From: a plasmid | Assembly (NCBI RefSeq): GCF_054482595.1 | Contig: NZ_JBTHVH010000004.1 | Length of the DNA: 64,000 nt | Reading direction: 5' to 3' (one strand) | Part shown: piece after piece, positions 1 through 64,000 of the stretch | Layout: every line of letters begins with the position of its first letter | How positions within the stretch are numbered: position 1 is the first letter of the stretch | Program-made: the position numbers and the translations under genes | Notes under the pieces: model-generated | What the model was told of the DNA's origin: nothing | Seen by the model: the letters and a program-made list of their open reading frames with translations, nothing else | The model's database searches: none

Positions 1-141
1 TACAGGTCATTTTAGCACTCATGTACCTGGTTATGAACAGGGTGGAAACAACGAAAAAGGTTGTGAAATCGTTAGGCTTAAGTGAAAAATGATATTAAGA
101 TTATCCCTGGCCAGTTGAGGCCTGTCTAAAGAAGGTTGATT

Positions 142-354
142 ATGTCTGACACAAAGCAGTCTTATTTAATGAAATTCCGTAAGTGTAGTTCGTTCGAAAC
201 GCTCGAAAAAGTATTTGAAAGGTTATGTGAAAAAAACTCGGGTGTCGCCTCTCTTGAAATTTCTGGTGCTTATGATCATCGTAAAGCCGAACTGACAATG
301 AAAAAGTTATATGACAAAGTTCCTGCGAGTGTGTGGACCTTTGTTCGCGAGTAA
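142..354 (+). CDS. hha: Hha/YmoA-family expression modulator (about 70 aa)
   Basis: ORF 136..354 with ATG at 142; translation matches the Hha pattern by eye ('YLMKFRKC..ETLEKV..DHRKAELTMKKLYDKVPASVW'). Confidence 0.7.
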   Translation: MSDTKQSYLMKFRKCSSFETLEKVFERLCEKNSGVASLEISGAYDHRKAELTMKKLYDKVPASVWTFVRE

Positions 355-714
355 TTATTAATATTGGCACAACAAAAAGACTGTGCCTAGATTTGAAAAT
401 AGTTTATGCCCCTTTCGGGGCTAAAGGCATTGTAATAGCCTGTCTTTTAAAGTTGTTTATTAAGTTCGGAGAAAAACTTTAATCATAAGCCAAGCCCACT
501 GCTAAATACATCCGATATTCTCCTTCATTTTATTAGAAGTGATAAAAGTTACTTTACCTAAACTTCTCTCTCAATATTTGTAAGGCTCTCATTTGATTTT
601 TGTCAAACATTAATCTGGAAGACGGAAAAATCATTTCTTTTAATACGTTTTACAGAAATCCTCCTCCGTTATTTCGGATATAGTTTGAATCATTATCAAA
701 AACGGGGTGCAGCC

Positions 715-1797
715 ATGCGTAAGAGTTATACATTTGGTATTCCATTTGGACTCCAGCGAGAATCAGGACTCTTTTTAGATATTACAGAGGTCAGCCGGGG
801 TATTGACTGTAACTGCATCTGCCCCGCTTGCAAAACTGATCTGTTAGCAAAGCAGGGGGAGGTCAAGCTTTGGCATTTCTCACACAGTACAGCTGTAGCC
901 GGTGACTGTGATGGTCTGATGGAAGCCATCCGGGGAAAGATTATTGAAGTCATCAACGAGCACCAGGTTCTTGGTTTCCCAAATCTTCTCGCTGGCGACG
1001 ATGGTGGGCCGGTTTCACTGAATGAGGTTAGTGGAAGCGGCAGTATGTTCGGAGGCACAGCTGATCTGTTCGTAAAGGTTAATGATTTATGTGTGGCCGT
1101 CTTTCTGGACAGGGATCGCAGCATTTCAGAGAAGTTAACCTTTGACCATCTTCATCCTTCCGAAAGAGTTGCCGCATTGCGTATCGATCTTCCTGATATT
1201 GAATATGAAATCAGTCAGGTGCAGCTCGGGCGACGTAAAACAACATACAGTGAGTGCATTGAAAGCCTGATCATTGATGAGACCAGTTCCCGGGAATGGC
1301 TATATCATCCATTAATGCATGAACTTGAATCTGAACCTCTTCAGGAGTATCGGGGACGGGAGCCTTCAGAGGAAGGGCCTCTTCTTCAGCGCCTTGCTGA
1401 CTGTAAGATGAAATTGCCTGATATCCTTCCGGGCAGTCATAACGCGCTAGTCAGGTTACAGCAGGATACGATTGTATGTCTGTGTCGGTTAACGGTTCGG
1501 GCTTATGACATCGCTCAGACCGATGAATTTCCTTTGTTCCTTCGCTATTTCAGGTTGCACTGCCTGGAAAACAGCGAACATGTCAGTTACGAAAGACTGA
1601 TCTGCTGGCAGGAAATGATTTCAAAAACCCAGGAAGGCCAGTCCTTGACACAAAACGAACTTGAATATCTTCATGAGATTGTCCGCATCGCCTTTTACAA
1701 TCACCGGCTTAACAATGTCAGTATTTCAGATGTTAAAAACCATGACACTGGAAAGAAGAGCGGCAGGGTAGAGTCACAAAATTATTCACTTTTATAA
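715..1797 (+). CDS. CoiA-like family protein (Cys-rich N-terminal zinc-finger-like motif)
   Basis: ORF 685..1797; ATG at 715 preferred over the TTG at 685. N-terminus 'CNCICPACKTDL..GEVKLWHFSHS' resembles the CoiA CxxC..HF(A/S)H signature. Confidence 0.5.
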   Translation: MRKSYTFGIPFGLQRESGLFLDITEVSRGIDCNCICPACKTDLLAKQGEVKLWHFSHSTAVAGDCDGLMEAIRGKIIEVINEHQVLGFPNLLAGDDGGPVSLNEVSGSGSMFGGTADLFVKVNDLCVAVFLDRDRSISEKLTFDHLHPSERVAALRIDLPDIEYEISQVQLGRRKTTYSECIESLIIDETSSREWLYHPLMHELESEPLQEYRGREPSEEGPLLQRLADCKMKLPDILPGSHNALVRLQQDTIVCLCRLTVRAYDIAQTDEFPLFLRYFRLHCLENSEHVSYERLICWQEMISKTQEGQSLTQNELEYLHEIVRIAFYNHRLNNVSISDVKNHDTGKKSGRVESQNYSLL

Positions 1798-1963
1798 ATA
1801 ACTTGGGCTTTGCGCATTAAACCCTTGCCGCAGGCGGTGTACCGCATATCCGGCACAGACAGTCAGTTTTTTCTGGCAGCTTAAATTTGACACTGCTTAA
1901 TATAGTGATTCATTAAACAGGTTCAGTATGCTGCCAGAACGTTTTAGTCGTAATGGGCGTCCG

Positions 1964-3463
1964 TTAGTTTTCAACTAACTGAACGACGACCAGCCTGCCG
2001 CCTTCCTCCTTTGACAGAACAAACTGAGCGTTATTCGTCAGTTCAATTTTTTCCCCAATGGCAATCTGTCGTTTATCCGGTAATGACATAAGCCCATTTA
2101 TGCCTTCATTTACTAACCACCACTGATCGTTATGGAAAACAAAATACCCAACTCGTTTCCTTTGTGCATCGGTTGTGCGCTCATTTGGCGCAATGAGGCG
2201 ATTCACATGCCACGCATAGATTGACTGCCCGCTCCACACCATCAACCGGTGGTCGTCAGGACGATAACTGCCTTCCTTTCGGGATGAATATAAATTTAGA
2301 ACCGGTAATTTACCCTTGTATGGCGTACCGCAGTAGGGACAAACCGGCTTTGTCTTACCTGAGAAAACGTACCATTTCTGTTCACACGCCTTGTTCTGGC
2401 AGGGCTGTATCAGATCGACTGTTTTAACCAGGGCACTTTCCCACTCATCGGCGGTCGGGCGTTTATTGGCATCGTGTAAGCCATCAATAAAGGCGCGTTC
2501 AAACAAAGGCGTCAAATAAGGGCCCATGATGGTGTAAGGAATTTTCTCCGGGTCAGCCCAGGGCAGTGAAAAGGAGGATAGCTGACTGACTTTGACTGCA
2601 TTGCTTTTGTCTGTCGGATGTTCAATGAAGAGTGCCTTCTCACCCATAGATAAGGTCTCATCACGTACTTCATCCGACATGTCATGTATTTTTCCGCCAC
2701 GTAGCGGATGACGGAAGAACAGATACATGTAGATAAGCACCGACAGCGCATGACGGTCAGTAGAAATGCTTGGCAATACGCGGTTCGGATCCTCTTTGGA
2801 AAGATGGCTGGTTTTCACCACTTCCGGAGCGATAAAATCCGGGGTGCCCACGACGTCGGGAGGATACTTTCCAGGGACAACCAGGCCGTCTACGTCAATG
2901 ATGCAGGCATGTCCCATTTCTGGATCGATAAGCACGTTTTTATAGCTTAGATCGCTGTGACAGAGACCTGCCGCATGCATCCTTCTGACGGCTCTTGTTA
3001 GCAGCAGACAGACCTTGAGATAGGTAAGCGTATTGCCTCGTTCACGTGGGTCGAGAAATTTATTCTGGTTGCTGGCGCTGGCAAACCATTTGCCTTCCTT
3101 TTCACGGCCTTTTATGCCAAGAAAATCATCGTTTTTAGAGCCGTATTTAAAGAAAAAGTAGCTTTTGTAGGTTGGAACCACGATGCCGATTTTATCCCCA
3201 TGCTCAACAACGTGGGTCGGCCAGCAAAACAGGTCCTTCCAGTATTCACCTCCGGACTGGCCAAAAATGTTTTGCCTGTAGCGTCCGGTGATCATATCAA
3301 TCCGATCCCGGGCCTGCTCGTTCTGCGGTTTATGATAAAAAGCGACGACGTATGATTTATCAGGCGAGAAGTAAACATCCTTCATCGAGCCCGAACCAAT
3401 TACCTCGTCAACATACTGGACTGTTTCGCCGTCCTTTGTTTTGCACGTAACAATATTTGCCAT
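1964..3463 (-). CDS. Ser/Thr protein kinase with C-terminal Cys-rich zinc-ribbon region (ter-linked TerY-P type)
   Basis: Kinase motifs in translation: Gly-rich 'IGSGSMKDVY', catalytic loop 'HSDLSYKNVLID', 'IIDVDG' in the DFG position, 'FIAPEV' (APE). C-terminal 'CQNKACEQKW...CPYCG'. ATG at 3463 (M19 of the track ORF) sits 26 bp after the upstream stop. Confidence 0.8.
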   Translation of the reverse strand: MANIVTCKTKDGETVQYVDEVIGSGSMKDVYFSPDKSYVVAFYHKPQNEQARDRIDMITGRYRQNIFGQSGGEYWKDLFCWPTHVVEHGDKIGIVVPTYKSYFFFKYGSKNDDFLGIKGREKEGKWFASASNQNKFLDPRERGNTLTYLKVCLLLTRAVRRMHAAGLCHSDLSYKNVLIDPEMGHACIIDVDGLVVPGKYPPDVVGTPDFIAPEVVKTSHLSKEDPNRVLPSISTDRHALSVLIYMYLFFRHPLRGGKIHDMSDEVRDETLSMGEKALFIEHPTDKSNAVKVSQLSSFSLPWADPEKIPYTIMGPYLTPLFERAFIDGLHDANKRPTADEWESALVKTVDLIQPCQNKACEQKWYVFSGKTKPVCPYCGTPYKGKLPVLNLYSSRKEGSYRPDDHRLMVWSGQSIYAWHVNRLIAPNERTTDAQRKRVGYFVFHNDQWWLVNEGINGLMSLPDKRQIAIGEKIELTNNAQFVLSKEEGGRLVVVQLVEN

Positions 3464-3488
3464 ATTGATCACCGAAGAAGCGTATCCC

Positions 3489-5129
3489 TTACCACAACAC
3501 CGCAATAGTGCGGTCATCGTGGTTCCCTGTGGAGAAAAAGTTAAGCCAGTCGCCTAACCTCTCAGGCGCAATACTGGCGTCTGTAAGGACAGGGATGAGC
3601 TCATCAAGGAGACGGGTCCATTTTTCGTCACTGCGAAGCCCGTTATCTGTCTCAAACAGAGGGTCTGATACGCCATCTGTCATGAGGATCAAGTGAGATA
3701 CATCATTCCATTTACCCACGCTGATGCGGCCGCTAAACGAGGGGTCTGCGATAATGCTCTGGTCAAGAAAGCGGGTTTGTCCTGCGTATTCTCCGCTATC
3801 GGGATTTCCCAGTATCCTGACTTTACCGGAAGGGCTGTATGCACCTATCGCACCATCACCAAGCCAGAATGCAGCCGCAAACAGCTCGTTATCAGTTCGT
3901 AGCGCTACAGTTGCCAGTAGGGTTGTTGAATAGGATTTCACAGGTTGTTCTGCACAAATGGCTTCGTTCTGGATACTGTTGACCGCGAGCGTAGCTGCCT
4001 GTTTAAAATGATGAAGCATGGCGTTTATGGTTGCCTGCTGATCGCTCCCTTCCCACGCCGTGATGTGCTGCTTTAGATGGACGCCTTTCAAACCACTGAG
4101 CTGATTGAAAAGGTAATCGCCAGCCGTTTGGACTGCAATCCGGGAGCCTTCCCGGGAATTTACCGCACTACCGGCCCCGTCTGCGACCAGCATGACAGAC
4201 CATCCTGTTTCCTGGCAGTGGTTGATATAGAAGTCGTCATCTCTGAAGCTCCCGGCATGCTCATGAGATCGTCCCCGGCGACTGGCGGCAGCAATACGTA
4301 TGTCACCCCTGACCAGGCCAGCAGCGTCCAGATGGGACTTAGGGTAGGAAGCGTCTGCTGGTGGCTCTACCACCTTCCACAGGCTTCTCGGATCGGGATT
4401 GACTATAAAAAGCTGTTTTGTTTCGCATTCGTCGTGCGAAGCGCATGACCAGAGTACTGAAAGCTCTATATCGCCGCTTTCGGTGGGTGTACCTGTCAGC
4501 AACTTATGCTCTTTGTCAAAGGTCAGGCCAATGTTCCTGGGAAAGACAACGTCCCTGACAGTAGCCTGCTGGCCCTCATCCAGAACTATAGCAACCGGCG
4601 AAGAGAAACGTTCGCCTGCGCGGGCGTTGGGAATAACTATTTTAGCTCTCGGGGGAACGGCAGGTGGCACAGCTAATCCGGCCCGCTGCTGGCCTGTCGG
4701 TATCTGCCCGGGTTTTAATACCAGGGAAGACAGGTTTTCGTCTTCCCTCTGTGCTGGTTTATCAAATTCGTAATAAGGCATCAGCTTCCAGAACGGAGGA
4801 TGAGGTTCATTTTCTGGCAGGGGTTGCAGTAATGGTGTATCGGTAGCGTCAATGCCCGGGTTATCAGCATCACTTACGACCGTTTGTTGCTGATCGGAAA
4901 GGCTGGATGCTGACGAGGGGGCGATCTCTGCGTCGTTATAACCTTCGCTAACCCGCGCAGATAAACCCTGTGCAAGGCTCTCAATCCGCTCTTTAAGCCG
5001 CATAATCTCTTCAGTAAGGGAAGGGTCGTGCGATAGAAGAAAAAGCCGCTCACCTTCTACAGGGTGGCCCAGCTCAGACAGCACTAAGCGGATAATCTTC
5101 TCTTCAAGTAAAACATTTTGCGACATCAA
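3489..5129 (-). CDS. PP2C-family Ser/Thr protein phosphatase with long N-terminal extension
   Basis: PP2C signatures 'MLVADGAGSAVNSREGS' and 'LILMTDGVSD'. Its stop overlaps the downstream kinase region; its start overlaps the upstream vWA stop (ATGA). Confidence 0.8.
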   Translation of the reverse strand: MMSQNVLLEEKIIRLVLSELGHPVEGERLFLLSHDPSLTEEIMRLKERIESLAQGLSARVSEGYNDAEIAPSSASSLSDQQQTVVSDADNPGIDATDTPLLQPLPENEPHPPFWKLMPYYEFDKPAQREDENLSSLVLKPGQIPTGQQRAGLAVPPAVPPRAKIVIPNARAGERFSSPVAIVLDEGQQATVRDVVFPRNIGLTFDKEHKLLTGTPTESGDIELSVLWSCASHDECETKQLFIVNPDPRSLWKVVEPPADASYPKSHLDAAGLVRGDIRIAAASRRGRSHEHAGSFRDDDFYINHCQETGWSVMLVADGAGSAVNSREGSRIAVQTAGDYLFNQLSGLKGVHLKQHITAWEGSDQQATINAMLHHFKQAATLAVNSIQNEAICAEQPVKSYSTTLLATVALRTDNELFAAAFWLGDGAIGAYSPSGKVRILGNPDSGEYAGQTRFLDQSIIADPSFSGRISVGKWNDVSHLILMTDGVSDPLFETDNGLRSDEKWTRLLDELIPVLTDASIAPERLGDWLNFFSTGNHDDRTIAVLW

Positions 5130-6166
5130 CCTCTCCCTCTGTTTACGTCGAAGTTAGTGTTTCCGCCATCATTGCTGAATGACAGACCTGTTTCACACCA
5201 CGGGCAGATCACGTCATCCGGGCCGTCAATGCACAGCAATTTTCCGCATGAGCACAGGGCAAACGCACTGGCATTACCGCAGTGAGGGCAACCCGGTACG
5301 CCATGCAGTTCGCTGGTGTTTACCTGCAAACCGGTAGCGGTGGCATCTGACCATGCAAAATAGTCTTCATCGATGGGATAGCATCCGGCAATATTAAAGC
5401 TGTTCAGGTTCAGGCTGAAATCGAGCCCGGAAATCCTTGCTGGTGGCCGTTCATACTTCATCAGATACGGACGACGGGTCTTGCTGCAACGGCCGGTAAG
5501 CGTAACGCAGTTTTCGTCGTACGCTTTTACTGGCTCGTCCTTGGCCAGCCGGACTATGTATTCAGTCTGGCTGAGCTCAGGTTGTTTGTCGTCTCCGACG
5601 CTGCGGCTGTGCGCCGTAACCGAGGCTGTGATCCATTTGATGAAGCGGGTAAAGTCCCCTTCCTGAGACTCGGTGAACAGCATGACATTCTCTGTCAGTT
5701 GCCGCAGGGTATTCAGGTCCGCTGACGGCCCCAGGCCAACGGCAATGAGATTCACTTTACTCGCGTAGTGATCCTTCCAGCGCTTCACTTCTGCGGTTGT
5801 GTCGTCAGTCGGACGTCCGTCGGTAAGGAGATACACGACGGGTTTCCAGTCGCCTTTAGCCTCATGAGTGGTTTTTCTGACCTGGGTATCAATTTGTACG
5901 GTCAGCTCACGCAATGCGGCCCCAAGGCTCGTACCGCCGCCAACGGGAAGGCGGGGAGGGTAGAACGAGGCAATTTCGTGAAGAGGTACAATCGTACGGG
6001 CTACACCGGCAAATGCGATTACCGAAACCCAGGCTGTTTCAAGTGCGTGTGGATCCTTTCTTAAATCTCCGATGATCATTTGCAGACCATCAGTCATTTT
6101 TTTCAGGTTTTCACCAATCATGGACTCTGAACAGTCCAGGACAAAAAACACGGGAAGGCGTCTCAT
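5126..6166 (-). CDS. vWA-domain protein (TerY-like) with C-terminal zinc ribbon
   Basis: MIDAS motif 'FFVLDCSESM' directly after the start 'MRRLPV' (ATG at 6166 with GAGGAAAA RBS); C-terminal 'CPHCGN..CSCG..CPWC'. The track ORF N-extension to 6370 is rejected. Confidence 0.75.
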   Translation of the reverse strand: MRRLPVFFVLDCSESMIGENLKKMTDGLQMIIGDLRKDPHALETAWVSVIAFAGVARTIVPLHEIASFYPPRLPVGGGTSLGAALRELTVQIDTQVRKTTHEAKGDWKPVVYLLTDGRPTDDTTAEVKRWKDHYASKVNLIAVGLGPSADLNTLRQLTENVMLFTESQEGDFTRFIKWITASVTAHSRSVGDDKQPELSQTEYIVRLAKDEPVKAYDENCVTLTGRCSKTRRPYLMKYERPPARISGLDFSLNLNSFNIAGCYPIDEDYFAWSDATATGLQVNTSELHGVPGCPHCGNASAFALCSCGKLLCIDGPDDVICPWCETGLSFSNDGGNTNFDVNRGRG

Positions 6167-6251
6167 AATTTTCCTCGTACGGCTGGTACGGCCAGCAGAA
6201 AACGTTGCTGTACAGAAAGGTGCTGCCCGGAAAGCAGCACCTTTCTGTCTG

Positions 6252-6893
6252 TCAGAGCACCAGCTGGATTTCTGGTGGAGGAGGGGGAAGGGTATCAGTT
6301 CCGTTATTGATCCCCGCGCTTGTGCTGCCGGAAGACACGCTGGCCGATACCCATTTAAAGAAACCTGCAAACGCGGTTGAATCTAGCGTCTCCAGAGACA
6401 CAACCTTATCGGTGAGCTGTTTTAAGTGCTCATGGCCTGCTTTAGGACCAACGGCGCAGGCAATGATGGATCCGAATCCCCGGCCGCGAATCGCTTTTAC
6501 CGCTTCACCGTACGCCAGGGCATCAGAAGGGGTTCCATCAGTCATCAGGAATACCAGAGGACGCCAGTCTCCTTTTGTATCACCATCTGAGCGACGTACA
6601 TCCCGTTCAACACACTGCATCAGACATTCAAGGGCAGCACCGGTGAACGTCCCGCCTGCGCTTGGCACAACGATGTCAGAAAACTGGAAGTCTTCCAGCG
6701 GCGTGAGAGGAATGAACTCACGCGCCTCATTGTCATAGGTGATAATGGAGATATGAACGCTTTCGAGGGCGTAGGGATCCTGGCGAAGAGCGCTAAGCAT
6801 CGCCTGAATTCCAACGTTAACGGAATGGATGGACTCACCGCGCATCGAGCCGGATGTGTCGATAACAAGGTAAACAGGCAGGCGGCGCATCAC
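6252..6893 (-). CDS. vWA-domain protein, TerY-like
   Basis: 'MMRRLPVYLVIDTSGSM' gives the DxSxS MIDAS motif at the N-terminus; 213 aa. Confidence 0.8.
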   Translation of the reverse strand: MMRRLPVYLVIDTSGSMRGESIHSVNVGIQAMLSALRQDPYALESVHISIITYDNEAREFIPLTPLEDFQFSDIVVPSAGGTFTGAALECLMQCVERDVRRSDGDTKGDWRPLVFLMTDGTPSDALAYGEAVKAIRGRGFGSIIACAVGPKAGHEHLKQLTDKVVSLETLDSTAFAGFFKWVSASVSSGSTSAGINNGTDTLPPPPPEIQLVL

Positions 6894-7531
6894 ATGTAAT
6901 TCCTCAGGTGCGAGACAAACGAATCTGATTCTGAAGGCTCACCAATTGCCCTGAGTTTCCAGCCTGTAGCCTCGCGTATCAGCTCGGCAAAAACCATGGA
7001 GCGCTGGCTGGCGAAGGCGGGTCCGCCAGAAAGATCGAATCGTGCCATTTCAATATTACGGGCATCTACTGCCCGGATGAAGGCATTCTGAACTTTACCA
7101 AAGTGCTGCTGGAGCTTTTCACCATTGTAGATCTGAACGATGAACACAATTTTCTCGTACTGAGCGTCAAGGGAATTCAGGCGCACAATAATTTGCTCAT
7201 CGTCACCATCACCGGCTCCGGTTCGGTTATCGCCCGTCAGCCAGATATTTCCTGACTTATGGCGAAGGCTGTTGAAAAAGATGATATCGCCATTCACAAG
7301 CGTTGGTTTACCATTTTCCACATTGCCGAGATCGGTCACCTTTCCGGCTGAATTACACAGGAAAGCGATCACATCAAGGTCGTATTCTTCTTCTTTTTTA
7401 CCAAAGATCCCGCCGAGGAAACCTTTCTTTTCCTCATTAATATCCCAACCCAGGCCGATAGTAACGGACGAGAGATCGTATTCATTTTTTTTCAGGCTTA
7501 CGCCCTGGCCTTTGCTCAGACTGACAGACAT
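6890..7531 (-). CDS. terX: TerD-family protein (TerX-like)
   Basis: TerD-family Ca-binding motif 'GDNRTGAGDGDDEQI'; paralogous by eye to terZ/terD/terE in this window; overlaps the downstream gene by 4 bp. Confidence 0.8.
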   Translation of the reverse strand: MSVSLSKGQGVSLKKNEYDLSSVTIGLGWDINEEKKGFLGGIFGKKEEEYDLDVIAFLCNSAGKVTDLGNVENGKPTLVNGDIIFFNSLRHKSGNIWLTGDNRTGAGDGDDEQIIVRLNSLDAQYEKIVFIVQIYNGEKLQQHFGKVQNAFIRAVDARNIEMARFDLSGGPAFASQRSMVFAELIREATGWKLRAIGEPSESDSFVSHLRNYM

Positions 7532-7553
7532 GACATCCCCTTAATTAATAAAA

Positions 7554-8192
7554 TTATAAGACCACGTTTACTTCTGGCGGCGGCGGTGGCAGGTCTTCAA
7601 GACCGATCACTTCTTTTTTGCTGGACTCCACTTTCTGACTGCCTACCGAAATGCTCGCACTGACCCATTTAAAGAAAGCTTTAATCGTCGAACTGTCAGC
7701 TGTATCGAGCTGAACCACGATTTCAGTGATTTCTTTGAGGACGCTGGTATCGGCATCATGCCCGGCTGCACATGCCACAACAACGCCGGTTCTGGCCGCT
7801 TTAAAGTCATTCAGGCCTTTACGCCAGTCATCATTCGGACTTCCATCCGTCATCAGGAATACAAGGGGACGCCAGTCACCTTTAGTGTCAGCCGTCGTTT
7901 TCTGTACTTCTTTGGCAATGGAGCTGGCCGTGAGGGAAAGCGCTTCGCCAAGAGAGGTGGTGCCGCTGGCTGTTAGTGCTGGCATCTGGAAACTCAGGAG
8001 GTCTGTCAGGGGGACTGCCTGTCGGGCTGAAGAATCAAAGGTGATCACTGACACGTAAGCCGTTTCGAGTGCATACGGATCCTGTTTCAGCGTGGTAAGC
8101 AGCGTCTGAACGCCATTCTTAACCGCTTCGATAGGCTCTCCGTGCATAGAGCCGGACGTGTCGAGTAGCAGATATACGGGTAAGCGTCTCAA
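7554..8192 (-). CDS. terY: vWA-domain protein TerY
   Basis: 'RRLPVYLLLDTSGSMHGE' MIDAS motif. Start assigned to TTG at 8192 preceded by AAGAAGGAA, matching the other vWA paralog N-termini, rather than the track GTG at 8273. Confidence 0.75.
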   Translation of the reverse strand: MRRLPVYLLLDTSGSMHGEPIEAVKNGVQTLLTTLKQDPYALETAYVSVITFDSSARQAVPLTDLLSFQMPALTASGTTSLGEALSLTASSIAKEVQKTTADTKGDWRPLVFLMTDGSPNDDWRKGLNDFKAARTGVVVACAAGHDADTSVLKEITEIVVQLDTADSSTIKAFFKWVSASISVGSQKVESSKKEVIGLEDLPPPPPEVNVVL

Positions 8193-8611
8193 ATGTAATT
8201 CCTTCTTAAGAGATCGGAAGAGGAGAGTAGTTTCAGGAAGAGGCCAGAGTTTGTAGATTTGATAAAACGGCACGACATCTGTCGGGTGGAGATTAAATAC
8301 TCAGAAGCGGCATTAAAGAAATAAGTTAACCACCATTGAATTACCGACATGTGAATGGCCTCTTATCAGAGAAAAAAATTCAGACCGTACTGGAATATAA
8401 ATTTCTGAAAAAAACTCCGGCAAAAATAAACTTTCTTATGTATGAAAATCATCATACATCACAGATCTGCATGAATGGAGTGTAAATCGCCCAAAGATTG
8501 ATGTGTAGCACAAGAGGATGTCAAGACACCAGGTTTTGTAGGCAGAAAGGCGCTGCTGACATTGCGGGAGGAGAATAGATCAAAACTCCGTCACGCAGAT
8601 ACAGAGGTGAA

Positions 8612-8641
8612 ATATGACAAAACCGGGGTTTTCACCCCGGT
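8612..8641 (-). terminator. Rho-independent terminator candidate downstream of terW
   Basis: Hairpin arms 'ACCGGGG'/'CCCCGGT' followed on the minus strand by a U-rich run; lies 15-40 bp after the terW stop. Confidence 0.5.
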
Positions 8642-8654
8642 CTGAGATTTAGCG

Positions 8655-9122
8655 TCAGGACTTTTTAGCGCTGTATTCTTTTATCAGTTCATCAACGGAG
8701 TGCAGAGCCAGCTTCTCTACCGCTTCACTTCGGGTCGAGCCACTCAGCGCAGCCAGACGGTCAATTTTTCTTAAAATCCGCATGCGTAGCGATAATGACA
8801 CGGCTGTTTTTTTATCCTTATCGAGTACGACCTTCCCTGTGGACTCACCGGTTTTCAGTTCAGCATTCTGTGCGAGCGCTTCATTCATCCGGCGAAGGGT
8901 CTTTTTATCCAGCTGGCCCGGATTAACGAGATGGTAGGAATGACCTGCCTTGCTGTATTTGATCTCCGCAGAATATGACTCGCGTAGCTCTTTGAGTGCC
9001 CGGGTTAATGTCGGCTCTGAGCATTCCAGACTGGTTATAATGTCGGCAGCGGAAACGGGCTTGCCGGTGCCCAGTAAGTTGGCAAGCTTAAAAATCCGGG
9101 CCTGTCTGGTATTTAATTGCAT
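8655..9122 (-). CDS. terW: TerW-like small regulatory/DNA-binding protein
   Basis: 155-aa ORF in the position and size of terW between the terY operon and the biosynthesis operon; the N-terminus looks helix-turn-helix-like. Identity is from recalled ter locus organisation. Confidence 0.65.
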   Translation of the reverse strand: MQLNTRQARIFKLANLLGTGKPVSAADIITSLECSEPTLTRALKELRESYSAEIKYSKAGHSYHLVNPGQLDKKTLRRMNEALAQNAELKTGESTGKVVLDKDKKTAVSLSLRMRILRKIDRLAALSGSTRSEAVEKLALHSVDELIKEYSAKKS

Positions 9123-9139
9123 CGTAAGATTTAGCCTGC

Positions 9140-10348
9140 TTAAAGGGTTAGTGGTTCAATAGGCTGAAAAATGAAGGTACTGCTCATCTTTCGAATAACC
9201 GGGTGATCGCCTAACGCTTCAACCGGATCAATGTGTTCTAAGCCTGCAAAATTTACTGACGACATCTGGCTGCGACTGCATTTGCAGGACAGGATATACT
9301 CATCCTCCAGATAGCCGGTCCGCTTACTGACCCGTTGCGTAAAGCCTGACACAATCACGTTGTCGAACGGTAGCGTATGTAAAACGATACCGACCAGGCG
9401 GAACAAGCAGCCATGGACGTGGCGGGCATAGTTTTCGCGTACGGCTTTTTGCGTCATGGCTTTTTCCGTCAGCTCCGTGCCCCGGGCATTAACGCCGTAA
9501 ATCTTATCAGGGAAATCTTCAATCTCAGCTAAATCAACATCCAGCAGGACTGCTGATAGCTCCGGCTTTACTTCAAATGCAACAAGCGTTTCACGCGGCC
9601 ATTCAGTTTCTGCCAGCACACCCGCCAGGTATGATTCGAAAAACGCGGCGTCTGTCCGGAACTGCTGCCGGGCATCTGCCTGAGCCGTGGCGAGCCGTTT
9701 TTCATGTTCTTCAGCCTCAAACTTCCAGTTTGCATACTGTTCGGCCCAGGCCGTCCGTTGTTGCTGGTACCGGTGCTGTCGAAGGGTATTCTCACGCTCC
9801 ACATCAATCAGCTCCTGCTGCCACCGGCGAAGATTTTCGGCGTGGCGCTCAGCTTTAGCTGATTCCGATTCAAACCATTTACCCAGAAAACTAATGCCTT
9901 CGCTCTCGGCAGGCTTTTCCGGCAATGCAAGATAGTCTGGCTTTTCTGGACGCACCGGTGCCGGAACCTGAAAAGGCGACGTTCTGTTATGCAGGTATAC
10001 TGCTTCCAGCTCTGCCCAGCTGATGCCTGTTTTAGGATCCGGCGTCAGCTCGTGAATATTACGGATTGCGGTCACCGCTGACATGAGATCAGCGGCTTCC
10101 TCCTCAAGCGCCTGTCTGAGCCCCGGGTCGGTAGCCGTCCGGTTCCCACCTCCGGAACGCGCGGCCCGATCAAGCCGGGTACGGTAACTCAGCCCGGTAC
10201 CGGGCAAGCCCAGATTGGCATAGGTCCCCCGGCTTCCAAAAGAAACGGAAGCACCTCTCGGCCCGACACTCAGGCTCGGTGCACCGTTACTCAGGTTGAG
10301 GCGAACACCAGGAATAATGTTGATCGACTTTCTGAATCTGAACCCCAT
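9140..10348 (-). CDS. DUF4236-like hypothetical protein
   Basis: N-terminus 'MGFRFRKSINIIPGVRLNLS' matches my recollection of the DUF4236 signature; the remainder is Gln/Glu-rich and coiled-coil-like; ATG at 10348. Confidence 0.55.
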   Translation of the reverse strand: MGFRFRKSINIIPGVRLNLSNGAPSLSVGPRGASVSFGSRGTYANLGLPGTGLSYRTRLDRAARSGGGNRTATDPGLRQALEEEAADLMSAVTAIRNIHELTPDPKTGISWAELEAVYLHNRTSPFQVPAPVRPEKPDYLALPEKPAESEGISFLGKWFESESAKAERHAENLRRWQQELIDVERENTLRQHRYQQQRTAWAEQYANWKFEAEEHEKRLATAQADARQQFRTDAAFFESYLAGVLAETEWPRETLVAFEVKPELSAVLLDVDLAEIEDFPDKIYGVNARGTELTEKAMTQKAVRENYARHVHGCLFRLVGIVLHTLPFDNVIVSGFTQRVSKRTGYLEDEYILSCKCSRSQMSSVNFAGLEHIDPVEALGDHPVIRKMSSTFIFQPIEPLTL

Positions 10349-10358
10349 TATGATTTCC

Positions 10359-11318
10359 TTAATGATGCTGGGTCACGGTAAGTAATCTGATTCCATCAGC
10401 GCTTTGCTCGTTCTGTAACCCATAAAAACGAGCTCTGTCCAGAATGCCAGCCGCCCAGCGGCGATGTGTGGCGGGTTCACACATTGCTCCCTGCGACTTA
10501 AACACGGCCTGGGTAGAGTTCAGGATCCGCAGAGCGTCAGAATGCTCACCCTGAGTGACCATCAGCGCGTTTTGAATGACCTCTATCTGACCCGGGTGAA
10601 TGGCCGTTTTCCCAACAAGCCCATGTGCCATATCAAGAGCCAGCTCTCTGGCCATTACGGCATGATCGTCAATATGCTCACATACGGGCGCGGTCAGGGC
10701 AAAATCACGCGGGCCGAAGACCGAAACGAGCATTTTGATGACGTAGCCCATCGGGCTGTCATACAGCGTCAGGTCCCGGGGACGGCGAAGCGACACAACG
10801 TTCATAAGATCGTTGCCGCCGATTCGAAGCGCAATAATGCGGTCGTGGCAGGGATGTTCCACCAGACGGGTGGCCAGCTCCCGCATCTGAACCACGTCAA
10901 AGACGTCTTCTGTTTCCAGCGTTGGCATCATGCACAGGTGAGTCCCGCCCATGATATCCCACCATTCAGCTAACGAACTGAGGGTAAATTTCGGCAACAC
11001 AAACCCGTCGACAGCGGAAAGATCATAATGCGCTTTTAACCATCTGCCCATTTCGGCATGCCGGGGGCGAATGAACACCAGAGGCCAGTCATTTTTACCC
11101 AGGCTATGCATGCTGTTACTGAGCTCGTGCAGCAGGTGCTCCAGATTTTTGAGGGCGACGGGGATGTCTGCTTCACTGACAGCATCCTCCAGGCAAATCA
11201 CCAGAGAGCGCAAACCCGGGATTTTCCCGTGCAGGACGGCATCAGCAATATCTTCCCGTGTTGCAGGCATGTATAGCGTGGCTCCCAGATTCCAGGGAGA
11301 AAGACGATTTTTCATCAA
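10359..11318 (-). CDS. HpcH/HpaI aldolase / citrate-lyase beta (CitE)-like protein
   Basis: 'VICLEDAV' and 'ALRIGGNDL' motifs typical of the CitE/HpcH TIM-barrel family; 319 aa. Confidence 0.7.
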   Translation of the reverse strand: MMKNRLSPWNLGATLYMPATREDIADAVLHGKIPGLRSLVICLEDAVSEADIPVALKNLEHLLHELSNSMHSLGKNDWPLVFIRPRHAEMGRWLKAHYDLSAVDGFVLPKFTLSSLAEWWDIMGGTHLCMMPTLETEDVFDVVQMRELATRLVEHPCHDRIIALRIGGNDLMNVVSLRRPRDLTLYDSPMGYVIKMLVSVFGPRDFALTAPVCEHIDDHAVMARELALDMAHGLVGKTAIHPGQIEVIQNALMVTQGEHSDALRILNSTQAVFKSQGAMCEPATHRRWAAGILDRARFYGLQNEQSADGIRLLTVTQHH

Positions 11319-12394
11319 AGTACCTTCTTGATAATGGTTACAGCCCGATACTGGCCGAGGGTTCCCCCCATTTCTGTAACAACTATTCCCTTTTCACGAG
11401 CAAGCCCTACAAGCAAGGCAACGTCCGGGTCGTCAATAGAACGCACAAATACATGGTCCGGTACCCGACGTAATACAGCCCGGGTTGCTTCAGCAATACC
11501 GGGTTTTATACGATTGACGCTGTCCACTTTAAATTCATCGGCCAGGAACGCGATAACGTCGCGACTTGTCTGCCATAAGATCCGGGCTGACTCCGTATTC
11601 CAGCTCAGGGGAGCGAGGGATGACGGGGTTAACTTCTTACGGAAATGAGCGACGGTATCGACAAGCATCCGGCTGCATTCGAATTCACTGAGATGCTCGC
11701 AAACCATGCACCCGTGTAATCCTTCAGAGGACCACACTGACCGGGAGATCAGGCCTGACACCGGCGCACCCATGATGCCAAAAGGAATGAGCCAGTCATC
11801 ATCACTGGCTGCAAGCCAGGAGCAGCCACAGGGATCGGCCAGGACAACCAGTCGCGGCTGCTCAGGATAGCCCGGGCGATCTTTCAGTGCGCGTACAAGC
11901 TCTCCGGTAATTGCGCCTTTACCTGTCCATCCGTCAACAAAGACAATACCGCTGGTACCATGCCGCTCTTCAATGACGTCGAGGGCTGCACCGTCAATTC
12001 CACGATCCCGGATAATGCTGATACCGTAATGCCATGAGGTTTTCCCCATGTCACGCAGGGCCTGGTGCAGCATAACGCCGAGCGGCACGCCAGCCCTGAC
12101 AAGACTGGCCAGTACAATGGGCTCATCACCAAAGCGTTTGGCCAGAGCAATAGCGAGCTGTGTGACTTCTTTTGCAAGTCTCTCTGCGCCCCGATCCAGC
12201 GCCCGGTGAAACAAATCAAGATGCCATTGTGTTGGCGCTGGCTCCTGACTGAGCATGTCCGAATAATGTTTCTTCCCTGACTGAATCAGCTCTTCTTTTT
12301 GCTCAACCGGCGTCATCTCAATGACAACCGGCTTTAGCAGAAATTCCACGTCACCGGGCTGGTATGAGCCGGTAAATGTGTCATGTGGCTGCAT
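11315..12394 (-). CDS. StiP-like protein (family annotated as cysteine protease StiP in ter-linked operons)
   Basis: About 360 aa Cys-containing ORF in the ter-linked operon position; ATG at 12394 with GGAG RBS preferred over the TTG at 12460. Family name is from recall, not motif proof. Confidence 0.5.
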   Translation of the reverse strand: MQPHDTFTGSYQPGDVEFLLKPVVIEMTPVEQKEELIQSGKKHYSDMLSQEPAPTQWHLDLFHRALDRGAERLAKEVTQLAIALAKRFGDEPIVLASLVRAGVPLGVMLHQALRDMGKTSWHYGISIIRDRGIDGAALDVIEERHGTSGIVFVDGWTGKGAITGELVRALKDRPGYPEQPRLVVLADPCGCSWLAASDDDWLIPFGIMGAPVSGLISRSVWSSEGLHGCMVCEHLSEFECSRMLVDTVAHFRKKLTPSSLAPLSWNTESARILWQTSRDVIAFLADEFKVDSVNRIKPGIAEATRAVLRRVPDHVFVRSIDDPDVALLVGLAREKGIVVTEMGGTLGQYRAVTIIKKVL

Positions 12395-12395
12395 T

Positions 12396-13169
12396 TTAAT
12401 TTTCTCCAAAAATTCGCTGTGAAATGGCATCTGCAAACTGACTCTGACGCGGGATGCCAAACCAGCTGCACAGTTTCATAAAACGATGATCGCTCAGGCT
12501 GTCGCCCAGGCCAATTACGGGGAAGACTCCGCGTTCAGCCCGAAGTTTTTCAAGCAGCCATCTGACGGCCAGCCCTTTCTCAACCGGGGTGGGAAGCCAG
12601 GCCACGTTATTACTGTTGCGGTGGATGTAGAAGCCCTCGGTCGGAAACACCGTTTCTATCTCATCTGCAATGGCATTGAGCTCGTCAAGGCGGGTGCTGT
12701 CGCGGTGCTTCATCACCATATAAACCGCCGTTTCACCGTATTCGAAGTTCAGCCTTGCCCAGGCATTGATCCCTTTTGCGTCCATCATTTCAGTGATCAG
12801 ACGCTGCATCGATGTCAGCTTTTCCTGGTAGGGAGCCAGCTGGCCAAGCATATGGGCCTTCCACTCCTCGTCGGGTTTGCCTTCAGGCGTGAGAATGACG
12901 GCCCCGTGCGTGGTGATTGCCCAGGAGTGGAAAGGGATCCGGACGCGGCTGATTTCTTCAGTTCCCCGGGCGGTAACAGGTATGAGTTCAGCCTGCTCCA
13001 GGAGCCAGTCCACCAACATGGACTGTTCTTCCGTCATAAAGCTTCGTGGATTCAGGGTGCGATCAACGGCACCGGTACGGAATGGCTCCAGGGCCAGCTC
13101 GTCCACCATTTTACGACGGGTCTGAAAGAGCGTGTCGTCAAGGTCGCTCAGAACAACGGGTTTATTCAT
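12396..13169 (-). CDS. HAD-superfamily hydrolase (phosphatase)
   Basis: HAD motif I 'VLSDLDDTLF' directly after the start 'MNKPVV' (ATG at 13169). The 112-codon N-extension in the track ORF is rejected because it overlaps the upstream PRTase gene. Confidence 0.75.
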   Translation of the reverse strand: MNKPVVLSDLDDTLFQTRRKMVDELALEPFRTGAVDRTLNPRSFMTEEQSMLVDWLLEQAELIPVTARGTEEISRVRIPFHSWAITTHGAVILTPEGKPDEEWKAHMLGQLAPYQEKLTSMQRLITEMMDAKGINAWARLNFEYGETAVYMVMKHRDSTRLDELNAIADEIETVFPTEGFYIHRNSNNVAWLPTPVEKGLAVRWLLEKLRAERGVFPVIGLGDSLSDHRFMKLCSWFGIPRQSQFADAISQRIFGEN

Positions 13170-14304
13170 AGGTAACAATCTCCACGACGGGCGCAACCTC
13201 AGCCAGGGCTTTAAGAAGCTGCGTGTCAATACTTTCTGCGGGTGTCTCAGTACACACAAGAATACGGTCAAACTGCTGGTGGGCGACGTTATAGACAAAA
13301 TTGGGGATGCCCAGCCCGTAGTTATCCGTAAAGGAAATGGCGGACTCAATGGCATAACCAACGGCGATAGGGGAGCGGGTGGTCGAACCATAAAGTGCCT
13401 GTGCTCCGGCAGCTTCGAGCCGTTCAGCAAGCAGGAACGGCTCCCAGACGAATTCCCCGGTCCCGAGAACCAGAATACGTTCCCCCTTGCGGACGGAGAC
13501 CTCATGGCCGAGATCGGCCGCAGGTGCGAGCATCCCCAGTCGACCCCAGGACTGTTTTCCCAGGATGTCCCATTCTCCGCGTGAAGTTACGTTGACTTTC
13601 GGCATGTCCGGGACAGGTGCATCAGGTAATGGGGTCCATCCCCACTGACCGCTTACAAGCGAAACCGAAGTGACGGGCAAGGATGTGCGCTCCGACAGGG
13701 CGTTGCTACTCCAGTCGGTAAGCGTAACGGCGATAACCTGTTCAATATGTTGAAGCTTGCCGGTATTACGCAGGGCAGAAAGCAGGTTAATAAAGGTATT
13801 ACCGGTGGTTGCCTCGTCATCAATCAAAACCAGCGTTCGTGCGTTGGTAACACGACGTCTTTTCTCTTCATCATCTGGCAGATAGATCAGATGATCGGTG
13901 GCGTGGCTGTGTTCTTCCTTGAACTCGCAAAGTAACGTGCCATCAACCGGGTGACGGGTAGAGGTCAGATAGACAGATTCACGATGCTGGTGGCGCACTT
14001 CATCAAACACACCGGCCCCTAGCCCAACGGCGGTTTCAGCCATACCGATAAAAAGTACGGGCCCTGCCAGCGTTGCGGGGAACTGGCTGGCAAGCTGTCT
14101 GTAGGCCTGCCGCATGACTGAGGGTGGCACGGGAATGTGCCTGCCGAGTACTTTGCTGACAAACAGAAAGGCGCGTTTCGGGTTACGTCTTTCAGCGATA
14201 TCAAACAGGTCATCGAGCGAAACATCACCCTGGTCGCGGGTTACCTGTATCGTACCGCATGAGAGGGTACGGCGATAAATCATATCTTCGAGGGTATCAG
14301 ACAT
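13162..14304 (-). CDS. Phosphoribosyltransferase-domain protein (PRTase_2/TRSP-like)
   Basis: PRPP-binding signature 'TLVLIDDEATTGNTF'; about 380 aa; ATG at 14304. Confidence 0.75.
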   Translation of the reverse strand: MSDTLEDMIYRRTLSCGTIQVTRDQGDVSLDDLFDIAERRNPKRAFLFVSKVLGRHIPVPPSVMRQAYRQLASQFPATLAGPVLFIGMAETAVGLGAGVFDEVRHQHRESVYLTSTRHPVDGTLLCEFKEEHSHATDHLIYLPDDEEKRRRVTNARTLVLIDDEATTGNTFINLLSALRNTGKLQHIEQVIAVTLTDWSSNALSERTSLPVTSVSLVSGQWGWTPLPDAPVPDMPKVNVTSRGEWDILGKQSWGRLGMLAPAADLGHEVSVRKGERILVLGTGEFVWEPFLLAERLEAAGAQALYGSTTRSPIAVGYAIESAISFTDNYGLGIPNFVYNVAHQQFDRILVCTETPAESIDTQLLKALAEVAPVVEIVTYE

Positions 14305-14313
14305 AAACACGCC

Positions 14314-15372
14314 TTAATTCAGATGGTTAGAGAGTGATTCCGGGTAAACGATGACATCTGTGATGGATCTCACTGCAACCGGAGAAAAGGTATTTCTGGC
14401 GCTCTGGATCACCGCATCTTCAGACATCAGACCGAGCTTAAAGGCAGCAAACAACCCGGGAAGGTTCACCCCGCTGTGAAGGGTATAACCCACCCCGCCT
14501 GACGGACGCATGTTGGTTTCAAGCAGCACCGGGTTGCCATTCACATCGTTTCGCGTCTGAACATTCACCAGCCCGTCGGCCTTCATAACCCGGGCGCAGT
14601 CACAAGCCAGTTCCCAGGCGCTTCCTTCGTTTACCAGATACTGGATAGCCCCTTCCTTACGGCGTCCCACGGCTGCGAGTATTTCGCCCTTATCCGCGAG
14701 GATATCGACGGAAAATTCCGGGCCTGGCAGGTACGGCATCAAAACAAGGGGTTTAAACGACTCAGAAGCCGATGCTGCTGCAATATACTGTTGCGGACTG
14801 ACCAGACGATGTTCGGGATGATTAAAGACGGCCATGGGCGAAGCACTGTCATCAAAGCGCCAGAATCCCATGCCATAGATACCCGTCACCGGCTTCACGC
14901 ATACCGGGCTGTCCGAGAACGGCGGGGCCGCGAGGTGCGTCTTTAATTCTGCCAGCGTATTCACCCGCCAGGACGGTACGACCGGGAGCCCGTTTTGCTC
15001 CATAAACTGAGCAAAAGTAACTTTTTCGTCAGCCAGAGTTAACCAGTCGACGCCTGTTGCACCGGTAGTAAGGGTGGCTCCGGTCGATTCAATGGCTGAA
15101 CGGTGTTCTTCAAACCACTGGCTGTTACGGCCAGTATGAATATGGTGGATGCCGTAGGTCTGAATGGTTTCCTGAATAAACTGAAGACGTTTTTGAGGAT
15201 CTTCAGGTTCAGTCAAAGAATAATCGGCAACGGAAAGAATTTCATGTCTTTCGTTACGGTGGGAGGCAAATACGGTAATAGCAAAATTATTTTTTTGTGC
15301 AAATGATTTTACCCCCTGAATAATATCTCGCTGGGAGGACAAACCTTCCATAAACCAAATTTTCTTGTTCAT
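14314..15372 (-). CDS. ATP-grasp family enzyme
   Basis: ATP-grasp motif 'LLETNMRPSGG'; first gene of the minus-strand operon, divergent from terZ. Confidence 0.75.
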   Translation of the reverse strand: MNKKIWFMEGLSSQRDIIQGVKSFAQKNNFAITVFASHRNERHEILSVADYSLTEPEDPQKRLQFIQETIQTYGIHHIHTGRNSQWFEEHRSAIESTGATLTTGATGVDWLTLADEKVTFAQFMEQNGLPVVPSWRVNTLAELKTHLAAPPFSDSPVCVKPVTGIYGMGFWRFDDSASPMAVFNHPEHRLVSPQQYIAAASASESFKPLVLMPYLPGPEFSVDILADKGEILAAVGRRKEGAIQYLVNEGSAWELACDCARVMKADGLVNVQTRNDVNGNPVLLETNMRPSGGVGYTLHSGVNLPGLFAAFKLGLMSEDAVIQSARNTFSPVAVRSITDVIVYPESLSNHLN

Positions 15373-15694
15373 TTTTTTTAATTATCCGGAACGCCATGCA
15401 AATTTATGATTGAGAAGTGAGTCTATGAGTGTCTACGCTACATGTCAATCATAATATGATTAATAACTTCAGTGGTTATGGAGTGCGTCAGTGTTTTTTT
15501 AGTACCTTATAACGTATTGATATTTAAATTAAAAATAGAAAAATGAACACCATGAAAAGGATTTATTTTTGTGTTTTTGAAGAAAACTACCAAAATTTCC
15601 CTTGTCAGAGAACTTCATCATGATATGATTTTCTTCGTCAGTTACTAAATATACCTTTGATTGTCTCGGTCATTACCATTTTAAGGAATAAAAC
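15373..15694. promoter_or_regulatory. AT-rich divergent control region between the biosynthesis operon and terZ
   Basis: 322-bp non-coding, strongly AT-rich gap between divergently transcribed operons; no specific promoter elements assigned. Confidence 0.4.
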
Positions 15695-16276
15695 ATGGTT
15701 TCATTAGTTAAGAACCAGACGGTATCACTCAGCAAAGAATCATCTGCATTAAGCCAGCTTCATTTCGGTCTCGGTTGGGATCCGGTTAAGAAAAAAGGTC
15801 TTCTTGGAGGATTGTTTGGAGGCAACGACTCAATCGATCTCGATGCTGGCTGCGTATTAATGGACAGCACCGGTAAAACAATTGACACCATCTGGTTCCG
15901 CAAACTGGAATCCACCTGCGGCGCTGTTGTGCACAGTGGCGATAACCTGACCGGTGAGGGTGACGGTGACGATGAGGTGATTAAGGTCAACCTCTCCCGA
16001 CTGCCTGCAAACGTTGAATACCTGGCGTTTACGGTAAACAGCTTCCGTGGTCAGTCGTTCAATGACGTCGAAAACGCGTTCTGCCGCGTTGTCGATCAAA
16101 CCGGCAAAGAGCTGGCTCGCTACAAGCTGACTGAGCAGGGCTCACATACCGGGATCGTTATTTCTTCGCTGCGCCGTAATAACGGCAACTGGGACTTTAC
16201 CGCCCTTGGCCATGCCTGTCGCGGCCGCACAATTGACGATATGCACTCCGATATCGTTTCAGCGGTTATTCGCTAA
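15695..16276 (+). CDS. terZ: Tellurite resistance protein TerZ (TerD family)
   Basis: '[15 protein letters not shown]' TerD motif; 193 aa; first gene of the Z-A-B-C-D-E order. Confidence 0.85.
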   Translation: MVSLVKNQTVSLSKESSALSQLHFGLGWDPVKKKGLLGGLFGGNDSIDLDAGCVLMDSTGKTIDTIWFRKLESTCGAVVHSGDNLTGEGDGDDEVIKVNLSRLPANVEYLAFTVNSFRGQSFNDVENAFCRVVDQTGKELARYKLTEQGSHTGIVISSLRRNNGNWDFTALGHACRGRTIDDMHSDIVSAVIR

Positions 16277-17433
16277 TGAACCTGACGCCGGGGGGCAATG
16301 CCCCCGTTCCAGCCCAGGAGTTGCGGGTCCGGATCACCTCGGGCGGCCAGGTGGATGCTTCGGCGTTTCGCCTGTATGCCGACGGGAAGGTGCAGGGTGA
16401 TGCGGACATGGTGTTTTATGGTCAGCCACGTAACGATGATGGTACCGTCAGCCTGGTCAGTGAAGGCCAGTACTCAACCTTTACTGTCGCGCTCAACCGG
16501 CTGAAACCTGATGTCCAGAAAATTGCGTTCACCGTGACCTGTGACGGTGGGCAGACGGTGTCCGGTCTTCGTAATCTTTCCATCGACGTGGAGCAAGGGG
16601 CTACCGGCCTGGTTAGCGGCAGTGTCGAACTGAGCGGCCGTCAGGAAGCAGCCTTAATTCTGGGTGAATTTTACCGTCGTAATAATGACTGGAAATTCCG
16701 CTTCGTTGCGCAGGGGTTCAACGGTGGACTTAAACCGCTGGCAGAGCATTTCGGCGTAAATATTGCCGACGAACCGGCTCCCGCAGCCCCGACTCCTCCG
16801 GTTGTAACCCCTCCGCCAGTTGAGACAAAAATCAGCCTGAGCAAGGTATCGCTGACAAAAGAGAAGCCTGCAATCAGCCTGACCAAACGGGATAACTTCG
16901 GTGAAATCCGGATCAACCTGAACTGGCACCGGGGCAGCGGCAAATCAGGCTTTGCAGGCATGTTCGGCTCCAAAGGAATCGACCTGGATCTGGGGGCCTT
17001 TGTTGAGCTTCAGGACGGGTATAAATCGGTCATTCAGGCGCTCGGTAATGCATTCGGTAATTATCGGGATGAACCGTATGTTCAGCTCAAGGGCGATGAC
17101 CGTACGGGTGATGTATCAGACGGCGAGTGGCTGCATATCAATGGACGTGAATGGAAGCATATCCGCGAAGTGCTGATTTACGCCTTTATTTATGAAGGTG
17201 TTCCCAGCTGGGACAAGACTGATGGTGTGGTCACCATTCATGTGCCGGATCAACCGCCCATTGAGACCCGCCTGACCGAAGGTGAAAACCGTCGCACATT
17301 GTGCGCCATTGCCAGACTCGTAAACGAAAACGGCGCAATTAAAGTCGAGCGAATTAACCAGTACTTCAAAGGCCAGGACGAAATGGACCGGGCATTTGGC
17401 TGGGGATTTCGCTGGAGCGCCGGTTCTAAATAA
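16276..17433 (+). CDS. terA: Tellurite resistance protein TerA
   Basis: 385 aa with two TerD-like halves; its start overlaps the terZ stop (TAATGA). Confidence 0.8.
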   Translation: MNLTPGGNAPVPAQELRVRITSGGQVDASAFRLYADGKVQGDADMVFYGQPRNDDGTVSLVSEGQYSTFTVALNRLKPDVQKIAFTVTCDGGQTVSGLRNLSIDVEQGATGLVSGSVELSGRQEAALILGEFYRRNNDWKFRFVAQGFNGGLKPLAEHFGVNIADEPAPAAPTPPVVTPPPVETKISLSKVSLTKEKPAISLTKRDNFGEIRINLNWHRGSGKSGFAGMFGSKGIDLDLGAFVELQDGYKSVIQALGNAFGNYRDEPYVQLKGDDRTGDVSDGEWLHINGREWKHIREVLIYAFIYEGVPSWDKTDGVVTIHVPDQPPIETRLTEGENRRTLCAIARLVNENGAIKVERINQYFKGQDEMDRAFGWGFRWSAGSK

Positions 17434-17455
17434 CACAGCAACAAAGGAAACAGGT

Positions 17456-17911
17456 ATGAGCTTTTTCGACAAAGTTAAAGGTGCCATTAACTCAGGCCGT
17501 GACGAACTGACCCGCCAGGTTGGCCGTTTCAAAAACAAAAAATTCATGCAGGGCACCGTTGCTGTATGTGCCCGTATTGCCGTATCGAGTGACGGCGTAA
17601 GTTCGGAAGAAAAGCAGAAAATGATGGGCTTTCTGCGCTCTTCAGAAGAGCTGAAGGTCTTCGATACCAATGAGGTGATTGAGTTCTTCAATAAACTGGT
17701 TTCAAGCTTCGATTTCGATGTTGAAATCGGCAAGGGCGAAACCATGAAATACATCCTGGCGCTGAAAGATCAGCCTGAGGCCGCTCAGCTGGCCTTACGT
17801 GTTGGTATTGCCGTTGCGAAAAGTGACGGTAACTTCGATCAGGACGAGAAACTGGCCTCCCGCGAGATCGCTATCGCGTTGGGCTTCGACCCGGCTGAAT
17901 TTGGCCTCTGA
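17456..17911 (+). CDS. terB: Tellurite resistance protein TerB
   Basis: 151 aa; ATG at 17456 with AAAGGAAACAGG RBS; the track N-extension is rejected. Confidence 0.8.
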   Translation: MSFFDKVKGAINSGRDELTRQVGRFKNKKFMQGTVAVCARIAVSSDGVSSEEKQKMMGFLRSSEELKVFDTNEVIEFFNKLVSSFDFDVEIGKGETMKYILALKDQPEAAQLALRVGIAVAKSDGNFDQDEKLASREIAIALGFDPAEFGL

Positions 17912-17933
17912 TCCACATCCCTAAGGGTAAAAT

Positions 17934-18974
17934 ATGGTTTCCACACACATCGGCTTCCCGACTGAAACGGTCATTGTTTTTATTGCGCTTTCAGTCGGTG
18001 CCATCTTTATTGACCTGTTTATGCACCGTGATGACAAGCCTATCTCGCTGAAGAGTGCGGCGCTCTGGTCCGTATTCTGGGTTGTGGTTGCGATGGCATT
18101 TGCCGGTTTCCTCTATATCCACCACGGTGCTGAGGTTGCCAGTCTGTTTGTCACGGGTTATGCGCTGGAGAAAGTGCTGTCGGTCGATAACCTGTTCGTC
18201 ATGATGGCCATCTTCTCCTGGTTCGCCGTTCCGGATCGTTATCGCCACCGTGTTCTCTACTGGGGGATCATTGGTGCCATTGTCTTCAGGGGCATCTTTG
18301 TCGCCATCGGTACGAGCCTGCTGAGTCTGGGGCCGTACGTTGAAGTTGTCTTCGCTATTATCGTTGCCTGGACAGCGGTCATGATGCTTAAAAGCGGTGA
18401 TGACGATGATGAAATTGAGGATTACTCCCAGCATCTGGCTTACCGCATGGTTAAACGCTTCTTCCCTATCTGGCCGAAGCTCAGAGGGCATGCCTTCCTG
18501 CTTAACCAGAAGGAAGTGGATGCTGAACTGGCGAAACCAGAAAACAGCGATGTCACCATTGGCCGTGGTAAAAAAGCGGCGCTGTATGCGACCCCGCTGT
18601 TCCTGTGTGTAGCTGTGGTTGAACTCTCGGACGTAATGTTCGCGTTTGACTCGGTACCGGCAATCATTGCCGTCAGTCGTGAACCGCTTATCGTCTATAG
18701 TGCCATGATGTTTGCTATCCTGGGCCTGCGTACTCTGTACTTTGTCCTTGAGGCACTGAAACAGTACCTGGTTCATCTGGAGAAGGCCGTTATCGTGCTG
18801 CTGTTCTTCATCGCGGCAAAACTCGGCCTGAATGCGACCGATCACATCTGGCATCATGGTTACAGCATCGCGGCAACAACCAGCCTGTATGTTGTACTGG
18901 GTGTACTGGCGCTGGGCATTCTCGCAAGCGTCATGTTCCCGGGCAAACCTGAATCTGAGGAAAAGGGGAGTTAA
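17934..18974 (+). CDS. terC: Tellurite resistance integral membrane protein TerC
   Basis: 346 aa with multiple hydrophobic segments, in the expected position. Confidence 0.85.
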   Translation: MVSTHIGFPTETVIVFIALSVGAIFIDLFMHRDDKPISLKSAALWSVFWVVVAMAFAGFLYIHHGAEVASLFVTGYALEKVLSVDNLFVMMAIFSWFAVPDRYRHRVLYWGIIGAIVFRGIFVAIGTSLLSLGPYVEVVFAIIVAWTAVMMLKSGDDDDEIEDYSQHLAYRMVKRFFPIWPKLRGHAFLLNQKEVDAELAKPENSDVTIGRGKKAALYATPLFLCVAVVELSDVMFAFDSVPAIIAVSREPLIVYSAMMFAILGLRTLYFVLEALKQYLVHLEKAVIVLLFFIAAKLGLNATDHIWHHGYSIAATTSLYVVLGVLALGILASVMFPGKPESEEKGS

Positions 18975-19022
18975 TCCCCTTAAGTGTTAACCTGAACAAT
19001 TACTAATCGAAGAGGTTATTTT

Positions 19023-19601
19023 ATGAGTGTTTCTCTTTCCAAAGGCGGGAACGTCTCCCTGAGTAAAGCAGCTCCGTCAATGAAAAACGTCCTGGTGGGC
19101 CTTGGCTGGGATGCGCGTTCAACAGACGGTCAGGACTTTGACCTGGATGCTTCAGCGTTCCTGCTGGCCTCAAACGGCAAAGTGCGCGGCGATTCAGATT
19201 TCATCTTCTATAACAACCTGACGTCATCTGACGGTTCCGTAACCCATACCGGTGATAACCGTACCGGTGAAGGTGATGGTGATGATGAATCGCTGAAAAT
19301 TAAACTGGACGCCGTCCCGTCTGATGTTGACAAGATCATCTTCGTTGTCACTATCCATGATGCTCAGGCTCGTCGCCAGAGCTTTGGTCAGGTATCCGGT
19401 GCGTTTATTCGCCTGGTCAATGACGATAACCAGACTGAAGTCGCTCGCTACGATCTGACCGAAGATGCGTCCACTGAGACTGCCATGCTGTTCGGCGAGC
19501 TGTATCGCCACAATGGTGAGTGGAAATTCCGCGCAGTGGGCCAGGGTTATGCTGGTGGTCTGGCATCTGTATGTGCTCAGTACGGCATTAACGCGTCCTG
19601 A
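19023..19601 (+). CDS. terD: Tellurite resistance protein TerD
   Basis: '[15 protein letters not shown]'; 192 aa. Confidence 0.85.
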
Positions 19602-19668
19602 TCGAAAAGTAACTTTTCACCCGGGGCTGTTAATGCAGCCCTCATTCAACTGTTTGCAGGAGCTAAAA

Positions 19669-20244
19669 ATGGCAGTTTCTCTCGTAAAAGGCGGCAACGT
19701 ATCTCTGACCAAAGAAGCACCAACCATGAATATCGCTATGGTTGGCCTCGGCTGGGATGCCCGTGTAACTGACGGTCAGGCTTTTGACCTGGACGCTTCC
19801 GTGTTCGCAGTAGGCGAAGACGGTAAAGTGCTGTCAGATGCGCATTTCATTTTCTTCAATAACAAAACCAGCCCTGATGGCGCGGTAGAGCACCAGGGCG
19901 ACAACCGTACCGGTGAAGGCGACGGTGACGATGAGCAGGTCAAAATCGATCTGACCAAAGTCTCAGCAGATATCAAAAAACTGGTGTTTGCCGTTACCAT
20001 CTATGATGCAGAAGCGCGTAAACAAAACTTCGGCATGGTGAGCAACAGCTTCATACGCGTTTACAACAACGACAACGGCACGGAAATTGCCCGTTTCGAT
20101 CTGTCTGAAGATGCCTCAACCGAAACCGCTATGGTCTTCGGTGAACTGTATCGTCATGGCGCTGAGTGGAAGTTTAAAGCTGTCGGTCAGGGCTTTGCCG
20201 GTGGCCTGGCGGCTCTTGCCTCCCAGCACGGCGTTAACATCTAA
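19669..20244 (+). CDS. terE: Tellurite resistance protein TerE
   Basis: '[15 protein letters not shown]'; ATG at 19669; the track N-extension is rejected. Confidence 0.85.
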
Positions 20245-20261
20245 AACAACGCTGAATCATA

Positions 20262-20287
20262 CCCCGGCAATGCCGGGGTTTTTTTTG
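20262..20287 (+). terminator. Rho-independent terminator after terE
   Basis: 'CCCCGGCAATGCCGGGG' hairpin followed by T9. Confidence 0.65.
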
Positions 20288-20672
20288 GTTGCGATCCGCT
20301 TTCAGGAGGGAGTAGTAGAAAGGGGACTGGAAATTTCAGAAAGCAGGTCATGTTAATTCAGACCTGAGCCTTTTAAAGGCAGGAAACGGATTTATCTCTG
20401 GTTGCTGGTTAAAGCCGGTATTCCGTGCCTTTTATCAACAGAATGCCCCTCTGATATATGTTACTTTTGCGGTTTATGAAGGAACGGGATCTGGAACATA
20501 AGATACCCGGTCAATCAAAATTCCAGTTCAACAGGTATAGAAACTTCAGCGTGATGAAATATGGTGTCACACCATATATACGCCTCACCAGAAATCCAGC
20601 GTCCTGAACTAAGCCTGGGGAACATATATAAGCGCTGCGCTTTAAAAATAATCAAAAATCAGGAGAGTTAAT

Positions 20673-21914
20673 GTGAATCTACAATCCGGACAAAACATAC
20701 CGCTTCAGCAATCTGCGATCAGGCTGAATCTTCAGTACCCTGCCAAATCCGGCTTTAAAGGCGAACCCGATACCTGCCTCTTCCTGCTTAATGCTCAGGG
20801 AAAGGTAACCGGCGATTCTGACTTTATCTTTTATAATAATCTGTCTTCTCCTGAAGGGGCAGTAAAGCTCGTTACCGGTTCTCAGCAGTCCAGCATTGAG
20901 ATAGCACTGGATCGTGTTCCGGCGAACGTCAGTAAGATTGCGATCACCGTTGTCATTGATGGTGAAGATACTATCAGTGGGCTCAGTTTATTGAGCATTC
21001 AGGCTCCTGGTATCGCTGATTTTCAGGCTGAGACTCAGGGCCGCAGTGAGAAAGCAATCATCCTGGGTGAAGTATATCGGCACAATGGCGCCTGGAAGCT
21101 TCGTGCGCTCGGGCAGGGTTTCAACGGTGGTCTTGAGCCTCTGGCCATTAGCTTTGGCGTTGATGTCGCACAGCCAGCTCCGCAGCCAGCAAAGCCTGCT
21201 CGTATCAGTCTGGAAAAGAAACTTGAAACCAGATCTCCGCGCCTCGTAAGCCTCGCTAAAAAAGCCTCGGTCAGTCTCACTAAAAATAAACTGGACACCC
21301 TTGAGGCAGCGGTTGCATTTGTACTTGACGCATCCGGCTCAATGAGTGGCCAGTTCAGTAAGGGCAACGTTCAGTCTGTGCTGGACCGCATCGCCGTTCT
21401 TGCCGCCCAGTTCGACGACGACGGTGAAATGGATGTCTGGGGATTTGGAGAGAAGCACAAGAAGTATCCAAACGTCACACTGGACAACCTGGACACATAT
21501 ATTCAGTCCATTCGCGGGTCTGGAAAGCGTTCAGCCTGGGAGAACCTGCCGGGACTTGGTGGGACAAACAATGAGCCCCCTGTGATGGAAGAAATTGTCG
21601 ACTACTTTAAGGACTCGAAAATCCCGGTATATGTTGTATTTATTACCGATGGCGGGATCAGCAAGACCCGGGCGATTAAAGATGCAATCCGGCGTTCTGC
21701 CAACTACCCCATCTTCTGGAAGTTTGTCGGCCTGGGTGGTTCAAGCTACGGTATCCTCAAAAATCTGGATGACTTTACTGACCGCCGGGTTGATAACACC
21801 CACTTCTTTGCCATGGATGATTTCGGTTCGATCAGCGATGAAAAGTTATATGATAATTTACTGGAAGAATTCAGACCGTGGATCGATGAAACAAAAAGGT
21901 TAGGCATCCTGTAA
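20673..21914 (+). CDS. terF: TerF: TerD-like N-terminal domain fused to a C-terminal vWA domain
   Basis: GTG start at 20673 with AGGAGAG RBS; C-terminal half has MIDAS '[12 protein letters not shown]'. Confidence 0.8.
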
Positions 21915-21942
21915 TACGCACAGTTTTCGCATGGTTAAAGGA

Positions 21943-21970
21943 GCTCTACAGCAGCTTAATACTGTAGAGC
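21943..21970 (+). terminator. Hairpin (terminator candidate) after terF
   Basis: 9-bp arms 'GCTCTACAG'/'CTGTAGAGC' with a 10-nt loop; downstream T-tract is weak. Confidence 0.4.
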
Positions 21971-22004
21971 CTTTGTTCACTGGAAATCGTACAGGGAGGA
22001 GCAT

Positions 22005-22136
22005 ATGGACCGCATCAAGTACCTGAAATGGATAGCTGAAGAATCACCAACTGATGATGAAATCGACAACTACGATAGTATCATTAGTCGGGGCGCAGAA
22101 AGGGCCGAGAAGGTTCAGTTGTCTTTAAGACGTTAA
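22005..22136 (+). CDS. Small hypothetical protein (43 aa)
   Basis: ATG preceded by a strong GGGAGGAG RBS; not in the ORF track (<60 aa); translation 'MDRIKYLKWIAEESPTDDEIDNYDSIISRGAERAEKVQLSLRR'. Confidence 0.3.
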   Translation: MDRIKYLKWIAEESPTDDEIDNYDSIISRGAERAEKVQLSLRR

Positions 22137-22476
22137 TATACGGGAGTTTAAATGTTCGCAGAAATCAAAGATAATTATTCGTTAGGTGGATAAAGAAAGG
22201 TTGCCATTACCAGCTTTCGACGAGTCGAAAATAAAAACCTTATTTATAGTGACAGGGAGTATGAGCTGACGCTTGCCAATGGAACAATAATTAAAAATGT
22301 ACTTAGAAAAGAAGAGTGGGAACTGTTAGAAAGCAATTCAATTAAGGTTATATTATAACGAAAATATATTTACAGTTTTGGATAGGTTTCAAACGAGTCC
22401 GGACATTTGTACCTGAAGTATCTGACATTACAGTTAAGTGACGATTATGTCAGCACGTCTGTTGCTGGCAGCTTAG

Positions 22477-22758
22477 CTATCGGTCTAAAAGCTGATCCAT
22501 TAATAATTCTTCGTAAAGCCCAGAGGTATCGGGCTTTATTACAATATCCGTTATTTCGAAGCGTTCAAGTACAAATTGCAGATATTCCGGAGTAACGTAG
22601 TAGGGATCAGGTTCAGCCAGATTAGTATAGAGTGGGTCTTCTGCTGCATTAATGTCATAATCAATGCACATATGAAACCACTGCAAAGGTGGATCCCAGC
22701 CTAACATCACCTGAACAATTCCCTGATTGCTTTTCACCTCATACCAGTGCTGGCTCAT
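22477..22758 (-). CDS. Hypothetical protein (93 aa)
   Basis: ORF with no recognisable motif; last of three co-oriented minus-strand small genes. Confidence 0.4.
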   Translation of the reverse strand: MSQHWYEVKSNQGIVQVMLGWDPPLQWFHMCIDYDINAAEDPLYTNLAEPDPYYVTPEYLQFVLERFEITDIVIKPDTSGLYEELLMDQLLDR

Positions 22759-22807
22759 ACTTAGTCCTTAAGAAAATTTGTCATCGGAAAATAACACGAA
22801 GCCTGCA

Positions 22808-22999
22808 TCATCGAGGCGCATAACCTTCTTCCCTTAACGCCTGTTGTAATTTATCAACTGCGCTTTTCATTACCCAGGCTTCTTCGTCACTCACAGCACA
22901 ACCACGTAGATCGCTCCAGCTCAGACGTTTAACAAATTGAGCAAGGGCCATAGTTTCGTTCTCATCAAGCCGCAAACTCAGTGTCTCAATACCTTCCAC
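22808..22999 (-). CDS. Hypothetical small protein (63 aa)
   Basis: ORF in a minus-strand run of small genes; no family recognised. Confidence 0.35.
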   Translation of the reverse strand: MEGIETLSLRLDENETMALAQFVKRLSWSDLRGCAVSDEEAWVMKSAVDKLQQALREEGYAPR

Positions 23000-23090
23000 T
23001 ATCTAACCTCCCTTATAATGAAAAATGGCGCTTTACTTCTGACCAGATGCCGAAGCCTTGAATGCAGCCGGAACTGTCGTTGTTTCTACT

Positions 23091-23462
23091 TTACAGAAAT
23101 GGAATTAAAAAGTGGTGATGCTGGGCACGTTTCTTTTCCAGCCGGGGTTTAAGCCAGAGCTGAAACTCATTCAACTTCTCAGCAGCCAAAACCGCTTCAA
23201 CGGGGAAAACTTTATATTTACCCTGTTGCTGAGGTTCACCCAGCCATCGCCTGATGGCTCCGTCAGTCCATAAACGAGTCTCTTTTAGCCTAGTTACAGT
23301 GACCCATTTTCTGGACCATTCATCAAATTGTCGCTGGCGATCCCGATAACGTTGTTCTTCCTGCTGCCGAAGCCACTCGCGATCAACAGCAAATTTTCGG
23401 TATCCAACAAAGAGCCCTTGTACTTTGGCCATGTCATATTCCGGTTGCTTAGAGTTACTCAT
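23091..23462 (-). CDS. Hypothetical protein (123 aa, Arg/Gln-rich)
   Basis: ORF; first gene of the minus-strand small-gene run. Confidence 0.4.
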   Translation of the reverse strand: MSNSKQPEYDMAKVQGLFVGYRKFAVDREWLRQQEEQRYRDRQRQFDEWSRKWVTVTRLKETRLWTDGAIRRWLGEPQQQGKYKVFPVEAVLAAEKLNEFQLWLKPRLEKKRAQHHHFLIPFL

Positions 23463-23804
23463 TCAACCAAAACCTAAACGTCGATACAAACTCTGTTTCA
23501 TAACCAGGGTTTTATCCTTACCGCGACAGTAAGTAACAGGGGCTGCATAAACCGGTCATTTAGTCCGTTATGCAAAAATTATTGAGGATCCGGGCTGTTA
23601 AACTGTTCTTCCTCTTTCGCTTCCGGTGAAAAGGGGAGGTGTCACCCTGCGAGCCCGTGTAGTGAAAGGGATTCGTCGTAATACAGGCCAAAGGCTAACA
23701 TGACCGCAAAGGACGCCCGGGCGACCGGATACCTGCCGGGTTGTGCGATGTAAAATCCGGAAGCAGTGATAACACAAACAGGCCCCTACAGAGTAAGGAT
23801 TGTG

Positions 23805-24197
23805 ATGGACGATAAAGAGCAGTTTACGAATCTTGTGGCAAAGCATGCCTCCGGACTCACCGAAGAGCAGCTGGCCGGGTACGATGCCTGTTCCCTGGAT
23901 GGTGAATGCGTCACGCCTTCATACGAGGTTTTCCGGGGGTATCGTACCCGCCACACACTGGATGAATTTCTGGAGATGGCCATATCGCTGAATGCCATCC
24001 ACCCGGATGAATATTTAACGGATATGCTGCTGAAGCCTCATGAGGTGATCGGCGCTCTGGCCGATGAAGGCGACCAGCTGAACAACGCCACCCCGGTTTA
24101 TTTCTTTCCGGATACCGGCGTCTATGCAGCGGCCGTTAGTGAAACCCGGGTGCTCGATGCCTGGCTTTGCTGGCCATGCTACCCGGCGAACTGGTAA
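23805..24197 (+). CDS. Hypothetical protein (about 130 aa)
   Basis: ORF 23766..24197; internal Met (MDDKEQ) is the likely start; no family recognised. Confidence 0.35.
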   Translation: MDDKEQFTNLVAKHASGLTEEQLAGYDACSLDGECVTPSYEVFRGYRTRHTLDEFLEMAISLNAIHPDEYLTDMLLKPHEVIGALADEGDQLNNATPVYFFPDTGVYAAAVSETRVLDAWLCWPCYPANW

Positions 24198-24265
24198 CGC
24201 GGCCGTTGGAATTGCACCGGCCGGATACGAATTTAACCGACCCCGTGGCGGGAAGGCTATCAGAG

Positions 24266-24518
24266 TTGCATGTCCTCATCCCTCAAGCCCCCTGCCAGGC
24301 CCCAACGTGCTGTCAGGCTTCGCCTGATTCCCGATCTGCGCCGATACTTCAGCCGATAACTTTTTGTTTTCTTTTTATTTTCTTCCCATTTCCTCAAAAA
24401 TCGCGGGCGGCGTGGACAGGGCACCATTGCCGCATGTGGGGTCTTAATAAGGGCAGGGTGGTCAGTTTTGCTCGATGCCAGGGGTAGGCCCTCCCCTTCA
24501 TGGGATGAGGACATGCAA
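24266..24518. repeat. 17-bp perfect inverted-repeat pair bracketing about 219 bp
   Basis: 'TTGCATGTCCTCATCCC' at about 24266..24282 and its exact reverse complement at about 24502..24518. Confidence 0.6.
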
Positions 24519-24669
24519 GTAAGCTAACTATCTGAAATGACGAAGGTTAATTTGGTGAATGTCGCTTCATATTAATGTTGTGTCACTTATGATCGTATGT
24601 AGCTGGTTGCAAAGAGGAGCGATGAGACAATAAAGTTGTATCGCTAACAAGATTTATGCTGCCACATAG

Positions 24670-24771
24670 TAACAGCCTAAAAGTTGTACGCCCTATTTAA
24701 CAGCTTTTAGGCTGTTAATTTGATATTACAGCTTTTAGGGTGTATGTTTAGGAAACAGCCTGCAAGGTGTA
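24670..24771. promoter_or_regulatory. Array of four operator-like palindromes upstream of hipB
   Basis: Four related sites at about 24670, 24698, 24726 and 24753 (28-bp spacing), consensus ACAGC-N6-8-GTGT(A); the second is a perfect palindrome AACAGC-TTTTAG-GCTGTT. Confidence 0.55.
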
Positions 24772-24797
24772 TCAGAGGAAACTACTGAGGCCAGCTT

Positions 24798-25094
24798 ATG
24801 ATCAATAATGATTACCCGTTAAACACGCTCAACCAGCTGCGTCCCTTGCTCATTGGTTTTCGCAAGGCGAATGGCCTGACGCAAAAAGACCTGTCCGAAA
24901 GGTTAGGCGTCACTCAACAGACATACTCACGTCTGGAAGCCAACCCTGCCAGTGCGAGCATTGAACGGCTATTCAAGGTGTTTTCCATCCTGGGCGTAAA
25001 AATCAGCTTCTCCTCGGCAACCACCTCTTCAGAGAGGAAGCAGACGGAAGAAATGCTTAAATCAAACTCACCTGCACGACAGGAGGATTGGTAA
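24798..25094 (+). CDS. hipB: HipB-like antitoxin (XRE-family HTH)
   Basis: HTH 'LTQKDLSERLGVTQQTYSRLE'; directly upstream of the hipA-like gene. Confidence 0.8.
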   Translation: MINNDYPLNTLNQLRPLLIGFRKANGLTQKDLSERLGVTQQTYSRLEANPASASIERLFKVFSILGVKISFSSATTSSERKQTEEMLKSNSPARQEDW

Positions 25095-25098
25095 CGAT

Positions 25099-26424
25099 AT
25101 GAGCCGGAAACAGCAACGTCTGGTAATTTGGATGAACGGCATCAAAGTCGGGTACTGGGAAAAAAGCAAAGGGGTAGACAGCTTAGAATACCTTCCTGAA
25201 TGGGTTGCTGACGAACAGGGAAGGCCGCTGTCATTGTCCCTTCCTTTTACTCCCGGGAACCAGGTCTGGCGTGGAAATGTGGTACGTGACTATTTTGATA
25301 ATTTACTGCCGGACAGCGAAGGCATACGCAGACGTCTGGCAATGCGTTACAAGGCCGATAGCCTGGAGCCTTTTGATCTGCTGACGGAGCTGGGAAAAGA
25401 CTGCGTGGGCGCGATACAGCTGCTTCATGACGGAGATGAACCCACTGATTTATATTCCGTGAAGTATCACCCGCTTACTGAATCAGAAATTGCGGCAACT
25501 TTGCGTAATACCACGGAGACATTGCTACCGGGCAGGCCAGAAGATAACGACGACTTACGTTTATCTATTGCCGGTGCTCAGGAGAAAACAGCCCTACTGT
25601 GGCATGAAGATCGGTGGTGTATGCCGGAGGGTAATACACCAACGACGCATATATTCAAGCTACCGCTCGGACTTGTGGGGAACATGAAAGCCGACATGAG
25701 CTCGTCGGTTGAAAATGAATGGCTCTGCTCGGTACTTCTCGGCCAGTACGGGCTCCCCGTGGCAAGAACGCAGATTGCTCACTTTGAAGATCAGAAAGCG
25801 CTGGTGGTAGAACGTTTTGACCGAAAATGGTCAGGAGACGGACAATGGATCATTCGTTTACCCCAGGAGGATATGTGTCAGGCCCTGGGCGTTTCGCCAT
25901 TACGAAAATATCAGGCGGACGGCGGGCCAGGTATATCGGAAATTATGGAGGTTCTGAGTAATTCAGACCGTGCTGAGCGTGACAAAGCGCAGTTTTTTAT
26001 GACGCAGATAATTTTCTGGATGATGGCCGCAACAGATGGCCACGCTAAAAATTTCAGTATTTCTATTGGGCCACAGGGACGTTATCACCTTACACCAAAC
26101 TATGATGTGTTGTCGGCATGGCCGGTGATCGGTCATGGGAACAATCAGATATCCTGGCAGAAGTGCAAATTGGCGATGGCCGTACGTGGCAGTAGCAACT
26201 ATTACCAGATATATCGAATACAACGACGCCACTGGATCAGGCATGGTGAGATAACCGGCCTGAGTAAACAGCAGACAGAGGCGATGATAGAGGAAATCAT
26301 CGCCAGAACCCCAGGTGTCATTGAACGTGTTAGCGGGCTTCTTCCGGACCAGTTCCCCCAGCAGCTTGCGGAAAGTATTTTTGATGGAATGAGGCAGCAA
26401 TGCAGGCGCCTGGCTGAGAAATGA
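25099..26424 (+). CDS. hipA: HipA-family toxin kinase
   Basis: 441 aa; N-terminal region aligns by eye with E. coli HipA ('VGYW..YLPEWVA..RPLSLSLP..DNLLPDS..FDLL..G.DCVGA'); AGGAGGA RBS. Confidence 0.85.
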   Translation: MSRKQQRLVIWMNGIKVGYWEKSKGVDSLEYLPEWVADEQGRPLSLSLPFTPGNQVWRGNVVRDYFDNLLPDSEGIRRRLAMRYKADSLEPFDLLTELGKDCVGAIQLLHDGDEPTDLYSVKYHPLTESEIAATLRNTTETLLPGRPEDNDDLRLSIAGAQEKTALLWHEDRWCMPEGNTPTTHIFKLPLGLVGNMKADMSSSVENEWLCSVLLGQYGLPVARTQIAHFEDQKALVVERFDRKWSGDGQWIIRLPQEDMCQALGVSPLRKYQADGGPGISEIMEVLSNSDRAERDKAQFFMTQIIFWMMAATDGHAKNFSISIGPQGRYHLTPNYDVLSAWPVIGHGNNQISWQKCKLAMAVRGSSNYYQIYRIQRRHWIRHGEITGLSKQQTEAMIEEIIARTPGVIERVSGLLPDQFPQQLAESIFDGMRQQCRRLAEK

Positions 26425-26484
26425 CAGCCGCAATTTATAGTGTGCATGTTTTCAGAATAGCTGATGTAAGCGTGAGGATTCAGT

Positions 26485-26691
26485 ATGACTGAAGAACAAA
26501 AAAGAATAGAGCGGGCTATTGAGTTGGCTTGTCGTTACGGCGGAACCGATGAAATGCATCATCTGCAATGGGTCGTGGATCAGATGGTAAGAGAACTTGC
26601 TGGAGAACGTTATGCACAGATTGTAGCTGATGCCACCAGCGGAGAAGATGGGCCTGATACTTACAAATGGAGTGTTGGGATCGCGCCTTAA
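26485..26691 (+). CDS. Hypothetical small protein (68 aa)
   Basis: ORF only. Confidence 0.3.
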   Translation: MTEEQKRIERAIELACRYGGTDEMHHLQWVVDQMVRELAGERYAQIVADATSGEDGPDTYKWSVGIAP

Positions 26692-26792
26692 CAGCTGTCG
26701 GTCTGGGGGTGAAAACGTATTCTTCATTCAGCGAATTCCCAGGCTTCACATTAAGACTAAAGCGGCGGCCGCAGTAACGTAAGAGAAAATAA

Positions 26793-27203
26793 ATGGCTAT
26801 TTTAGCAATCATTGCAGTTATCGCCCTGGGTGGGTACGCCTACGGATTTATTAAAACCCGTGAGCTGAGCGCTTTGCGTAAAGAAATGAAACTATACGTG
26901 GATCGCATGGAAGCGGCGGAGCTGGACTTACACGCAATCAGAAGTGTAGCGGAGCACCGGTTGCACGGTGCAGGTAAACAGTTTGCCGACCTTTACAGCC
27001 GTATCGACGGTGCAACTGTGACGCTGACACCCGAAGATCAGCTGTTACTGGCAACGATGCCATTTAATATTCAGGATGTAGAAGACATCGTAAACGAGCG
27101 CGGTCCAAAGACAATTAGCGGCCGTCCATTCTGGGAAGTTGAGCCAGGCCCGCATGATTATGAATATGGCCCGCAATATCCGTATTTCCCAGACCAGCGC
27201 TAG
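26793..27203 (+). CDS. Hypothetical membrane-anchored protein (136 aa)
   Basis: ORF with an N-terminal hydrophobic segment. Confidence 0.4.
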   Translation: MAILAIIAVIALGGYAYGFIKTRELSALRKEMKLYVDRMEAAELDLHAIRSVAEHRLHGAGKQFADLYSRIDGATVTLTPEDQLLLATMPFNIQDVEDIVNERGPKTISGRPFWEVEPGPHDYEYGPQYPYFPDQR

Positions 27204-27215
27204 GAAGAGATCAAG

Positions 27216-27461
27216 ATGAGAGAGCCAAGACCACGCCATACCTTGCAGGTCATTCGTGTACCTTCTCTGGAGGTTCAGGACCTGGGGCTGACCAGCTTTG
27301 ATAGCTGGCTTGACGAGCACGGGTATGACAAAACGAATGCCAGAAATAACCGTACCATCTGGGCGAGAGAAGGCGGATGGCATCTGAAACGTTGCAGAAA
27401 TCTTGAAACTGGCACGGACGATTTCTGGTTTATCGCTTTCGATGGTAAAGGCGGGAAGATT
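27216..27461 (+). pseudogene. Hypothetical gene truncated at its 3' end by IS26
   Basis: The reading frame runs directly into the IS26 terminal inverted repeat at 27462. Confidence 0.4.
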
Positions 27462-28281
27462 GGCACTGTTGCAAAGTTAGCGATGAGGCAGCCTTTTGTC
27501 TTATTCAAAGGCCTTACATTTCAAAAACTCTGCTTACCAGGCGCATTTCGCCCAGGGGATCACCATAATAAAATGCTGAGGCCTGGCCTTTGCGTAGTGC
27601 ACGCATCACCTCAATACCTTTGATGGTGGCGTAAGCCGTCTTCATGGATTTAAATCCCAGCGTGGCGCCGATTATCCGTTTCAGTTTGCCATGATCGCAT
27701 TCAATCACGTTGTTCCGGTACTTAATCTGTCGGTGTTCAACGTCAGACGGGCACCGGCCTTCGCGTTTGAGCAGAGCAAGCGCGCGACCATAGGCGGGCG
27801 CTTTATCCGTGTTGATGAATCGCGGGATCTGCCACTTCTTCACGTTGTTGAGGATTTTACCCAGAAACCGGTATGCAGCTTTGCTGTTACGACGGGAGGA
27901 GAGATAAAAATCGACAGTGCGGCCCCGGCTGTCGACGGCCCGGTACAGATACGCCCAGCGGCCATTGACCTTCACGTAGGTTTCATCCATGTGCCACGGG
28001 CAAAGATCGGAAGGGTTACGCCAGTACCAGCGCAGCCGTTTTTCCATTTCAGGCGCATAACGCTGAACCCAGCGGTAAATCGTGGAGTGATCGACATTCA
28101 CTCCGCGTTCAGCCAGCATCTCCTGCAGCTCACGGTAACTGATGCCGTATTTGCAGTACCAGCGTACGGCCCACAGAATGATGTCACGCTGAAAATGCCG
28201 GCCTTTGAATGGGTTCATGTGCAGCTCCATCAGCAAAAGGGGATGATAAGTTTATCACCACCGACTATTTGCAACAGTGCC
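27462..28281 (-). mobile_element. IS26 copy 1 (820 bp)
   Basis: 14-bp terminal inverted repeats GGCACTGTTGCAAA at both ends; internal transposase identical in all five copies; no target-site duplication. Confidence 0.95.
27514..28218 (-). CDS. tnpA: IS26 transposase (234 aa)
   Basis: 'MNPFKGRHFQRDIILWAVRWYCKYGISYRELQEM...'; the track ORF includes a 6-codon upstream extension. Confidence 0.95.
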   Translation of the reverse strand: MNPFKGRHFQRDIILWAVRWYCKYGISYRELQEMLAERGVNVDHSTIYRWVQRYAPEMEKRLRWYWRNPSDLCPWHMDETYVKVNGRWAYLYRAVDSRGRTVDFYLSSRRNSKAAYRFLGKILNNVKKWQIPRFINTDKAPAYGRALALLKREGRCPSDVEHRQIKYRNNVIECDHGKLKRIIGATLGFKSMKTAYATIKGIEVMRALRKGQASAFYYGDPLGEMRLVSRVFEM

Positions 28282-28304
28282 GTTGATCGTGCTATGATCG
28301 ACTG

Positions 28305-29108
28305 ATGTCATCAGCGGTGGAGTGCAATGTCGTGCAATACGAATGGCGAAAAGCCGAGCTCATCGGTCAGCTTCTCAACCTTGGGGTTACCCCCGGCGGT
28401 GTGCTGCTGGTCCACAGCTCCTTCCGTAGCGTCCGGCCCCTCGAAGATGGGCCACTTGGACTGATCGAGGCCCTGCGTGCTGCGCTGGGTCCGGGAGGGA
28501 CGCTCGTCATGCCCTCGTGGTCAGGTCTGGACGACGAGCCGTTCGATCCTGCCACGTCGCCCGTTACACCGGACCTTGGAGTTGTCTCTGACACATTCTG
28601 GCGCCTGCCAAATGTAAAGCGCAGCGCCCATCCATTTGCCTTTGCGGCAGCGGGGCCACAGGCAGAGCAGATCATCTCTGATCCATTGCCCCTGCCACCT
28701 CACTCGCCTGCAAGCCCGGTCGCCCGTGTCCATGAACTCGATGGGCAGGTACTTCTCCTCGGCGTGGGACACGATGCCAACACGACGCTGCATCTTGCCG
28801 AGTTGATGGCAAAGGTTCCCTATGGGGTGCCGAGACACTGCACCATTCTTCAGGATGGCAAGTTGGTACGCGTCGATTATCTCGAGAATGACCACTGCTG
28901 TGAGCGCTTTGCCTTGGCGGACAGGTGGCTCAAGGAGAAGAGCCTTCAGAAGGAAGGTCCAGTCGGTCATGCCTTTGCTCGGTTGATCCGCTCCCGCGAC
29001 ATTGTGGCGACAGCCCTGGGTCAACTGGGCCGAGATCCGTTGATCTTCCTGCATCCGCCAGAGGCGGGATGCGAAGAATGCGATGCCGCTCGCCAGTCGA
29101 TTGGCTGA
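28305..29108 (+). CDS. aac(3)-IV: Aminoglycoside 3-N-acetyltransferase AAC(3)-IV (apramycin/gentamicin resistance)
   Basis: Translation matches the recalled AAC(3)-IV sequence ('YEWRKAELIGQLLNLGVTPGGVLLVHSSFRSV...'); starts 23 bp after the IS26 end. Confidence 0.85.
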   Translation: MSSAVECNVVQYEWRKAELIGQLLNLGVTPGGVLLVHSSFRSVRPLEDGPLGLIEALRAALGPGGTLVMPSWSGLDDEPFDPATSPVTPDLGVVSDTFWRLPNVKRSAHPFAFAAAGPQAEQIISDPLPLPPHSPASPVARVHELDGQVLLLGVGHDANTTLHLAELMAKVPYGVPRHCTILQDGKLVRVDYLENDHCCERFALADRWLKEKSLQKEGPVGHAFARLIRSRDIVATALGQLGRDPLIFLHPPEAGCEECDAARQSIG

Positions 29109-29336
29109 GCTCATGAGCGGAGAACGAGATGACGTTGGAGGGGCAAGGTCGCGCTGATTGCTGGGGCAACACGTGGAGCGGATCGGGGATTGTCTTTCTT
29201 CAGCTCGCTGATGATATGCTGACGCTCAATGCCGTTTGGCCTCCGACTAACGAAAATCCCGCATTTGGACGGCTGATCCGATTGGCACGGCGGACGGCGA
29301 ATGGCGGAGCAGACGCTCGTCCGGGGGCAATGAGAT

Positions 29337-30362
29337 ATGAAAAAGCCTGAACTCACCGCGACGTCTGTCGAGAAGTTTCTGATCGAAAAGTTCGACAGCG
29401 TCTCCGACCTGATGCAGCTCTCGGAGGGCGAAGAATCTCGTGCTTTCAGCTTCGATGTAGGAGGGCGTGGATATGTCCTGCGGGTAAATAGCTGCGCCGA
29501 TGGTTTCTACAAAGATCGTTATGTTTATCGGCACTTTGCATCGGCCGCGCTCCCGATTCCGGAAGTGCTTGACATTGGGGAATTCAGCGAGAGCCTGACC
29601 TATTGCATCTCCCGCCGTGCACAGGGTGTCACGTTGCAAGACCTGCCTGAAACCGAACTGCCCGCTGTTCTGCAGCCGGTCGCGGAGGCCATGGATGCGA
29701 TCGCTGCGGCCGATCTTAGCCAGACGAGCGGGTTCGGCCCATTCGGACCGCAAGGAATCGGTCAATACACTACATGGCGTGATTTCATATGCGCGATTGC
29801 TGATCCCCATGTGTATCACTGGCAAACTGTGATGGACGACACCGTCAGTGCGTCCGTCGCGCAGGCTCTCGATGAGCTGATGCTTTGGGCCGAGGACTGC
29901 CCCGAAGTCCGGCACCTCGTGCACGCGGATTTCGGCTCCAACAATGTCCTGACGGACAATGGCCGCATAACAGCGGTCATTGACTGGAGCGAGGCGATGT
30001 TCGGGGATTCCCAATACGAGGTCGCCAACATCTTCTTCTGGAGGCCGTGGTTGGCTTGTATGGAGCAGCAGACGCGCTACTTCGAGCGGAGGCATCCGGA
30101 GCTTGCAGGATCGCCGCGGCTCCGGGCGTATATGCTCCGCATTGGTCTTGACCAACTCTATCAGAGCTTGGTTGACGGCAATTTCGATGATGCAGCTTGG
30201 GCGCAGGGTCGATGCGACGCAATCGTCCGATCCGGAGCCGGGACTGTCGGGCGTACACAAATCGCCCGCAGAAGCGCGGCCGTCTGGACCGATGGCTGTG
30301 TAGAAGTACTCGCCGATAGTGGAAACCGACGCCCCAGCACTCGTCCGAGGGCAAAGGAATAG
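29337..30362 (+). CDS. hph: Hygromycin B phosphotransferase APH(4)-Ia
   Basis: 'MKKPELTATSVEKFLIEKFDSVSDLMQLSEGEESRAFSFDVGGRGYVLRVN...' matches recalled Hph. Confidence 0.9.
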   Translation: MKKPELTATSVEKFLIEKFDSVSDLMQLSEGEESRAFSFDVGGRGYVLRVNSCADGFYKDRYVYRHFASAALPIPEVLDIGEFSESLTYCISRRAQGVTLQDLPETELPAVLQPVAEAMDAIAAADLSQTSGFGPFGPQGIGQYTTWRDFICAIADPHVYHWQTVMDDTVSASVAQALDELMLWAEDCPEVRHLVHADFGSNNVLTDNGRITAVIDWSEAMFGDSQYEVANIFFWRPWLACMEQQTRYFERRHPELAGSPRLRAYMLRIGLDQLYQSLVDGNFDDAAWAQGRCDAIVRSGAGTVGRTQIARRSAAVWTDGCVEVLADSGNRRPSTRPRAKE

Positions 30363-30367
30363 AGTAG

Positions 30368-30729
30368 ATGCCGACCGAACAAGAGCTGATTTCGAGAACG
30401 CCTCAGCCAGCAACTCGCGCGAGCCTAGCAAGGCAAATGCGAGAGAACGGCCTTACGCTTGGTGGCACAGTTCTCGTCCACAGTTCGCTAAGCTCGCTCG
30501 GCTGGGTCGCGGGAGGGCCGGTCGCAGTGATTCAGGCCCTTCTGGATTGTGTTGGTCCCCAGGGCACGATTGTCATGCCCACGCACTCGGGTGATCTGAC
30601 TGATCCCGCAGATTGGAGATCGCCGCCCGTGCCTGCCGATTGGGTGCAGATCTTGCGCAACGAGATGCCGGCATACGATCCGCAAACCACACCAACTCGG
30701 AACATGGGTGCAGTGGCTGAATTGTTCCG
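30368..30729 (+). pseudogene. 3'-truncated AAC(3)-family acetyltransferase gene
   Basis: First 120 codons resemble the AAC(3) N-terminus ('GGTVLVHSSLSSLG...GTIVMPTHSGDLTDP'); the frame is cut by the IS6-family element at about 30730. Confidence 0.5.
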
Positions 30730-31619
30730 GGCGTGTCGCAAACACTTTTGGAGGCAGCTATCACCCAGCCAAGGCCGGTATTTTCATGCTTTGTTAACCT
30801 TTTGCAGTCCGAAGAGGCGCGCAAGCAAATCATTCTGGTCATTGACGGTCCAGCCGCCTGAAAAGCCAAAGCCCTTCCGCAGCCACAGCATCGCCTCGAA
30901 ACCCGCGATGGTTCGCCGCGCCGTGTTAAAGGATTGGAAACCGCCGATCTTCGGCATGTTCTTCTTCACCCGGAAATGGTCGCTCTCAATCCCCTGCTGG
31001 AGATGTTTGGTCACATAATGCACGGGATCGGGATGGAGAAGCCCATCATCAACCGACGTTTTGATCGTTGACGGGAAGGTGTTGGCCCCGTCCGTCCCAA
31101 TCCTGTTCGGCGACAACAAGGGTTCATCTTTAAGCATCTTTCGGAAGAACCGCTTGGCAGCGTCGAGATCGCGCTTAGCGGTCAGCAGGAAATCCACCGG
31201 ATTGCCATGCTTATCGATGGCTCGGTACAGATAGCGCCATTTGCCGCGGATCTTGACATAGGTCTCATCAATCCGGACCGAGCCGCAATGGGGTCGACGA
31301 AACTGCCGCAGCCGTTTCTCGATGACAGGTGCATAAGCCAATACCCAGCGGTTGATCGTGCTATGATCGACCTCGAAGCCCCGCTCGCGAAACATCTCTT
31401 CCAAGTCACGATAGCTGAGCGGGTAGCGCAAGTACCAGGCAACCGCCTGTACAATCAGCCAGGCCTCGAAATGCCTGCCCTTGAAATCATCCTTCGACTG
31501 GCGCTTCAGCTTTTCGGCAATGGTATTCAAAATCATCGGCTCGCTCCGCAATATCAGGAGCGGCAACTTCTCTCCCCATGGTCAACATCGAGTTAACCTG
31601 AAGAATTTGCGACAAGGCC
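30730..31619 (-). mobile_element. IS6-family insertion sequence, distinct from IS26 (about 890 bp)
   Basis: Imperfect terminal repeats GGCGTGTCGCAAA (left) and GGCCTTGTCGCAAA (right, reverse complement) flanking a 260-aa IS6-type transposase; exact IS name not determined. Confidence 0.7.
30784..31566 (-). CDS. IS6-family transposase (260 aa)
   Basis: Same domain layout as IS26 Tnp ('FKGRHFEAWLIVQAVAWYLRYPLSYRDLEEM...') but divergent in sequence. Confidence 0.8.
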   Translation of the reverse strand: MPLLILRSEPMILNTIAEKLKRQSKDDFKGRHFEAWLIVQAVAWYLRYPLSYRDLEEMFRERGFEVDHSTINRWVLAYAPVIEKRLRQFRRPHCGSVRIDETYVKIRGKWRYLYRAIDKHGNPVDFLLTAKRDLDAAKRFFRKMLKDEPLLSPNRIGTDGANTFPSTIKTSVDDGLLHPDPVHYVTKHLQQGIESDHFRVKKNMPKIGGFQSFNTARRTIAGFEAMLWLRKGFGFSGGWTVNDQNDLLARLFGLQKVNKA

Positions 31620-33121
31620 ATGCGTTCCGCTCCGGAGATGTCTGGCTTACTAGGTCCCGGCGCTATGGCGATCTGAAACACGCACTCGTTCCGGCACAAT
31701 CCATCGCGGAAGGCGGTCGTCTCGCTGTGCCATTGCGGCCGGAGGAATGGCTGGCAGACCGGCAAGCTCGCCTCGACATGCGGTTGCGCGAGCTTGGCCG
31801 TGCCGCTCGCGCAGGCACGATCCCGGGCGGGTCGATTGAAAACGGCGTTCTGCATATCGAGAAACTCGAAGCCGCCGCGCCGACAGGCGCCGAAGATCTG
31901 GTGCTCGATCTCTACAAGCAGATCCCGCCCACGCGCATCACCGATCTCCTGCTGGAGGTGGATGCGGCGACCGGCTTCACCGAAGCGTTCACCCATCTGC
32001 GCACAGGAGCACCCTGCGCTGACCGGATCGGGCTAATGAACGTTATCTTGGCGGAAGGGATCAACCTCGGCTTGCGCAAAATGGCGGATGCGACAAACAC
32101 CCACACCTTCTGGGAATTGATCCGCATTGGACGGTGGCATGTCGAGGGCGAAGCCTATGACCGGGCGCTGGCCATGGTGGTCGAGGCACAGGCAGCGTTA
32201 CCCATGGCCCGGTTCTGGGGCATGGGCACGTCGGCTTCGAGCGACGGACAGTTCTTCGTCGCTACAGAGCAAGGTGAGGCCATGAACCTGGTCAACGCGA
32301 AATATGGCAATACCCCGGGCCTGAAAGCCTATAGCCACGTCTCCGACCAATATGCGCCGTTCGCAACCCAGGTGATTCCTGCAACGGCAAGCGAAGCGCC
32401 TTACATCCTCGATGGCCTGCTGATGAACGATGCTGGACGCCATATCCGCGAGCAGTTCACCGACACGGGCGGCTTCACCGATCACGTCTTTGCCGCATGT
32501 GCCATTCTCGGCTACCGGTTCGCTCCGCGCATCCGCGACCTGCCATCCAAACGGCTCTACGCGTTCAATCCGTCGGCCGCCCCGGCGCACCTGCGAGCGT
32601 TGATCGGCGGAAAGGTCAACCAAGCCATGATCGAGCGCAATTGGCCCGACATCCTGCGCATCGCCGCCACCATTGCTGCCGGGACCGTCGCGCCAAGCCA
32701 GATTCTGCGGAAACTCGCCTCCTATCCGCGGCAGAACGAGCTCGCGACAGCCCTGCGGGAAGTCGGTCGCGTCGAGCGCACCCTGTTCATGATCGACTGG
32801 ATTCTGGATGCCGAACTCCAACGGCGTGCCCAGATCGGGCTCAACAAAGGCGAAGCTCATCATGCGCTGAAGCGGGCAATCAGCTTCCACCGCCGCGGTG
32901 AAATCCGCGACCGTTCCGCCGAAGGCCAGCATTACCGCATCGCCGGCATGAATCTGCTCGCCGCCATCATCATCTTCTGGAACACCATGAAGCTCGGCGA
33001 GGTCGTTGCAAACCAGAAACGCGATGGAAAGCTGCTATCGCCCGATCTCTTGGCCCATGTTTCGCCGCTCGGATGGGAACACATCAATCTCACCGGAGAA
33101 TATCGCTGGCCAAAGCCTTAG
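31620..33121 (+). pseudogene. tnpA: 5'-truncated Tn3-family transposase gene (Tn5393-type tnpA, C-terminal about 500 codons)
   Basis: Homologous by eye to the C-terminal half of the 995-aa TnpA at 50492..53479 ('...SPLGWEHINLTGEYRW'); the track ORF start lies inside the IS6 element so the 5' end is missing. Confidence 0.7.
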
Positions 33122-33153
33122 CGTAGGATTCCGCCCCCTCCCGCAAACGACCC
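33073..33153. repeat. Tn5393-type 81-bp terminal inverted repeat (tnpA end)
   Basis: Reverse complement reads 'GGGGTCGTTTGCGGGAGGGGGCGGAATCCTACGCTAAGGCTTTGGCCAGCGATATTCTCCGG...', matching the recalled Tn5393 IR; overlaps the tnpA 3' end. Confidence 0.6.
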
Positions 33154-33154
33154 C

Positions 33155-34066
33155 GTGATGACCCTGCAGGCATCCCCTGAGACCCGGTTAATGCGCGCCG
33201 AGGTGCAGCGGCATTATCCGCACATCTGGCAGGAGCTGGAGGGGCTGGCGCAGGGACTGGAGGCCACTGTTGATCAGGTCTTTGCCTGGAACTGCCGTGG
33301 CGATCTGGTGCGCTCAACGTCGGATGGCTGTACGACGGTGGCCGGGGTAAACGCCGCAGGCGAGCGGATTATCGCGCATAATGAAGACGGTTTTCCTCAG
33401 TTACGGGATGAATGCTTGCTGGCTACCATTACTCCGAGTCGCGGTCTGAGCTTTACGAGTTTTGCCTATCCGGGGTCGATTTGCGGCCACACCTTTGCGG
33501 TAAATGAAAAAGGTATCGTTAACACGGTGAATAACATCCGTGCAGTGTATCGTCCGCAGGGATTACCGCGTCAGATCCTGGCTCGCGCCTCGCTGAATGC
33601 GAACACCCTCGACGAGGCCATCACTATACTTACCGGCCAGCCGCGATCCGGGGCGTTTCACCATACGCTCGGGCAGCTGGGCGATGCGCGGCTGTTCAGC
33701 GTTGAGGCCACCGGTCAAGGCTGTTCCGTTCTACCCCTGACGACGGTAACCGGGCATGCCAACCATCTGGTGCATGCGGCACTGGCTGGCGTTGAGCAGA
33801 TCGTTACCGACAGTTCAGCGTCGCGGCAGTTACGCCTCGTGCAGTGGCGGGAAACGCAACCTCCGTTTGACGCCGCGGCGGCAAAAACCATTCTCTCAGA
33901 TACCCATGACGCAGAACTGCCAATTTACCGGCTGGCTGCCGACGATCCGGATGAGGAGAACACCCTCGCCACGGCAGTTTTCACCCTCGATGCCAACCAC
34001 GTCAGGTGGCAAATTTTCGACATTAACCGCGACGATGCTAAATTTCATGGAGAAGTGCGTGGGTGA
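33155..34066 (+). CDS. Hypothetical Ntn-hydrolase / peptidase C45-like protein (303 aa)
   Basis: ORF with 'DGCTT' candidate nucleophile context; family assignment is tentative. Confidence 0.45.
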   Translation: MMTLQASPETRLMRAEVQRHYPHIWQELEGLAQGLEATVDQVFAWNCRGDLVRSTSDGCTTVAGVNAAGERIIAHNEDGFPQLRDECLLATITPSRGLSFTSFAYPGSICGHTFAVNEKGIVNTVNNIRAVYRPQGLPRQILARASLNANTLDEAITILTGQPRSGAFHHTLGQLGDARLFSVEATGQGCSVLPLTTVTGHANHLVHAALAGVEQIVTDSSASRQLRLVQWRETQPPFDAAAAKTILSDTHDAELPIYRLAADDPDEENTLATAVFTLDANHVRWQIFDINRDDAKFHGEVRG

Positions 34067-34219
34067 AATAGCCGGTCGTCAGTCATAAAGGGCAGGGGAG
34101 TACCGTTGGCCCGGCGTTCGATAGTACCGTCCGGATACTGCCAGATATCGGCGTCCAGGGAGATGTCCTGAAGCGCGGTGTCCGGAATTTCAGGTTTGTG
34201 TCTCTACAAAGACTAACTA

Positions 34220-35035
34220 TCAGAAAAACTCATCGAGCATCAAATGAAACTGCAATTTATTCATATCAGGATTATCAATACCATATTTTTGAAAAAGCCG
34301 TTTCTGTAATGAAGGAGAAAATTCACCGAGGCAGTTCCATAGGATGGCAAGATCCTGGTATCGGTCTGCGATTCCGACTCGTCCAACATCAATACAACCT
34401 ATTAATTTCCCCTCGTCAAAAATAAGGTTATCAAGTGAGAAATCACCATGAGTGACGACTGAATCCGGTGAGAATGGCAAAAGCTTATGCATTTCTTTCC
34501 AGACTTGTTCAACAGGCCAGCCATTACGCTCGTCATCAAAATCACTCGCATCAACCAAACCGTTATTCATTCGTGATTGCGCCTGAGCGAGACGAAATAC
34601 GCGATCGCTGTTAAAAGGACAATTACTAACAGGAATCGAATGCAACCGGCGCAGGAACGCTGCCAGCGCATCAACAATATTTTCACCTGAATCAGGATAT
34701 TCTTCTAATACCTGGAATGCTGTTTTCCCGGGGAGCGCAGTGGTGAGTAACCATGCATCATCAGGAGTACGGATAAAATGCTTGATGGTCGGAAGAGGCA
34801 TAAATGCCGTCAGCCAGTTTAGTCTGACCATCTCATCTGTAACATCATTGGCAACGCTACCTTTGCCATGTTTCAGAAACAACTCTGGCGCATCGGGCTT
34901 CCCATACAATCGATAGATTGTCGCACCTGATTGCCCGACATTATCGCGAGCCCATTTATACCCATATAAATCAGCATCCAGGTTGGAATTTAATCGCGGC
35001 CTCGAGCAAGACGTTTCCCGTTGAATATGGCTCAT
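34220..35035 (-). CDS. aph(3')-Ia: Aminoglycoside 3'-phosphotransferase APH(3')-Ia (kanamycin/neomycin resistance)
   Basis: 'MSHIQRETSCSRPRLNSNLDADLYGYKWARDNVGQSGATIYRLYGKPDAPELFLKHGKG...' matches recalled Tn903 AphA1. Confidence 0.9.
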   Translation of the reverse strand: MSHIQRETSCSRPRLNSNLDADLYGYKWARDNVGQSGATIYRLYGKPDAPELFLKHGKGSVANDVTDEMVRLNWLTAFMPLPTIKHFIRTPDDAWLLTTALPGKTAFQVLEEYPDSGENIVDALAAFLRRLHSIPVSNCPFNSDRVFRLAQAQSRMNNGLVDASDFDDERNGWPVEQVWKEMHKLLPFSPDSVVTHGDFSLDNLIFDEGKLIGCIDVGRVGIADRYQDLAILWNCLGEFSPSLQKRLFQKYGIDNPDMNKLQFHLMLDEFF

Positions 35036-35139
35036 AACACCCCTTGTATTACTGTTTATGTAAGCAGACAGTTTTATTGTTCATGATGATATATTTTTAT
35101 CTTGTGCAATGTAACATCAGAGATTTTGAGACACAACGT

Positions 35140-35264
35140 GGATTTGTTGAATAAATCGAACTTTTGCTGAGTTGAAGGATCAGATCACGCATCTTCCCGA
35201 CAACGCAGACCGTTCCGTGGCAAAGCAAAAGTTCAAAATCACCAACTGGCCCACCTACAATAAA
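35140..35264. mobile_element. IS903 end remnant (about 125 bp) upstream of aph(3')-Ia
   Basis: 'GGATTTGTTGAATAAATCGAACTTTTGCTGAGTTGAAGGATCAGATCACGC...' resembles the IS903 terminal repeat and adjoining sequence of Tn903; cut by the Tn5393 IR. Confidence 0.5.
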
Positions 35265-35345
35265 GGGGTCGTTTGCGGGAGAGGGCGAAATCCTACGCTA
35301 AGGCTTTGGCCAACGATATTCTCCGGTAAGATTGATGTGTTCCCA
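35265..35345. repeat. Tn5393-type 81-bp terminal inverted repeat (strB end)
   Basis: 'GGGGTCGTTTGCGGGAGAGGGCGAAATCCTACGCTAAGGCTTTGGCCAACGATATTCTCCGG...' immediately downstream of strB. Confidence 0.6.
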
Positions 35346-35370
35346 GGGGATAGGAGAAGTCGCTTGATAT

Positions 35371-36207
35371 CTAGTATGACGTCTGTCGCACCTGCTTGAT
35401 CGCGGCCGCGATAGCTAGATCGCGTTGCTCCTCTTCTCCATCCGCGTTCCAAGCTGCGGAAAGGCACCCATAAGCGTACGCCTGGTCGAGCAGGCGACGC
35501 GGATCGACGTCCAGCGCACGAGAGAATGCGTCCGCCATCTGTGCAATGCGTCTAGGATCGAGACAAAGGTCGTCTCTGTCAGCCGGATCGTAGAACATAT
35601 TGGCGGCGCCAAAGCCCACTTCACCGACCAGACCGACGGGATCTATCACCAGCCAGCCGCGACTGGAGAACATGATGTTTTCATGATGCAGATCGCCATG
35701 TAGCCCACGCAGTTCCGAGGCATTGCTCATCATTTGATCGGCTATAATCGCCGCGTGGACGTAGTCAGTTTGACAACCTGCGTTTTGATCATCGCGCGCC
35801 CGCTGAAACAAAGCTGCAAAGCGATCCCGGATCGGGAGAAGGGCAGAAGGCAGGGGTTCCTCAGATGCGGCATACAGCTTCGCCATTAGTTCCGCTGCAA
35901 TTTCGGTCGCCTGGTAGTCGCCGTGCTCGGCAACGATGTGAGAGAGCATTCGCTCCCCGGCATATTCGAGCAACATCAGATTGTTCTCACGACCGAGCAA
36001 CCGGACTGCTCCCCTCCCATTGCGCCATACCAGATAGTCGGCCCCGCGCAGTTCATCAGCAATGTCTTCTATAGGTTTCAATTCCTTGACGATTGCAGGA
36101 GTCCCGTCTGGCAATGAAACTTTCCAAACGAGGCTGGAAAAGGTGTCCGCAATGAGAACAGGTTGCGAAACGTGCCAATGAGCAGGAAAAACAGGCGGCA
36201 TGAACAT
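35371..36207 (-). CDS. strB: Streptomycin phosphotransferase APH(6)-Id
   Basis: 'MFMPPVFPAHWHVSQPVLIADTFSSLVWKVSLPDGTPAIVK...' matches recalled StrB; its ATG shares one base with the strA stop. Confidence 0.9.
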   Translation of the reverse strand: MFMPPVFPAHWHVSQPVLIADTFSSLVWKVSLPDGTPAIVKELKPIEDIADELRGADYLVWRNGRGAVRLLGRENNLMLLEYAGERMLSHIVAEHGDYQATEIAAELMAKLYAASEEPLPSALLPIRDRFAALFQRARDDQNAGCQTDYVHAAIIADQMMSNASELRGLHGDLHHENIMFSSRGWLVIDPVGLVGEVGFGAANMFYDPADRDDLCLDPRRIAQMADAFSRALDVDPRRLLDQAYAYGCLSAAWNADGEEEQRDLAIAAAIKQVRQTSY

Positions 36208-37010
36208 CAACCCCAAGTCAGAGGGTCCAATCGCAGATAGAAGGCAAGGCGTTCGCGGTCGGGGGCTTCGATCCCCAATACATTGAATAGGACAGCGAAG
36301 GCGCGCTCTGCTTCATCTGGCGCTGCCCAGTTCTCTTCGGCGTTAGCAATCATGAGTGCCAAATCGGCATAGCGATCTGCTGTTCCGAGCCGCCCAAGGT
36401 CGATCAGACCCGTGCATTGAAGAGTTTTAGGGTCCACCATGAAGTTCGGCATGCAGGGATCACCATGGCAAACAACCATATCGGTGCGCTCTTGGTCGAG
36501 CCGCACCGGTAGCTCTCGTTCGACACGAGCCAAAAGATCGAGCTGCGGCGTACTCTTGTCCTCGTCCGGTAAGAAGTCGGGATTGACGGCATTGCGGGAC
36601 ACCACATCAACGGCGCGTCCGAACATTCGCGACAGCCTGCGCTCAAACGGACATTGATCAACCGATAGGCTGTGAACAGCGCCAAGTTGCTGCCCCATTG
36701 ACGGCCACGCTTTGAGCAAATCCGCTCCAGACAGATCAGCCGCCGGTACTCCCGGAATTGCCGTTATCACCAAGCATGCACCCTCCTGTTCCTCCTGCCA
36801 GTTGATCACCTCGGGGCAAGCCACACCTCGACCTTTGAGCCAAATGAGGCGGTCACGCTCTCCAGCGAGCTCACCGCGGCGGGAAGCAGGTGCGATTTTC
36901 GCGAAGGCATGCCCGTCACCACGTCGAAAAACAAAATCACCAGATTCTCCGCCTCTGACAGGCAACCAGTCAGAATGCGATTCACCAAAAAAAATATTAG
37001 TTCGATTCAA
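36207..37010 (-). CDS. strA: Streptomycin phosphotransferase APH(3'')-Ib
   Basis: '(M/L)NRTNIFFGESHSDWLPVRGGESGDFVFRRGDGHAFAKIAP...' matches recalled StrA; TTG start at 37010 with GAAGGA RBS. Confidence 0.9.
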   Translation of the reverse strand: MNRTNIFFGESHSDWLPVRGGESGDFVFRRGDGHAFAKIAPASRRGELAGERDRLIWLKGRGVACPEVINWQEEQEGACLVITAIPGVPAADLSGADLLKAWPSMGQQLGAVHSLSVDQCPFERRLSRMFGRAVDVVSRNAVNPDFLPDEDKSTPQLDLLARVERELPVRLDQERTDMVVCHGDPCMPNFMVDPKTLQCTGLIDLGRLGTADRYADLALMIANAEENWAAPDEAERAFAVLFNVLGIEAPDRERLAFYLRLDPLTWG

Positions 37011-37302
37011 TGGAGGTTCCTTCAGTTTTCTGATGAAGCGCGGAGGTGGCTCAACCTGCGAAAAGAAACGAGTTGCTATGGACTTGCACCGGTTGTGTTC
37101 CGGTCTATCTCTCATTTTAAGCGGCTTTTTTCTCAAATGCCACCGGCGATTTCCAGCCGAGTGTTGAATGTCTTCGGCGTGGATTATAAAAGCCATTTAC
37201 CCATATAATGCGCCTACTTATCAGCCTTTGGGACGTTGGGACGGTATTTTTCACTATATACCCCCAAGTTTTTAGACATGAAAAAAGGGTAATGACTCCA
37301 AC

Positions 37303-37806
37303 TTATTGATAGTGTTTTATGTTCAGATAATGCCCGATGACTTTGTCATGCAGCTCCACCGATTTTGAGAACGACAGCGACTTCCGTCCCAGCCGTGCCA
37401 GGTGCTGCCTCAGATTCAGGTTATGCCGCTCAATTCGCTGCGTATATCGCTTGCTGATTACGTGCAGCTTTCCCTTCAGGCGGGATTCATACAGCGGCCA
37501 GCCATCCGTCATCCATATCACCACGTCAAAGGGTGACAGCAGGCTCATAAGACGCCCCAGCGTCGCCATAGTGCGTTCACCGAATACGTGCGCAACAACC
37601 GTCTTCCGGAGCCTGTCATACGCGTAAAACAGCCAGCGCTGGCGCGATTTAGCCCCGACGTATCCCCACTGTTCGTCCATTTCCGCGCAGACGATGACGT
37701 CACTGCCCGGCTGTATGCGCGAGGTTACCGACTGCGGCCTGAGTTTTTTAAGTGACGTAAAATCGTGTTGAGGCCAACGCCCATAATGCGGGCTGTTGCC
37801 CGGCAT
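37303..37806 (-). CDS. insB: IS1 InsB (expressed as InsAB' by frameshift)
   Basis: 167-aa ORF overlapping insA in the -1 frame, as in IS1. Confidence 0.85.
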
Positions 37807-38000
37807 CCAACGCCATTCATGGCCATATCAATGATTTTCTGGTGCGTACCGGGTTGAGAAGCGGTGTAAGTGAACTGCAGTTGCCATGTTTTACGGCAGT
37901 GAGAGCAGAGATAGCGCTGATGTCCGGCGGTGCTTTTGCCGTTACGCACCACCCCGTCAGTAGCTGAACAGGAGGGACAGCTGATAGAAACAGAAGCCAC
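37725..38000 (-). CDS. insA: IS1 InsA
   Basis: '[43 protein letters not shown]...'. Confidence 0.9.
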
Positions 38001-38055
38001 TGGAGCACCTCAAAAACACCATCATACACTAAATCAGTAAGTTGGCAGCATCACC

Positions 38056-38234
38056 CGACGCACTTTGCGCCGAATAAATACCTGTGACGGAAGATCACTT
38101 CGCAGAATAAATAAATCCTGGTGTCCCTGTTGATACCGGGAAGCCCTGGGCCAACTTTTGGCGAAAATGAGACGTTGATCGGCACGTAAGAGGTTCCAAC
38201 TTTCACCATAATGAAATAAGATCACTACCGGGCG
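38056..38234. other. Tn9 remnant: catA1 upstream/promoter region without the cat gene
   Basis: 'CGACGCACTTTGCGCCGAATAAATACCTGTGACGGAAGATCACTTCGCAG...TTTCACCATAATGAAATAAGATCACTACCGGGCG' is the recalled sequence between IS1 and cat in Tn9/pACYC184-type DNA. Confidence 0.65.
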
Positions 38235-38793
38235 CTGAGAGATCCCCTCATAATTTCCCCAAAGCGTAACCATGTGTGAATAAATTTTGAGCTAGTAGGG
38301 TTGCAGCCACGAGTAAGTCTTCCCTTGTTATTGTGTAGCCAGAATGCCGCAAAACTTCCATGCCTAAGCGAACTGTTGAGAGTACGTTTCGATTTCTGAC
38401 TGTGTTAGCCTGGAAGTGCTTGTCCCAACCTTGTTTCTGAGCATGAACGCCCGCAAGCCAACATGTTAGTTGAAGCATCAGGGCGATTAGCAGCATGATA
38501 TCAAAACGCTCTGAGCTGCTCGTTCGGCTATGGCGTAGGCCTAGTCCGTAGGCAGGACTTTTCAAGTCTCGGAAGGTTTCTTCAATCTGCATTCGCTTCG
38601 AATAGATATTAACAAGTTGTTTGGGTGTTCGAATTTCAACAGGTAAGTTAGTTGCTAGAACCCATGGCTCCTTTGCCGACGCTGAGTAGATTTTAGGTGA
38701 CGGGTGGTGACAATGAGTCCGTGTCGAGCGCTGATTTTTTCGGCCTTTAGAGCGAGATTTATACAATAGAATTTGGCATGAGATTGGATTGCT
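38235..38793 (-). mobile_element. IS10 fragment (terminal about 560 bp, transposase C-terminus), truncated by IS26
   Basis: Starts with the IS10 end 'CTGAGAGATCCCCTCATAATTTCCCCAAAGCGTAACC'; the encoded C-terminal fragment ends '...LFTHGYALGKL'. Confidence 0.7.
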
Positions 38794-39613
38794 GGCACTG
38801 TTGCAAAGTTAGCGATGAGGCAGCCTTTTGTCTTATTCAAAGGCCTTACATTTCAAAAACTCTGCTTACCAGGCGCATTTCGCCCAGGGGATCACCATAA
38901 TAAAATGCTGAGGCCTGGCCTTTGCGTAGTGCACGCATCACCTCAATACCTTTGATGGTGGCGTAAGCCGTCTTCATGGATTTAAATCCCAGCGTGGCGC
39001 CGATTATCCGTTTCAGTTTGCCATGATCGCATTCAATCACGTTGTTCCGGTACTTAATCTGTCGGTGTTCAACGTCAGACGGGCACCGGCCTTCGCGTTT
39101 GAGCAGAGCAAGCGCGCGACCATAGGCGGGCGCTTTATCCGTGTTGATGAATCGCGGGATCTGCCACTTCTTCACGTTGTTGAGGATTTTACCCAGAAAC
39201 CGGTATGCAGCTTTGCTGTTACGACGGGAGGAGAGATAAAAATCGACAGTGCGGCCCCGGCTGTCGACGGCCCGGTACAGATACGCCCAGCGGCCATTGA
39301 CCTTCACGTAGGTTTCATCCATGTGCCACGGGCAAAGATCGGAAGGGTTACGCCAGTACCAGCGCAGCCGTTTTTCCATTTCAGGCGCATAACGCTGAAC
39401 CCAGCGGTAAATCGTGGAGTGATCGACATTCACTCCGCGTTCAGCCAGCATCTCCTGCAGCTCACGGTAACTGATGCCGTATTTGCAGTACCAGCGTACG
39501 GCCCACAGAATGATGTCACGCTGAAAATGCCGGCCTTTGAATGGGTTCATGTGCAGCTCCATCAGCAAAAGGGGATGATAAGTTTATCACCACCGACTAT
39601 TTGCAACAGTGCC
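38794..39613 (-). mobile_element. IS26 copy 2
   Basis: Identical terminal repeats and transposase; boundary set by the fixed 52/45-bp offsets from the tnp ORF; no target-site duplication. Confidence 0.95.
38846..39550 (-). CDS. tnpA: IS26 transposase
   Basis: Identical to copy 1. Confidence 0.95.
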   Translation of the reverse strand: MNPFKGRHFQRDIILWAVRWYCKYGISYRELQEMLAERGVNVDHSTIYRWVQRYAPEMEKRLRWYWRNPSDLCPWHMDETYVKVNGRWAYLYRAVDSRGRTVDFYLSSRRNSKAAYRFLGKILNNVKKWQIPRFINTDKAPAYGRALALLKREGRCPSDVEHRQIKYRNNVIECDHGKLKRIIGATLGFKSMKTAYATIKGIEVMRALRKGQASAFYYGDPLGEMRLVSRVFEM

Positions 39614-39664
39614 ACTTGACCTGATAGTTTGGCTGTGAGCAATTATGTGCTTAGTGCATCTAAC
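39614..39664 (-). other. Class 1 integron 3'-conserved-segment start (51 bp), truncated by IS26
   Basis: Reverse complement 'GTTAGATGCACTAAGCACATAATTGCTCACAGCCAAACTATCAGGTCAAGT' is the recalled beginning of the 3'-CS upstream of qacEdelta1. Confidence 0.6.
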
Positions 39665-39702
39665 GTCAAAATCAGCGGCGCGTTTTTATGCGTCCGCTGG
39701 AT

Positions 39703-40524
39703 TTACTTGTTGTGCGGCGTCGCAGACTCATTGAACAACCTTTTTGCCTGCGCAATTACAGTTCTCGGAAGCTCGATATTCAGAGGTTCTGTCACGCTCT
39801 TGAACAATTCGAGACTCCACGTCCACGTTTGATGATAGGCTGCACATAGTGCTCTTGGTTCTGCACTGCTTGTGCATGCCAGATAGCGATTATACGAGTC
39901 CTCCGAGATATCCTTTTCGAGCGCGCGTGAAGGTGTCGGCCAGTGGTCTGTTGCCCCTTCGTGGAGTCGAACCAGCTTGAGTAGGTTTTCATGTGCTTTG
40001 CTGAGCAAAGCCCAGGCGCGAGCGTACTCTCCCCGATTTAAAAGATTGGCCCCAAAGAGCATCAGGCTGATGAGGTTCAACACAAGCCCTTCCACCAGCG
40101 GCGCGCCTTCACGTATCGGGGGACCGCCCACGAGAGCGCTTGCGTACCTTGACAACTCTCCTGATCGGTCCAACAAAACAGCCGCCTCAAGCGAGGGAAA
40201 CCACCCATAGCCTTGCCAAGTGGAAATGACCGGTATGTCCGATTTTCGCATGAAATGGAATTCACCGCGAATGCCGTTTTCAAAAAGTGCGGTGTGGTGG
40301 CCGAAGTCGTCCGGAAAGTAAGCAGCAACCGGACTTACGGCATTAAGCCACGAGCGCTGATCGAAATTTTCAAAATGGTCATCCTGGATGAACACTGCGA
40401 ATTCGATATCAGAGAACTCGTCACCCTCTCCGATAGCAAATGAGCCGAACATCAATGCCGCGATTATTCGTGCATCCTCATGACAACCTTCCTTGAAGAG
40501 TTCGATCATTTTCAGTTGAAGCAT
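39703..40524 (-). CDS. lnu(F): Lincosamide nucleotidyltransferase Lnu(F)
   Basis: 273 aa 'MLQLKMIELFKEGCHEDARIIAALMFGSFAIGEGDEFSDIEFAVFIQDD...' matches recalled Lnu(F); second cassette position. Confidence 0.8.
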   Translation of the reverse strand: MLQLKMIELFKEGCHEDARIIAALMFGSFAIGEGDEFSDIEFAVFIQDDHFENFDQRSWLNAVSPVAAYFPDDFGHHTALFENGIRGEFHFMRKSDIPVISTWQGYGWFPSLEAAVLLDRSGELSRYASALVGGPPIREGAPLVEGLVLNLISLMLFGANLLNRGEYARAWALLSKAHENLLKLVRLHEGATDHWPTPSRALEKDISEDSYNRYLACTSSAEPRALCAAYHQTWTWSLELFKSVTEPLNIELPRTVIAQAKRLFNESATPHNK

Positions 40525-40589
40525 AGAAATATCCTTTTATTGAAGCCACAGATTATGAGGAAAGGTATACGCAGATTTTTGTTTTTTTT

Positions 40590-40655
40590 CGTCAGCACAA
40601 CGCCGGAGTTAAGCCGCCGCGCGTAGCGCGGTCGGCTTGAACGAATTGTTAGACA
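40590..40655 (-). other. attC (59-base element) of the aadA2 cassette (approximate)
   Basis: Imperfect palindromic region 'GTCTAACAATTCGTTCAAGCCGACCGCGCTACGCGCGGCGGCTTAACTCCGGCGTT' between the aadA2 stop and lnu(F). Confidence 0.5.
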
Positions 40656-41447
40656 TTATTTGCCGATTACCTTGGTGATCTCGCCTTTCACGTAGTGGAC
40701 AAATTCTTCCAACTGATCTGCGCGCGAGGCCAAGCGATCTTCTTCTTGTCCAAGATAAGCCTGTCTAGCTTCAAGTATGACGGGCTGATACTGGGCCGGC
40801 AGGCGCTCCATTGCCCAGTCGGCAGCGACATCCTTCGGCGCGATTTTGCCGGTTACTGCGCTGTACCAAATGCGGGACAACGTAAGCACTACATTTCGCT
40901 CATCGCCAGCCCAGTCGGGCGGCGAGTTCCATAGCGTTAAGGTTTCATTTAGCGCCTCAAATAGATCCTGTTCAGGAACCGGATCAAAGAGTTCCTCCGC
41001 CGCTGGACCTACCAAGGCAACGCTATGTTCTCTTGCTTTTGTCAGCAAGATAGCCAGATCAATGTCGATCGTGGCTGGCTCGAAGATACCTGCAAGAATG
41101 TCATTGCGCTGCCATTCTCCAAATTGCAGTTCGCGCTTAGCTGGATAACGCCACGGAATGATGTCGTCGTGCACAACAATGGTGACTTCTACAGCGCGGA
41201 GAATCTCGCTCTCTCCAGGGGAAGCCGAAGTTTCCAAAAGGTCGTTGATCAAAGCTCGCCGCGTTGTTTCATCAAGCCTTACGGTCACCGTAACCAGCAA
41301 ATCAATATCGCTGTATGGCTTCAGGCCGCCATCCACTGCGGAGCCGTACAAATGCACGGCCAGCAACGTTGATTCCAGATGGCGCTCAATGACGCTTAGC
41401 ACCTCTGATAGTTGGTTCGAAATTTCGATGGTCACCGCTACCCTCAT
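40656..41447 (-). CDS. aadA2: Aminoglycoside 3''-adenylyltransferase AadA2
   Basis: 'MRVAVTIEISNQLSEVLSVIERHLESTLLAVHLYGSAVDGGLKPYSDIDLL...'; preceded by the 5'-CS sequence '...AAAACAAAGTTAGACATCATGAGGGTAGCGGTGAC'. Confidence 0.9.
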   Translation of the reverse strand: MRVAVTIEISNQLSEVLSVIERHLESTLLAVHLYGSAVDGGLKPYSDIDLLVTVTVRLDETTRRALINDLLETSASPGESEILRAVEVTIVVHDDIIPWRYPAKRELQFGEWQRNDILAGIFEPATIDIDLAILLTKAREHSVALVGPAAEELFDPVPEQDLFEALNETLTLWNSPPDWAGDERNVVLTLSRIWYSAVTGKIAPKDVAADWAMERLPAQYQPVILEARQAYLGQEEDRLASRADQLEEFVHYVKGEITKVIGK

Positions 41448-41595
41448 GATGTCTAACTTTGTTTTAGGGCGACTGCCCTGCTGCGTAACATCGTTGCTGC
41501 TCCATAACATCAAACATCGACCCACGGCGTAACGCGCTTGCTGCTTGGATGCCCGAGGCATAGACTGTACCCCAAAAAAACAGTCATAACAAGCC

Positions 41596-41716
41596 ATGAA
41601 AACCGCCACTGCGCCGTTACCACCGCTGCGTTCGGTCAAGGTTCTGGACCAGTTGCGTGAGCGCATACGCTACTTGCATTACAGCTTACGAACCGAACAG
41701 GCTTATGTCCACTGGG
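41596..41716 (+). pseudogene. intI1: intI1 truncated after about 40 codons by IS26
   Basis: '[40 protein letters not shown]' then the IS26 inverted repeat. Confidence 0.85.
41683..41711 (-). promoter_or_regulatory. Integron cassette promoter Pc (weak variant: -35 TGGACA, -10 TAAGCT, 17-bp spacer)
   Basis: Reverse complement reads 'TGGACATAAGCCTGTTCGGTTCGTAAGCT'; the -35 lies 5 bp from the IS26 end. Confidence 0.65.
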
Positions 41717-42536
41717 GGCACTGTTGCAAATAGTCGGTGGTGATAAACTTATCATCCCCTTTTGCTGATGGAGCTGCACATGAACCCATTCAAAGGCCGG
41801 CATTTTCAGCGTGACATCATTCTGTGGGCCGTACGCTGGTACTGCAAATACGGCATCAGTTACCGTGAGCTGCAGGAGATGCTGGCTGAACGCGGAGTGA
41901 ATGTCGATCACTCCACGATTTACCGCTGGGTTCAGCGTTATGCGCCTGAAATGGAAAAACGGCTGCGCTGGTACTGGCGTAACCCTTCCGATCTTTGCCC
42001 GTGGCACATGGATGAAACCTACGTGAAGGTCAATGGCCGCTGGGCGTATCTGTACCGGGCCGTCGACAGCCGGGGCCGCACTGTCGATTTTTATCTCTCC
42101 TCCCGTCGTAACAGCAAAGCTGCATACCGGTTTCTGGGTAAAATCCTCAACAACGTGAAGAAGTGGCAGATCCCGCGATTCATCAACACGGATAAAGCGC
42201 CCGCCTATGGTCGCGCGCTTGCTCTGCTCAAACGCGAAGGCCGGTGCCCGTCTGACGTTGAACACCGACAGATTAAGTACCGGAACAACGTGATTGAATG
42301 CGATCATGGCAAACTGAAACGGATAATCGGCGCCACGCTGGGATTTAAATCCATGAAGACGGCTTACGCCACCATCAAAGGTATTGAGGTGATGCGTGCA
42401 CTACGCAAAGGCCAGGCCTCAGCATTTTATTATGGTGATCCCCTGGGCGAAATGCGCCTGGTAAGCAGAGTTTTTGAAATGTAAGGCCTTTGAATAAGAC
42501 AAAAGGCTGCCTCATCGCTAACTTTGCAACAGTGCC
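41717..42536 (+). mobile_element. IS26 copy 3
   Basis: Terminal repeats at both ends; opposite orientation to copies 1 and 2. Confidence 0.95.
41780..42484 (+). CDS. tnpA: IS26 transposase
   Basis: Identical to the other copies. Confidence 0.95.
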   Translation: MNPFKGRHFQRDIILWAVRWYCKYGISYRELQEMLAERGVNVDHSTIYRWVQRYAPEMEKRLRWYWRNPSDLCPWHMDETYVKVNGRWAYLYRAVDSRGRTVDFYLSSRRNSKAAYRFLGKILNNVKKWQIPRFINTDKAPAYGRALALLKREGRCPSDVEHRQIKYRNNVIECDHGKLKRIIGATLGFKSMKTAYATIKGIEVMRALRKGQASAFYYGDPLGEMRLVSRVFEM

Positions 42537-42964
42537 GTAAAGGCGGCCTTATCCACCATTTCCCGAACAAGCAGGCGCTAATATTCGCCCTGTTCGCGCG
42601 TCTGCTGGCAATCATGGAAGAAGCGATTACCGCGCTGATGCAACAGGATGGCGTGAGCTATGGCCGGTTTACCCGCGCCTATCTGAACTATCTGGCGGAT
42701 CTCACGGACACCCATGAAAGCCGCCAGCTTATGGTTTTGTCGCTGGCAATGCCCGATGAACCGGTGCTGCGCAAATGCTGGCGCGACTGGATGCTGGAGA
42801 AACTGGCGCAGGGCGATGAGCTGGATAACAGCCCAACCGGCACGCTGGTGCGCTACGCCGCTGACGGCATCTGGCTTTCGGAGTTGACGGAAGGGATCAC
42901 CATGAGCGCCGACCACCGTCGCGCGCTGGTTGACTCCCTGAATAAAATGACGCTTCCCGCGTGA
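42537..42964 (+). pseudogene. 5'-truncated TetR-family regulator gene (C-terminal ligand-binding part only)
   Basis: The reading frame continues from inside the IS26 end; no N-terminal HTH remains. Confidence 0.5.
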
Positions 42965-42983
42965 AGCACAGACTGAGGCCGCG

Positions 42984-43772
42984 ATGCGCTACAACATCAA
43001 TGCCCGTTTTATCTACGACGCCACCGACGGAACCCTGACGCTGCCGCAAAGCGATGAACCGGACAGCCAGCTATCCCTCACCGCCAGCGCCCTGTTTAAC
43101 TATTTTCTGCGCCATACCGAGATTGTCAGCCGGGAAGATGTTCTGAAAAAAGTCTGGGATGACAATGGATTAACCTCATCCAACAGCAATCTGAATCAGT
43201 ATCTCAGCATGCTGCGGAAGACCTTTCGCCATTACGGCGTCGATAACATCATCGTCACCGTCTCGCGCGGCTATTTGCAGCTTAATCCCGAGGTCATTAT
43301 CGAAGCGCTGGACGACGCGCCGCCGGTTTCACCACAACAGACGCCTGCCGAACCGCCGCCCGTTACGACAACGCCAGACGCACCGCGCTCCGCACATGCT
43401 CGCGGGATGTGCTGGTACATGGCCGGAGCCTGCTTGCTCACCATTGCCCTGCTTCTGGTTGCCTTCAGTCTGGTCGGCATCAGTGAATCCCAGCCTATCG
43501 CGCTGACCCGCCTCAGCCATAGCCAGTGCGAACTGCTGGCCAGCGATGAAATGCGACGTTCGGTCAGTGAAGAGTCCTACGGCAAAAACTTCGATGAGGT
43601 ACGCCAGCGGCTGAATATTGCCTGTAAACCCGGTGAACGTTTTCTTTTCTTCTACGGCGATCGGCTCGAAACCAACGGGCTGGGGCGCGTGTTCCTTGCC
43701 CACTGCGCCATGCATGAAGATAACCCGTTCAGCTATTGCGATAACTACTTTTACTACTCCTGGAAGCCGTAA
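42984..43772 (+). CDS. Membrane-anchored winged-helix (CadC/OmpR-like) transcriptional regulator
   Basis: N-terminal DNA-binding-like domain, Pro-rich linker and one hydrophobic segment ('MCWYMAGACLLTIALLLVAF'). Confidence 0.5.
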   Translation: MRYNINARFIYDATDGTLTLPQSDEPDSQLSLTASALFNYFLRHTEIVSREDVLKKVWDDNGLTSSNSNLNQYLSMLRKTFRHYGVDNIIVTVSRGYLQLNPEVIIEALDDAPPVSPQQTPAEPPPVTTTPDAPRSAHARGMCWYMAGACLLTIALLLVAFSLVGISESQPIALTRLSHSQCELLASDEMRRSVSEESYGKNFDEVRQRLNIACKPGERFLFFYGDRLETNGLGRVFLAHCAMHEDNPFSYCDNYFYYSWKP

Positions 43773-44290
43773 TGAGACTCGCGCCGCGTCCGTTCTTTGC
43801 CCTCTGCGTTCTGGTATTTATTGCCGCCGCCGCGTTTAGCGCCTGGCGGCTGCTGCCTGCCGACAACGCGGGTGTCATGAGCTGTTCCACTAAGGGCATC
43901 ATGCGCTTTGAGAACATGGACAAAGAGAACGTTAACGGCAATATTCACTTCAATTTTGGCGCGCAGGGTAAAGGCTCGATGGTGGTCGAAGGTTACACCG
44001 ACTCCGCCGCCGGCTGGCTCTACCTGCAACGCTACGTGAAGTTTACCTACAGCAGCAAACGCATCTCGGCCACCGAGCGTCATTACCGCATCAATCAGTG
44101 GGAATCGAGCGCCTCCTCGATTGATGAATCGCCGAACGTGATTTTCGACTACTTTATGCGCGAGATGTCCGACAGCCACGACGGGCTGTTTCTCAACGCT
44201 CAGAAGCTCAACGAAAAGGCTATCTTGCTCAGCTCTATCAATTCACCGCTGTGGATCTGCACGTTGAAATCCGGCAGTAAGCTGAACTAA
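43772..44290 (+). CDS. Hypothetical exported/membrane protein (172 aa)
   Basis: ORF with an N-terminal hydrophobic segment; start overlaps the upstream stop. Confidence 0.45.
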   Translation: MRLAPRPFFALCVLVFIAAAAFSAWRLLPADNAGVMSCSTKGIMRFENMDKENVNGNIHFNFGAQGKGSMVVEGYTDSAAGWLYLQRYVKFTYSSKRISATERHYRINQWESSASSIDESPNVIFDYFMREMSDSHDGLFLNAQKLNEKAILLSSINSPLWICTLKSGSKLN

Positions 44291-44294
44291 CCCG

Positions 44295-44711
44295 TCAATC
44301 AAAAAAGACCATCCCCTTGTAGGGGCGTTCGCGACAGGCGGCCAGCCGCTGCGCCAGATTCCCCACATGCAGCTCCAGCTTATGGCCGTCAGGGTCGAGA
44401 AAATAGTAAGACGCCCCTTCACTGCGGTTATCTTTCCATACCTCAGCCCCCGCCTGCGCCAGCAGAGCCACCACCCCGGCAAACTCTTCTTCCGCCACGC
44501 TGAAGGCGTAGTGGGTATAGTCGCTTTCCTGAGGGGGCGTTTTACGCCGCTGCTCATCCAGCGACAAGCACAGCCACAGCGCCCCACAGGAGAGATAGGC
44601 TCCGCTATCCCAGCTGGCGTGCAGGCGCATTCCAGGTAACTGCTGATAAAATGCCAGGCTTGACGCCAGATCGCTGACCGCCAGCGTCAGATGATTCAAT
44701 CCCTGCAGCAT
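44295..44711 (-). CDS. fosA3: Fosfomycin thiol transferase FosA3
   Basis: 138 aa '[54 protein letters not shown]...' matches recalled FosA3; ATG at 44711. Confidence 0.9.
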
Positions 44712-45033
44712 GACTTTTCCTCCCGTTATCAAACCCTGTTGTAAACTGTGATCGGCGACGCATCCCCTCCCGGCCTCACCTCATCACCGGCTAAAAAGCG
44801 CATTTTTTGCGTTTAGCCTGCCATCGGAAACCTGCGCCTCGCCACACTAATCCCCGCTCTATGTTACCCCTTTTTTGAAATCATTTAGCAATCCAATAAC
44901 ATTTCATCCCCCCGGAAAAAGCGGGCTAAAAATCGCCTTATTGAAGACCAAATCAGCACCGACATTACAGCATAAAGACATAAATAAACGCCCTAAAAAG
45001 ACTAAATCACAGAGCTATATCCTAAATAATTAC

Positions 45034-46594
<1,561 letters not shown>

Positions 46595-46703
46595 CTGTCA
46601 GACCAAGTTTACTCATATATACTTTAGATTGATTTAAAACTTCATTTTTAATTTAAAAGGATCTAGGTGAAGATCCTTTTTGATAATCTCATGACCAAAA
46701 TCC

Positions 46704-46741
46704 CTTAACGTGAGTTTTCGTTCCACTGAGCGTCAGACCCC
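46704..46741. repeat. Tn2/Tn3 38-bp terminal inverted repeat
   Basis: 'CTTAACGTGAGTTTTCGTTCCACTGAGCGTCAGACCCC' downstream of blaTEM. Confidence 0.85.
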
Positions 46742-47355
46742 GTATATCGCTTGCTGATTACGTGCAGCTTTCCCTTCAGGCGGGATTCATACAGCGGCCA
46801 GCCATCCGTCATCCATATCACCACGTCAAAGGGTGACAGCAGGCTCAGAAGACGCTCCAGTGTGGCCAGAGTGCGTTCACCGAAAACGTGCGCCACAACT
46901 GTCCTCCGTATCCTGTCATACGCGTAAAACAGCCAGCGCTGACGTGATTTAGCACCGACGTAGCCCCACTGTTCGTCCATTTCAGCGCAGACAATCACAT
47001 CACTGCCCGGTTGTATGCGCGAGGTTACCGACTGCGGCCTGAGTTTTTTAAGTGACGTAAAACCGTGTTGAGGCCAACGCCCATAATGCGGGCAGTTGCC
47101 CGGCATCCAACGCCATTCATGGCCATATCAATGATTTTCTGGTGCGTACCGGGTTGAGAAGCGGTGTAAGTGAACTGCAGTTGCCATGTTTTACGGCAGT
47201 GAGAGCAGAGATAGCGCTGGTGTCCGGCAGTGCTTTTGCCGTTACGCACCACCCCGTCAGTAGCTGAACAGGAGGGACAGCTGATAGAAACAGAAGCCAC
47301 TGGAGCACCTCAAAAACACCATCATACACTAAATCAGTAAGTTGGCAGCATCACC
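46742..47355 (-). mobile_element. IS1, truncated (about 614 bp; insA intact, insB 3'-truncated)
   Basis: Matches the full IS1 at 37288..38055 from an internal point to the insA-proximal end '...GTTGGCAGCATCACC'; abuts the Tn2 IR. Confidence 0.85.
47025..47300 (-). CDS. insA: IS1 InsA
   Basis: Near-identical to insA at 37725..38000. Confidence 0.85.
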
Positions 47356-47401
47356 CGATGCAGCTTTCGTCAATCATGACAGTTATGAGTTTTCCGGTTA
47401 C

Positions 47402-47725
47402 TTATCCATTTTTGCCAGCGTGTTCCGCAACATCTGTTTTACTGTTTACACAGCACTCTTCACGTAAGAATTCGATGATAGCTTCCAGTATTTCGTATTG
47501 AGAGACACACATGAGCGTTCGACTCTCCCGGTTTTGTGTGACGAGCCCTACTGATACCAGGGCTGAAATATGATGACTTAACGTTGATGAGGGAATGCCA
47601 AGCTGCTTTTGCAATTCACCTACAGGCAAACCTTGTTCTCCAGCTTTTACAAGATGTTTGAATATGAACAAACGGGTCGGGTGACCCAGCTCTTTTAGTG
47701 CTTTAGCTACTTCTTCCAGTTGCAT
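47402..47725 (-). CDS. ArsR/SmtB-family metalloregulatory transcriptional repressor
   Basis: 107 aa with HTH 'LPVGELQKQLGIPSSTLSHHISAL' and C-terminal Cys pair 'ECCVN'. Confidence 0.7.
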   Translation of the reverse strand: MQLEEVAKALKELGHPTRLFIFKHLVKAGEQGLPVGELQKQLGIPSSTLSHHISALVSVGLVTQNRESRTLMCVSQYEILEAIIEFLREECCVNSKTDVAEHAGKNG

Positions 47726-47830
47726 GTGACAACCCTCTGTCTAATGATATTTCGATAATACCAGAAATATCTTGACCAGAATTATATTTCGATTATTCTA
47801 GAAACGTAGATTTTGTCAAGAGGGTTTAGT

Positions 47831-48964
47831 ATGAATAGTTGGATTTCTATGCTGCAAGATGCCGCAGAGATGTTTTTGTTTTTGGCCGTCGAGCTATCTT
47901 TGCTGTTTATTGTCATCAGTGCCGGTGTGAGCCTGATAAGGCAAAAGGTCCCGGACCATAAAATCCAGCAATTGATAGGGGCGAAAAAAGGAAAAGGCTA
48001 CCTGCTGGCCTCGTTGTTGGGAGCCGTTACCCCTTTCTGTAGTTGCTCAACAATTCCAATGCTACGAGGGTTGTTGTCGGCGAAAGCAGGGTTTGGTCCG
48101 ACACTCACTTTTTTGTTTGTTTCACCGTTGCTTAATCCCATTATCGTGGGGTTAATGTGGGTTACCTTTGGCTGGAAAGTAACTTTGTTGTACGCGATCA
48201 TCGCTGCCGGTGTCTCAGTCCTTGCCAGTATCGTATTGGATTTACTAGGATTTGAACGTCATATTGTTGATCACAAAAACTCAGCATCAAGTGGTTGCAC
48301 CACGAAATGCGATGATTCCGAAGCTTCGGTAAAAACGTCGGCGGGTTCCAGTTGTTGCAGCACTAGCTCGACTCAATTGCCTTTAAAAACGAGTTGCTGT
48401 ACTTCATCAGCGAACCCCATAATTAACTTAAGGACGGTAAAGAACGAGCAGAACGTATCAGCGTGTTGTTCATCAATATCATCTGAACAACCAGCTGTTA
48501 GCTGTTGCAGCAGCGAGAATCTGGGCAATGTGAATCTCACAACGAATACCACCTCTGGCCCAATAAAGTTAGCTATGAAAGATGCCTTACAGCAGTTTAA
48601 GGATGTTCTGCCTTATCTTTTGTTAAGTGTATTAATAGGTTCATTTATTTATGGCTTTATCCCTTCAGAGTGGATTGCAGCTCATGCCGGAGCAGATAAT
48701 CCCTTAGCCATACCGCTGAGTGCAGTTGTTGGTATTCCGTTGTATATCCGCGCAGAGGCAGTGATACCACTTGCATCAGTGCTGATGACTAAAGGAATGG
48801 GCCTGGGGGCATTAATGGCCTTGATAATCGGTAGTGCTGGAGCGAGTTTGACAGAAGTAATACTGCTTAAATCAATGTTCAGAATGCCTATGATAGTCGC
48901 TTTTCTGACAGTAATCCTGGGTATGGCCATACTTATGGGGTATCTGACCCAATTGCTTTTTTAA
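47831..48964 (+). CDS. Permease with conserved 'TPFCSCS' motif (ArsP-like) and Cys/Ser-rich central loop
   Basis: Multi-TM protein; 'VTPFCSCSTIP' motif; divergent from the arsR-like gene; ATG at 47831 preferred over TTG at 47813. Confidence 0.6.
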   Translation: MNSWISMLQDAAEMFLFLAVELSLLFIVISAGVSLIRQKVPDHKIQQLIGAKKGKGYLLASLLGAVTPFCSCSTIPMLRGLLSAKAGFGPTLTFLFVSPLLNPIIVGLMWVTFGWKVTLLYAIIAAGVSVLASIVLDLLGFERHIVDHKNSASSGCTTKCDDSEASVKTSAGSSCCSTSSTQLPLKTSCCTSSANPIINLRTVKNEQNVSACCSSISSEQPAVSCCSSENLGNVNLTTNTTSGPIKLAMKDALQQFKDVLPYLLLSVLIGSFIYGFIPSEWIAAHAGADNPLAIPLSAVVGIPLYIRAEAVIPLASVLMTKGMGLGALMALIIGSAGASLTEVILLKSMFRMPMIVAFLTVILGMAILMGYLTQLLF

Positions 48965-48988
48965 TAATAATAGTAAGGGTCTTCTGGT

Positions 48989-49808
48989 GGCACTGTTGCA
49001 AATAGTCGGTGGTGATAAACTTATCATCCCCTTTTGCTGATGGAGCTGCACATGAACCCATTCAAAGGCCGGCATTTTCAGCGTGACATCATTCTGTGGG
49101 CCGTACGCTGGTACTGCAAATACGGCATCAGTTACCGTGAGCTGCAGGAGATGCTGGCTGAACGCGGAGTGAATGTCGATCACTCCACGATTTACCGCTG
49201 GGTTCAGCGTTATGCGCCTGAAATGGAAAAACGGCTGCGCTGGTACTGGCGTAACCCTTCCGATCTTTGCCCGTGGCACATGGATGAAACCTACGTGAAG
49301 GTCAATGGCCGCTGGGCGTATCTGTACCGGGCCGTCGACAGCCGGGGCCGCACTGTCGATTTTTATCTCTCCTCCCGTCGTAACAGCAAAGCTGCATACC
49401 GGTTTCTGGGTAAAATCCTCAACAACGTGAAGAAGTGGCAGATCCCGCGATTCATCAACACGGATAAAGCGCCCGCCTATGGTCGCGCGCTTGCTCTGCT
49501 CAAACGCGAAGGCCGGTGCCCGTCTGACGTTGAACACCGACAGATTAAGTACCGGAACAACGTGATTGAATGCGATCATGGCAAACTGAAACGGATAATC
49601 GGCGCCACGCTGGGATTTAAATCCATGAAGACGGCTTACGCCACCATCAAAGGTATTGAGGTGATGCGTGCACTACGCAAAGGCCAGGCCTCAGCATTTT
49701 ATTATGGTGATCCCCTGGGCGAAATGCGCCTGGTAAGCAGAGTTTTTGAAATGTAAGGCCTTTGAATAAGACAAAAGGCTGCCTCATCGCTAACTTTGCA
49801 ACAGTGCC
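48989..49808 (+). mobile_element. IS26 copy 5, flanked by an 8-bp target-site duplication CTTCTGGT
   Basis: Identical 8-mer at 48981..48988 and 49809..49816 directly abutting the inverted repeats; the only IS26 copy with a duplication. Confidence 0.95.
49052..49756 (+). CDS. tnpA: IS26 transposase
   Basis: Identical to the other copies. Confidence 0.95.
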   Translation: MNPFKGRHFQRDIILWAVRWYCKYGISYRELQEMLAERGVNVDHSTIYRWVQRYAPEMEKRLRWYWRNPSDLCPWHMDETYVKVNGRWAYLYRAVDSRGRTVDFYLSSRRNSKAAYRFLGKILNNVKKWQIPRFINTDKAPAYGRALALLKREGRCPSDVEHRQIKYRNNVIECDHGKLKRIIGATLGFKSMKTAYATIKGIEVMRALRKGQASAFYYGDPLGEMRLVSRVFEM

Positions 49809-49919
49809 CTTCTGGTTTCATGTTGAACAAAGAAGACCCTTTAGCTTCTGTAATCCATTTAATCAGTCTGAATGAAATAGATTATAAATTCTGCTCTGCA
49901 TACCTGCTTAACCAAAGTC

Positions 49920-50314
49920 TCATGATTCTGATTGTCGGTACAGTGCCTGAATGTGGCATATCTGGGAGGTGCTGTACCCTGTTGCATCTGCCGTTTCTTT
50001 CTTGACCTGCCGGTAGTAAAGTACCTTTTGATGCCGTTCCTGAGCGACCTGTTTTCCCTGATATTTACCCAGCGTATGTGCGAGTTCAACTCCCTGCTTT
50101 TGGCGCTGGCGGTCAATTTGCTCGACCAGCAAAATATCATTGCGGTGACTGTCCATCAGTAAGCGACCCAGTTCCGGTCGGTCAAGTTTTGTACCGCTGA
50201 TATTCTCCCGGTAGTAACTGGCTATTTTATGCCCCCGCTCCTAAACAAACTGCTCCAGCATCTCTTTTGCCCGATCGGTGAACTGATCTTCCGTCTATGC
50301 CCTTAAATAAGTGC
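49920..50314 (-). pseudogene. Serine recombinase (resolvase/invertase-like) pseudogene
   Basis: Conceptual translation 'MFISTYLRA*TEDQ...LEQFV*ERGHKIASYYRENISGTKLDRPELGRLL...TGYSTSQICHIQALYR': two in-frame TAG codons, the first at the expected catalytic-Ser position (Y.R.S.T.DQ), and a shortened central region. Confidence 0.55.
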
Positions 50315-50491
50315 TGATGAACATTTTTTCACCGCATTACCGCATTTAGGTTATTGCATTTAATCTATCGCATATAGGCTATGTCGTTCATTGTGTGCCG
50401 TCACGTTTAGATTATGGTGTCAGGGTATACCCTTATGCGATAACCATTTTTGTTAAAAATAACGCATCGAATAATTTATGAGGAAAACTAT

Positions 50492-53479
50492 ATGGCAAGG
50501 AGGCAGATTCTTTCTCTGTCGGAAAGAGAATCATTACTGGCATTACCGGACGATGAGTTAACGCTGACCCGAATGGCCTATTTCAGTGAGCATGATCTGG
50601 CGCTTATCAGTGCTCACCGTAAACCCGCCAGCCGTTTTGGTTTTGCCGTCCTTCTTTGCTATCTGAAAAATGTCGGCTTTGCCCCGGATAAAAAAATCTC
50701 TCCCTCTGATGCGCTGCTGAAGCATATCGCCAGCAGGCTAAAGCTTACCGGGGATCTCTGGCCTGCTTACCTTTCCGGCCGGGATACGACCCTGCGTGAG
50801 CATTTAACCGAACTGTACCGCTATCTTGGCGTAAAGGCGTTCACCGGCAAAATACAGCAGGACTGTATTACGCACCTGTTATCGATGGCGACGCGCACCG
50901 ATAAAGGCATTCTCCTAGCCGAAGAGTTACTTGTCTATCTCCGGCAGAACAACGTGATAATCCCCGCGATTGATGTCGTGGAGCGTACCTGTGCTGAAGT
51001 CATGGCAGGCGGCGATAAAATCGTATTTCAGACCCTGAATGCCCCGTTAACTCCGGCTCACAGGGATGCCCTGGATCATTTACTTGAGTCATCAGATAAT
51101 CAGCCTTCCAGGCTGACATGGCTTCTGCAACCGCCGGGTAAAATCAATGGTAAGAACGTGCTGCAACATCTTGATCGGCTCAGCAGCATTGAATCGCTGG
51201 CATTACCTGAAGGTATAGATCGTACCATTCACCAGAACCGGTTGCTGAAACTGGCGCGGGAAGGCCGAAAGATGAGTAGCCGGGATTTGACCCGATTTTC
51301 AGCTGCCCGGCGTCATGCGATCCTGGTGTGCGTGCTGGAAGAAGCCAGAGCCACACTGACAGACGAAGTGATTGAGCTGCATGAGCGAATGCTGAATAGT
51401 CTTTTCAGCAAAGCCAAACGAACACAGGCTGAGCGCCTTCAGCAGACCGGAAAGCTGATCCAGTCAAAACTGAGGCAGTACATCGATGTCGGTCAGGCGC
51501 TGTCTGATGCCCGTGATTCCGGTGGCGATCCCTGGCTCGCAATAGAAAACATACTCCCATGGGCTGAATTTGTCGCCAGTCTGGATGAAACACGCCATCT
51601 CGCCAGAAAAAATAATTTTGACCCGCTGCATATTATTACCGAGAAATACAGCACATTACGGAAATATGCCCCACGCATGTTGTCCGCTTTACAGTTAGTC
51701 GCAACCCCGGCAGCGCAACCTCTGGCTGATGCACTGGTTGTGATCAAGGATATGTACCGGAAGCAGTCACGTAAAGTTCCGGCGGCAGCGCCGCTTGAGT
51801 TTGTCCCTGAAAGCTGGCGCAAGGTGGTGATTACACCTGTGGGTATTGACCGGCAGTACTATGAGTTTTGTGCACTCAGCGAGCTTAAGGGGGCGTTGCG
51901 CTCCGGGGATATCTGGGTTAAAGGCTCGCGCCGCTACAAAAATTTTGATGATTACCTCATACCCGAGAAGGACTTTGACAAACTCACACCGGCACTGCCA
52001 CTGCCCGTATCTGCTGATTATCATGAGTACATTACCAGCCGTATGACCCTGCTTCAGTCCAGACTTGAAGAGGTCAATGCCATGGCTGCCCTTGGTGAAC
52101 TGCCCGATGTGGAAATATCCGACAGGGGCGTAAAAGTCTCTCCGCTGGATAACTGCGTTCCGGCGCAGGTTTCACCGCTGGCAGAGCTGGTTTACAGCAT
52201 GCTACCGCGACCTAAAATCACGGAAATTCTCGATGAGGTAAACAGCTGGACGACGTTTACCCGACATTTTTCGCATATAAAAAATGACATTACCCGTCCC
52301 GATACCCGCTTGCTCCTCACCACCATTCTTGCGGATGGCATCAATCTTGGCCTGACCAAAATGGCAGAAGCCTGCCCCGGGAGCACCAAATCATCACTCG
52401 AAGATATTCAGGCATGGTACATCCGTGACGAAACCTATTCAGCCGCTCTTGCAGAGCTGGTAAATGCGCAGGGGAAAAGACCGTTGGCGGCATTTTGGGG
52501 AGACGGAACAACGTCATCATCAGATGGACAAAATTTCAGAACCGGCAGCTCAGGCCGCTACGCAGGGCAGGTTAACCCGAAATATGGGCAAGAGCCTGGA
52601 CGTCAGTTTTATACCCATATTTCGGATCAATACAGCCCGTTTTACACCTGCATAATCAGTCGGGTCAGGGATTCAACCCATGTTCTCGATGGCTTGCTGT
52701 ACCACGAAAGCGACCTGGAAATCAGGGAACATTACACCGATACCGCTGGTTTCACCGATCATGTCTTTGCCCTGATGCATCTGTTGGGATTTGCGTTCTG
52801 TCCGCGAATCAGGGATCTCCACGACAAAAAACTGTTTATCAAAGGGAAAGCAGAGAAATACCCGGCGCTTCAGTCACTGATATCAACGACCAGCCTGAAT
52901 CTGAAAGAGATCGAAATCCACTGGCGTGAAGTGCTGCGTCTGGCAACCTCGATAAAGCAGGGAACCGTGACGGCATCCCTGATGCTGAAAAAGCTTGCCA
53001 GCTATCCCAAGCAAAACGGACTTGCCAAAGCACTGAGAGAAATTGGCCGCATTGAGCGAACCCTGTTTATGCTCGACTGGTTCCGCGACCCGGCTCTGCG
53101 TCGGCGGGTACAGGCGGGGCTGAATAAAGGCGAAGCCCGTAACGCGCTGGCGCGTGCGGTATTTATGCACCGACTGGGAGAAATCAGGGACAGAAAACCG
53201 GAAAATCAGAGCTATCGCGCCAGTGGACTGACGCTGCTGACGGCTGCCATATCCCTGTGGAATACCGTCTATATGGAAAGAGCGGTCGATGCCCTGAAGC
53301 GTAAAGGGGTGAAGATCAACGAGCAACTGCTGTCGCATTTGTCGCCGTTGGGCTGGGAACACATCAATCTGACAGGTGATTATATCTGGAAAAGCAACCG
53401 GATACCGGCTTCTGGTAAGTTTCGTCGGCTAAGACCAGCTAAAGTCGAAAGGTCAAAAAACAGCCTTAACGTACAATAA
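50492..53479 (+). CDS. tnpA: Tn3-family transposase TnpA (995 aa)
   Basis: Full-length; conserved C-terminal '...HYTDTAGFTDHVFALMHLLGF...LSPLGWEHINLTGDYIW'; ATG at 50492 with AGGAAAAC RBS. Confidence 0.85.
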   Translation: MARRQILSLSERESLLALPDDELTLTRMAYFSEHDLALISAHRKPASRFGFAVLLCYLKNVGFAPDKKISPSDALLKHIASRLKLTGDLWPAYLSGRDTTLREHLTELYRYLGVKAFTGKIQQDCITHLLSMATRTDKGILLAEELLVYLRQNNVIIPAIDVVERTCAEVMAGGDKIVFQTLNAPLTPAHRDALDHLLESSDNQPSRLTWLLQPPGKINGKNVLQHLDRLSSIESLALPEGIDRTIHQNRLLKLAREGRKMSSRDLTRFSAARRHAILVCVLEEARATLTDEVIELHERMLNSLFSKAKRTQAERLQQTGKLIQSKLRQYIDVGQALSDARDSGGDPWLAIENILPWAEFVASLDETRHLARKNNFDPLHIITEKYSTLRKYAPRMLSALQLVATPAAQPLADALVVIKDMYRKQSRKVPAAAPLEFVPESWRKVVITPVGIDRQYYEFCALSELKGALRSGDIWVKGSRRYKNFDDYLIPEKDFDKLTPALPLPVSADYHEYITSRMTLLQSRLEEVNAMAALGELPDVEISDRGVKVSPLDNCVPAQVSPLAELVYSMLPRPKITEILDEVNSWTTFTRHFSHIKNDITRPDTRLLLTTILADGINLGLTKMAEACPGSTKSSLEDIQAWYIRDETYSAALAELVNAQGKRPLAAFWGDGTTSSSDGQNFRTGSSGRYAGQVNPKYGQEPGRQFYTHISDQYSPFYTCIISRVRDSTHVLDGLLYHESDLEIREHYTDTAGFTDHVFALMHLLGFAFCPRIRDLHDKKLFIKGKAEKYPALQSLISTTSLNLKEIEIHWREVLRLATSIKQGTVTASLMLKKLASYPKQNGLAKALREIGRIERTLFMLDWFRDPALRRRVQAGLNKGEARNALARAVFMHRLGEIRDRKPENQSYRASGLTLLTAAISLWNTVYMERAVDALKRKGVKINEQLLSHLSPLGWEHINLTGDYIWKSNRIPASGKFRRLRPAKVERSKNSLNVQ

Positions 53480-53502
53480 TTTTCGATATCCAAACTGACC
53501 CC
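53465..53502. repeat. Tn3-family 38-bp terminal inverted repeat overlapping the tnpA stop
   Basis: 'CTTAACGTACAATAATTTTCGATATCCAAACTGACCCC' shares the CTTAACGT..GACCCC ends of the Tn3 IR; no partner left IR found in the window. Confidence 0.55.
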
Positions 53503-53832
53503 GAATACAAGGACAATGCCGGTACCGCCTGATTACTTCTGGCGTCGTCTACAATGTTACTCCAGGCATATGCTGCGTCGTCCGGGGTTTGTTTTGGATC
53601 TATGTCCAATGTCGGCCAGACGTGGCCCTGATGATTCTTGCCCTTTGTACAGGAAGTGATTAAGTGTACTGAGCGTTCAGAGAACATTATCTTCCTTACA
53701 TACCCATAGAACAGCTTTCTAAGAACGGTGGGCTCGGCTGAAAATTACAAATCAGCCCCTTTCACGGCATCATTTTGATTCTTCGCGTCTGCCCCAGTAA
53801 GATGACCGGTTTTCTGCATGACAGTGTTATTC

Positions 53833-54126
53833 CTAACAAACGCAACACAAAACCACGCCAGCCAGAGCAAATTTTTTCATTTGCTGCGTAAAGAGCCTAT
53901 TGTTTTCTCTTTTAAGCTTCGCCCACTCGTTACAGAGGGTAACATCATCAAGCGCTGTTATATGCTTCGCCTCACCTTCGACGATAACGGTATGGATACC
54001 GTATGCTGTAAATCTCATACTATTTTCCAGAACCCAGTTGCGGTATTCGTCGAGTCCACCTTCGGAACCGGTAGCTCTGCGCCACATTTCAATTTGCTTG
54101 TGTGATGGGTCAAGTGTACTTGTCAT
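53833..54126 (-). CDS. Hypothetical protein (97 aa)
   Basis: ORF only. Confidence 0.3.
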   Translation of the reverse strand: MTSTLDPSHKQIEMWRRATGSEGGLDEYRNWVLENSMRFTAYGIHTVIVEGEAKHITALDDVTLCNEWAKLKRENNRLFTQQMKKFALAGVVLCCVC

Positions 54127-54394
54127 TGAAGCCTCGTCTCAGCGATAACGCTTGAAATAGCCCGCTTTGGTCATCATGAAATTAGCCATCTGACTGGCGA
54201 TTTGATTGTATCTTACTCATAGTGCCCTACCTATAGGTTAAAAAGGGGCATTTTCGCTTTATAGCGTGTTCAGCAGCATCAATCCTCCCAAGAAAGGCTG
54301 GCTTATTAAGCCGGTCCATCATTTTCTGTATATCTCTCATCAATTTTTATATCCGCCCTGGAGTGCACCGTTCAAGCACACCGATTAGGCAGAT

Positions 54395-54680
54395 AGTCAC
54401 TAGTTAACTCTTTACTAGTGACTAAATTCCATTGATATACGTGACAACGTCACGTCATGAAAGCTTTTAAATGCCTATTTTTCATACAATGGGATTTAAT
54501 TAGGAGTAAATCCCATAGGCTTACATAAGGATGACAATTAAAAGCGTTAAATATCAACCAGATAGAATGATTACCCCCAATTAATGGGCTCATCACATTA
54601 TTTCACTGGCTGGGGTTATTGCTGGCATATCTGAAAGTGCTAATATGTTAGTCATTAGTAATTAGTAAAGCCTTTACTAA
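54395..54680. promoter_or_regulatory. Palindrome-rich intergenic region (candidate operator / partition-type sites)
   Basis: Palindromes 'AGTCACTAGT..ACTAGTGACT' (about 54395..54424), 'ACGTGACAACGTCACGT' (about 54439..54455), 'TTAGTAAAGCCTTTACTAA' (about 54662..54680), plus repeated 'TAGTG(C/T)CCTACCT' at about 54217 and 54709. Confidence 0.45.
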
Positions 54681-54768
54681 ACGCGTTTCTACGTAAATTC
54701 TATAGGTTTTATAGTGTCCTACCTTTGCTCAAATCAAAATGTTCTGACATACCAAAATGGAGTGTAAA

Positions 54769-55587
54769 ATGACTCAAAACCAGGGTTCTGAGCCAGTACC
54801 GGCGAGCCGGACAGGGCAGCTCATCAGCGCCCGGGATATGGCCATGCAGAAATTCGAAGAAGGGATGCGGTTAATCTCGGAAGCGTCGGAACTGTGCGGT
54901 CTCTCTCTCTTCACCAGCAGAATTATGCAGCCCAACGCATTTGGTCTTCCGTCGTCACTGGATCGCACCATCGAGGAGGGGCGTAAGGAAATTGACCGTA
55001 AAACGTGGAAAAGGCTCTTTGAAGAAACAGGTATGGACCGGTACTGGAACCATAAGCAAAAAGAAGCCTTTAACGAATCCCTTCGTACGGATCCGCCCGT
55101 CGCTTCCCTGGAGATTGTTAAGGGAACATTACAGCATGCACTGGCTAACAGACGAGACACCCTTGCAGAAGGTTTCGTTGATGTTCTCAACAAGCTTGAC
55201 CGAAGTTTCAAAAGCAATGCCAGGCAATATACAATGCCAAAAAAGCTTGTTCTTCGGGGGATTTTTCCTGGTGTGAACGTGCTGAGGTACAACGGTTTCT
55301 CGCAGGACAATCACTTTTGTTTACGCGACTTTGAGAATATTGTATGCATCTGTTCTGATACTCCAACACCTGCAACCGGCGGTGGGCTGAGTATGGTCGA
55401 CAGGCTGACGGCCATGAGAAATACAGAATTCACAGGCGAGGTCAGTGATGAGAATGGCTGGCGGTGTCGCCTGTTTGAGAATGGAAACGTTCATATTTGC
55501 ATCGACAGTATCTCGCTTCTGAATGCTCTGAACGATCTTATCAGCATATATTTTGCAAACCAGCTTCCGGCCGCAGGAAAAAAATGA
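54769..55587 (+). CDS. Hypothetical protein (about 272 aa)
   Basis: ATG at 54769 with GGAGTG RBS; its stop overlaps the next start (ATGA), indicating translational coupling. Confidence 0.5.
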   Translation: MTQNQGSEPVPASRTGQLISARDMAMQKFEEGMRLISEASELCGLSLFTSRIMQPNAFGLPSSLDRTIEEGRKEIDRKTWKRLFEETGMDRYWNHKQKEAFNESLRTDPPVASLEIVKGTLQHALANRRDTLAEGFVDVLNKLDRSFKSNARQYTMPKKLVLRGIFPGVNVLRYNGFSQDNHFCLRDFENIVCICSDTPTPATGGGLSMVDRLTAMRNTEFTGEVSDENGWRCRLFENGNVHICIDSISLLNALNDLISIYFANQLPAAGKK

Positions 55588-56789
55588 TGATTGAAAATGA
55601 TAAAGAAAAAAGCCTGAACGATGCTACCCCGCCAGAGGTGCAGAATGACATCCGCAGCGAATCCACTGAAAAATCAAAGGAAATGGGTCGTTCAAGGTAC
55701 TCATCTATCGCGATGATCGATTACTTCAATGCAATCGAACGTCTGTGCAAAGAGAAAGAAATTAACCCGGAAAATATCGATCTGAGCTTCAAAGTTCACT
55801 GGCTCAGAAACGCTGTTGGCGGCTCGTTTGCAAGGTCACAGGAGATGTTCGCGGAGTACCAGAAGTATGTTAAAGAGGTTCCTGAAGAGGCCCGTTACCT
55901 GGATATACCCGATGAGGTAAAGGTTGCACTCGGCGATATTATCTCGTACATCACCTGGCACTACCGTAGAAGCTATACCGCAATACAGAATGATAGTGTT
56001 AAAAAAGCTGAAGCACGTAGCATGCAGCTGGAGGAGGAGGTAACGCAGCTGTTACAGCGGCTTGAGCAAAGCGCTACCGATATGGATGAGCTGAAACTTG
56101 AGAATCAGGCACTACAGGGTCGATTAGAGATCCGGGACAGTACCGTCAAGGAGTTAGAAACAAGGCTGAATGTTGCCGAAGCAGAACTCGAAACCTGCCA
56201 TCACCAGTTAGATAGCACACGGCATGAATTGAGCCTCGCACAGCAGTCAAATGACTCACTCTCCCAGCAACTGGCTGAACGTAAAACAGAGATCGCTGGT
56301 CACCTTGAATATCAAAAAAAGCTGAACGAAGAGATCAACACGCAGCGTTCTGATAACGCCGGTCTTTCCAGACAATGCGACCAGTTAAGTCAGACTGTGT
56401 CAGATACAAAGGCAGAGAGGGACAGGTTTGAACAGGAATTGATTGCTGCACAGAACCTTTGTACTGAGCTGAAAAGTGCACTGTCCGGGAAAGAGGGTGA
56501 CCTGGTGGCGGTGAATGCCGAGCTTACTGAACTCCATAAACTAAACGAGTCGCTGAGCGCCGACCTGAATAAAGTAACTTTGGTCAGCCAGGGCTATGAA
56601 GCGGAAGTGGCTGAACAAAGCAATGAACTCAAAACGCTCCAGGCCAAAGTAATGAAGCTGGAAGCTACCCTGGAGGCGGAGAAAACAATCTCAGAATCCC
56701 TAAAAGGCACCATTGATACATTAACTGGTGCAATGGCAGGGGGAGGTACTGGAAAGTCAAAACAGCCGCGTAGCAGAAAAACATCATGA
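55584..56789 (+). CDS. KfrA-like DNA-binding protein with long coiled-coil C-terminal region
   Basis: N-terminal 'HWLRNAVGGSFARSQEMFAEYQ' resembles the KfrA N-domain GGGSF motif; the C-terminal about 250 aa is heptad-like and Glu/Leu/Gln-rich. Confidence 0.5.
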   Translation: MMIENDKEKSLNDATPPEVQNDIRSESTEKSKEMGRSRYSSIAMIDYFNAIERLCKEKEINPENIDLSFKVHWLRNAVGGSFARSQEMFAEYQKYVKEVPEEARYLDIPDEVKVALGDIISYITWHYRRSYTAIQNDSVKKAEARSMQLEEEVTQLLQRLEQSATDMDELKLENQALQGRLEIRDSTVKELETRLNVAEAELETCHHQLDSTRHELSLAQQSNDSLSQQLAERKTEIAGHLEYQKKLNEEINTQRSDNAGLSRQCDQLSQTVSDTKAERDRFEQELIAAQNLCTELKSALSGKEGDLVAVNAELTELHKLNESLSADLNKVTLVSQGYEAEVAEQSNELKTLQAKVMKLEATLEAEKTISESLKGTIDTLTGAMAGGGTGKSKQPRSRKTS

Positions 56790-56852
56790 TAAATGAAGCC
56801 AGGTTGATACACTTCTCTGCATCCCCTGGCACATAAGAACTTCTGCGGACAT

Positions 56853-57056
56853 TCAGCCCGTCCGCAGGAGTTTTCGTCCTTCAGTCAACAAATGCACTAC
56901 CTTTTTTGAGTCTCCACTTTCCAGAGCAGAAAACACGTTACCGATTCTACCAACAGCTTGTATCTGAGTGATAACCCCAGTCTTGTAATCATCTAGGATC
57001 CCTGACAGGAAAGCGTTCAGTTTTGTCTGTTCGCTTAGCGAAAGCATGTAGGACAT
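56853..57056 (-). CDS. Hypothetical small protein (67 aa)
   Basis: ORF at the 3' end of the minus-strand methyltransferase operon. Confidence 0.3.
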   Translation of the reverse strand: MSYMLSLSEQTKLNAFLSGILDDYKTGVITQIQAVGRIGNVFSALESGDSKKVVHLLTEGRKLLRTG

Positions 57057-57068
57057 TTTTTCTCCATT

Positions 57069-58388
57069 TTAAGCAGGTGTGTCAGTTGAAAGAGGTTTGC
57101 GTGATTCTGGAAAATGAGGCAGCACCATAGTTTCAGATGCTGTGGTCGCATCCCAGTGCCACCATCCATAAGGCCCATATTCACGGTTGTAATAATCTTT
57201 TTTGAGTTGCTTTCGGGCCAGATAAGCAGGAGTGGCCATACCAAATACTTCCATCGGGAACGGCTTATCGCTTTTTGTGTCGAGCAGGTAGAAGTCAGGG
57301 AACACCTCACTAATACTCGCATCATAACGCATGGGCTTAACGTACTGCCGGTGCTCTGCATCCAGCTTTTCTGCAACAACCGCCTCATAGGAGGAGTCCA
57401 GAGGTATCCAGTTCTCGCTAACGTGCATCAGCACAATTTGATGAGCTCTTACAGAAGGGCCTCTGCCGGTTACCGCAGCTGGTGACGTCAACGCAAAGAC
57501 AACTATTTTCGCCCCGGATTTCCATGCTGCGTACTCCGATGAAAATCGTTTCTTTACGCTATCCCAATGGACTTCTGAATTGAAAAAAATCAGCGGTAGC
57601 CCCCCAAAATTCCGCAGGGGTAAAAATTTAAGTGGCTTCTCATGCTTTTCAGCATCGTAGCGAGGTAAAACTGACAGGAGCATGAGACGTTTATCACTCA
57701 TCGCCTGTGATGAAAGACGCTGAATTTGCGACTGAGCGACAGGTTGTTTCGGGTCAGGTACACCAATGAATAAATGGTCACCTATGCAGGCTCTGCCGGT
57801 ACGAATTTGTTTAGCGGTTTCAAGCAGACGATACCGTACCAGTGAATCGTTACGTTTCCCTGCCATTTTCGGGTACCAGACATTCAGACCAGACTCTGTC
57901 CACAAAAGACTAAGCAAGCCCAGGAGGGTCATTGAGGCCTGACCTCCTTCTGGTCGCTGAACATGGGGCAGGGGAGGCACTTCTGATTTTTCAGGAGGAT
58001 CTTTCTCTGTCATACCGATACCGAGCCTTACAGCCATATCACCTTCGGTTGTAATCCGGACCACACCACTCGCATATCCTTTCAGGCCGGTATGCCGGGC
58101 ATCAAGGGAGAAGAATACACAGGAAGGATCATGCTCAATGCCCGTGTTAGCGGCTTTGACGAGAATAAAGGCATCACCGTTCGGTAAAGCACGAACATAA
58201 AGTCGCTTTTCTCCTTTTCCACGACATCCGCAGGTGATGACTGATTTTTGACCTGAGGTGTGGTGTGCCTTTTTAAGAGCCGACTGCCACCCTTTAGCAA
58301 ACTCATCCTGCGTTTGAAAGTCAGGTGAATACCTTTTGACGTTTGGATCGTCGTCGTAAGCAATCATCACTGCGAATTTTTGGCTCAT
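57069..58388 (-). CDS. Hypothetical protein (439 aa; possibly DUF1173-like)
   Basis: Long ORF co-oriented with and downstream of the C5-methyltransferase; contains 'CGCRG' and 'PDFYLLDTK' segments; family uncertain. Confidence 0.5.
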   Translation of the reverse strand: MSQKFAVMIAYDDDPNVKRYSPDFQTQDEFAKGWQSALKKAHHTSGQKSVITCGCRGKGEKRLYVRALPNGDAFILVKAANTGIEHDPSCVFFSLDARHTGLKGYASGVVRITTEGDMAVRLGIGMTEKDPPEKSEVPPLPHVQRPEGGQASMTLLGLLSLLWTESGLNVWYPKMAGKRNDSLVRYRLLETAKQIRTGRACIGDHLFIGVPDPKQPVAQSQIQRLSSQAMSDKRLMLLSVLPRYDAEKHEKPLKFLPLRNFGGLPLIFFNSEVHWDSVKKRFSSEYAAWKSGAKIVVFALTSPAAVTGRGPSVRAHQIVLMHVSENWIPLDSSYEAVVAEKLDAEHRQYVKPMRYDASISEVFPDFYLLDTKSDKPFPMEVFGMATPAYLARKQLKKDYYNREYGPYGWWHWDATTASETMVLPHFPESRKPLSTDTPA

Positions 58389-58410
58389 AGTAGTCTCCTA
58401 AACAGGAAGT

Positions 58411-58578
58411 TTAATATCCCAACCAGAGCAACACTTCCTGAGCGTCATACTGTTCCTTTACGCCCATGTCGCTAAAGAATTCTTCGAAATCTGTTTCGGG
58501 AACGCAATGCCTGGACAGTTCTTGTAATGCTCGTTCTTTAGATACCGTCTCACCTTCAGCTGATTCGAAATACGTCAT
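58411..58578 (-). CDS. Hypothetical small acidic protein (55 aa)
   Basis: Not in the ORF track (<60 aa); 'MTYFESAEGETVSKERALQELSRHCVPETDFEEFFSDMGVKEQYDAQEVLLWLGY'; sits between the methyltransferase and the 439-aa gene. Confidence 0.25.
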   Translation of the reverse strand: MTYFESAEGETVSKERALQELSRHCVPETDFEEFFSDMGVKEQYDAQEVLLWLGY

Positions 58579-58638
58579 GGTTGACCTCTGACATTATTAC
58601 AACAATCTTAAGCATTTAAATTGATGAAGGAGCTCAGG

Positions 58639-60108
58639 TCAGCTGACTTCGTCGTAAAACTGCCGCAAGCGCTGGGAGGCTGCAAATTCAATTCGTGACT
58701 TCAGCAGTTTGGCGACGGCCGCAAAGACATCAACGACCACGGAGTTCCCAAACTGTCTGTAAGCCTGTGTATTGGACACAGGGATACGGAAAACACTTTC
58801 CCCGGGTTTATCGAAGCCCATTAGCCTGCTGCATTCACGTGGCGTTAGCATGCGTGGCCGACGGTCCATGTTGTATGTGTTATGGAAATCAGTTTCTCCC
58901 AGTTCATGAGACCAGCCCCGATCAATAAGAATTTCAGATCCGTCTTTCATATAGCGGCTTGAGAGGGTTATGGTGACACTATTAACATTGGAAGGATCTA
59001 CTAGTCCAAAACCAAAACCATTGCCTTTTGCCGCATGTTTCTTTGCATAGTTGTATAAGTACTCCCAGAGTTTAGGGGAGAGGATGTATTTACTATCTAC
59101 GCTCGGATCCAGTAAATCTGAGAGAGAAGGGCGCTTGTCCGGATAAAAGTCTTTAATGTCTCTCAGAGTAAAACCGTCTTTCAGACGTAGGTCGCGGCGA
59201 AAACCAATAAGGACGATACGTTCACGGTGCTGGGGTCGGAAATGACGGCCATCGATGACTTTAGGATCATCCGCGCCCGTGCTTTCGCTGTTTGCGACGT
59301 CGTAGCCAAGCTCATCGAGCGTTTTCATGATGATGTTAAAGGTATTACCCTTATCGTGACTCTTCAGATTTTTTACGTTTTCCAGAACAAAAATTGCAGG
59401 TTGTTTTGCCCGGATGATCCTGGCCACATCAAAGAAGAGCGTACCCTGAGTGTCGCACTCGAAACCGTGTTTGCGACCCATAGAGTTCTTTTTACTGACA
59501 CCGGCGATGCTGAATGGCTGGCATGGAAATCCCGCAAGAAGAACATCATGATCCGGGATAGAGGCATCGATAAATTTGTATGCCTCGTCATCAGTAACCT
59601 CGGGCCGGTTGCTAAGAGTGATGTCACGGATGTCTGAATTGAAGCGGTGCTCGTTCTCATCGCAATACCAGTTCGCCCGGTAAGTACGGCTGGAATAAGT
59701 ATTCCATTCGCTCGTGAAAAGACATTTACCACCGATGGCATCAAATCCGCTTCGCAGTCCACCTATCCCTGCAAACAGATCGATAAAGCTAAAGTGCCTG
59801 TCCTCATAATCAGCAGGTCGTGAAGGTATTAAAGTCTGTAGATAGCGTCCATCTGCGATACTCAGCTCACAATGCTCAGGTATGCATGTAACCTGACGTT
59901 TAAGGGATGCACGGGACCAATTACTGCCATTTTCATCATTTAATACCTGAGCCAGATATTTCAGGTCATAAATGGTCGAAGCTGTTAACAAAGTTTTGTG
60001 GATCAGAGATGGTGTTTTATCCACATCATTCAGGTCTGTCTCAAGATCATGAGTGTAACGTTTCATCCAAACTCTCTCAGGAATAATATCTTTGAGATAG
60101 ATTAACAC
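58639..60108 (-). CDS. DNA (cytosine-5)-methyltransferase
   Basis: C5-MTase motifs '[15 protein letters not shown]' (I), '[11 protein letters not shown]' (IV), 'VLENVKNL' (VI); start is either GTG at 60108 or ATG at 60066. Confidence 0.8.
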
Positions 60109-60277
60109 GCTTAATTTGGATTATTTTTTGGTTCAGGTTCTAAATTTATTGTGATTATTCTGCCTTTAAGTTGCAAAAAGATTGGTTTTAAGCCCGCCCA
60201 TGAAATAATGACTTGTTAAAATACTGCCTGTAAATAGGCTTGTGGATACATGTCTGTACTCAACAAATCAAGGTGAA

Positions 60278-60796
60278 ATGATGTTTTTTTTAACAAAGTT
60301 ACTTTTGCCCATCATGATTGTTGTATTCCCAGTGGCGTCCTGGGGGAACTCAACAACTTTTGAGGCAAAGGTGGTTAAGATTGTTGACGGTGACACCATA
60401 ACTGCGTTGGATGCTCAAAACACAACCATCAAAATACGGATGTATGGTATAGACGCTCCTGAATCTAAACAGGCTTTTGGCCAAAAAGCAAAACAGGCCT
60501 TAACCACAGCTATAGCAACTAAAATCGTTACCGTGATAGACCATGGTACGGATATCTATGGCCGTATGTTAGGTACCATCTGGTTAGATGGATATGATAT
60601 CAATGCCTCTATGGTGGACAGTGGATATGCGTGGGTTTATCGGTTCGAAGATAACGCCATTGTCCCTGGCTATATCAAATATGAATCCGCAGCACAAAAG
60701 GAGGCAAAAGGGTTATGGGCAGACACCAACCCTGTCCCACCATGGCAGTGGAGACAGGCAAACGAAAAGCCCAGAAAGGTGAAAGAGAAGAAATAA
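60278..60796 (+). CDS. Thermonuclease (staphylococcal-nuclease-like) family protein with signal peptide
   Basis: N-terminal hydrophobic signal; 'VVKIVDGDTI...IRMYGIDAPES' SNase-like core; ATG at 60278 with AAGGTGA RBS. Confidence 0.7.
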   Translation: MMFFLTKLLLPIMIVVFPVASWGNSTTFEAKVVKIVDGDTITALDAQNTTIKIRMYGIDAPESKQAFGQKAKQALTTAIATKIVTVIDHGTDIYGRMLGTIWLDGYDINASMVDSGYAWVYRFEDNAIVPGYIKYESAAQKEAKGLWADTNPVPPWQWRQANEKPRKVKEKK

Positions 60797-60798
60797 CC

Positions 60799-61695
60799 AT
60801 GATGAAAGAGCCTCATCCGTTACTTCAGTTGGTACTAAACGATTCCGGTCGTCTAACCATGCCTGTTTATTATAGAGATCAACAGTATTGCCCGACTTGC
60901 CTTACAAAGGTGTTGAAGAGTGAGGATGGAAGTTTGGCGCACCTCGGGGAAATAAATCAAAATACATGTAGACCTTCTATTTCAGTAGTTGTGACAAAAG
61001 CAATTATTGAAATGTTATGTGACGGGGAAAAAATATATGTAAATCCAATACGACACCGAGGCCGGGTGCTGGCACCCTCAGTAATTTTTTCTCCCGACAC
61101 TCACACTTTCAAACCGTTTATAAATACAGACTATCAGCCTGTGGGAGCAAACTGGAAAAGTGAAAAGGGATATAAACTCGGTCTGTTTTATCTCAAAGAT
61201 CGAGCCAACTCTATCAATAAAGAGGAATTTGATTTCATTGCCGTTATAGACCCTGAGGCAATGCAGAAAGAATTTATTTCGGCCTGGTCTGAGGTTGATG
61301 AAAAAAATCCATTGGAAACGCTGAAGCAGATCTTACGATCTAAAAACAACTCTTCTTTATGGGTAAAATGGCCTGGCAAAATTGAGCATGCGCAAAAAGG
61401 AAATTACAACGAAAATTACTGGTTCGATTATCAATCTGATAATCAGGAAGTGAACTGTACGGTCTCTGTTGTAGGTATCGAAGGTAACAGTTCCGGTGAG
61501 ACAATTTATAGATTGCAAACTTTGCTAAAGCGTAAGCTCAATGAATATCAACTGGTTCGGTCTTTAGGGACTATTATGCTTCTTGATAATACCGGGAATA
61601 TGATTCCATCAAACCATCCTTATTTTGAAGTCATCTCAAAAGCATGTATAAATGGAGTGCGTGACTTTGTTCGTCAAAACCCGTGGGTAGTCTGA
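60799..61695 (+). CDS. Hypothetical protein (298 aa) with 'CPTC' motif
   Basis: ATG at 60799, 3 bp after the upstream stop; AT-rich codon usage. Confidence 0.45.
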   Translation: MMKEPHPLLQLVLNDSGRLTMPVYYRDQQYCPTCLTKVLKSEDGSLAHLGEINQNTCRPSISVVVTKAIIEMLCDGEKIYVNPIRHRGRVLAPSVIFSPDTHTFKPFINTDYQPVGANWKSEKGYKLGLFYLKDRANSINKEEFDFIAVIDPEAMQKEFISAWSEVDEKNPLETLKQILRSKNNSSLWVKWPGKIEHAQKGNYNENYWFDYQSDNQEVNCTVSVVGIEGNSSGETIYRLQTLLKRKLNEYQLVRSLGTIMLLDNTGNMIPSNHPYFEVISKACINGVRDFVRQNPWVV

Positions 61696-61742
61696 CGGTC
61701 AACTATAAAGCATAATATAATTAGTAATAACAAGGAACAGAC

Positions 61743-62150
61743 ATGAATGAAAACTCAGTAATCTTAATAAGTTTATTTTGGTTTTTTTTGGGATCGAGTG
61801 TTGTAGCTGGTTTTATGGATGCATCATTATATTGCTGGATTTTTGCAGCCATAAGCGCATTGTTTCTTCTTTCGGTGATACAAACACCAAAGGAGTTAAC
61901 GGTATCTATTAGTCATATGACAAGCAAAACGCTGATCTCAAAGACAGATGATGGATACACATTTAGCATTTCACCTTACGGAGACGGGTACCGCTTATCA
62001 GTCTCGCCTGAAAATCGTCACAATGGTACCCAAAGCTTTGACGGCTGGTTCCCACGTTTTTTTTCCGAACCACAGTATGCCAAATCATCTTTAACTAAAT
62101 TTCTCGGTGAGTCCTTAGTATGGGAAGAAGATTCAAGTAATGCTCTATGA
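61743..62150 (+). CDS. Hypothetical membrane protein (135 aa)
   Basis: ORF with two N-terminal hydrophobic segments. Confidence 0.4.
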   Translation: MNENSVILISLFWFFLGSSVVAGFMDASLYCWIFAAISALFLLSVIQTPKELTVSISHMTSKTLISKTDDGYTFSISPYGDGYRLSVSPENRHNGTQSFDGWFPRFFSEPQYAKSSLTKFLGESLVWEEDSSNAL

Positions 62151-62195
62151 GATTACTTATTATAAATTTTTCTATTAATCTCCATGGAGTGATAT

Positions 62196-62450
62196 ATGAA
62201 TTTGGCCTATTTTTTATTTTTGTCTATAACTGTTATGCTTACGAGCTTTATTATTAAATCACTTGTCGTATTGGTAAAGTTCAAATTACTTCGTGATGAA
62301 CGTCTCGAATATACCAGCAATAAAAATATTGATGAGATGTACGATTTAATGAATGCGAAGGAAGAAATCCTCATAAGGCATCATAAGCAGATGTTGGCAT
62401 TGCATCTTTCACTATTAATATTCGTTCTATTTATTGCTTACATTTACTAA
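62196..62450 (+). CDS. Hypothetical small membrane protein (84 aa)
   Basis: ORF with hydrophobic N- and C-termini. Confidence 0.35.
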   Translation: MNLAYFLFLSITVMLTSFIIKSLVVLVKFKLLRDERLEYTSNKNIDEMYDLMNAKEEILIRHHKQMLALHLSLLIFVLFIAYIY

Positions 62451-62487
62451 AAATAATTTTATTCAACATTTCAACAAAGGGTTTTCA

Positions 62488-62775
62488 ATGGAAAGCTTCG
62501 AAACTGAACAAATGATTCAATATGCTTTCTACATAAATATCGTAATAACGACTGGTTTGGCATGGTTTTGCTTGCGGTCAGGATTGCATTACAATTTTTT
62601 CAGAAAAGCAGAGAGTGCCAGAACAAAAGGGCTGAGTAGTACCTCTACTGAACACGGTCCAGCAATAGTGAGACTAAAGAAGCTACAAGCATTAGTAGAT
62701 TTTATTAGTAACTGTGCTTTTCTAATCCTTTCAATTGGCACAGCTTATATTTTGTATGTTTGGAGCCACAGTTAA
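62488..62775 (+). CDS. Hypothetical small membrane protein (about 95 aa)
   Basis: Internal ATG of ORF 62434..62775; two hydrophobic segments. Confidence 0.3.
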   Translation: MESFETEQMIQYAFYINIVITTGLAWFCLRSGLHYNFFRKAESARTKGLSSTSTEHGPAIVRLKKLQALVDFISNCAFLILSIGTAYILYVWSHS

Positions 62776-62841
62776 CTCATACGAGGTAACTTCGGCAGGT
62801 AACAACTTCTAATGCAGGACTTTAATAACTCTAAGGGATTC

Positions 62842-63042
62842 TACATGAAAAAAGACGATCTAATTACGCGTTGTAAATTACTTAAAGGCGAACGCGATGA
62901 GTCTATCTTTACCATATTAATTGGGATAGTAGTAAAGCTGGGGCTGGTAGGCCTGGCATTCTATCTGTTGCTTGGTTCCACGATTGATTGGTCAAGCTGG
63001 AAAACTTATGCCGCCATGTTGATCTTGGGAGCATTTCTCTAA
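62842..63042 (+). CDS. Hypothetical small membrane protein (about 66 aa)
   Basis: Internal ATG of ORF 62812..63042; C-terminal hydrophobic segment. Confidence 0.3.
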   Translation, partial: YMKKDDLITRCKLLKGERDESIFTILIGIVVKLGLVGLAFYLLLGSTIDWSSWKTYAAMLILGAFL

Positions 63043-63378
63043 AATCTTGAACCTTTTTTCACTCATTACAAGCCATGACCTAGTGCGTAGATCATACGAT
63101 CTTTAAACCTTATGTCATTGATTTATAAGTACATATAACAAAGATTATGTTAAATACTGTATGTATGTACAGCATCAACAGTTGCCCCCCTCATATTGAG
63201 GTAATTGCTACATTCATACCACTATTCTTCTTATAGTATCGACATCCTGAATTATTGCACCCTACTGCTTTGTCTTTAGCTGTTCCGAATTAAAATTCAT
63301 TGCTCAATTTGGATCACATGACGATCAGCGTATTCCTTTGCTTTATCAAAGTTAAGTTTTTAAAACATAAGATATGTA

Positions 63379-63840
63379 ATGACAAATTCTCAATCTGATT
63401 TTCCTTTGAACGATCAAAATTTTCAGGCAGATTTGCTGAAAATCAAAAAGGTTTTCGCCGACCTTATAACGCAGGCATCAGATGGTAAGATACCCATAAG
63501 GTCTTCTCATGTACACGGCTTACACCATTTCGAGGAGCTCTACATCCGGGCAAGAGCAGGCATGTGTTCGGTCCTGGGATATCCGGTCATGGTTGTTTCA
63601 ACTATCTCAGTTAAAGAGCCCGGCACAGGCATTTTTAGAGCGCTTCTTGCAGAATTGAAATGTATTGCAGATGAACAAAATTACATTTTGAAAATTGAAA
63701 ATGTACTGCCTCCCCTATTCCGCAAATACCTTATTCAAGAAGGTTTTGTTTTCCCAGGTGAACCTTGGATGTGTGGTTCCGGCTATTGGTTTAAGAACCC
63801 ACAAGTACTTCATGAAAATATTGAGTTATTATCTGTTTAA
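63379..63840 (+). CDS. Hypothetical protein (153 aa)
   Basis: ORF only. Confidence 0.4.
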   Translation: MTNSQSDFPLNDQNFQADLLKIKKVFADLITQASDGKIPIRSSHVHGLHHFEELYIRARAGMCSVLGYPVMVVSTISVKEPGTGIFRALLAELKCIADEQNYILKIENVLPPLFRKYLIQEGFVFPGEPWMCGSGYWFKNPQVLHENIELLSV

Positions 63841-63869
63841 GTCGATCTAACAATTTCACTGGAGCTAAC

Positions 63870-64000
63870 ATGTCCCCGGAATTGGTATCAGACATTGCAA
63901 GAGTGGCGCATGAAAAGCTACTTTCAATTTTAACGGAGTGCGGCATAGAGAAGACGGCAGGCACTTGCCTTTTTGCAAGCTATCTTGTGTGTTATTTAGC
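63870..64000 (+). CDS. Hypothetical protein, 5' part only (runs off the window end)
   Basis: ATG at 63870 with GGAG RBS; open to the window edge. Confidence 0.3.
   Translation, partial: MSPELVSDIARVAHEKLLSILTECGIEKTAGTCLFASYLVCYL

What the first reader, a model, noticed from the sequence alone, without database searches (positions are those of the whole stretch)
142..1797. Hha-like modulator next to a CoiA-like Cys-rich gene at the window edge
Hha-family proteins partner with H-NS to silence horizontally acquired DNA on large plasmids. A CoiA-like gene (a family normally tied to natural competence in Gram-positives) is unexpected in an enterobacterial plasmid context and has no obvious role here.
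Basis: partly seen in the sequence, partly recalled or inferred. Interest (0 to 1): 0.3.

Follow-up and report, generated by a model that had tools for sequence, protein, structure and literature searches.

The report
Plasmid Hha gene beside CoiA-type zinc-finger protein
Two conserved backbone genes of an IncHI2 resistance plasmid sit here: the known silencing co-factor Hha, and an uncharacterised protein that shares only its zinc finger with the competence nuclease CoiA and has a nuclease-like core that lacks two of the three usual catalytic acids.

Summary
Window 142-354(+) encodes a 70-aa Hha (Pfam HHA, E 8.6e-19) that is 90% identical to the studied Hha of plasmid R27. Window 715-1797(+) encodes a 360-aa Cys-rich protein annotated as hypothetical in RefSeq.

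The "CoiA-like" label is only partly right.
- Only the N-terminal zinc finger matches CoiA: Pfam CoiA_N scores 32.5 bits against a cut-off of 26.3, and hhalign against real streptococcal CoiA gives 95% probability.
- Neither the protein nor 100 relatives match CoiA's nuclease domain.
- It keeps the beta2 Asp. By alignment to a minority clade that keeps an E-D-E set, it has Met and Phe where that clade has its two Glu, and conserved Arg residues nearby.

Relatives are common: 4029 clusters, many in Proteobacteria, so the enterobacterial setting is not odd. The order Tus, recombinase, hha, this gene is kept across IncHI plasmids down to 34% identity. The ter/TerY-P genes next door are an IncHI2-specific insertion.

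No hns gene lies upstream. In this plasmid a resistance region has deleted the usual backbone hns. My best guess for function is an accessory DNA-binding or DNA-processing protein, not a competence factor.

The parts
142..354 (+). hha: a 70-aa Hha/YmoA-family co-repressor that binds H-NS
   Evidence: Pfam PF05321, E 8.6e-19. NCBIfam Hha subfamily, E 2.6e-21. 90% identical to R27 Hha. RefSeq WP_001285422.1.
355..714 (+). AT-rich intergenic region (about 33% GC). It holds a conserved -10-like TATAGT at 679-684 and a GGGG ribosome-binding site at 704-707. The rest is not conserved among IncHI lineages.
   Evidence: Composition. In the alignment with three other lineages only TCGATATAC/GT and the ribosome-binding site are shared, and the gap length ranges from 85 to 360 nt. 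No significant RNA fold (z = -0.8). No Rfam hit.
715..1797 (+). 360-aa protein WP_001232449.1, orthologue of R27 R0176. It has a CoiA_N-type zinc finger, a restriction-endonuclease-fold core and a helical C-terminal domain.
805..912 (+). Zinc-finger module, residues 31-66. It contains C32, C34, C36, C39, W53, H54, H57 and C65.
   Evidence: CoiA_N hit. C36, C39, H57 and C65 are invariant, and C32, C34 and H54 are at least 93% conserved, in 101 relatives. Aligns with CoiA C26, C29, H44, H47 and C53.
910..1314 (+). Restriction-endonuclease-like (PD-(D/E)xK fold) core, residues 66-200. It keeps D117, but has M69 and F130 where a minority clade of the family has its two glutamates. R73, R135, R193, W195, H198 and P199 are conserved.
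1375..1719 (+). Helical C-terminal domain, residues 221-335. It is found only in the plasmid-borne subfamily.

Best explanation
The locus holds two separate, conserved backbone genes of the IncHI plasmid group.

**Gene 1, hha.** It is the plasmid copy of the small co-repressor that binds H-NS and strengthens silencing of AT-rich, horizontally acquired DNA. In R27 this includes the transfer genes at 37 C. That mechanism is established knowledge. Because this plasmid has lost its own hns, its Hha must work with the host's H-NS or StpA (inferred).

**Gene 2.** It is not a competence protein. It belongs to a large, unnamed, mostly proteobacterial family with this build:
- a CoiA-type zinc finger;
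- a restriction-endonuclease-fold core;
- in the plasmid subfamily only, an extra helical C-terminal domain.

A minority clade of the family keeps an E-D-E set of acidic residues. In the majority clade, which includes this protein, both Glu are replaced by aromatic or Met residues, two Arg are gained, and the Asp is kept.

**Most likely mechanism (inferred).** The zinc finger and the remodelled, basic pocket bind DNA, probably single-stranded or branched DNA or a DNA end, as in CoiA. Cleavage is weak, non-canonical or absent. The C-terminal domain recruits a partner. The gene has its own promoter, is dispensable for plasmid maintenance, and is expressed more at 37 C. This fits an accessory role in plasmid DNA transactions or in conflict with other mobile elements.
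For: **Shown for hha**
- Identity of hha.

**Shown for gene 2: family and fold**
- Zinc-finger homology to CoiA.
- Endonuclease-like fold.
- All 101 family members match CoiA_N. CoiA_nuc is not among the families matched by three or more members.
- The family has 4029 representatives at E <= 1e-3.

**Shown for gene 2: active-site columns**
- D117 is kept in 98/101 sequences.
- Position 130 is Y48 / F24 / E12.
- E69 and E130 occur together, with H73 and without R135, in about 12 sequences.
- The other members have F/Y/M at 69 and Y/F at 130, together with R73 and R135.

**Shown for gene 2: gene order**
- The order Tus, recombinase(-), hha, gene 2 is kept in IncHI2, in IncHI-like contigs at 58-62% identity, and in Klebsiella IncHI1B at 34% identity.
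- In R27 the pair is split by RepFIA plus IS1, yet gene 2 stays intact.
- A conserved TATAGT lies upstream of gene 2.

**Shown for gene 2: selection**
- Purifying selection acts on it.

**From papers**
- R27 deletion 15 (150,566-156,499) covers the orthologue at 154,290-155,363. It was obtained without loss of plasmid stability (PMC4853401 text and supplement).
- R0176 is 5.2-fold and hha 2.5-fold higher at 37 C than at 25 C (PMC7366339 Table 1).
Against: - No biochemical or genetic phenotype exists for gene 2 or for any family member, so the function is inferred from fold and residues only.
- I could not read the model coordinates. Whether D117, R73, R135, R193 and H198 form one pocket is therefore untested.
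- D132 and D134 are invariant in the IncHI subfamily and could rebuild a metal site. Vsr is a precedent for an enzyme of this fold that works with a single Asp (my knowledge).
- The CoiA profile used was shallow (mitis-group streptococci only, Neff about 2), so remote homology of the cores is not excluded.
- Equating R0176 with the orthologue rests on gene order and coordinates, not on a sequence listed in the paper.
Confidence: 0.5

Rival explanations
1. Gene 2 is a working partner of Hha/H-NS. It would be a catalytically dead DNA-binding protein that helps target or modulate silencing on the plasmid, and it would be co-expressed with hha.
For: - hha and gene 2 are adjacent and co-directional in lineages as far apart as 34% identity. 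In Klebsiella IncHI1B only 85 nt separate them.
- Both are higher at 37 C in R27.
- The canonical catalytic glutamates are missing.
- The intergenic region is AT-rich.
Against: - The whole backbone segment from Tus to gene 2 is syntenic, so adjacency may simply reflect backbone conservation.
- In R27 the pair is separated by 3.8 kb of RepFIA and IS1.
- The full-length relatives P0013 and P0014 have no hha neighbour.
- Family members in chromosomal islands stand alone.
- Hha is well studied, and I know of no such partner having been reported.
Confidence: 0.15
2. Gene 2 is a single-gene defence, exclusion or anti-defence factor that uses a non-canonical nuclease site against incoming phage or rival plasmid DNA.
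For: - It has a nuclease fold and a zinc finger.
- It is dispensable for plasmid stability.
- Short relatives sit alone in integrase, IS, HipA and HNH islands.
- The 42%-identical P0013 lies 18 nt after a DUF6933 gene that matches the PADLOC defence candidate PDC-S63 at E 1e-42.
- IncHI backbones carry HNH endonuclease genes nearby.
Against: - No relevant PADLOC match for gene 2, and none for P0013, P0014 or P0021. Gene 2's only listed hit is a marginal CorA-like one (E 0.0022, 14.8 bits).
- No PHROG match for gene 2, P0013 or P0021.
- Two of the three canonical acidic residues are lost.
- Its fixed backbone position across IncHI lineages is unlike the typical variable placement of defence genes.
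Confidence: 0.25
3. Gene 2 is a true CoiA orthologue acting in natural transformation.
For: - The CoiA_N hit is above Pfam's threshold.
- Domain order is the same: zinc finger, then an endonuclease-fold core.
- NCBI names truncated copies 'competence protein CoiA family protein'.
- A phage 'Competence protein' appears among the fold matches (E 2e-3).
Against: - No CoiA_nuc or CoiA C-terminal match in this protein or in 100 relatives.
- hhalign aligns the zinc finger only.
- CoiA's D95...E105-x-Q107 motif is D117...F130-x-D132 here, by indirect alignment.
- The C-terminal domain is different.
- According to bioRxiv 10.1101/2024.02.06.579203, CoiA is confined to Bacillota and other bacteria use YraN.
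- The gene is plasmid backbone and is not part of a competence regulon.
Confidence: 0.03
4. Gene 2 belongs functionally to the neighbouring ter / TerY-P (VWA, PP2C, kinase) stress system as its DNA-processing arm.
For: - It lies convergent with the TerY-P kinase, 167 nt away.
- The literature reports TerY-P triads linked to DNA-processing and restriction genes (PMC11090510).
Against: - Orthologues in R27, in IncHI-like contigs and in IncHI1B have no ter or TerY-P genes next to them.
- Relative to R27, window 1.96-23.7 kb is an insertion between gene 2 and the backbone gene at 23805-24194.
Confidence: 0.03

Closest known systems
Hha of IncHI1 plasmid R27 (R0182), in the Hha/YmoA family
   Same: - 90% identical over 70 aa.
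- Same position next to the Cre-like recombinase and Tus.
- The same Pfam family.
- The YDHR motif contains the Asp that corresponds, by my recollection of the E. coli sequence, to D48. PMC4519777 (abstract listed) reports D48 as essential for H-NS binding.
   Different: - In this window the plasmid's own hns partner gene has been deleted.
- No tomB-like gene lies upstream, unlike chromosomal hha (my knowledge of tomB-hha; for this plasmid).
CoiA of Streptococcus pneumoniae and other Bacillota (Pfam CoiA_N + CoiA_nuc + CoiA_C)
   Same: - The N-terminal zinc finger is homologous: CPxC...HFxH...C.
- It is followed by a PD-(D/E)xK-fold domain in the same order.
- The beta2 Asp is kept.
   Different: - No sequence match to the CoiA nuclease or C-terminal domains.
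- The alpha1 and beta3 Glu positions carry Met and Phe here.
- Two extra Cys (C32, C34).
- Extra beta-hairpins in the core.
- An unrelated helical C-terminal domain.
- Located on a plasmid backbone in Enterobacteriaceae and not in a competence regulon.
Unnamed family of about 270-320-aa proteins: CoiA_N finger (overlapping Pfam DUF7828/DUF7830), endonuclease-fold core, WxYHPR motif, often a C-terminal zinc ribbon. Example: Shewanella piezotolerans protein P0163.
   Same: - Residues 9-210 align at E down to 1e-24.
- Same invariant residues.
- Same remodelled Y/F-D-Y/F plus Arg pocket in most members.
   Different: - The window protein lacks the C-terminal zinc ribbon and carries a helical domain instead.
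- It deviates at several family-typical positions: S67G, M75K, Q78E, T132D.
PD-(D/E)xK endonucleases such as Hjc, NucS, Vsr, TT1808/COG4636 and YraN
   Different: - Only one of the canonical acidic residues is present.
- Similarity is at fold level only, with 5-13% identity.

Membership tests
Hha/YmoA family (PF05321) | Significant match to the family model over the whole small protein (about 70 aa, single domain) | tested here: met
   PF05321: E 8.6e-19, 68 bits against a cut-off of 25, residues 10-65 on model positions 1-56 of 57. The NCBIfam Hha subfamily hit (E 2.6e-21, 75.6 bits) falls below that model's strict cut-off of 90.
Hha/YmoA family (PF05321) | Close identity to an experimentally studied member | tested here: met
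   90% identical to R27 Hha. The role of R27 Hha in thermoregulated conjugation is reported by Forns et al. 2005, as cited in PMC7366339.
Hha/YmoA family (PF05321) | Conserved Asp needed for H-NS binding (D48 of E. coli Hha, PMC4519777) | tested here: inconclusive
   The sequence reads GAYDHRKAELTMKKLYDK. I equate this Asp with D48 from my recollection of the E. coli sequence. No alignment to E. coli Hha was run.
Hha/YmoA family (PF05321) | Physical binding to H-NS | not testable with these tools
   Needs a pull-down or two-hybrid experiment.
TomB-Hha toxin-antitoxin pair | A tomB-like gene immediately upstream in the same operon | tested here: not met
   The upstream gene is a divergently transcribed tyrosine recombinase.
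CoiA competence protein family | N-terminal C2H2-type zinc finger (PF25164 CoiA_N) | tested here: met
   32.5 bits against 26.3, E 6.3e-8. hhalign against real CoiA: 95% probability, E 2e-8.
CoiA competence protein family | CoiA nuclease domain (PF06054) | tested here: not met
   No hit at E <= 1 for this protein. At E <= 5, PF06054 is not among the 25 families listed for the 101 relatives, the least frequent of which matched 3 members. The core-against-core hhalign is null, though the CoiA profile was shallow.
CoiA competence protein family | Catalytic D...E-x-Q motif (PMC1189080; D in beta2 and E in beta3 per bioRxiv 10.1101/2024.02.06.579203) | tested here: not met
   CoiA has D95...E105-V-Q107. 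The window protein has D117...F130-L-D132. The equivalence is inferred through family members that keep the Glu and through strand position, not from a direct alignment.
CoiA competence protein family | CoiA C-terminal domain | tested here: not met
   A whole-library Pfam scan gives only CoiA_N. The C-terminal domain is a helical bundle confined to plasmid relatives.
CoiA competence protein family | Belongs to the competence regulon of Bacillota and is required for transformation | tested here: not met
   The gene is part of the IncHI plasmid backbone in Enterobacteriaceae. Regulon membership as such was not tested.
CoiA competence protein family | ssDNA endonuclease activity | not testable with these tools
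   Needs a biochemical assay.
PD-(D/E)xK (restriction-endonuclease-like) fold superfamily | The alpha-beta-beta-beta-alpha-beta core fold | tested here: met
PD-(D/E)xK (restriction-endonuclease-like) fold superfamily | Complete set of acidic and basic catalytic residues | tested here: not met
   Only the beta2 Asp (D117) is kept. About 12% of the family keeps an E-D-E set, and the window protein is not among them.
Ter / TerY-P stress-response system | Conserved linkage with the VWA, PP2C and kinase triad or with ter genes | tested here: not met
   Orthologues in four other lineages have no such neighbours. The ter block is an insertion relative to R27.
Known anti-phage defence systems (PADLOC-DB v2) | Match to a defence-protein model | tested here: not met
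   Only a marginal, irrelevant CorA-like hit (E 0.0022, 14.8 bits). None for P0013, P0014 or P0021.

The most novel reading that the evidence does not exclude
The majority clade of this family, including the IncHI protein, would be a CoiA-derived endonuclease fold converted from a cutter into a binder. Both catalytic Glu are swapped for aromatic or Met residues and two Arg are gained. On IncHI plasmids this binder would act together with Hha and host H-NS, or on the transferred single strand, to control plasmid establishment or silencing. That would make it a previously unrecognised, conserved third component of the IncHI 'stealth' module.
Probability: 0.1. Interest if true: 0.6.

Novelty: new variant of a known kind. 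Interest (0 to 1): 0.3.

Why it matters
IncHI2 plasmids are major carriers of mcr-9, carbapenemase and other resistance genes, and most of their backbone genes are unannotated.

- **Annotation.** Truncated copies of this protein are already named "competence protein CoiA family" in NCBI. The work here shows that the name is earned only by the zinc finger. This guards against spreading a misleading competence label on enterobacterial plasmids.
- **A defined family to test.** The results define a large, uncharacterised family (zinc finger plus endonuclease fold) with a clear split between a minority clade that keeps E-D-E and a majority clade with a remodelled site. The split is directly testable.
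- **A link to silencing.** The gene's fixed position beside hha across very distant IncHI lineages gives a concrete candidate for anyone looking for further players in plasmid silencing or establishment.
- **Hha without plasmid H-NS.** This plasmid keeps hha but has lost its own hns. That is relevant to work on the fitness cost and "stealth" of IncHI plasmids.

Tried and rejected
2. **Sequence searches of the PDB.** Searches with the single protein, the family profile and the full-length profile all found nothing meaningful.
3. **AFDB50 fold search.** The library was not available, so similarity to predicted CoiA structures could not be measured directly.
4. **Other profile libraries.** NCBIfam, PADLOC and PHROGs gave no useful match for gene 2.
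5. **CoiA sequences.** I obtained them by querying with a CoiA-like probe written from memory, and used only the returned database proteins. They cover only mitis-group streptococci, so the null core-to-core comparison is weak negative evidence.
6. **RNA elements between the genes.** The terminator and promoter scans were at chance level. The RNA fold is not significant. There was no Rfam hit in the region.
7. **Link to the TerY-P triad.** Rejected from comparative gene order.
8. **Is R0183 of R27 the orthologue?** No. R0183 is the Cre-like recombinase. The orthologue is R0176.
9. **dN/dS.** A numerical ratio could not be computed because dS is saturated.
10. **Literature search for CoiA with IncHI.** It returned only an author surname.
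Full report
**Where the window comes from.** The first 2 kb match 1210 plasmid records at 90-100% identity. These are mostly conjugative plasmids of Escherichia, Salmonella and Enterobacter, and the one I opened is typed IncHI2A, for example pD90-1, NZ_CP022451. The finding therefore lies in the IncHI2 backbone.

**Observation.** Two co-directional ORFs are present as described.
- hha runs from 142 to 354 and encodes 70 aa. It matches Pfam HHA at E 8.6e-19 and the NCBIfam Hha subfamily at E 2.6e-21. It is 90% identical to the Hha of the IncHI1 plasmid R27.
- The second gene runs from 715 to 1797 and encodes 360 aa. It starts MRKSYT after a GGGG ribosome-binding site. It contains C32-x-C34-x-C36-P-x-C39...W53-H54-F-S-H57...C65. 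RefSeq calls it a hypothetical protein, WP_001232449.1.
- Against R27, synonymous sites are saturated while dN is 0.18 for this gene and 0.07 for hha. tblastn finds the protein in 2810 plasmids, 2495 of them nearly full length. Both are real genes under purifying selection.

**How much of it is CoiA?** Only the zinc finger.
- The only Pfam hit is CoiA_N (PF25164): residues 33-59, 32.5 bits against a gathering score of 26.3.
- I recovered genuine streptococcal CoiA proteins, which carry PF06054 and PF25164 and are named CoiA by NCBI and UniRef. I compared a 101-sequence profile of the window protein's family with them.
- hhalign aligns only residues 14-70 with CoiA residues 5-59 (95% probability, E 2e-8). 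The alignment pairs C36/C39/H54/H57/C65 with CoiA C26/C29/H44/H47/C53.
- Comparing the cores alone gives nothing. The CoiA profile was shallow, so this is weak negative evidence.
- All 101 family members match CoiA_N. CoiA_nuc is not among the families matched by three or more members.
- DUF7828 and DUF7830, which many members hit weakly, cover the same finger region.

**What the rest is.**
- An exhaustive HMM search finds 4029 cluster representatives at E <= 1e-3, and 658 at E <= 1e-10.
- Most are 270-320 aa and align to positions 9-210. Many end in a zinc ribbon.
- With this depth, AlphaFold models residues 1-216 at pLDDT 94.7 and pTM 0.91.
- Foldseek against viral models gives nucleases, restriction enzymes and one phage "Competence protein".
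- The architecture is therefore a zinc finger followed by a PD-(D/E)xK-fold core, the same order as in CoiA (bioRxiv 10.1101/2024.02.06.579203; PMC1189080).
- Residues 221-335 form a helical domain. Among the listed hits of the exhaustive search, only three complete proteins match along the full length. The Klebsiella IncHI1B orthologue also has it. It has no recognisable relatives.

**The active site.** CoiA shows D95 in "QIAD" and E105-V-Q107 in "LALEVQCS". This is the PD-ExQ variant described in PMC1189080.
- In the family, the beta2 Asp (D117 here) is kept in 98 of 101 sequences.
- The beta3 position is Tyr in 48, Phe in 24 and Glu in only 12.
- The sequences with Glu there also have Glu in helix 1 (position 69) and His at 73, and they lack Arg135.
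- All the others, the window protein included (M69, F130), have aromatic or Met residues at both Glu positions, together with R73 and R135.
- K/R193, W195, H198 and P199 are conserved throughout.
- This is a coordinated remodelling and not random decay.
- The equivalence F130 = CoiA E105 is an inference. It rests on strand position and on the Glu-keeping family members, not on a direct alignment.
- I could not inspect the coordinates, so the geometry of the pocket is untested.
- D132 and D134 are invariant in the IncHI subfamily. A non-canonical metal site therefore cannot be excluded.

**Context.**
- Upstream in the parent replicon lie a tyrosine recombinase on the opposite strand and, further on, a Tus-like gene. 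There is no hns within 12 kb.
- The order Tus, recombinase(-), hha, gene 2 recurs in IncHI-like contigs where gene 2 is 58-62% identical.
- It also recurs in Klebsiella IncHI1B/IncFIB plasmids, where gene 2 is 34% and Hha 50% identical and the gap is only 85 nt.
- In R27 a RepFIA replicon flanked by IS1 has been inserted between the two genes.
- The intergenic sequence is not conserved, apart from a -10-like TATA(C/G)T about 30 nt before the start and the ribosome-binding site. This suggests that gene 2 has its own promoter.
- More distant full-length relatives have no hha neighbour. P0013 (42% identical) follows a resolvase, a 552-aa HTH protein, an AAA_22 ATPase and a DUF6933 gene. The first three resemble a Tn5053-type tni module (my reading), and DUF6933 matches the PADLOC candidate PDC-S63 at E 1e-42. 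P0014 lies in an integrase island.
- Short family members stand alone in genomic islands.
- The ter/TerY-P genes downstream are not linked to gene 2. R27 backbone genes resume at 23805, so window 1.96-23.7 kb is an insertion relative to R27.

**Published data on the R27 orthologue.**
- The orthologue lies at R27 154,290-155,363. This is the last ORF before IS1 (R0177/R0178), so it corresponds to R0176. It lies inside deletion 15 (150,566-156,499) of PMC4853401.
- That deletion was obtained, and only deletion 16 reduced plasmid stability.
- In PMC7366339 Table 1, R0176 is 5.2-fold and hha 2.5-fold higher at 37 C than at 25 C.

**hns.**
- R27 has hns 5.7 kb beyond gene 2. The IncHI-like contigs have it 7.5 kb downstream.
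- Intact IncHI2 plasmids have it about 4 kb past an HNH gene that follows hipA.
- In this window the backbone breaks at 27461, inside that HNH gene and next to an IS26. It resumes at about 53490.
- Neither the R27 H-NS nor the IncHI2 H-NS finds a match anywhere in the 64 kb.
- This plasmid therefore keeps hha but has lost the backbone hns from this position. Whether a copy exists elsewhere on the replicon was not checked.
- In the plasmid collection, 736 records hold an H-NS 80-90% identical to R27's, the band in which the IncHI2 copy (81%) falls. About 1124 records hold gene 2 at 95% identity or more. This is consistent with frequent loss.

**Verdict.** hha is known and ordinary. The neighbour is not a competence gene. 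It is a member of a large, unnamed family (CoiA-type finger plus endonuclease fold) and belongs to the clade whose catalytic glutamates were replaced, with a plasmid-specific helical tail. Its function is unknown. I commit, at about 50%, to an accessory DNA-binding or DNA-processing role that is independent of competence and dispensable for maintenance. The main rivals are a defence or exclusion role (0.25) and an Hha/H-NS partner role (0.15). Interest is modest.

Noticed in passing
window 27461-53490: The IncHI2 backbone breaks inside an HNH endonuclease gene (only residues 1-82 of 271 remain, ending at 27461), next to an IS26 at 27517-28218. It resumes at about 53490 in a truncated hypothetical gene. 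In an intact IncHI2 plasmid the missing stretch holds hns, and no hns is detectable anywhere in the window. This plasmid keeps hha but has lost its backbone hns.
   Followed up: yes
window 1964-23700: The ter cluster is an insertion relative to IncHI1 R27. It contains a TerY-P triad (kinase 1964-3517, PP2C 3489-5129, TerY VWA + TerY_C 5126-6370, all on the minus strand). It sits between gene 2 and the backbone gene at 23805-24194, which is 95% identical to its R27 counterpart.
   Followed up: partly
window 24801-26424: An HTH gene plus hipA (441 aa) toxin-antitoxin pair of the IncHI2 backbone, 96-98% identical to that of pA2483mcr-9.
   Followed up: partly
window 27517-28218, 38849-39550, 41780-42481, 45097-45798, 49052-49753: Five identical IS26 transposase genes lie within the resistance region. 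A sixth, 45%-identical IS6-family gene lies at 30871-31491.
   Followed up: partly
window 41428-41503 (-): An Rfam AAC_AAD_leader / attI match (74.3 bits). This marks a class 1 integron in the resistance region.
   Followed up: no
window 50450-53479 (+): A 1009-aa ORF ends right at the point where the backbone resumes. Its size suggests a Tn3-family transposase that forms the right edge of the resistance region. This was not checked.
   Followed up: no
L013 (R27) 14291-19403: In R27 the hha / gene 2 pair is split by a 3.8-kb RepFIA (repE) plus IS1 insertion. Gene 2 therefore does not need to be co-transcribed with hha.
   Followed up: yes
L005 3974-9038; also L006-L008: On other Salmonella and E. 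coli plasmids a 42%-identical full-length relative lies 18 nt after a DUF6933 gene that matches the PADLOC defence candidate PDC-S63 (E 1e-42). Upstream of both are a resolvase, a 552-aa HTH protein and an AAA_22 ATPase, which resemble a Tn5053-like tni module.
   Followed up: partly
alignment A3 (family-wide): About 12% of the family keeps Glu in helix 1 and in strand beta3, with His73 and without Arg135. The rest have aromatic or Met residues at both positions, together with Arg73 and Arg135. This is a clean two-state split that suggests a switch from cutting to binding.
   Followed up: partly
NCBI names seen: Truncated N-terminal fragments of this protein are named 'competence protein CoiA family protein', while full-length copies are called 'hypothetical protein'. 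The inconsistency arises because the zinc finger dominates the short fragments.
   Followed up: no
L012 4661-6148: In the Klebsiella IncHI1B plasmid a group II intron (ltrA) sits between the recombinase and hha.
   Followed up: no

What the first reader, a model, noticed from the sequence alone, without database searches (positions are those of the whole stretch)
5126..6166. vWA paralog with a C-terminal multi-Cys zinc ribbon
Of the three TerY-like vWA genes only this one carries a C-terminal 'CPHCGN..CSCG..CPWC' cluster, and the kinase C-terminus has a comparable Cys cluster. Shared metal-binding modules suggest a physical kinase-vWA coupling or metal/tellurite sensing.
Basis: inference. Interest (0 to 1): 0.4.

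Follow-up and report, generated by a model that had tools for sequence, protein, structure and literature searches.

The report
terY3: vWA protein with TerY-C domain
This is terY3 of the tellurite-resistance region of an IncHI2 plasmid. Its cysteine-rich tail is real and conserved, but it is the already catalogued TerY-C metal-binding domain of the known vWA–phosphatase–kinase "TerY-P" module, so the finding is ordinary.

Summary
The minus-strand CDS 5126-6166 encodes a 346-aa protein with an N-terminal vWA domain (intact MIDAS motif) and a cysteine-rich C-terminal domain. The two TerY paralogs in the window lack that domain.

The tail is not new. It matches Pfam TerY_C (PF15616) end to end (E=4.5e-53), and RefSeq already names the protein "TerY-C metal binding domain-containing protein". 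The window is 100% identical to IncHI2 plasmids such as pAPEC-O1-R.

In 54 full-length homologs, eight cysteines are invariant or nearly so: C227, C293, C296, C305, C307, C312, C321 and C324. C220 and C262 are not conserved.

The kinase has four invariant cysteines forming a simple Cys4 zinc ribbon, followed by a conserved β-rich tail. It is not detectably homologous to TerY-C; only a generic CPxCG knuckle matches.

The functional link to the kinase is real but rests on synteny. In 65 of 69 genomes, terY3 is followed directly by the PP2C and kinase genes. This is the published TerY-P triad.

Minor new details are a weak RING-like spacing of the cysteines and a strictly conserved C-terminal R-x-[RKQ]-G end. 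Tellurite or metal sensing remains untested.

The parts
5126..6166 (-). terY3 CDS (346 aa + stop): vWA + TerY-C protein
   Evidence: Translation. RefSeq WP_001253653.1 is named 'TerY-C metal binding domain-containing protein' at the same coordinates. Named terY3 in the R478 gene order terY3Y2XY1W (PMC4855149).
5687..6151 (-). vWA domain (residues 6-160) with a complete MIDAS motif: D11, S13, S15, T79, D116
   Evidence: Pfam VWA PF00092, E=3.2e-13. The MIDAS residues are 96-98% conserved in 54 homologs.
5129..5518 (-). TerY-C domain (residues 217-346)
   Evidence: Pfam TerY_C PF15616, E=4.5e-53, model positions 1-129 of 129.
5486..5488 (-). Codon of C227, the isolated invariant cysteine in the N-terminal half of TerY-C
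   Evidence: 100% conserved in 54 homologs. It lies 53-89 residues upstream of C293.
5195..5290 (-). Seven-cysteine cluster C293-x2-C296-x8-C305-x-C307-x4-C312-x8-C321-x2-C324
   Evidence: Conservation is 93-100% and spacing is nearly fixed across 54 homologs. Weak profile hits to RING domains in the PDB.
5129..5140 (-). C-terminal R-G-R-G-COOH, the family motif R-x-[RKQ]-G at the very end of the protein
   Evidence: R343 is 83% and G346 94% conserved. In 68 of 69 distinct gene ends the motif is kept, using all six Arg codons and all four Gly codons.
3489..5126 (-). PP2C phosphatase gene. Its ATG overlaps the terY3 stop codon (TGATG).
   Evidence: Pfam PP2C_2, E=1.8e-46. Junction sequence read directly. 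RefSeq coordinates.
1964..3463 (-). Ser/Thr protein kinase gene (499 aa from the RefSeq start). Kinase core, then a zinc ribbon, then a β-rich tail.
   Evidence: Pfam Pkinase, E=1e-9. The catalytic-loop HSDLSYKN, the DVDG motif and the TPDFIAPE motif are largely invariant in 65 orthologs.
2330..2401 (-). Kinase Cys4 zinc ribbon, C-x4-C-x14-C-P-x-C
   Evidence: All four Cys are 100% conserved in 67 orthologs.
6252..6890 (-). terY2, a vWA paralog without TerY-C that ends in PPPPPEIQLVL
   Evidence: Alignment. RefSeq coordinates.
6890..7531 (-). terX (TerD family)
   Evidence: RefSeq 'TerD family protein'.
7554..8192 (-). terY1, a vWA paralog without TerY-C that ends in PPPPPEVNVVL
   Evidence: Alignment. 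RefSeq coordinates.

Best explanation
The gene is terY3 of an IncHI2 (R478/pAPEC-O1-R type) plasmid ter region. Its product is a cytoplasmic two-domain protein. The N-terminal vWA domain has an intact metal-ion-dependent adhesion site (MIDAS). The C-terminal TerY-C domain has eight conserved cysteines that most likely hold two structural Zn(Cys)4 sites.

terY3 is the first gene of a self-contained three-gene module, vWA/TerY-C then PP2C phosphatase then Ser/Thr kinase. This is the "TerY-P triad".

Shown here:
- the domain identities;
- the cysteine conservation;
- the overlap of the terY3 stop codon with the PP2C start codon, which suggests translational coupling;
- the near-universal gene order;
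- the conserved catalytic motifs of the kinase.

Inferred, following Anantharaman et al. 2012 as summarised in Bell 2024:
- The kinase and phosphatase form a reversible phosphorylation switch acting on, or assembled around, the vWA protein.
- The vWA MIDAS captures an acidic group of a partner protein.
- TerY-C is a rigid zinc-stabilised docking module that distinguishes this vWA paralog as the one wired to the kinase and phosphatase. It is not a tellurite sensor.
For: Identity of the region:
- The region is 100% identical to many IncHI2 plasmids, and RefSeq annotates TerY-C, PP2C and kinase genes there.
- Pfam gives VWA plus a full-length TerY_C match, E=4.5e-53, PP2C_2 and Pkinase.

The cysteine domain:
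- Eight Cys are 93-100% conserved and the MIDAS is conserved in 54 homologs.
- Cys spacing is fixed, with CPxC knuckles and no conserved His, Asp or Glu ligand in the domain. This is typical of structural Zn sites.
- Architecture is uniform across 219 cluster representatives. TerY-C is always C-terminal to a vWA domain.

Link to the phosphatase and kinase:
- 65 of 69 genome loci with enough downstream DNA have PP2C and the kinase immediately downstream on the same strand. This holds across Gamma- and Betaproteobacteria and Bacteroidota.
- Three of four contexts reached from the kinase tail also carry vWA+TerY_C and PP2C.
- The terY3 stop overlaps the PP2C start.
- The kinase catalytic motifs are largely invariant.
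- The module occurs alone among housekeeping genes in Cardiobacterium.

Literature: TerY-P triad descriptions in PMC11090510, PMC4978471 and PMC7699616.
Against:
- PADLOC models do not recognise the vWA or PP2C proteins.
- Four of 69 loci lack the kinase, or both enzymes, downstream.
- The original 2012 paper could not be read here.
Confidence: 0.6

Rival explanations
1. The Cys clusters of TerY3 and the kinase are equivalent metal-binding modules that contact each other. Alternatively, their thiols directly sense tellurite, metal or redox stress, with loss of Zn acting as the switch.
For: Both clusters are invariant. Both genes travel together. Tellurite reacts with thiols, and Zn-Cys4 redox switches exist (general knowledge). 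The literature hypothesis calls the triad a 'metal-sensing' switch.
Against: The two modules are not homologous. 20 of 80 loci have no TerD gene within about 8 kb, and the Cardiobacterium triad sits among housekeeping genes. Published surveys report kinases with a zinc ribbon next to plain vWA proteins, with no TerY-C mentioned (those operons were not examined here).
Confidence: 0.15
2. TerY-C is a nucleic-acid-binding zinc module that tethers the triad to DNA or RNA. This would fit the DNA-processing and restriction contexts of other TerY-P triads.
For: [quoted passage not shown] TerY-C-like CxxC modules are noted in YprA defence helicases. The C-terminal tail is basic (R-x-R/K-G).
Against: No similarity to a known nucleic-acid-binding domain reached significance. 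The neighbours here are Ter proteins and nucleoside-metabolite biosynthesis enzymes, not nucleases.
Confidence: 0.12
3. The C-terminal 45 residues of TerY-C form a RING-like cross-brace binuclear zinc finger. It would act as an adaptor, or as an E3-like protein-protein interaction unit.
For: The TerY-C profile hits about 12 different RING domains in the PDB (BIRC7 E=5.8e-4, RNF4 7e-4, MYLIP, MIB1, RING1B). C293, C296, C307, C312, C321 and C324 align with RING ligands 1, 2, 3, 5, 7 and 8, and the CP-x-C motif is shared.
Against: RING ligand positions 4 (His) and 6 (Cys) are missing. Pfam RING models do not hit: only 1 of 35 members at E<=0.1, while zf-C2HC5 hits 2 of 35. Cys-rich profiles give inflated scores. 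No E1, E2 or Ubl genes lie nearby.
Confidence: 0.1

Closest known systems
Pfam PF15616 TerY_C (TerY-C metal binding domain), i.e. terY3 of IncHI2 plasmid R478
   Same: Full-length HMM match. Same position after a vWA domain. Same conserved cysteines. Identical protein in RefSeq.
   Different: Nothing. This is a member, and in fact the archetype locus.
TerY-P (TerY-phosphorylation) triad of Anantharaman, Iyer & Aravind 2012
   Same: TerY-like vWA, PP2C phosphatase and Ser/Thr kinase with a C-terminal zinc ribbon, co-directional and adjacent.
   Different: This Ter-linked subtype adds TerY-C to the vWA protein and a conserved ~110-aa β-rich domain after the kinase zinc ribbon. The CoCoNuT-linked and H. 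pylori triads are described with a TerY-like vWA or TerY component, with no TerY-C mentioned.
TerY-P anti-phage system of Gao et al. 2020
   Same: Same three-gene logic. Reported to protect against T7-like phages.
   Different: In that system the kinase carries a C-terminal OB fold instead of a zinc ribbon. PADLOC models gave no hit to the vWA or PP2C proteins here. No defence phenotype is known for this locus's triad.
RING and other binuclear treble-clef zinc fingers
   Same: Similar C-x2-C ... C-x-(C/H) ... C ... C-P-x-C spacing, with weak profile hits.
   Different: Two canonical ligand positions are absent. There is no reciprocal Pfam support. The fold could not be tested.
TerY1/TerY2 paralogs in the same operon
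   Same: 38-40% identical vWA domains with the same MIDAS motif.
   Different: They end at ~212 aa with a conserved LPPPPPE[VI]x[LV]VL tail instead of TerY-C. They are not adjacent to the kinase and phosphatase.

Membership tests
Pfam TerY_C (PF15616) | Significant full-length match to the family HMM | tested here: met
   E=4.5e-53, model 1-129/129, residues 217-346. All 35 aligned homologs also match.
Pfam TerY_C (PF15616) | Located C-terminal to a TerY-type vWA domain | tested here: met
   VWA at residues 6-160 and TerY_C at 217-346. The full-length representatives share this architecture.
Pfam TerY_C (PF15616) | Conserved cysteine set predicted to bind metal | tested here: met
   8 Cys are 93-100% conserved. 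Actual metal binding cannot be tested with these tools.
TerY-P triad | TerY-like vWA gene with an intact MIDAS motif | tested here: met
   D11-x-S13-x-S15, T79 and D116 are present and conserved.
TerY-P triad | Adjacent co-directional PP2C phosphatase and Ser/Thr kinase genes | tested here: met
   Window gene order. Conserved in 65 of 69 loci.
TerY-P triad | Kinase fused to a C-terminal zinc ribbon | tested here: met
   Four invariant Cys, C-x4-C-x14-CPxC. Described for the family.
TerY-P triad | Kinase and phosphatase act on the vWA protein (phosphorylation switch) | not testable with these tools
   This is a hypothesis in the literature only.
Gao 2020 TerY-P defence system | Match to defence-system HMMs (PADLOC) | tested here: not met
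   No hit for the vWA or PP2C proteins even at E<=10. The kinase hits only unrelated kinase models. Whether this library holds TerY-P models is unknown.
Gao 2020 TerY-P defence system | Kinase with a C-terminal OB fold | tested here: inconclusive
   Here the kinase has a zinc ribbon plus a β-rich tail of unknown fold. There were no Pfam or PDB hits for the tail, and structure prediction was off.
Gao 2020 TerY-P defence system | Protects against phage | not testable with these tools
   Requires an experiment.
RING / binuclear treble clef | Eight ligands in C3HC4-type cross-brace spacing | tested here: not met
   Six of eight positions align. The His-4 and Cys-6 positions are absent, and C305 and C227 might substitute.
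RING / binuclear treble clef | Match to RING family HMMs | tested here: not met
   1 of 35 members at E<=0.1 (zf-RING_6) and none at E<=0.001.
RING / binuclear treble clef | Cross-brace fold | not testable with these tools
   BLASTP was not significant. hhalign gave 40% probability over 12 columns.

The most novel reading that the evidence does not exclude
The 7-Cys half of TerY-C, together with C227, forms a RING-like cross-braced binuclear zinc module. The strictly conserved free C-terminus (R-x-[RKQ]-G-COOH) is a functional tail. For example, its terminal carboxylate could plug a vWA MIDAS site, either its own or that of TerY1/TerY2, or it could dock into the kinase or PP2C, and be released by phosphorylation. 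Under this reading the poly-proline-Glu tails of TerY1/TerY2 would be alternative plugs, and the three TerY paralogs would form a tail-swapping assembly gated by the kinase and phosphatase.
Probability: 0.1. Interest if true: 0.5.

Novelty: already known. Interest (0 to 1): 0.15.

Why it matters
The ter region is carried on thousands of clinical Enterobacterales plasmids. 1,304 PLSDB records match this 6.4-kb stretch, and 2,341 carry the kinase. No mechanism for it was found in the literature searched.

Knowing that TerY-C marks the one vWA paralog wired to the PP2C/kinase pair narrows down which protein to test as kinase substrate or scaffold. For this scan, though, the finding rediscovers a catalogued domain (Pfam PF15616, annotated in RefSeq) and a published operon concept, the TerY-P triad. 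It opens no new question by itself.

The only modest additions are the exact conserved Cys set, the C-terminal R-x-[RKQ]-G motif and the weak RING-like spacing.

Tried and rejected
- **Structure prediction.** There was therefore no model, no fold search and no complex prediction, and the zinc-site topology and any TerY-C/kinase contact stay untested.
- **Word-index homolog search with the C-domain.** It returned only fragments. It was replaced by the exhaustive representative search.
- **Locus scan with the 35-sequence C-domain alignment.** Repeated with 7 closer sequences.
- **FHA-like fold for the kinase tail.** I suspected this from a G..S..H...N.G-like pattern. There is no Pfam support in 16 members and no PDB support, so the idea is dropped.
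- **C-terminal RGRG as a by-product of the PP2C Shine-Dalgarno sequence.** The GGGAGAGG lies in those codons. Rejected because the motif persists with all synonymous codons and with variable gene spacing, including in Bacteroidota.
- **Distant kinases next to vWA genes without TerY-C.** The 'spread' tblastn against plasmids did not reach them, so that point rests on the literature.
- **TerY-C in phage genomes.** No match.
- **Source papers.** The Anantharaman 2012 and Burroughs 2011 papers are not held.
- **Hairpin between terY2 and terY3 as a conserved regulatory element.** Not conserved in other genera.
Full report
**What is at the coordinates.** Window 5126-6166 on the minus strand is a clean 346-codon ORF, MRRLPVFF...NRGRG*, with a GAGGA ribosome-binding site 6 nt upstream. 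The surrounding 6.4 kb is 100% identical to many IncHI2 plasmids, for example pAPEC-O1-R (NC_009838), and 1,304 PLSDB records match it.

The RefSeq annotation of that plasmid gives the minus-strand order terW, vWA (terY1), TerD family (terX), vWA (terY2), "TerY-C metal binding domain-containing protein", PP2C phosphatase and "lipopolysaccharide kinase InaA family protein". In the R478 nomenclature this is terY3Y2XY1W (PMC4855149). The finding is therefore terY3.

**Checking the observation.** Pfam finds VWA at residues 6-160 and TerY_C (PF15616) at residues 217-346, with E=4.5e-53 and the whole 129-position model covered. Aligning the three TerY paralogs confirms that only TerY3 has the C-terminal extension. 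TerY1 and TerY2 stop at about 212 aa. All three keep the MIDAS residues D-x-S-x-S, T and D.

The C-terminal 130 residues hold 10 Cys, against one in the first 216.

An exhaustive HMMER search of 1.84 billion cluster representatives with the C-domain found 219 proteins at E<=1e-3. The full-length ones are 330-400 aa, with the domain at the extreme C-terminus after a vWA domain. The apparent exceptions I inspected are fragments or frameshifted sequences.

In 54 full-length homologs that are 30-57% identical, conservation is as follows:
- C227, C293, C296, C307, C312, C321 and C324 are invariant.
- C305 is 93% conserved.
- C220 and C262 are conserved in 11-13%, and C12 in 11%.

Spacing is nearly fixed at C-x2-C-x7/8-C-x1/2-C-x4-C-x8/9-C-x2-C. 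C227 lies 53-89 residues upstream, and 18-23 residues follow the last Cys. No His, Asp or Glu in the domain is conserved as a candidate ligand. Eight Cys with CPxC knuckles fit two structural Zn(Cys)4 sites. This is inference, not measurement.

**The kinase cluster and the "shared module" idea.** I extracted 67 distinct kinase orthologs from related loci. The C-terminal region contains exactly four invariant cysteines, C-x4-C-x14-C-P-x-C (C373/378/393/396 in the 517-aa ORF). This is a classic Cys4 zinc ribbon. It is followed by a very highly conserved ~110-residue β-rich tail.

BLASTP between the two C-terminal regions finds nothing significant. hhalign between the TerY-C alignment (A3) and the kinase C-terminal alignment (A5) gives 40% probability over 12 columns, essentially "P-x-C-P-x-C-G". 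The two clusters therefore share a generic zinc knuckle and nothing more.

The kinase tail has no Pfam or PDB match. My passing idea that it is FHA-like is unsupported. Kaur et al. 2020 describe the same "zinc ribbon and a β-strand-rich domain" on kinases paired with PP2C and a stand-alone vWA gene. Bell et al. 2024 describe zinc-ribbon kinases next to TerY-like vWA genes in CoCoNuT systems. Neither description mentions TerY-C on the vWA partner. I did not examine those operons myself.

**What supports a functional link.** A scan of one genome per species returned 80 loci encoding TerY-C. They come from Enterobacterales, Chromatiales, Pasteurellales, Cardiobacteriales, Moraxellaceae, Neisseriales, Rhodocyclales, Nitrosomonadales and Bacteroidota.

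- Of the 69 loci with at least 3.6 kb downstream, 65 have PP2C and the kinase immediately downstream on the same strand.
- 20 of the 80 loci have no TerD gene within the flanks, and 11 have no further vWA paralog upstream.
- In Cardiobacterium the three genes sit alone among peptide-transport, coaE and pilBC genes.
- Going the other way, kinase-tail homologs in Bacteroides stercoris and in two metagenome contigs again lie next to vWA+TerY_C and PP2C genes. A fourth contig was cut off at the kinase, so nothing upstream could be seen.

In the window, the terY3 stop codon overlaps the PP2C start (TGATG), and the kinase starts 25 nt after the PP2C stop. The kinase catalytic loop HSDLSYKN, the DVDG motif and the TPDFIAPE motif are largely invariant across 65 orthologs, so the enzyme is probably active.

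This is the published TerY-P triad. It was hypothesised to be a metal-sensing, phosphorylation-dependent switch (Anantharaman et al. 2012, as summarised). Related triads act as anti-phage systems (Gao 2020). PADLOC models do not recognise the vWA or PP2C proteins here. No TerY-C is found in phage records.

**Most likely mechanism.** The following points are shown:
- A MIDAS-competent vWA domain is fused to an eight-Cys domain.
- The gene's stop codon overlaps the start of the PP2C gene and is followed by a probably active kinase gene.
- The trio behaves as an evolutionary unit.

The following points are inferred:
- TerY3 is the scaffold or substrate of the phosphorylation switch.
- Its MIDAS site binds a partner's acidic group.
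- TerY-C is a zinc-stabilised docking module that makes this paralog the one wired to the kinase and phosphatase.

Thiol-based tellurite or redox sensing remains possible. It is made less likely by the Ter-less triads.

**Small additions.**
1. A profile of TerY-C weakly hits about a dozen RING domains in the PDB, including BIRC7 (E=5.8e-4), RNF4, MYLIP, MIB1 and RING1B. Six Cys align to RING ligands 1, 2, 3, 5, 7 and 8. However, ligand positions 4 and 6 are missing and Pfam RING models do not hit. This is only a lead.
2. The protein always ends R-x-[RKQ]-G-COOH. In 68 of 69 distinct gene ends the motif is kept, using all six Arg codons and all four Gly codons. This indicates selection on the protein, not on the downstream ribosome-binding site.
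3. TerY1/TerY2-type paralogs end with LPPPPPE[VI]x[LV]VL in 113 of 120 cases. Each TerY class therefore has its own conserved C-terminus.

**Verdict.** The domain, the gene and the operon logic are already catalogued, so novelty is "already known" and interest is low.

Noticed in passing
window 5129-5140 (-); loci L006-L084: The TerY-C family always ends with R-x-[RKQ]-G as the last four residues. The motif is kept with all six Arg and all four Gly codons, which indicates protein-level selection on a free C-terminal Gly. I found no explanation for it.
   Followed up: partly
window 6252-6290 and 7554-7592 (-): TerY1 and TerY2 end with a conserved LPPPPPE[VI]x[LV]VL-COOH tail. 113 of 120 upstream vWA paralogs in related loci carry a PPP tail of this kind. 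TerY3 has TerY-C in place of this tail.
   Followed up: partly
window 6212-6248 (-): A perfect 17-bp stem with a 3-nt loop lies in the terY2-terY3 intergenic region. The 101-nt region folds at -41.2 kcal/mol, z=-4.7. There is no U-tract, so it is not a canonical terminator. It is not conserved in other genera and may be an mRNA-processing or attenuation element specific to this plasmid lineage.
   Followed up: partly
window 5124-5140 (-): The terY3 stop and the PP2C start overlap (TGATG). The purine-rich RGRG codons (AGAGGGAGAGG) also serve as the PP2C Shine-Dalgarno sequence. This suggests translational coupling.
   Followed up: yes
window 1964-3463 (-): RefSeq names the kinase 'lipopolysaccharide kinase InaA family protein'. 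It is a eukaryote-like Ser/Thr kinase with a Cys4 zinc ribbon and a ~110-aa β-rich tail of unknown fold. By identity to the window proteins, the kinase core and this tail are the best-conserved parts of the triad (tail 46-66% identical in distant proteobacteria and Bacteroidota).
   Followed up: partly
window 4278-5126 (-): The N-terminal ~284 residues of the PP2C protein are poorly conserved and vary in length between species (24-58% identity). They contain an Ig-like 'LTGTPTESGDIELSV' motif. Pfam finds no domain there.
   Followed up: no
window 20673-21914 (+): A fourth vWA-containing gene (413 aa) lies downstream of the terZABCDE-type genes. It has a TerD-like N-terminal half and a vWA C-terminal half with no Cys cluster.
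   Followed up: no
window 685-1797 (+): A hypothetical 370-aa ORF next to the kinase gene carries an N-terminal 'CNCICPACK...WHFSH' Cys/His motif. RefSeq annotates it only as a hypothetical protein.
   Followed up: no
L071 7347-11448 (Cardiobacterium); also L068, L077: The vWA/TerY-C, PP2C and kinase trio occurs as a stand-alone three-gene insert among housekeeping genes (dipeptide permease, coaE, pilB/pilC). No Ter genes lie within 8 kb.
   Followed up: partly

Follow-up and report, generated by a model that had tools for sequence, protein, structure and literature searches.

The window that we analysed, a stretch of plasmid DNA of 64,000 nt, contains terW (8655-9122, minus strand, 155 aa) and, immediately upstream of it, a gene for a 402-aa DUF4236 family protein (9140-10348, minus strand), which has a Shine-Dalgarno sequence (AAGGAA) 7 nt before its ATG. 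The next gene on this strand (10359-11315) encodes a TIM-barrel C-C bond lyase (PF15617, HpcH-like) of the ter biosynthetic operon. The first-pass annotation had placed terW and a DUF4236-like gene at 8655-10348, in a tight fit with the HpcH-like gene; our analysis confirmed both ORFs and showed that the lyase stop and the DUF4236 start are 10 nt apart, and the DUF4236 stop and the terW start 17 nt. The RefSeq entries for identical plasmids name the two products TerW (WP_001176767.1, 100% identity) and 'DUF4236 domain-containing protein' (WP_000506887.1), and the annotated neighbour of the latter is an HpcH/HpaI-type lyase. The terW/DUF4236 region is 100% identical to that of IncHI2 (R478-type) plasmids and approximately 98% identical to that of the tellurite-resistance island of E. 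coli O157:H7. The locus does not differ from the ter locus of R478, the O157:H7 island and K. pneumoniae pK2044, which consists of terZABCDEF, the biosynthetic operon, terW and terY/X; both genes carry annotations already, and as a sequence feature the pair is ordinary and known.

IncHI2 resistance plasmids, E. coli O157:H7 and hypervirulent Klebsiella commonly carry the ter cluster, whose true function has eluded explanation for decades. The DUF4236 gene is the least studied member of the cluster. It is listed as KP1_p257, without a function, in 98.9% of Klebsiella ter plasmids (PMC8115787 S1 Table); in the literature covered, no function is given for it, and it is omitted from the 'terWY1XY2Y3' naming. 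The first-pass description of a protein of no known function was borne out by our searches, in which the 402-aa protein matched no NCBIfam model, no solved structure and no PADLOC-DB 2.0 family at E values up to 0.1. PADLOC also returned no match for the adjacent TerY, PP2C, kinase, TerD and TerC proteins, and we therefore do not claim the adjacent operon as a recognised defence system.

Seven co-directional genes, in the order ATP-grasp, PRTase, HAD-like, StiP, lyase, DUF4236 and terW, make up the string to which the pair belongs. Shewanella, Marinomonas and Serratia share this order, and their relatives of the DUF4236 protein are 51-53% identical. Judged by gene order, the DUF4236 gene and terW are the two 3'-terminal cistrons of the ter biosynthetic operon, rather than a pair lying between the signalling and biosynthesis operons as had been annotated. 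A predicted intrinsic terminator hairpin on the same strand (8643-8620) starts 11 nt past the terW stop and consists of 10 pairs (6 G-C) and a T-run; its RNA folding energy was -20.4 kcal/mol (z = -4.1), and none of 200 shuffled sequences folded as well. The hairpin attributed earlier to terW is thus present, whereas the separate regulation deduced from it does not follow, since it ends the whole string and would mark the end of the entire seven-gene operon.

A promoter scan revealed no sigma-70-like site on the minus strand at 9123-10346, and the 17-nt gap before terW leaves insufficient space for a promoter. A terW promoter within the DUF4236 ORF was rejected on the empty scan and because the 3' end of the ORF showed no raised synonymous-site conservation. 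Synonymous conservation was slightly raised at codons 256-300. The stretch at 9493-9538, which codes for DVDLAEIEDFP and persists as a relic in many loci that lack an intact gene, has a possible cis role, and an internal promoter may lie near it.

TerW is a known repressor of the ter operons with a putative N-terminal winged-helix HTH and a probable C-terminal ribbon-helix-helix; its HTH matches in Pfam (HVO_A0261_N, 5e-4; HTH_11, 1.3e-3) and to a WYL-type HTH profile in PADLOC (4e-5) were weak but agreed with one another, and its Pfam match to RHH_1 had an E value of only 0.016. The TerW described as a transcriptional regulator of ter operons (Valkovicova et al. 2011, as cited in PMC7843439 and PMC12054061) is identical to the protein of the window, whose terZ/ATP-grasp intergenic region contains the two predicted operators. 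Exact matches to ATCATNNNATGAT occur only twice in the 64 kb, at 15448-15460 (ATCATAATATGAT) and 15617-15629 (ATCATGATATGAT); both palindromes have the form ATCAT-N3-ATGAT and match the published list of TerW sites (PMC7843439 supplement). The first overlaps the -35 of a promoter-like site found by the scan on the minus strand (15448..15420, TTGACA-17-TAGACT), which would serve the genes from ATP-grasp through terW, and the second overlaps the -10 of a terZ promoter-like site (15602..15629, TTGTCA-16-TATGAT with TG). The region at 15373-15694, which had been proposed as an EMSA target, contains both predicted operators and has already been published as a TerW-binding region (PMC7843439). At 8274-8611 we found no convincing TerW operator, the best PWM score being 0.7 as against 31-32 for the two true sites, both of which were in the training set.

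The only documented separate control of terW is that in Pectobacterium, where the gene is PhoP-responsive and independent of the upstream operon (PMC7843439). The Pectobacterium locus in our sample lacks the DUF4236 gene and has a 353-nt gap ahead of terW, whereas in the window 17 nt separate the DUF4236 gene from terW, and read-through into terW is probable. Because the operators overlap the -35 site of the operon to which terW itself belongs and the -10 site of the divergent terZ, their positions in this promoter region suggest autoregulation by TerW; together with the spacing of the genes, they make it most likely that terW would be co-transcribed with the biosynthetic operon and autoregulated.

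The DUF4236-type N-terminus that had been recognised in the 402-aa protein was verified by Pfam: residues 3-56 (10181-10342) correspond to model positions 1-55 of 55 of DUF4236 (PF14020), with an E value of 2.4e-21 (76 bits), and no Pfam domain other than DUF4236 was found in the protein. The match of the N-terminal 55 residues runs the whole length of the model, but the model spans only 14% of the protein; no family model describes the helix or the conserved C-domain, even though the C-domain is common to 964 cluster representatives. The DUF4236 domain is Gly/Ser-rich and very basic (pI 11.9, charge +6.5), and is predicted to form a six-strand beta-meander. The AlphaFold2 model of the protein (mean pLDDT 87) contains a single long helix of 69 residues at codons 162-230 (9659-9865), which is rich in Glu (16%), Ala (16%), Gln (14%) and Arg (13%) and carries the invariant W208. 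Composition and model thus agree with the Gln/Glu-rich helical region noted in the first-pass annotation, whereas the coiled coil proposed there is weakly supported by the hydrophobic occupancy of the a/d positions, which was 0.60 in the best heptad phase versus 0.35 overall.

The helix is followed by an acidic alpha/beta domain (codons 233-402; 9143-9652) with invariant or near-invariant motifs, namely W250-P-R-E-T, D270-x-D-L-P-E-x-E, Y307-A-x-H-x-H-G, G335-x-x-Q-R, D349-x-Y and R386, and its invariant cluster comprises Asp/Glu, His-x-His, Gln-Arg and Tyr. The model therefore predicts a three-part protein, made up of a basic beta-meander, a helix of approximately 70 residues and an acidic alpha/beta domain. 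The 402-aa protein has no membrane-spanning segment or signal peptide and is therefore probably cytoplasmic. PDB searches with the family profile, the N-domain and the C-domain gave chance-level matches only, and Foldseek against AFDB50 returned family members alone, with uninformative names; we count the cytoplasmic C-terminal metal-binding domains of CDF transporters (MamM, MamB and CzrB), ring-building motif domains and BON domains among the closest known systems. The dN/dS ratio of the gene relative to its O157:H7 copy was 0.24.

To describe the distribution of the gene, we used a sample of 80 species-level ter loci. The terW gene follows the lyase gene in 75 of these loci; the DUF4236 gene is intact in seven, broken in one and absent from 72, and phyletic co-occurrence shows that it is not a core component. 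All standard-layout loci with the DUF4236 gene (8/80, one broken) have terW, the five loci without terW also lack the DUF4236 gene, and terW is retained without it in 67/80 loci. Absence from most ter loci had been put forward as the mark of an incidental insertion; the absence was found, and the insertion reading was contradicted by relics of the gene in 23 of 64 empty gaps, as against 0 of 64 shuffled gaps, which indicate that the gene was ancestrally present and has since been deleted repeatedly. In the lyase+StiP+PRTase tree, loci that have the gene are interspersed with loci that lack it. In E. coli, the DUF4236 gene and the lyase region are each present in the same 956 of 5426 genomes, and every sampled ter locus of this species retains the gene. 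Since the gene has been lost in 90% of the species, the Ter core functions without its product. On this comparative evidence, the DUF4236 gene is an ancestral, dispensable accessory of Ter loci, which accompanies the locus 1:1 in E. coli and on IncHI2 and Klebsiella plasmids and has been repeatedly deleted elsewhere.

The 402-aa protein has 672 full-length homologues and matches phrog_38135 (E = 2.6e-38). It combines the DUF4236 N-terminus with the WPRET, DxDLPExE, YAxHxHG and G-x-x-QR motifs by which full-length members were defined and which form invariant columns in alignments A1 and A3; both the N-terminal DUF4236 and the C-domain ends are carried by 213 of 260 collected homologues. The C-domain family as a whole has 964 cluster representatives (about 1000 clusters at 50% identity). 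Relatives that are 32-53% identical occur in ter loci of at least five different layouts: the standard order (51-53% identity), TerD-TerD-X-TerA in Psychromonas, where X is the relative, TerDx3-Na_Ca_ex-X-PRTase and further genes in the locus L090, lyase-PgpA-two genes-X, and a P. aeruginosa megaplasmid (32% identity). The link of the family to ter genes survives rearrangement of the locus and, by these gene orders, the protein is a Ter-associated accessory.

The contexts of more distant relatives were taken from a small sample of four genomic places and 11 viral contigs. Three relatives, 32-34% identical, adjoin HXS radical-SAM genes (HxsD/HxsB/HxsC). HXS (HxsA-D) is a published anti-phage system (PMC13128918); the DUF4236 protein is not among its four defining proteins and is unmentioned in that paper, and the window contains no HXS genes. 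Seven of 11 full-length prophage relatives directly follow, on the same strand, a gene for a CI-like repressor or an ImmA-like protease, and some relatives have an ion-channel-like neighbour. In phage lambda, rexA and rexB, next to cI, are prophage exclusion genes co-transcribed with the repressor gene. The DUF4236 relatives likewise lie directly behind CI-like or ImmA-type immunity genes, but RexA has no sequence or fold likeness to the DUF4236 family.

The reading that we favour, with a probability of about one in three for the whole, is that terW and the DUF4236 gene are an operon-end pair in which TerW is autoregulated and the DUF4236 protein is an ancestral, dispensable accessory on the exclusion side of Ter. 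The R478 ter cluster reportedly confers phage inhibition and colicin resistance (Whelan 1995). At low certainty throughout, the DUF4236 protein would not make the ter metabolite and might act as a sensor or adaptor on this exclusion side (phage/colicin resistance); its C-domain may bind a ligand or a divalent cation, its basic N-domain could dock on an anionic partner such as a membrane, a nucleic acid or another protein, and the relatives in prophage lysogeny modules and beside HXS would do the same job. A defence role for the protein, as read from gene neighbourhoods, is of low certainty.

It is also possible, at a rather low probability, that the gene is autonomous mobile-element cargo, for example a stand-alone exclusion or abortive infection gene, which lands in defence and stress islands and has no tie to Ter. 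The breadth of the family, whose 964 cluster representatives extend far beyond ter loci, is consistent with such cargo, as are members that stand alone in Truepera, lie in prophage lysogeny modules or adjoin integrases and HXS, and so is the loss of the gene from 72 of 80 ter loci that are otherwise intact. However, the gene is in-operon, with gaps of 10 and 17 nt, in a position that does not change from Enterobacter to Shewanella; it has diverged in step with the locus, and relatives down to 32% identity are embedded among ter genes in four other orders, which chance clustering in islands does not predict. We consider it improbable that the protein is instead the last enzyme or carrier for a nucleoside-like metabolite made by the products of the ATP-grasp, PRTase, HAD, StiP and lyase genes. 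Its gene is the next cistron past the lyase gene, at 10 nt, the invariant polar residues of the C-domain (D, E, H-x-H, Q-R and Y) resemble active-site residues, and in L090 the relative directly precedes PRTase; since relatives also lie beside HXS genes and prophage repressors, however, the family is not pathway-specific.

There is a similarly small chance that the protein modulates the neighbouring repressor (TerW here, CI or ImmR/ImmA in prophages), for example by acting as an anti-repressor or as a co-regulator that senses a signal. It adjoins a repressor gene in the standard ter layout and in the 7/11 prophage contexts, and its gene is accompanied by terW in 8/8 standard-layout loci (one broken) and lacking in 5/5 loci without terW. 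TerW is nevertheless kept and working in 67 loci without the DUF4236 gene, among them that of Pectobacterium, in which terW is a responsive regulator (PMC7843439); no repressor lies next to the relatives in the Psychromonas, L090, Pseudomonas and HXS contexts, and the place after a prophage repressor is more simply explained by expression in the lysogen. Least probable is a nuclease whose C-domain is a PD-(D/E)xK restriction-endonuclease-like domain. Two identical E. coli UniProt entries are named 'Restriction endonuclease', a Berkiella relative is named 'VRR-NUC domain-containing protein', and SNase or GmrSD_C genes lie near several relatives; a PD-(D/E)xK or VRR-NUC identity was rejected because neither the fold (alpha-beta-beta-beta-alpha-beta core) nor the D...(D/E)xK motifs fit.

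Our analysis adds that the DUF4236 gene is ancestral and now lost from most lineages, yet kept in every sampled E. coli ter locus, and that its relatives occur in prophage immunity regions and next to the HXS anti-phage system. As a speculative extension to which we assign a low probability, the combination of DUF4236, helix and C-domain might represent a widespread but unrecognised family of mobile-element exclusion or defence accessories, expressed from prophage immunity operons and recruited by Ter and HXS, both of them envelope-linked resistance systems. If so, the ter copy would be the part of the R478 locus that ties the Ter machinery to phage and colicin exclusion, and the C-domain would represent a new fold for the sensing of a ligand or cation. 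The link from Ter to phage exclusion comes from gene neighbourhoods and should be taken as a lead rather than as a discovery.

Among isolated phage genomes (INPHARED), no full-length relative was found, and the N-terminal DUF4236 module occurs by itself at the N-terminus of other proteins. By these occurrences, the DUF4236 beta-meander is a module that has been widely shuffled among phage proteins.

The DUF4236 gene (9140-10348, minus strand), encoding a 402-aa protein (WP_000506887.1), and terW (8655-9122, minus strand), encoding the 155-aa repressor of the ter operons, were found exactly where the first-pass annotation had placed them. The tight packing that it described was also confirmed, with 10 nt between the HpcH-like lyase gene (10359-11315, minus strand) and the DUF4236 gene, and 17 nt between the latter and terW. 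The surrounding 2.3 kb matched many E. coli, Salmonella, and Enterobacter plasmids of the IncHI2 (R478) type at 100% identity, and the tellurite-resistance island in the E. coli O157:H7 chromosome at about 98%. The RefSeq annotation of one such identical plasmid lists on the minus strand 'signalling' genes at 1964-8273 (kinase-like, PP2C phosphatase, TerY-C, and vWA/TerD/vWA proteins), then terW and the 'DUF4236 domain-containing protein', and then 'biosynthesis' genes up to 15372 (HpcH-like lyase, StiP, a hypothetical HAD-like protein, PRTase, and ATP-grasp); terZABCDEF is divergent, on the plus strand. The coordinates by which the pair had been placed between two operons were right, but the DUF4236 gene, which encodes a conserved three-domain protein, lies within the ter biosynthetic operon itself. 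A 'TerY-P' defence system has been described; TerY1, TerY-C, PP2C, kinase, TerC, and TerD of this locus (1964-8273, 17934-19598) matched no PADLOC-DB 2.0 profile at E 1e-5.

The N-terminus of TerW gave weak but consistent HTH matches, and its C-terminus gave a marginal ribbon-helix-helix match. Predicted TerW operators, two of them from R478, have been tabulated in a Pectobacterium study (PMC7843439 supplement). The operator core ATCATNNNATGAT had only two perfect matches in the 64-kb window, both within the terZ/ATP-grasp intergenic region: the copy at 15448-15460 overlaps the -35 element of a minus-strand promoter-like site of the biosynthetic operon (TTGACA-17-TAGACT), and that at 15617-15629 overlaps the -10 element of a plus-strand promoter-like site before terZ. 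Since predicted operators lie on both promoter-like sites, TerW probably represses both divergent operons, including its own, which would constitute autoregulation. Scanning 8274-8611 for a TerW operator revealed no convincing site. The hairpin terminator reported after terW is present and strong (8643-8620; -20.4 kcal/mol, z -4.1); however, it is not evidence that terW is separately regulated, as had been proposed, because any co-directional string of genes ends in this way, the preceding gap is only 17 nt, and a scan of the DUF4236 ORF found no promoter-like site. In Pectobacterium, terW is documented as being regulated separately (PMC7843439); the absence of the DUF4236 gene there leaves 353 nt free before terW (locus L085). 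In the window, in contrast, terW lies immediately behind the DUF4236 gene, and we infer that the two are co-transcribed under TerW autoregulation.

To describe the distribution of the gene, we used 80 ter loci, one genome per species, gathered by lyase alignment (lyase identity, 62-97%) and scored with the window's own proteins. This co-occurrence check, suggested by the first-pass annotation, showed terW behind the lyase gene in 75 of these loci, and the DUF4236 gene intact in seven, broken in one (Lelliottia), and absent from 72, in which the lyase-terW gap has a median of 178 nt. In a tree of lyase, StiP, and PRTase, the loci bearing the gene fell at three separate places, beside sisters lacking it. 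Relics of the ORF were recognisable in 23 of 64 empty gaps versus none of 64 shuffled gaps. Enterobacter asburiae, for example, retains the start codon and the final 48 nt, Brenneria three collinear fragments, Lonsdalea 230 nt, and Yersinia nurmii a fragment containing stop codons. Absence from most ter loci, which had been named as a sign of incidental insertion, is real, but the relics indicate that the gene was present in the ancestral locus and was then deleted many times. It did not arrive by incidental insertion; it is ancestral to this locus type and dispensable for the locus.

Decay in progress is seen in one pair of sister loci: Lelliottia sp. WAP21 (L010:10971-11888) has a DUF4236 pseudogene in two frames with about 285 nt missing, and in Enterobacter asburiae (L009) a 232-nt remnant is all that is left. 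Among 5426 complete E. coli genomes, the DUF4236 gene and the lyase region each occurred in the same 956. The few substitutions between the plasmid and O157 copies give dN/dS values of 0.24 for the DUF4236 gene, 0.12 for lyase, and 0.05 for terW. According to a Klebsiella study, which predicted no function for it, 98.9% of ter plasmids have the DUF4236 gene (PMC8115787).

One piece of the ORF (9493-9538, minus strand), which codes for DVDLAEIEDFP, persists in many lyase-terW gaps otherwise devoid of the gene (L068-L087). Across nine Xenorhabdus species this piece hardly varies, is located 60-100 nt before terW, and has the sequence TTGATT-16 nt-TATGCT, which would make an acceptable promoter. 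An embedded or exapted promoter of terW is one possible explanation; the other is that the piece is simply the remnant slowest to fade.

The DUF4236-type N-terminus was borne out by Pfam (residues 3-56, E 2.4e-21), which detected no second domain in the whole protein. The AlphaFold2 model (32-sequence alignment; mean pLDDT, 87) comprises six short strands (8-58), helices (75-123), a proline-rich linker, a long helix (162-230), and an alpha/beta domain (255-388). A long Glu/Gln-rich helix is thus predicted as claimed (16% Glu, 16% Ala, 14% Gln, 13% Arg), but the heptad signal expected of the claimed coiled coil is weak. No transmembrane segment was found in the sequence. With a pI of 11.9, the N-domain is very basic; the C-domain, which modelled alone reached a pLDDT of 95.7, is acidic (net charge -8.8). 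Residues W250-P-R-E-T, D270/D272/E275, Y307, H312, Q338-R339, Y351, and R386 are invariant, and E277 and H310 nearly so; the invariant C-domain residues suggest a binding pocket. The name 'restriction endonuclease' on some UniProt entries fits neither the fold nor the motifs.

One search returned 672 full-length homologues, and a query without the DUF4236 domain returned 964 cluster representatives at 50% identity. Nearly all homologues join the same N- and C-terminal domains; the family is large, and mobile elements carry it. The standard gene order is kept in Shewanella, Marinomonas, and Serratia plymuthica (relatives 51-53% identical). Elsewhere the family member (X) occurs as TerD-TerD-X-TerA without biosynthetic genes in Psychromonas, as TerDx3-Na/Ca exchanger-X-PRTase-HAD-StiP-HAD-TerB-vWA-TerY_C-PP2C in a metagenomic locus (L090), and as lyase-X-PgpA or lyase-PgpA-two genes-X. 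On the P. aeruginosa megaplasmid pWTJH12-KPC (L176, 131459-132658), a 32%-identical member follows TerC-TerD-TerD in the order StiP-lyase-HAD-TerZ-TerA-TerB-TerC-TerD-TerD-hyp-DUF551-X, and copies of this kind occur on about 128 Pseudomonas plasmids.

Three relatives (32-34% identical; L006, L093, L094) adjoin HxsD/HxsB/HxsC radical-SAM genes, often near an integrase, SNase, or GmrSD_C nuclease gene. A 2026 paper describes HXS as an anti-phage system that keeps phage DNA from entering, and makes no mention of a neighbouring DUF4236-family protein (PMC13128918). A Truepera relative lies amid housekeeping genes. In prophage-like viral contigs, the neighbours of 11 full-length relatives were examined: four of these relatives directly follow a CI-like repressor (L097, L098, L099, L103) and three an ImmA-like metalloprotease (L102, L104, L117), with a serine integrase next in two of the three. 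These relatives lie within the lysogeny/immunity module and share the strand of the repressor genes, and a position beside the prophage repressor is the usual place of lysogen-expressed genes. Isolated phages have no more of the protein than the N-terminal DUF4236 module, which is joined to other sequences. Ion-transport genes adjoin three members (K+ channel, L006:11374-12081; Kef-like channel protein, L096:3389-4186; Na/Ca exchanger, L090:6823-7908), which may be chance or hint at a link to ion flux.

The DUF4236 protein is probably not a biosynthetic enzyme, because relatives occur without such a pathway and the pathway persists in the 90% of loci that lack the gene. A cited work reports in its title that the R478 ter cluster confers phage inhibition and colicin resistance. 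We speculate that the protein serves the exclusion side of Ter as a sensor or adaptor whose C-domain would bind a ligand or cation, an overall reading to which we assign a probability of roughly 0.35. Its main rival, in which this dispensable, mobile-element-carried gene is autonomous cargo functionally untied to Ter, seems rather unlikely; ter linkage that survives so much reordering argues for a functional tie. That proteins of this DUF4236, helix, and C-domain architecture form a new defence-associated family is likewise a doubtful proposition. Databases and papers already record the ter locus, terW, the TerW operator region, and the presence of the DUF4236 gene. The loss pattern with its relics, the repeated ter linkage across layouts, and the HXS and prophage-immunity contexts, drawn from small samples of distant relatives, are new here, although the main comparative Ter paper may discuss the gene, and they provide leads toward the function of the protein.

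The ter locus on a contig labelled Chryseobacterium sp. 18061 (L025) encodes proteins that match those of IncHI2 at 96-98% identity; its presence in an assembly of Bacteroidota looks like contamination or very recent transfer. The plus-strand ORF at 60239-60769, 50 kb from the ter locus, encodes an SNase-like protein with 36% identity to the SNase adjoining the L006 family member; it is probably an unrelated plasmid nuclease.

What the first reader, a model, noticed from the sequence alone, without database searches (positions are those of the whole stretch)
10359..15372. Five-enzyme operon predicted to build a phosphoribosyl-derived small molecule, divergent from terZ
ATP-grasp ('LETNMRPSG'), PRTase ('LVLIDDEATTGNT'), HAD phosphatase ('LSDLDDTLF'), a StiP-like protein and an HpcH/CitE-like enzyme ('CLEDAV', 'GGNDL') are tightly packed with overlapping boundaries. 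The enzyme set suggests a ligation between a ribose-phosphate-derived moiety and an acid, followed by dephosphorylation. Such ter-linked operons have been predicted to make a nucleoside-like metabolite, but I know of no identified product.
Basis: partly seen in the sequence, partly recalled or inferred. Interest (0 to 1): 0.75.

Follow-up and report, generated by a model that had tools for sequence, protein, structure and literature searches.

The report
Known Ter-linked ribosyl-metabolite biosynthesis operon
This is the well-known enzyme operon that sits beside the tellurite-resistance (ter) genes on IncHI2 plasmids; it was predicted in 2012 to make a nucleoside-like molecule from PRPP, its enzymes look fully active, and its product is still unidentified.

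Summary
Window 10359-15372 (minus strand) holds five tightly packed genes: an ATP-grasp ligase, PRTase_2+TRSP, a HAD-IIB phosphatase, StiP+PELOTA and a CitE-like lyase. They are transcribed divergently from terZ. All five quoted motifs are present.

The window is 100% identical to IncHI2A plasmids. The locus occurs in about 19% of complete E. coli genomes and about 2,400 plasmids.

It is the "Ter biosynthetic module" described by Anantharaman, Iyer and Aravind (2012). Several Pfam families are named for it.

What I add:
- The transcription unit probably has seven genes, continuing through DUF4236 and terW to a strong terminator.
- "StiP" is a second PRTase fused to an L7Ae/Pelota-like domain, not a cysteine protease.
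- The order PRTase-HAD-StiP is kept in 76 of 80 loci from at least six phyla. The lyase is present in 70 and the ATP-grasp in 48.
- Natural fusion proteins link all five enzymes.
- Catalytic residues are at least 95% conserved.
- The HAD is the ortholog of the crystallised P. aeruginosa "trehalose-6-phosphate phosphatase" (PDB 6d3v/6cj0), whose gene lies in the same module.

Likely function: PRPP-dependent ribosylation followed by 5'-dephosphorylation, giving a riboside that serves the Ter system. The product is unidentified in the papers I could search. Already known; modest interest.

The parts
14314..15372 (-). Gene 1: ATP-grasp ligase (352 aa), Pfam ATPgrasp_Ter PF15632
   Evidence: Pfam E 2.7e-37. 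A family profile matches CPS-like ATP-grasp 2pn1 (E 7e-15), the CPS large subunit, L-amino-acid ligase 3vot and Ddl. K160, E219, Q272, E285, N287 and R289 are invariant in 43 homologues.
13162..14304 (-). Gene 2: type I phosphoribosyltransferase (PRTase_2 PF15609) with a C-terminal TRSP domain (PF12500), 380 aa
12396..13169 (-). Gene 3: HAD-IIB-type phosphatase (257 aa; PGAP 'hypothetical protein'). Overlaps gene 2 by 8 nt.
   Evidence: E 3e-43 over the full length to PDB 6d3v/6d3w/6cj0, P. aeruginosa 'trehalose phosphatase'. NCBIfam gives weak HAD-IIB/MPGP matches. HAD motifs D9-x-D11, T66, K198 and D223..D227 are at least 95% conserved in 80 homologues.
11315..12394 (-). Gene 4: 'StiP' (359 aa). 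N-terminal second PRTase-fold domain plus C-terminal PELOTA/L7Ae-like domain.
10359..11315 (-). Gene 5: TIM-barrel C-C lyase of the CitE/malyl-CoA-lyase branch (318 aa), Pfam C-C_Bond_Lyase PF15617
   Evidence: Pfam E 9.3e-114. The family profile matches citrate lyase beta, acyl-CoA lyase beta, malyl-CoA lyase and CLYBL structures at E 9e-16 to 5e-8, but HpcH/HpaI aldolases only at 5e-3. E43, D44, R83, R85, E134, D169, K236, H240 and P241 are invariant in 52 homologues.
9140..10348 (-). Gene 6 (same strand, 10-nt gap): DUF4236 protein, 402 aa. A lineage-specific passenger of the operon.
   Evidence: PGAP annotation. No NCBIfam or PADLOC match. Found in 6 of 80 related loci, in three different positions relative to the module.
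8655..9122 (-). Gene 7 (17-nt gap): terW, a winged-helix regulator of the ter genes
   Evidence: PGAP and AMRFinder 'TerW'. Weak HTH matches. Follows the lyase in 12 of 80 loci, all Enterobacterales. Reported to control ter transcription (PMC7843439 citing Valkovicova 2011).
8620..8643 (-). Intrinsic-terminator-like hairpin (10-bp stem, 6 G-C, T-run) just after the terW stop
   Evidence: It is the only strong terminator-like site on the minus strand downstream of the seven genes.
15420..15448 (-). Sigma-70-like promoter (TTGACA-17-TAGACT, 10 of 12) upstream of the ATP-grasp gene
   Evidence: This is a consensus match only; the number of such sites in the region is not above the shuffle expectation.
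15448..15460 (.). Palindrome ATCATAATATGAT, a candidate TerW operator at the biosynthetic-operon promoter
   Evidence: Paired with the copy at 15617. The pair is conserved upstream of the module in 11 Enterobacterales loci that encode TerW and absent from loci without TerW. Consistent with the TerW sites proposed in PMC7843439.
15617..15629 (.). Palindrome ATCATGATATGAT, a candidate TerW operator overlapping the -10 of the terZ promoter-like site (15602-15629)
15695..20244 (+). Divergent terZABCDE operon (TerD-family, TerB and TerC proteins), the functional partner of the module
   Evidence: PGAP annotation of the identical plasmid. TerD-family genes lie within 10 kb of the module in 70 of 80 loci.

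Best explanation
The five genes are the 'biosynthetic module' of the Ter stress/defence system, here in its full five-enzyme form. They are carried on an IncHI2A plasmid and probably transcribed as one seven-gene unit (ATP-grasp, PRTase_2-TRSP, HAD, StiP-PELOTA, CitE-like lyase, DUF4236, terW). Transcription would start from a promoter back-to-back with the terZABCDE promoter, with both promoters carrying a TerW-type palindrome.

Shown:
- Every enzyme has an intact, conserved active-site signature.
- The order PRTase-HAD-StiP(-lyase) is conserved across phyla.
- The enzymes occur as natural fusions.
- The module is almost always next to TerD-family genes.

Inferred mechanism:
1. The core reaction is PRPP-dependent. 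PRTase_2 joins ribose-5-phosphate to an unknown acceptor, a base-like nucleophile.
2. The HAD-IIB phosphatase removes the 5'-phosphate to give a riboside.
3. The second PRTase (StiP), with its altered PRPP loop and L7Ae/Pelota-like domain, either adds a second phosphoribosyl group or binds a ribose-phosphate or RNA-like moiety.
4. In the four- and five-gene versions, a CitE-like acyl-CoA lyase and an ATP-grasp ligase make and attach, or pre-assemble, a carboxylic-acid part.

The product, a nucleoside-like riboside as predicted by Anantharaman et al. 2012, is presumed to act as a ligand or signal for the TerB/TerD/TerC proteins. It is not needed for tellurite resistance as such.
For: Identity and prevalence:
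- 100% identity to IncHI2A plasmids.
- Present in 1017 of 5426 complete E. coli genomes and 2361 plasmids.

Family assignments.

Structure:
- The StiP N-terminal domain has a PRTase fold and the C-terminal domain an L7Ae/Pelota fold.
- PRTase_2 is closest to APRT, XPRT and OPRT.

Catalytic residues are at least 95% conserved.

Synteny in 80 loci from genomes of different species:
- 76 have PRTase_2+HAD+StiP in that order, 70 also have the lyase, and 48 also have the ATP-grasp.
- 70 have TerD-family genes within 10 kb.
- The loci come from Gamma-, Alpha- and Betaproteobacteria, Bacteroidota, Desulfovibrio, Planctomycetota, Nitrospirota and Cyanobacteria/Melainabacteria.

Natural fusions: HAD-StiP (8), PRTase_2/TRSP-StiP (at least 20), ATP-grasp-PRTase_2-StiP (1) and StiP-lyase (1).

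Operon signals: junctions of -8 to +17 nt, promoter-like sites and a terminator.

Literature:
- RNA-seq in Pectobacterium shows an operon of five uncharacterised genes divergent from terZABCDE and co-regulated with it, with two putative TerW sites between them (PMC7843439).
- The 2012 prediction is summarised in PMC7824862, PMC5512222, PMC11994780 and PMC8115787.
- PRTase-like enzyme plus HAD as a two-step ribosylation device has an experimental precedent in CriT/CrpP of Bcs3 (PMC10299916).
- The HAD ortholog from P. aeruginosa is a crystallised Mg-dependent sugar-phosphate phosphatase.
Against: - No product, substrate or acceptor is known. Every chemical step is inferred from family membership.
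- StiP has only one acidic residue in its PRPP loop (VDGWTGKG, against the canonical [DE][DE]xxxTGxT). It may therefore bind rather than turn over PRPP.
- Its PELOTA/L7Ae domain points to RNA rather than a small molecule.
- The HAD belongs to the IIB class, whose characterised members act on sugar phosphates. Its ortholog was reported to hydrolyse trehalose-6-phosphate, which fits a glycoside at least as well as a nucleotide.
- terZ-F, terBCDE(F) or terCD alone confer tellurite resistance in E. coli. No phenotype is yet attached to the five genes in enterobacteria.
- Co-transcription of DUF4236 and terW with the five genes is inferred from spacing only. PMC7843439 proposes a separate PhoP site upstream of terW in Pectobacterium.
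Confidence: 0.62

Rival explanations
1. The module is a macromolecule-ribosylating system, not a small-molecule pathway. A PRTase-like enzyme transfers ribose-5-phosphate from PRPP to a hydroxyl or amine of a glycan, lipid, protein or RNA, the RNA being held by the PELOTA/L7Ae domain. The HAD then trims the 5'-phosphate, as in CriT/CrpP capsule ribofuranosylation.
For: - The CriT/CrpP mechanism is established (PMC10299916).
- The HAD is of the sugar-phosphate (IIB) type, and its ortholog hydrolyses a glycoside 6-phosphate.
- The L7Ae-type RNA-binding residues K297, E302, R305 and R310 are invariant.
- HAD-StiP fusions mirror the fused phosphatase-transferase architecture.
Against: - PRTase_2 is closest to APRT, XPRT and OPRT and has a fully canonical PRPP loop.
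- There are no glycan-assembly, export or lipid-carrier genes in the locus.
- No Rfam RNA lies in or near the operon.
Confidence: 0.15
2. The PRTases are defence effectors that act by perturbing nucleotide pools. They would drain PRPP or nucleobases and the HAD would dephosphorylate the products, like the PRTase effectors of type III retrons, ShosTA and PsyrTA. They would not be building a dedicated metabolite.
For: - The ter cluster of IncHI2 plasmids is historically linked to phage inhibition (Whelan 1995, cited).
- PRTase_2 gives weak PADLOC matches to retron PRTase_III-A (E 8.5e-4).
- PRTase effectors that disturb purine metabolism are documented (bioRxiv 10.1101/2025.09.30.679545).
- A jumbo phage carries the three-gene core.
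Against: - The PADLOC hits are marginal and cover only the PRPP loop.
- A pool-draining model gives no role to the conserved CitE-like lyase, the ATP-grasp, or the TRSP and PELOTA domains.
- The enzyme order and the fusions look like an assembly line.
- The operon is co-expressed with terZABCDE rather than held in check by an antitoxin.
Confidence: 0.1
3. The current database labels are right and the genes are functionally unrelated. StiP would be a cysteine protease (Reichert 2013), the HAD a trehalose-6-phosphate phosphatase of trehalose synthesis (Cross 2018), and the lyase a citrate-lyase subunit.
For: - PGAP names.
- Reported T6P hydrolysis by the Pseudomonas ortholog.
- A. baylyi stiP mutants are tellurite-sensitive (cited in PMC11994780).
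Against: - StiP folds as a PRTase plus an L7Ae-like domain with no protease-like structural neighbour, and no cysteine is conserved above 71%.
- No T6P synthase gene is annotated in the locus.
- Strict synteny in 76 of 80 loci and natural fusions of all five enzymes show one pathway.
- In A. baylyi, stiP lies upstream of the lyase and three TerD-family genes on the same strand (L045), so the mutant phenotype may be polar. This last point is an inference.
Confidence: 0.03

Closest known systems
Ter-associated 'nucleoside-like metabolite' biosynthetic module (Anantharaman, Iyer & Aravind, Mol Biosyst 2012), five-gene version
   Same: The enzyme set is identical: ATPgrasp_Ter, PRTase_2+TRSP, HAD, StiP-type PRTase+PELOTA_1 and the C-C_Bond_Lyase TIM barrel. 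The linkage to terZABCDE and terW/terXY is the same. This window is one of the archetypal (R478/IncHI2-type) loci.
   Different: Nothing essential differs. The IncHI2 version carries DUF4236 between the lyase and terW, and it lacks the extra HAD-IB hydrolase that follows the lyase in 23 other loci.
P. aeruginosa 'trehalose-6-phosphate phosphatase' (PDB 6d3v, 6d3w, 6cj0; Cross et al. 2018)
   Same: It is the ortholog of the window's HAD. tblastn identity is 36-40% over the full length for enterobacterial-plasmid copies, E 3e-43 for the window protein against 6d3v, and all HAD motifs are identical. It occupies the same position between PRTase_2 and StiP in a syntenic Ter module.
   Different: It was characterised as a stand-alone trehalose-pathway enzyme and drug target. 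In the papers I could search its gene context in the Ter module is not mentioned. The physiological substrate is therefore probably not T6P (inference).
CriT/CrpP of H. influenzae Bcs3 and the Thermobacillus composti ribofuranosyl transferase (PRPP-dependent ribofuranosylation plus HAD dephosphorylation)
   Different: Those enzymes ribosylate a growing polysaccharide and are fused to glycan polymerase modules. Sequence identity is only about 10%. The Ter module has no glycan-assembly genes and has a second, canonical nucleobase-type PRTase.
Nucleobase salvage PRTases (APRT, XPRT, HPRT, OPRT)
   Different: Sequence identity is below 20%. There are extra conserved motifs (E-x-H-S-H), added TRSP and PELOTA domains, and StiP has a shortened PRPP loop with a single acidic residue.
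CitE / malyl-CoA lyase / CLYBL family of acyl-CoA C-C lyases
   Same: Profile matches over most of the length. The Mg/substrate residues (E43, D44, E134, D169) and the IHPxQ motif are conserved.
   Different: It forms a separate family (PF15617), with NCBIfam scores far below the CitE/RipC cut-offs. The substrate and any CoA dependence are untested.
PRTase effectors of anti-phage systems (type III-A retrons, ShosTA, PsyrTA, Ophion OpnC)
   Same: A PRTase domain in a phage-resistance context, with a weak PADLOC hit.
   Different: The match is marginal (E about 1e-3) and limited to the PRPP loop. The partner proteins are different, and there is no toxin-antitoxin or reverse-transcriptase context.

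Membership tests
Ter biosynthetic module (Anantharaman et al. 2012), five-gene form | ATP-grasp of the Ter-specific family | tested here: met
   PF15632 ATPgrasp_Ter, E 2.7e-37
Ter biosynthetic module (Anantharaman et al. 2012), five-gene form | PRTase_2 with a C-terminal TRSP domain | tested here: met
Ter biosynthetic module (Anantharaman et al. 2012), five-gene form | HAD phosphoesterase between the two PRTases | tested here: met
   position conserved in 76 of 80 loci
Ter biosynthetic module (Anantharaman et al. 2012), five-gene form | Second PRTase (StiP family) fused to a PELOTA domain | tested here: met
   PF11202 and PF15608; PRTase and L7Ae/Pelota folds
Ter biosynthetic module (Anantharaman et al. 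2012), five-gene form | TIM-barrel C-C lyase | tested here: met
   PF15617, E 9.3e-114; CitE-like profile matches
Ter biosynthetic module (Anantharaman et al. 2012), five-gene form | Genomic linkage to TerD, TerB and TerC genes | tested here: met
   terZABCDE(F) lies divergently 322 bp away; TerD-family genes are near the module in 70 of 80 loci
Ter biosynthetic module (Anantharaman et al. 2012), five-gene form | Makes a nucleoside-like metabolite | not testable with these tools
   Requires metabolomics or in vitro reconstitution. The papers searched report no product.
Type I phosphoribosyltransferases | PRPP-binding loop: hydrophobic strand, two acidic residues, then xxTGxT | tested here: met
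   PRTase_2 has LVLIDDEATTGNT, with D162, D163, E164, G168 and T170 invariant
Type I phosphoribosyltransferases | The same PRPP loop in the StiP domain | tested here: inconclusive
   The fold is PRTase, but the loop is VFVDGWTGKG, with one acidic residue and two fewer positions. It is invariant in 106 sequences. Catalytic competence is unknown.
HAD-superfamily phosphatases | Motifs I (DxDxT), II (S/T), III (K) and IV (DxxxD or GDxxxD) | tested here: met
   D9-L-D11-D-T13, T66, K198 and G222-D223-S-x-x-D227 are at least 95% conserved and identical in the crystallised ortholog
ATP-grasp ligases | ATP-binding Lys, hinge Glu, Mg ligands (Q/E...E-x-N) and catalytic Arg | tested here: met
   K160, E219, Q272, E285, N287 and R289 are invariant in 43 sequences
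CitE / malyl-CoA lyase family | Mg/substrate-binding acidic residues and the IHPxQ motif; use of a CoA thioester | tested here: inconclusive
   The residues are conserved and the profile matches CitE-like structures at E down to 9e-16. NCBIfam scores (34 bits) are far below the CitE/RipC cut-offs, and CoA use cannot be tested here. A crotonase gene neighbours the module in 8 loci, which is a weak hint of CoA chemistry.
Cysteine proteases (the current 'StiP' product name) | Conserved catalytic cysteine and a peptidase fold | tested here: not met
   No Cys is conserved above 71% in 106 representatives clustered at 50% identity. All structural neighbours are PRTases or L7Ae/Pelota proteins.
OtsA/OtsB trehalose pathway (the 'trehalose phosphatase' name of the ortholog) | Partner trehalose-6-phosphate synthase and a trehalose-pathway context | tested here: not met
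   No such gene is among the 29 annotated features of the 24-kb locus or in the two Pseudomonas loci. The rest of the plasmid and the host chromosome were not searched.
Defence systems catalogued in PADLOC-DB v2 | Significant match of the component proteins to a catalogued system | tested here: not met
   Only marginal hits: PRTase_III-A at 8.5e-4, and a WYL-model hit for TerW at 4e-5. The upstream TerY/PP2C genes gave none at 1e-5.

The most novel reading that the evidence does not exclude
The Ter module may not make a nucleoside at all. It could be a PRPP-dependent ribosylation device of the CriT/CrpP type. Its acceptor would be a sugar-like molecule or an RNA held by the L7Ae/Pelota domain of StiP, and its ribosylated product would be the signal or effector behind the phage-inhibition and colicin-resistance phenotypes of ter loci. 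The in vitro T6P activity of the crystallised Pseudomonas HAD would then be a surrogate for a ribofuranoside-5-phosphate glycoside.
Probability: 0.12. Interest if true: 0.7.

Novelty: already known. Interest (0 to 1): 0.3.

Why it matters
The ter locus is carried by about a fifth of complete E. coli genomes and by thousands of Klebsiella, Salmonella and Enterobacter plasmids. It has been linked to gut fitness, phage inhibition and colicin resistance. Even so, half of the locus, this enzyme operon, has no known product.

Identifying the metabolite would explain what the TerB/TerD/TerC proteins sense or handle. This finding does not open that question; it re-discovers it.

Three pieces may be of practical use:
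- One pathway enzyme already has crystal structures and an assay, under the name 'trehalose phosphatase'.
- The database label 'cysteine protease StiP' is very probably wrong.
- The minimal conserved core is two PRTases plus the HAD, which is where reconstitution should start.

Tried and rejected
- The 2012 paper (PMID 23044854, PMC4104200) is not held in the library. Its content is taken from later papers that summarise it and from my own recollection.
- Single-sequence searches of PDB found nothing for the ATP-grasp or StiP and only noise for PRTase_2. Family profiles and AF2 models were needed.
- PADLOC gave only marginal hits for the seven proteins and none at E 1e-5 for the six upstream TerY/PP2C-region proteins.
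- Rfam found no RNA family in 8400-16000 at E up to 1. There is therefore no riboswitch or K-turn RNA candidate for the PELOTA domain.
- The search for homologous proteins returned only relatives at least 72% identical among its 120 listed hits, too close for conservation analysis. It was replaced by the 50%-cluster search and a genome scan.
- My first palindrome search used the wrong spacer (N4) and missed the sites. It was corrected to N3. I then found that the TerW sites are already described for Pectobacterium, so I do not claim them as new.
- The long 369-aa ORF at 12396-13505 was rejected as the HAD gene. Homologues and PGAP start at MNKP (13169), and the extension overlaps PRTase_2 in another frame.
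- Literature searches for a product, for a defence mechanism, or for a link between the 'TPP' and ter genes found none. The library lacks most subscription journals.

Full report
**Origin of the window**

Window 8600-21000 is 100% identical over 12.4 kb to many plasmids of E. coli, Salmonella, Klebsiella and E. fergusonii. One of the identical plasmids is typed IncHI2A, MOBH, conjugative. The window is collinear with E. coli plasmid pHNTH9F11-1 from position 1 to at least 27000.

The same 12.4-kb stretch, at 95-100% identity, is found in 1017 of 5426 complete E. coli genomes, at 700 chromosomal and 354 plasmid places. It is also found in 2361 PLSDB plasmids. This is the classical ter locus of R478-type plasmids and of the O157-type islands.

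**Checking the observation**

The five ORFs are at the stated coordinates on the minus strand:
- ATP-grasp, 14314-15372
- PRTase, 13162-14304
- HAD, 12396-13169
- StiP, 11315-12394
- lyase, 10359-11315

All five quoted motifs occur in the translations. Junctions are +9, -8, +1 and -1 nt.

Pfam gives ATPgrasp_Ter (2.7e-37), PRTase_2 (1.8e-63) plus TRSP (5.1e-23), StiP (4.9e-89) plus PELOTA_1 (4.6e-25), and C-C_Bond_Lyase (9.3e-114). The HAD is only weakly seen by Pfam and NCBIfam, as class IIB, MPGP/TPP-like. It matches a solved HAD phosphatase at E 3e-43.

terZ starts 322 bp away on the other strand, across a 30%-GC spacer.

**Extent of the transcription unit**

The packed run continues on the same strand with DUF4236 (9140-10348, 10-nt gap) and terW (8655-9122, 17-nt gap). 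It ends at a strong terminator-like hairpin at 8643-8620, with a 10-bp stem.

Two promoter-like sites lie in the spacer. One, TTGACA-17-TAGACT, lies at 15448-15420 on the minus strand. A divergent one for terZ lies at 15602-15629.

Each carries a copy of the palindrome ATCAT-N3-ATGAT, at 15448-15460 and 15617-15629. The pair is conserved upstream of the module in Enterobacter, Serratia, Xenorhabdus, Proteus, Morganella, Pantoea, Superficieibacter, Yersinia and Mixta loci. All of these encode TerW. The pair is missing from loci without TerW.

This is not new. Two putative TerW sites between the divergent operons were proposed for Pectobacterium, at the region that TerW protects in E. coli. RNA-seq there showed a five-gene operon divergent from terZABCDE and co-regulated with it (PMC7843439). 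Whether DUF4236 and terW are co-transcribed with the five genes is my inference from spacing.

**What the proteins are**

*StiP.* PGAP names StiP a 'cysteine protease', after an A. baylyi study cited.
- An AlphaFold2 model built on 106 diverse homologues is very confident, with pLDDT 97.1.
- Foldseek's top 50 hits are all HPRT/HGXPRT, at probability 1.0.
- No cysteine is conserved in more than 71% of homologues.

[quoted passage not shown] Its PRPP loop is atypical: VDGWTGKG, with one acidic residue. It is nevertheless invariant.

*Lyase.* The family profile matches citrate-lyase beta, acyl-CoA lyase beta, malyl-CoA lyase and CLYBL structures at E 9e-16 to 5e-8. It matches HpcH/HpaI aldolases only at 5e-3. 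It therefore belongs to the CitE (acyl-CoA) branch.

*ATP-grasp.* It is nearest to CPS-like ligases, an L-amino-acid ligase and Ddl. This does not identify its substrates.

I collected 80 loci from genomes of different species with a StiP alignment and extracted the homologues of all five proteins. The following residues are at least 95% conserved or invariant:
- ATP-grasp: K160, E219, Q272, E285, N287, R289
- PRTase_2: D162, D163, E164, T167, G168, T170
- HAD: D9, D11, T66, K198, D223, D227
- Lyase: E43, D44, R83, R85, E134, D169, K236, H240, P241

No enzyme has lost its catalytic residues.

**Conservation and architecture**

Counts across the 80 loci:

| Content | Loci |
|---|---|
| PRTase_2-HAD-StiP, in that order | 76 |
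| also the lyase | 70 |
| also the ATP-grasp | 48 |
| TerD-family genes within 10 kb | 70 |
| TerB | 43 |
| TerC | 40 |
| TerW (Enterobacterales only) | 12 |
| DUF4236 | 6 |

These are lower bounds. Detection used single-query phmmer at E 1e-4, and some contigs are truncated.

The loci span Enterobacterales, Pseudomonas, Moraxellaceae, Burkholderiales, Sphingomonadales, Rhodobacterales, a Crocinitomicaceae (Bacteroidota), Desulfovibrio, Kuenenia, Magnetobacterium and Cyanobacteria/Obscuribacterales.

A. baumannii jumbo phage ME3 has only PRTase_2-HAD-StiP, next to TerD and vWA genes. Bacillus altitudinis has a four-gene form.

Among representatives of 50%-identity clusters there are natural fusions, all in the gene order:
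- HAD-StiP, 8
- PRTase_2/TRSP-StiP, at least 20
- ATP-grasp-PRTase_2-StiP, 1 (P0220)
- StiP-lyase, 1 (P0262)

The five proteins therefore act together. The core is two PRTases plus the HAD, and the lyase and especially the ATP-grasp are add-ons.

Recurrent extra neighbours are as follows:

| Neighbour | Loci |
|---|---|
| HAD-IB hydrolase right after the lyase | 23 |
| DUF475/YkoY-type TerC-like membrane protein | 16 |
| trypsin-like protease | 10 |
| crotonase | 8 |

In L067 the crotonase gene lies about 320 bp after StiP, where the lyase is missing.

**A link that the searchable literature does not make**

The window's HAD matches the whole length of PDB 6d3v/6d3w/6cj0, 'trehalose phosphatase' of P. 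aeruginosa, at E 3e-43; copies on enterobacterial plasmids are 36-40% identical to it by tblastn.

A tblastn search with the crystallised sequence, followed by annotation of two P. aeruginosa plasmids, shows where that gene lies. It sits between PRTase_2 and StiP in a syntenic module: ATP-grasp, PRTase, 'TPP', StiP, lyase, HAD-IB, then terZABCDE-like genes.

The enzyme was studied as a trehalose-pathway drug target (Cross et al. 2018; the 'extra-chromosomal TPP' in PMC6838324). I found no paper that connects it to ter genes, but the library is incomplete. No T6P synthase gene is annotated in these loci.

My inference is that T6P, a glycoside 6-phosphate, is a surrogate for the real substrate: a ribose-5-phosphate glycoside made by the neighbouring PRTases.

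**Most likely mechanism**

The shown and inferred steps are separated in the best explanation above. In short:
1. PRPP plus an unknown acceptor gives an acceptor-ribose-5-phosphate (PRTase_2).
2. Dephosphorylation gives a riboside (HAD).
3. StiP adds a second phosphoribosyl group or binds a ribose-phosphate or RNA moiety.
4. The CitE-like lyase and the ATP-grasp supply and attach an acid part in the larger versions.

The PRTase-then-HAD logic has an experimental precedent in CriT/CrpP of Bcs3 (PMC10299916).

The product is presumed to serve the TerB/TerD/TerC proteins. It is not required for tellurite resistance, which terZ-F, terBCDE(F) or terCD alone confer in E. coli.

**Rivals**

I considered three rivals:
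- Ribosylation of a macromolecule or RNA (0.15).
- Nucleotide-pool perturbation, as with retron and ShosTA PRTases (0.10; only marginal PADLOC similarity).
- The literal database labels (0.03; contradicted by fold, conservation, synteny and fusions).

**Comparison with what is known, and novelty**

Every defining feature of the five-gene Ter biosynthetic module is met. The window is one of its archetypes. Papers from 2017 to 2025 still call the product 'predicted'. My searches found no identified product and no defence mechanism for it.

The finding is therefore real and correctly interpreted, but already known. It restates an open question rather than opening one.

Interest is 0.3. The small increments are the HAD-'TPP' identification, the evidence against the protease label, and the definition of the conserved three-enzyme core.

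Noticed in passing
window 12396-13169; L002 9992-10750; L085 8992-9750: The module's HAD is the ortholog of the crystallised P. aeruginosa 'trehalose-6-phosphate phosphatase' (PDB 6d3v/6d3w/6cj0). That gene lies inside a syntenic Ter biosynthetic module on Pseudomonas plasmids, so the TPP label is probably a surrogate activity. I found no paper making this link.
   Followed up: yes
window 15448-15460 and 15617-15629: There are two copies of the palindrome ATCAT-N3-ATGAT, one at each of the divergent promoters. The pair is conserved in Enterobacterales loci that encode TerW and absent where TerW is absent. This is consistent with the TerW sites already proposed in PMC7843439.
   Followed up: yes
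proteins P0139, P0159, P0175, P0180, P0190, P0191, P0206 (HAD-StiP); P0208, P0216, P0221 and others (PRTase_2-StiP); P0220 (ATP-grasp-PRTase_2-StiP); P0262 (StiP-lyase): Natural fusion proteins join the module's enzymes in the same order as the genes. This argues for a physical complex or an assembly line.
   Followed up: partly
window 9140-10348; also L019, L020, L023, L029, L054, L059: DUF4236 (402 aa, no family match beyond the DUF) recurs next to Ter modules in three different positions: after the lyase, after the terD/terE genes, and before PRTase_2. This hints at a functional tie rather than a chance neighbour.
   Followed up: partly
L002 12784-13512; L034 12010-12753; 23 loci in all: A second phosphatase, a HAD-IB family hydrolase (TIGR01490, 1.5e-30), directly follows the lyase in Pseudomonas, Rahnella, Proteus and other loci. 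It is absent from the window.
   Followed up: partly
L067 11375-12319; L062 13687-14571; 8 loci: A crotonase/enoyl-CoA hydratase gene neighbours the module. In L067 it lies about 320 bp after StiP, where the CitE-like lyase is missing. This is a weak hint that the accessory chemistry uses CoA thioesters.
   Followed up: partly
L003 (Acinetobacter phage vB_AbaM_ME3) 7174-10065, neighbours 34-2365: The jumbo phage carries only the PRTase_2-HAD-StiP core beside TerD and vWA genes. A few kb away are an NAD synthetase and an Appr-1-p (macro-domain) processing protein.
   Followed up: no
window 1964-8192, minus strand: Upstream of terW lies the terY/terX block: vWA, TerD-family, vWA, TerY-C metal-binding, PP2C phosphatase and a helix-hairpin-helix protein. 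None matched PADLOC models at E 1e-5, even though a 'TerY-P' defence system is in the literature.
   Followed up: partly
L045 (Acinetobacter baylyi) 6963-12000 and downstream: In A. baylyi, the source of the 'StiP protease' name, stiP lies upstream of the lyase and three TerD-family genes on the same strand. The published tellurite-sensitive stiP mutant could therefore reflect polarity on those TerD-family genes.
   Followed up: no
window 24801-26424: A HipB-like HTH and HipA-family toxin pair (type II toxin-antitoxin) lies downstream of terF, according to the annotation of the identical plasmid.
   Followed up: no
window about 21000-45000, with GC 0.58-0.60 at 28000-34000: The rest of the window is a mosaic multidrug-resistance region matching more than 5000 plasmids in pieces. 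It includes aph(4)-Ia, an APH(6)-I phosphotransferase and an ISKpn19-family transposase, with abrupt GC shifts.
   Followed up: no
window 12396-13505 and 12486-13175 (+), 13132-13584 (+), 10464-10973 (+): These are long alternative or antisense ORFs inside the operon. They include a 369-aa in-frame upstream extension of the HAD. Homologues start at the internal MNKP, so they appear to be by-products of composition rather than genes.
   Followed up: partly
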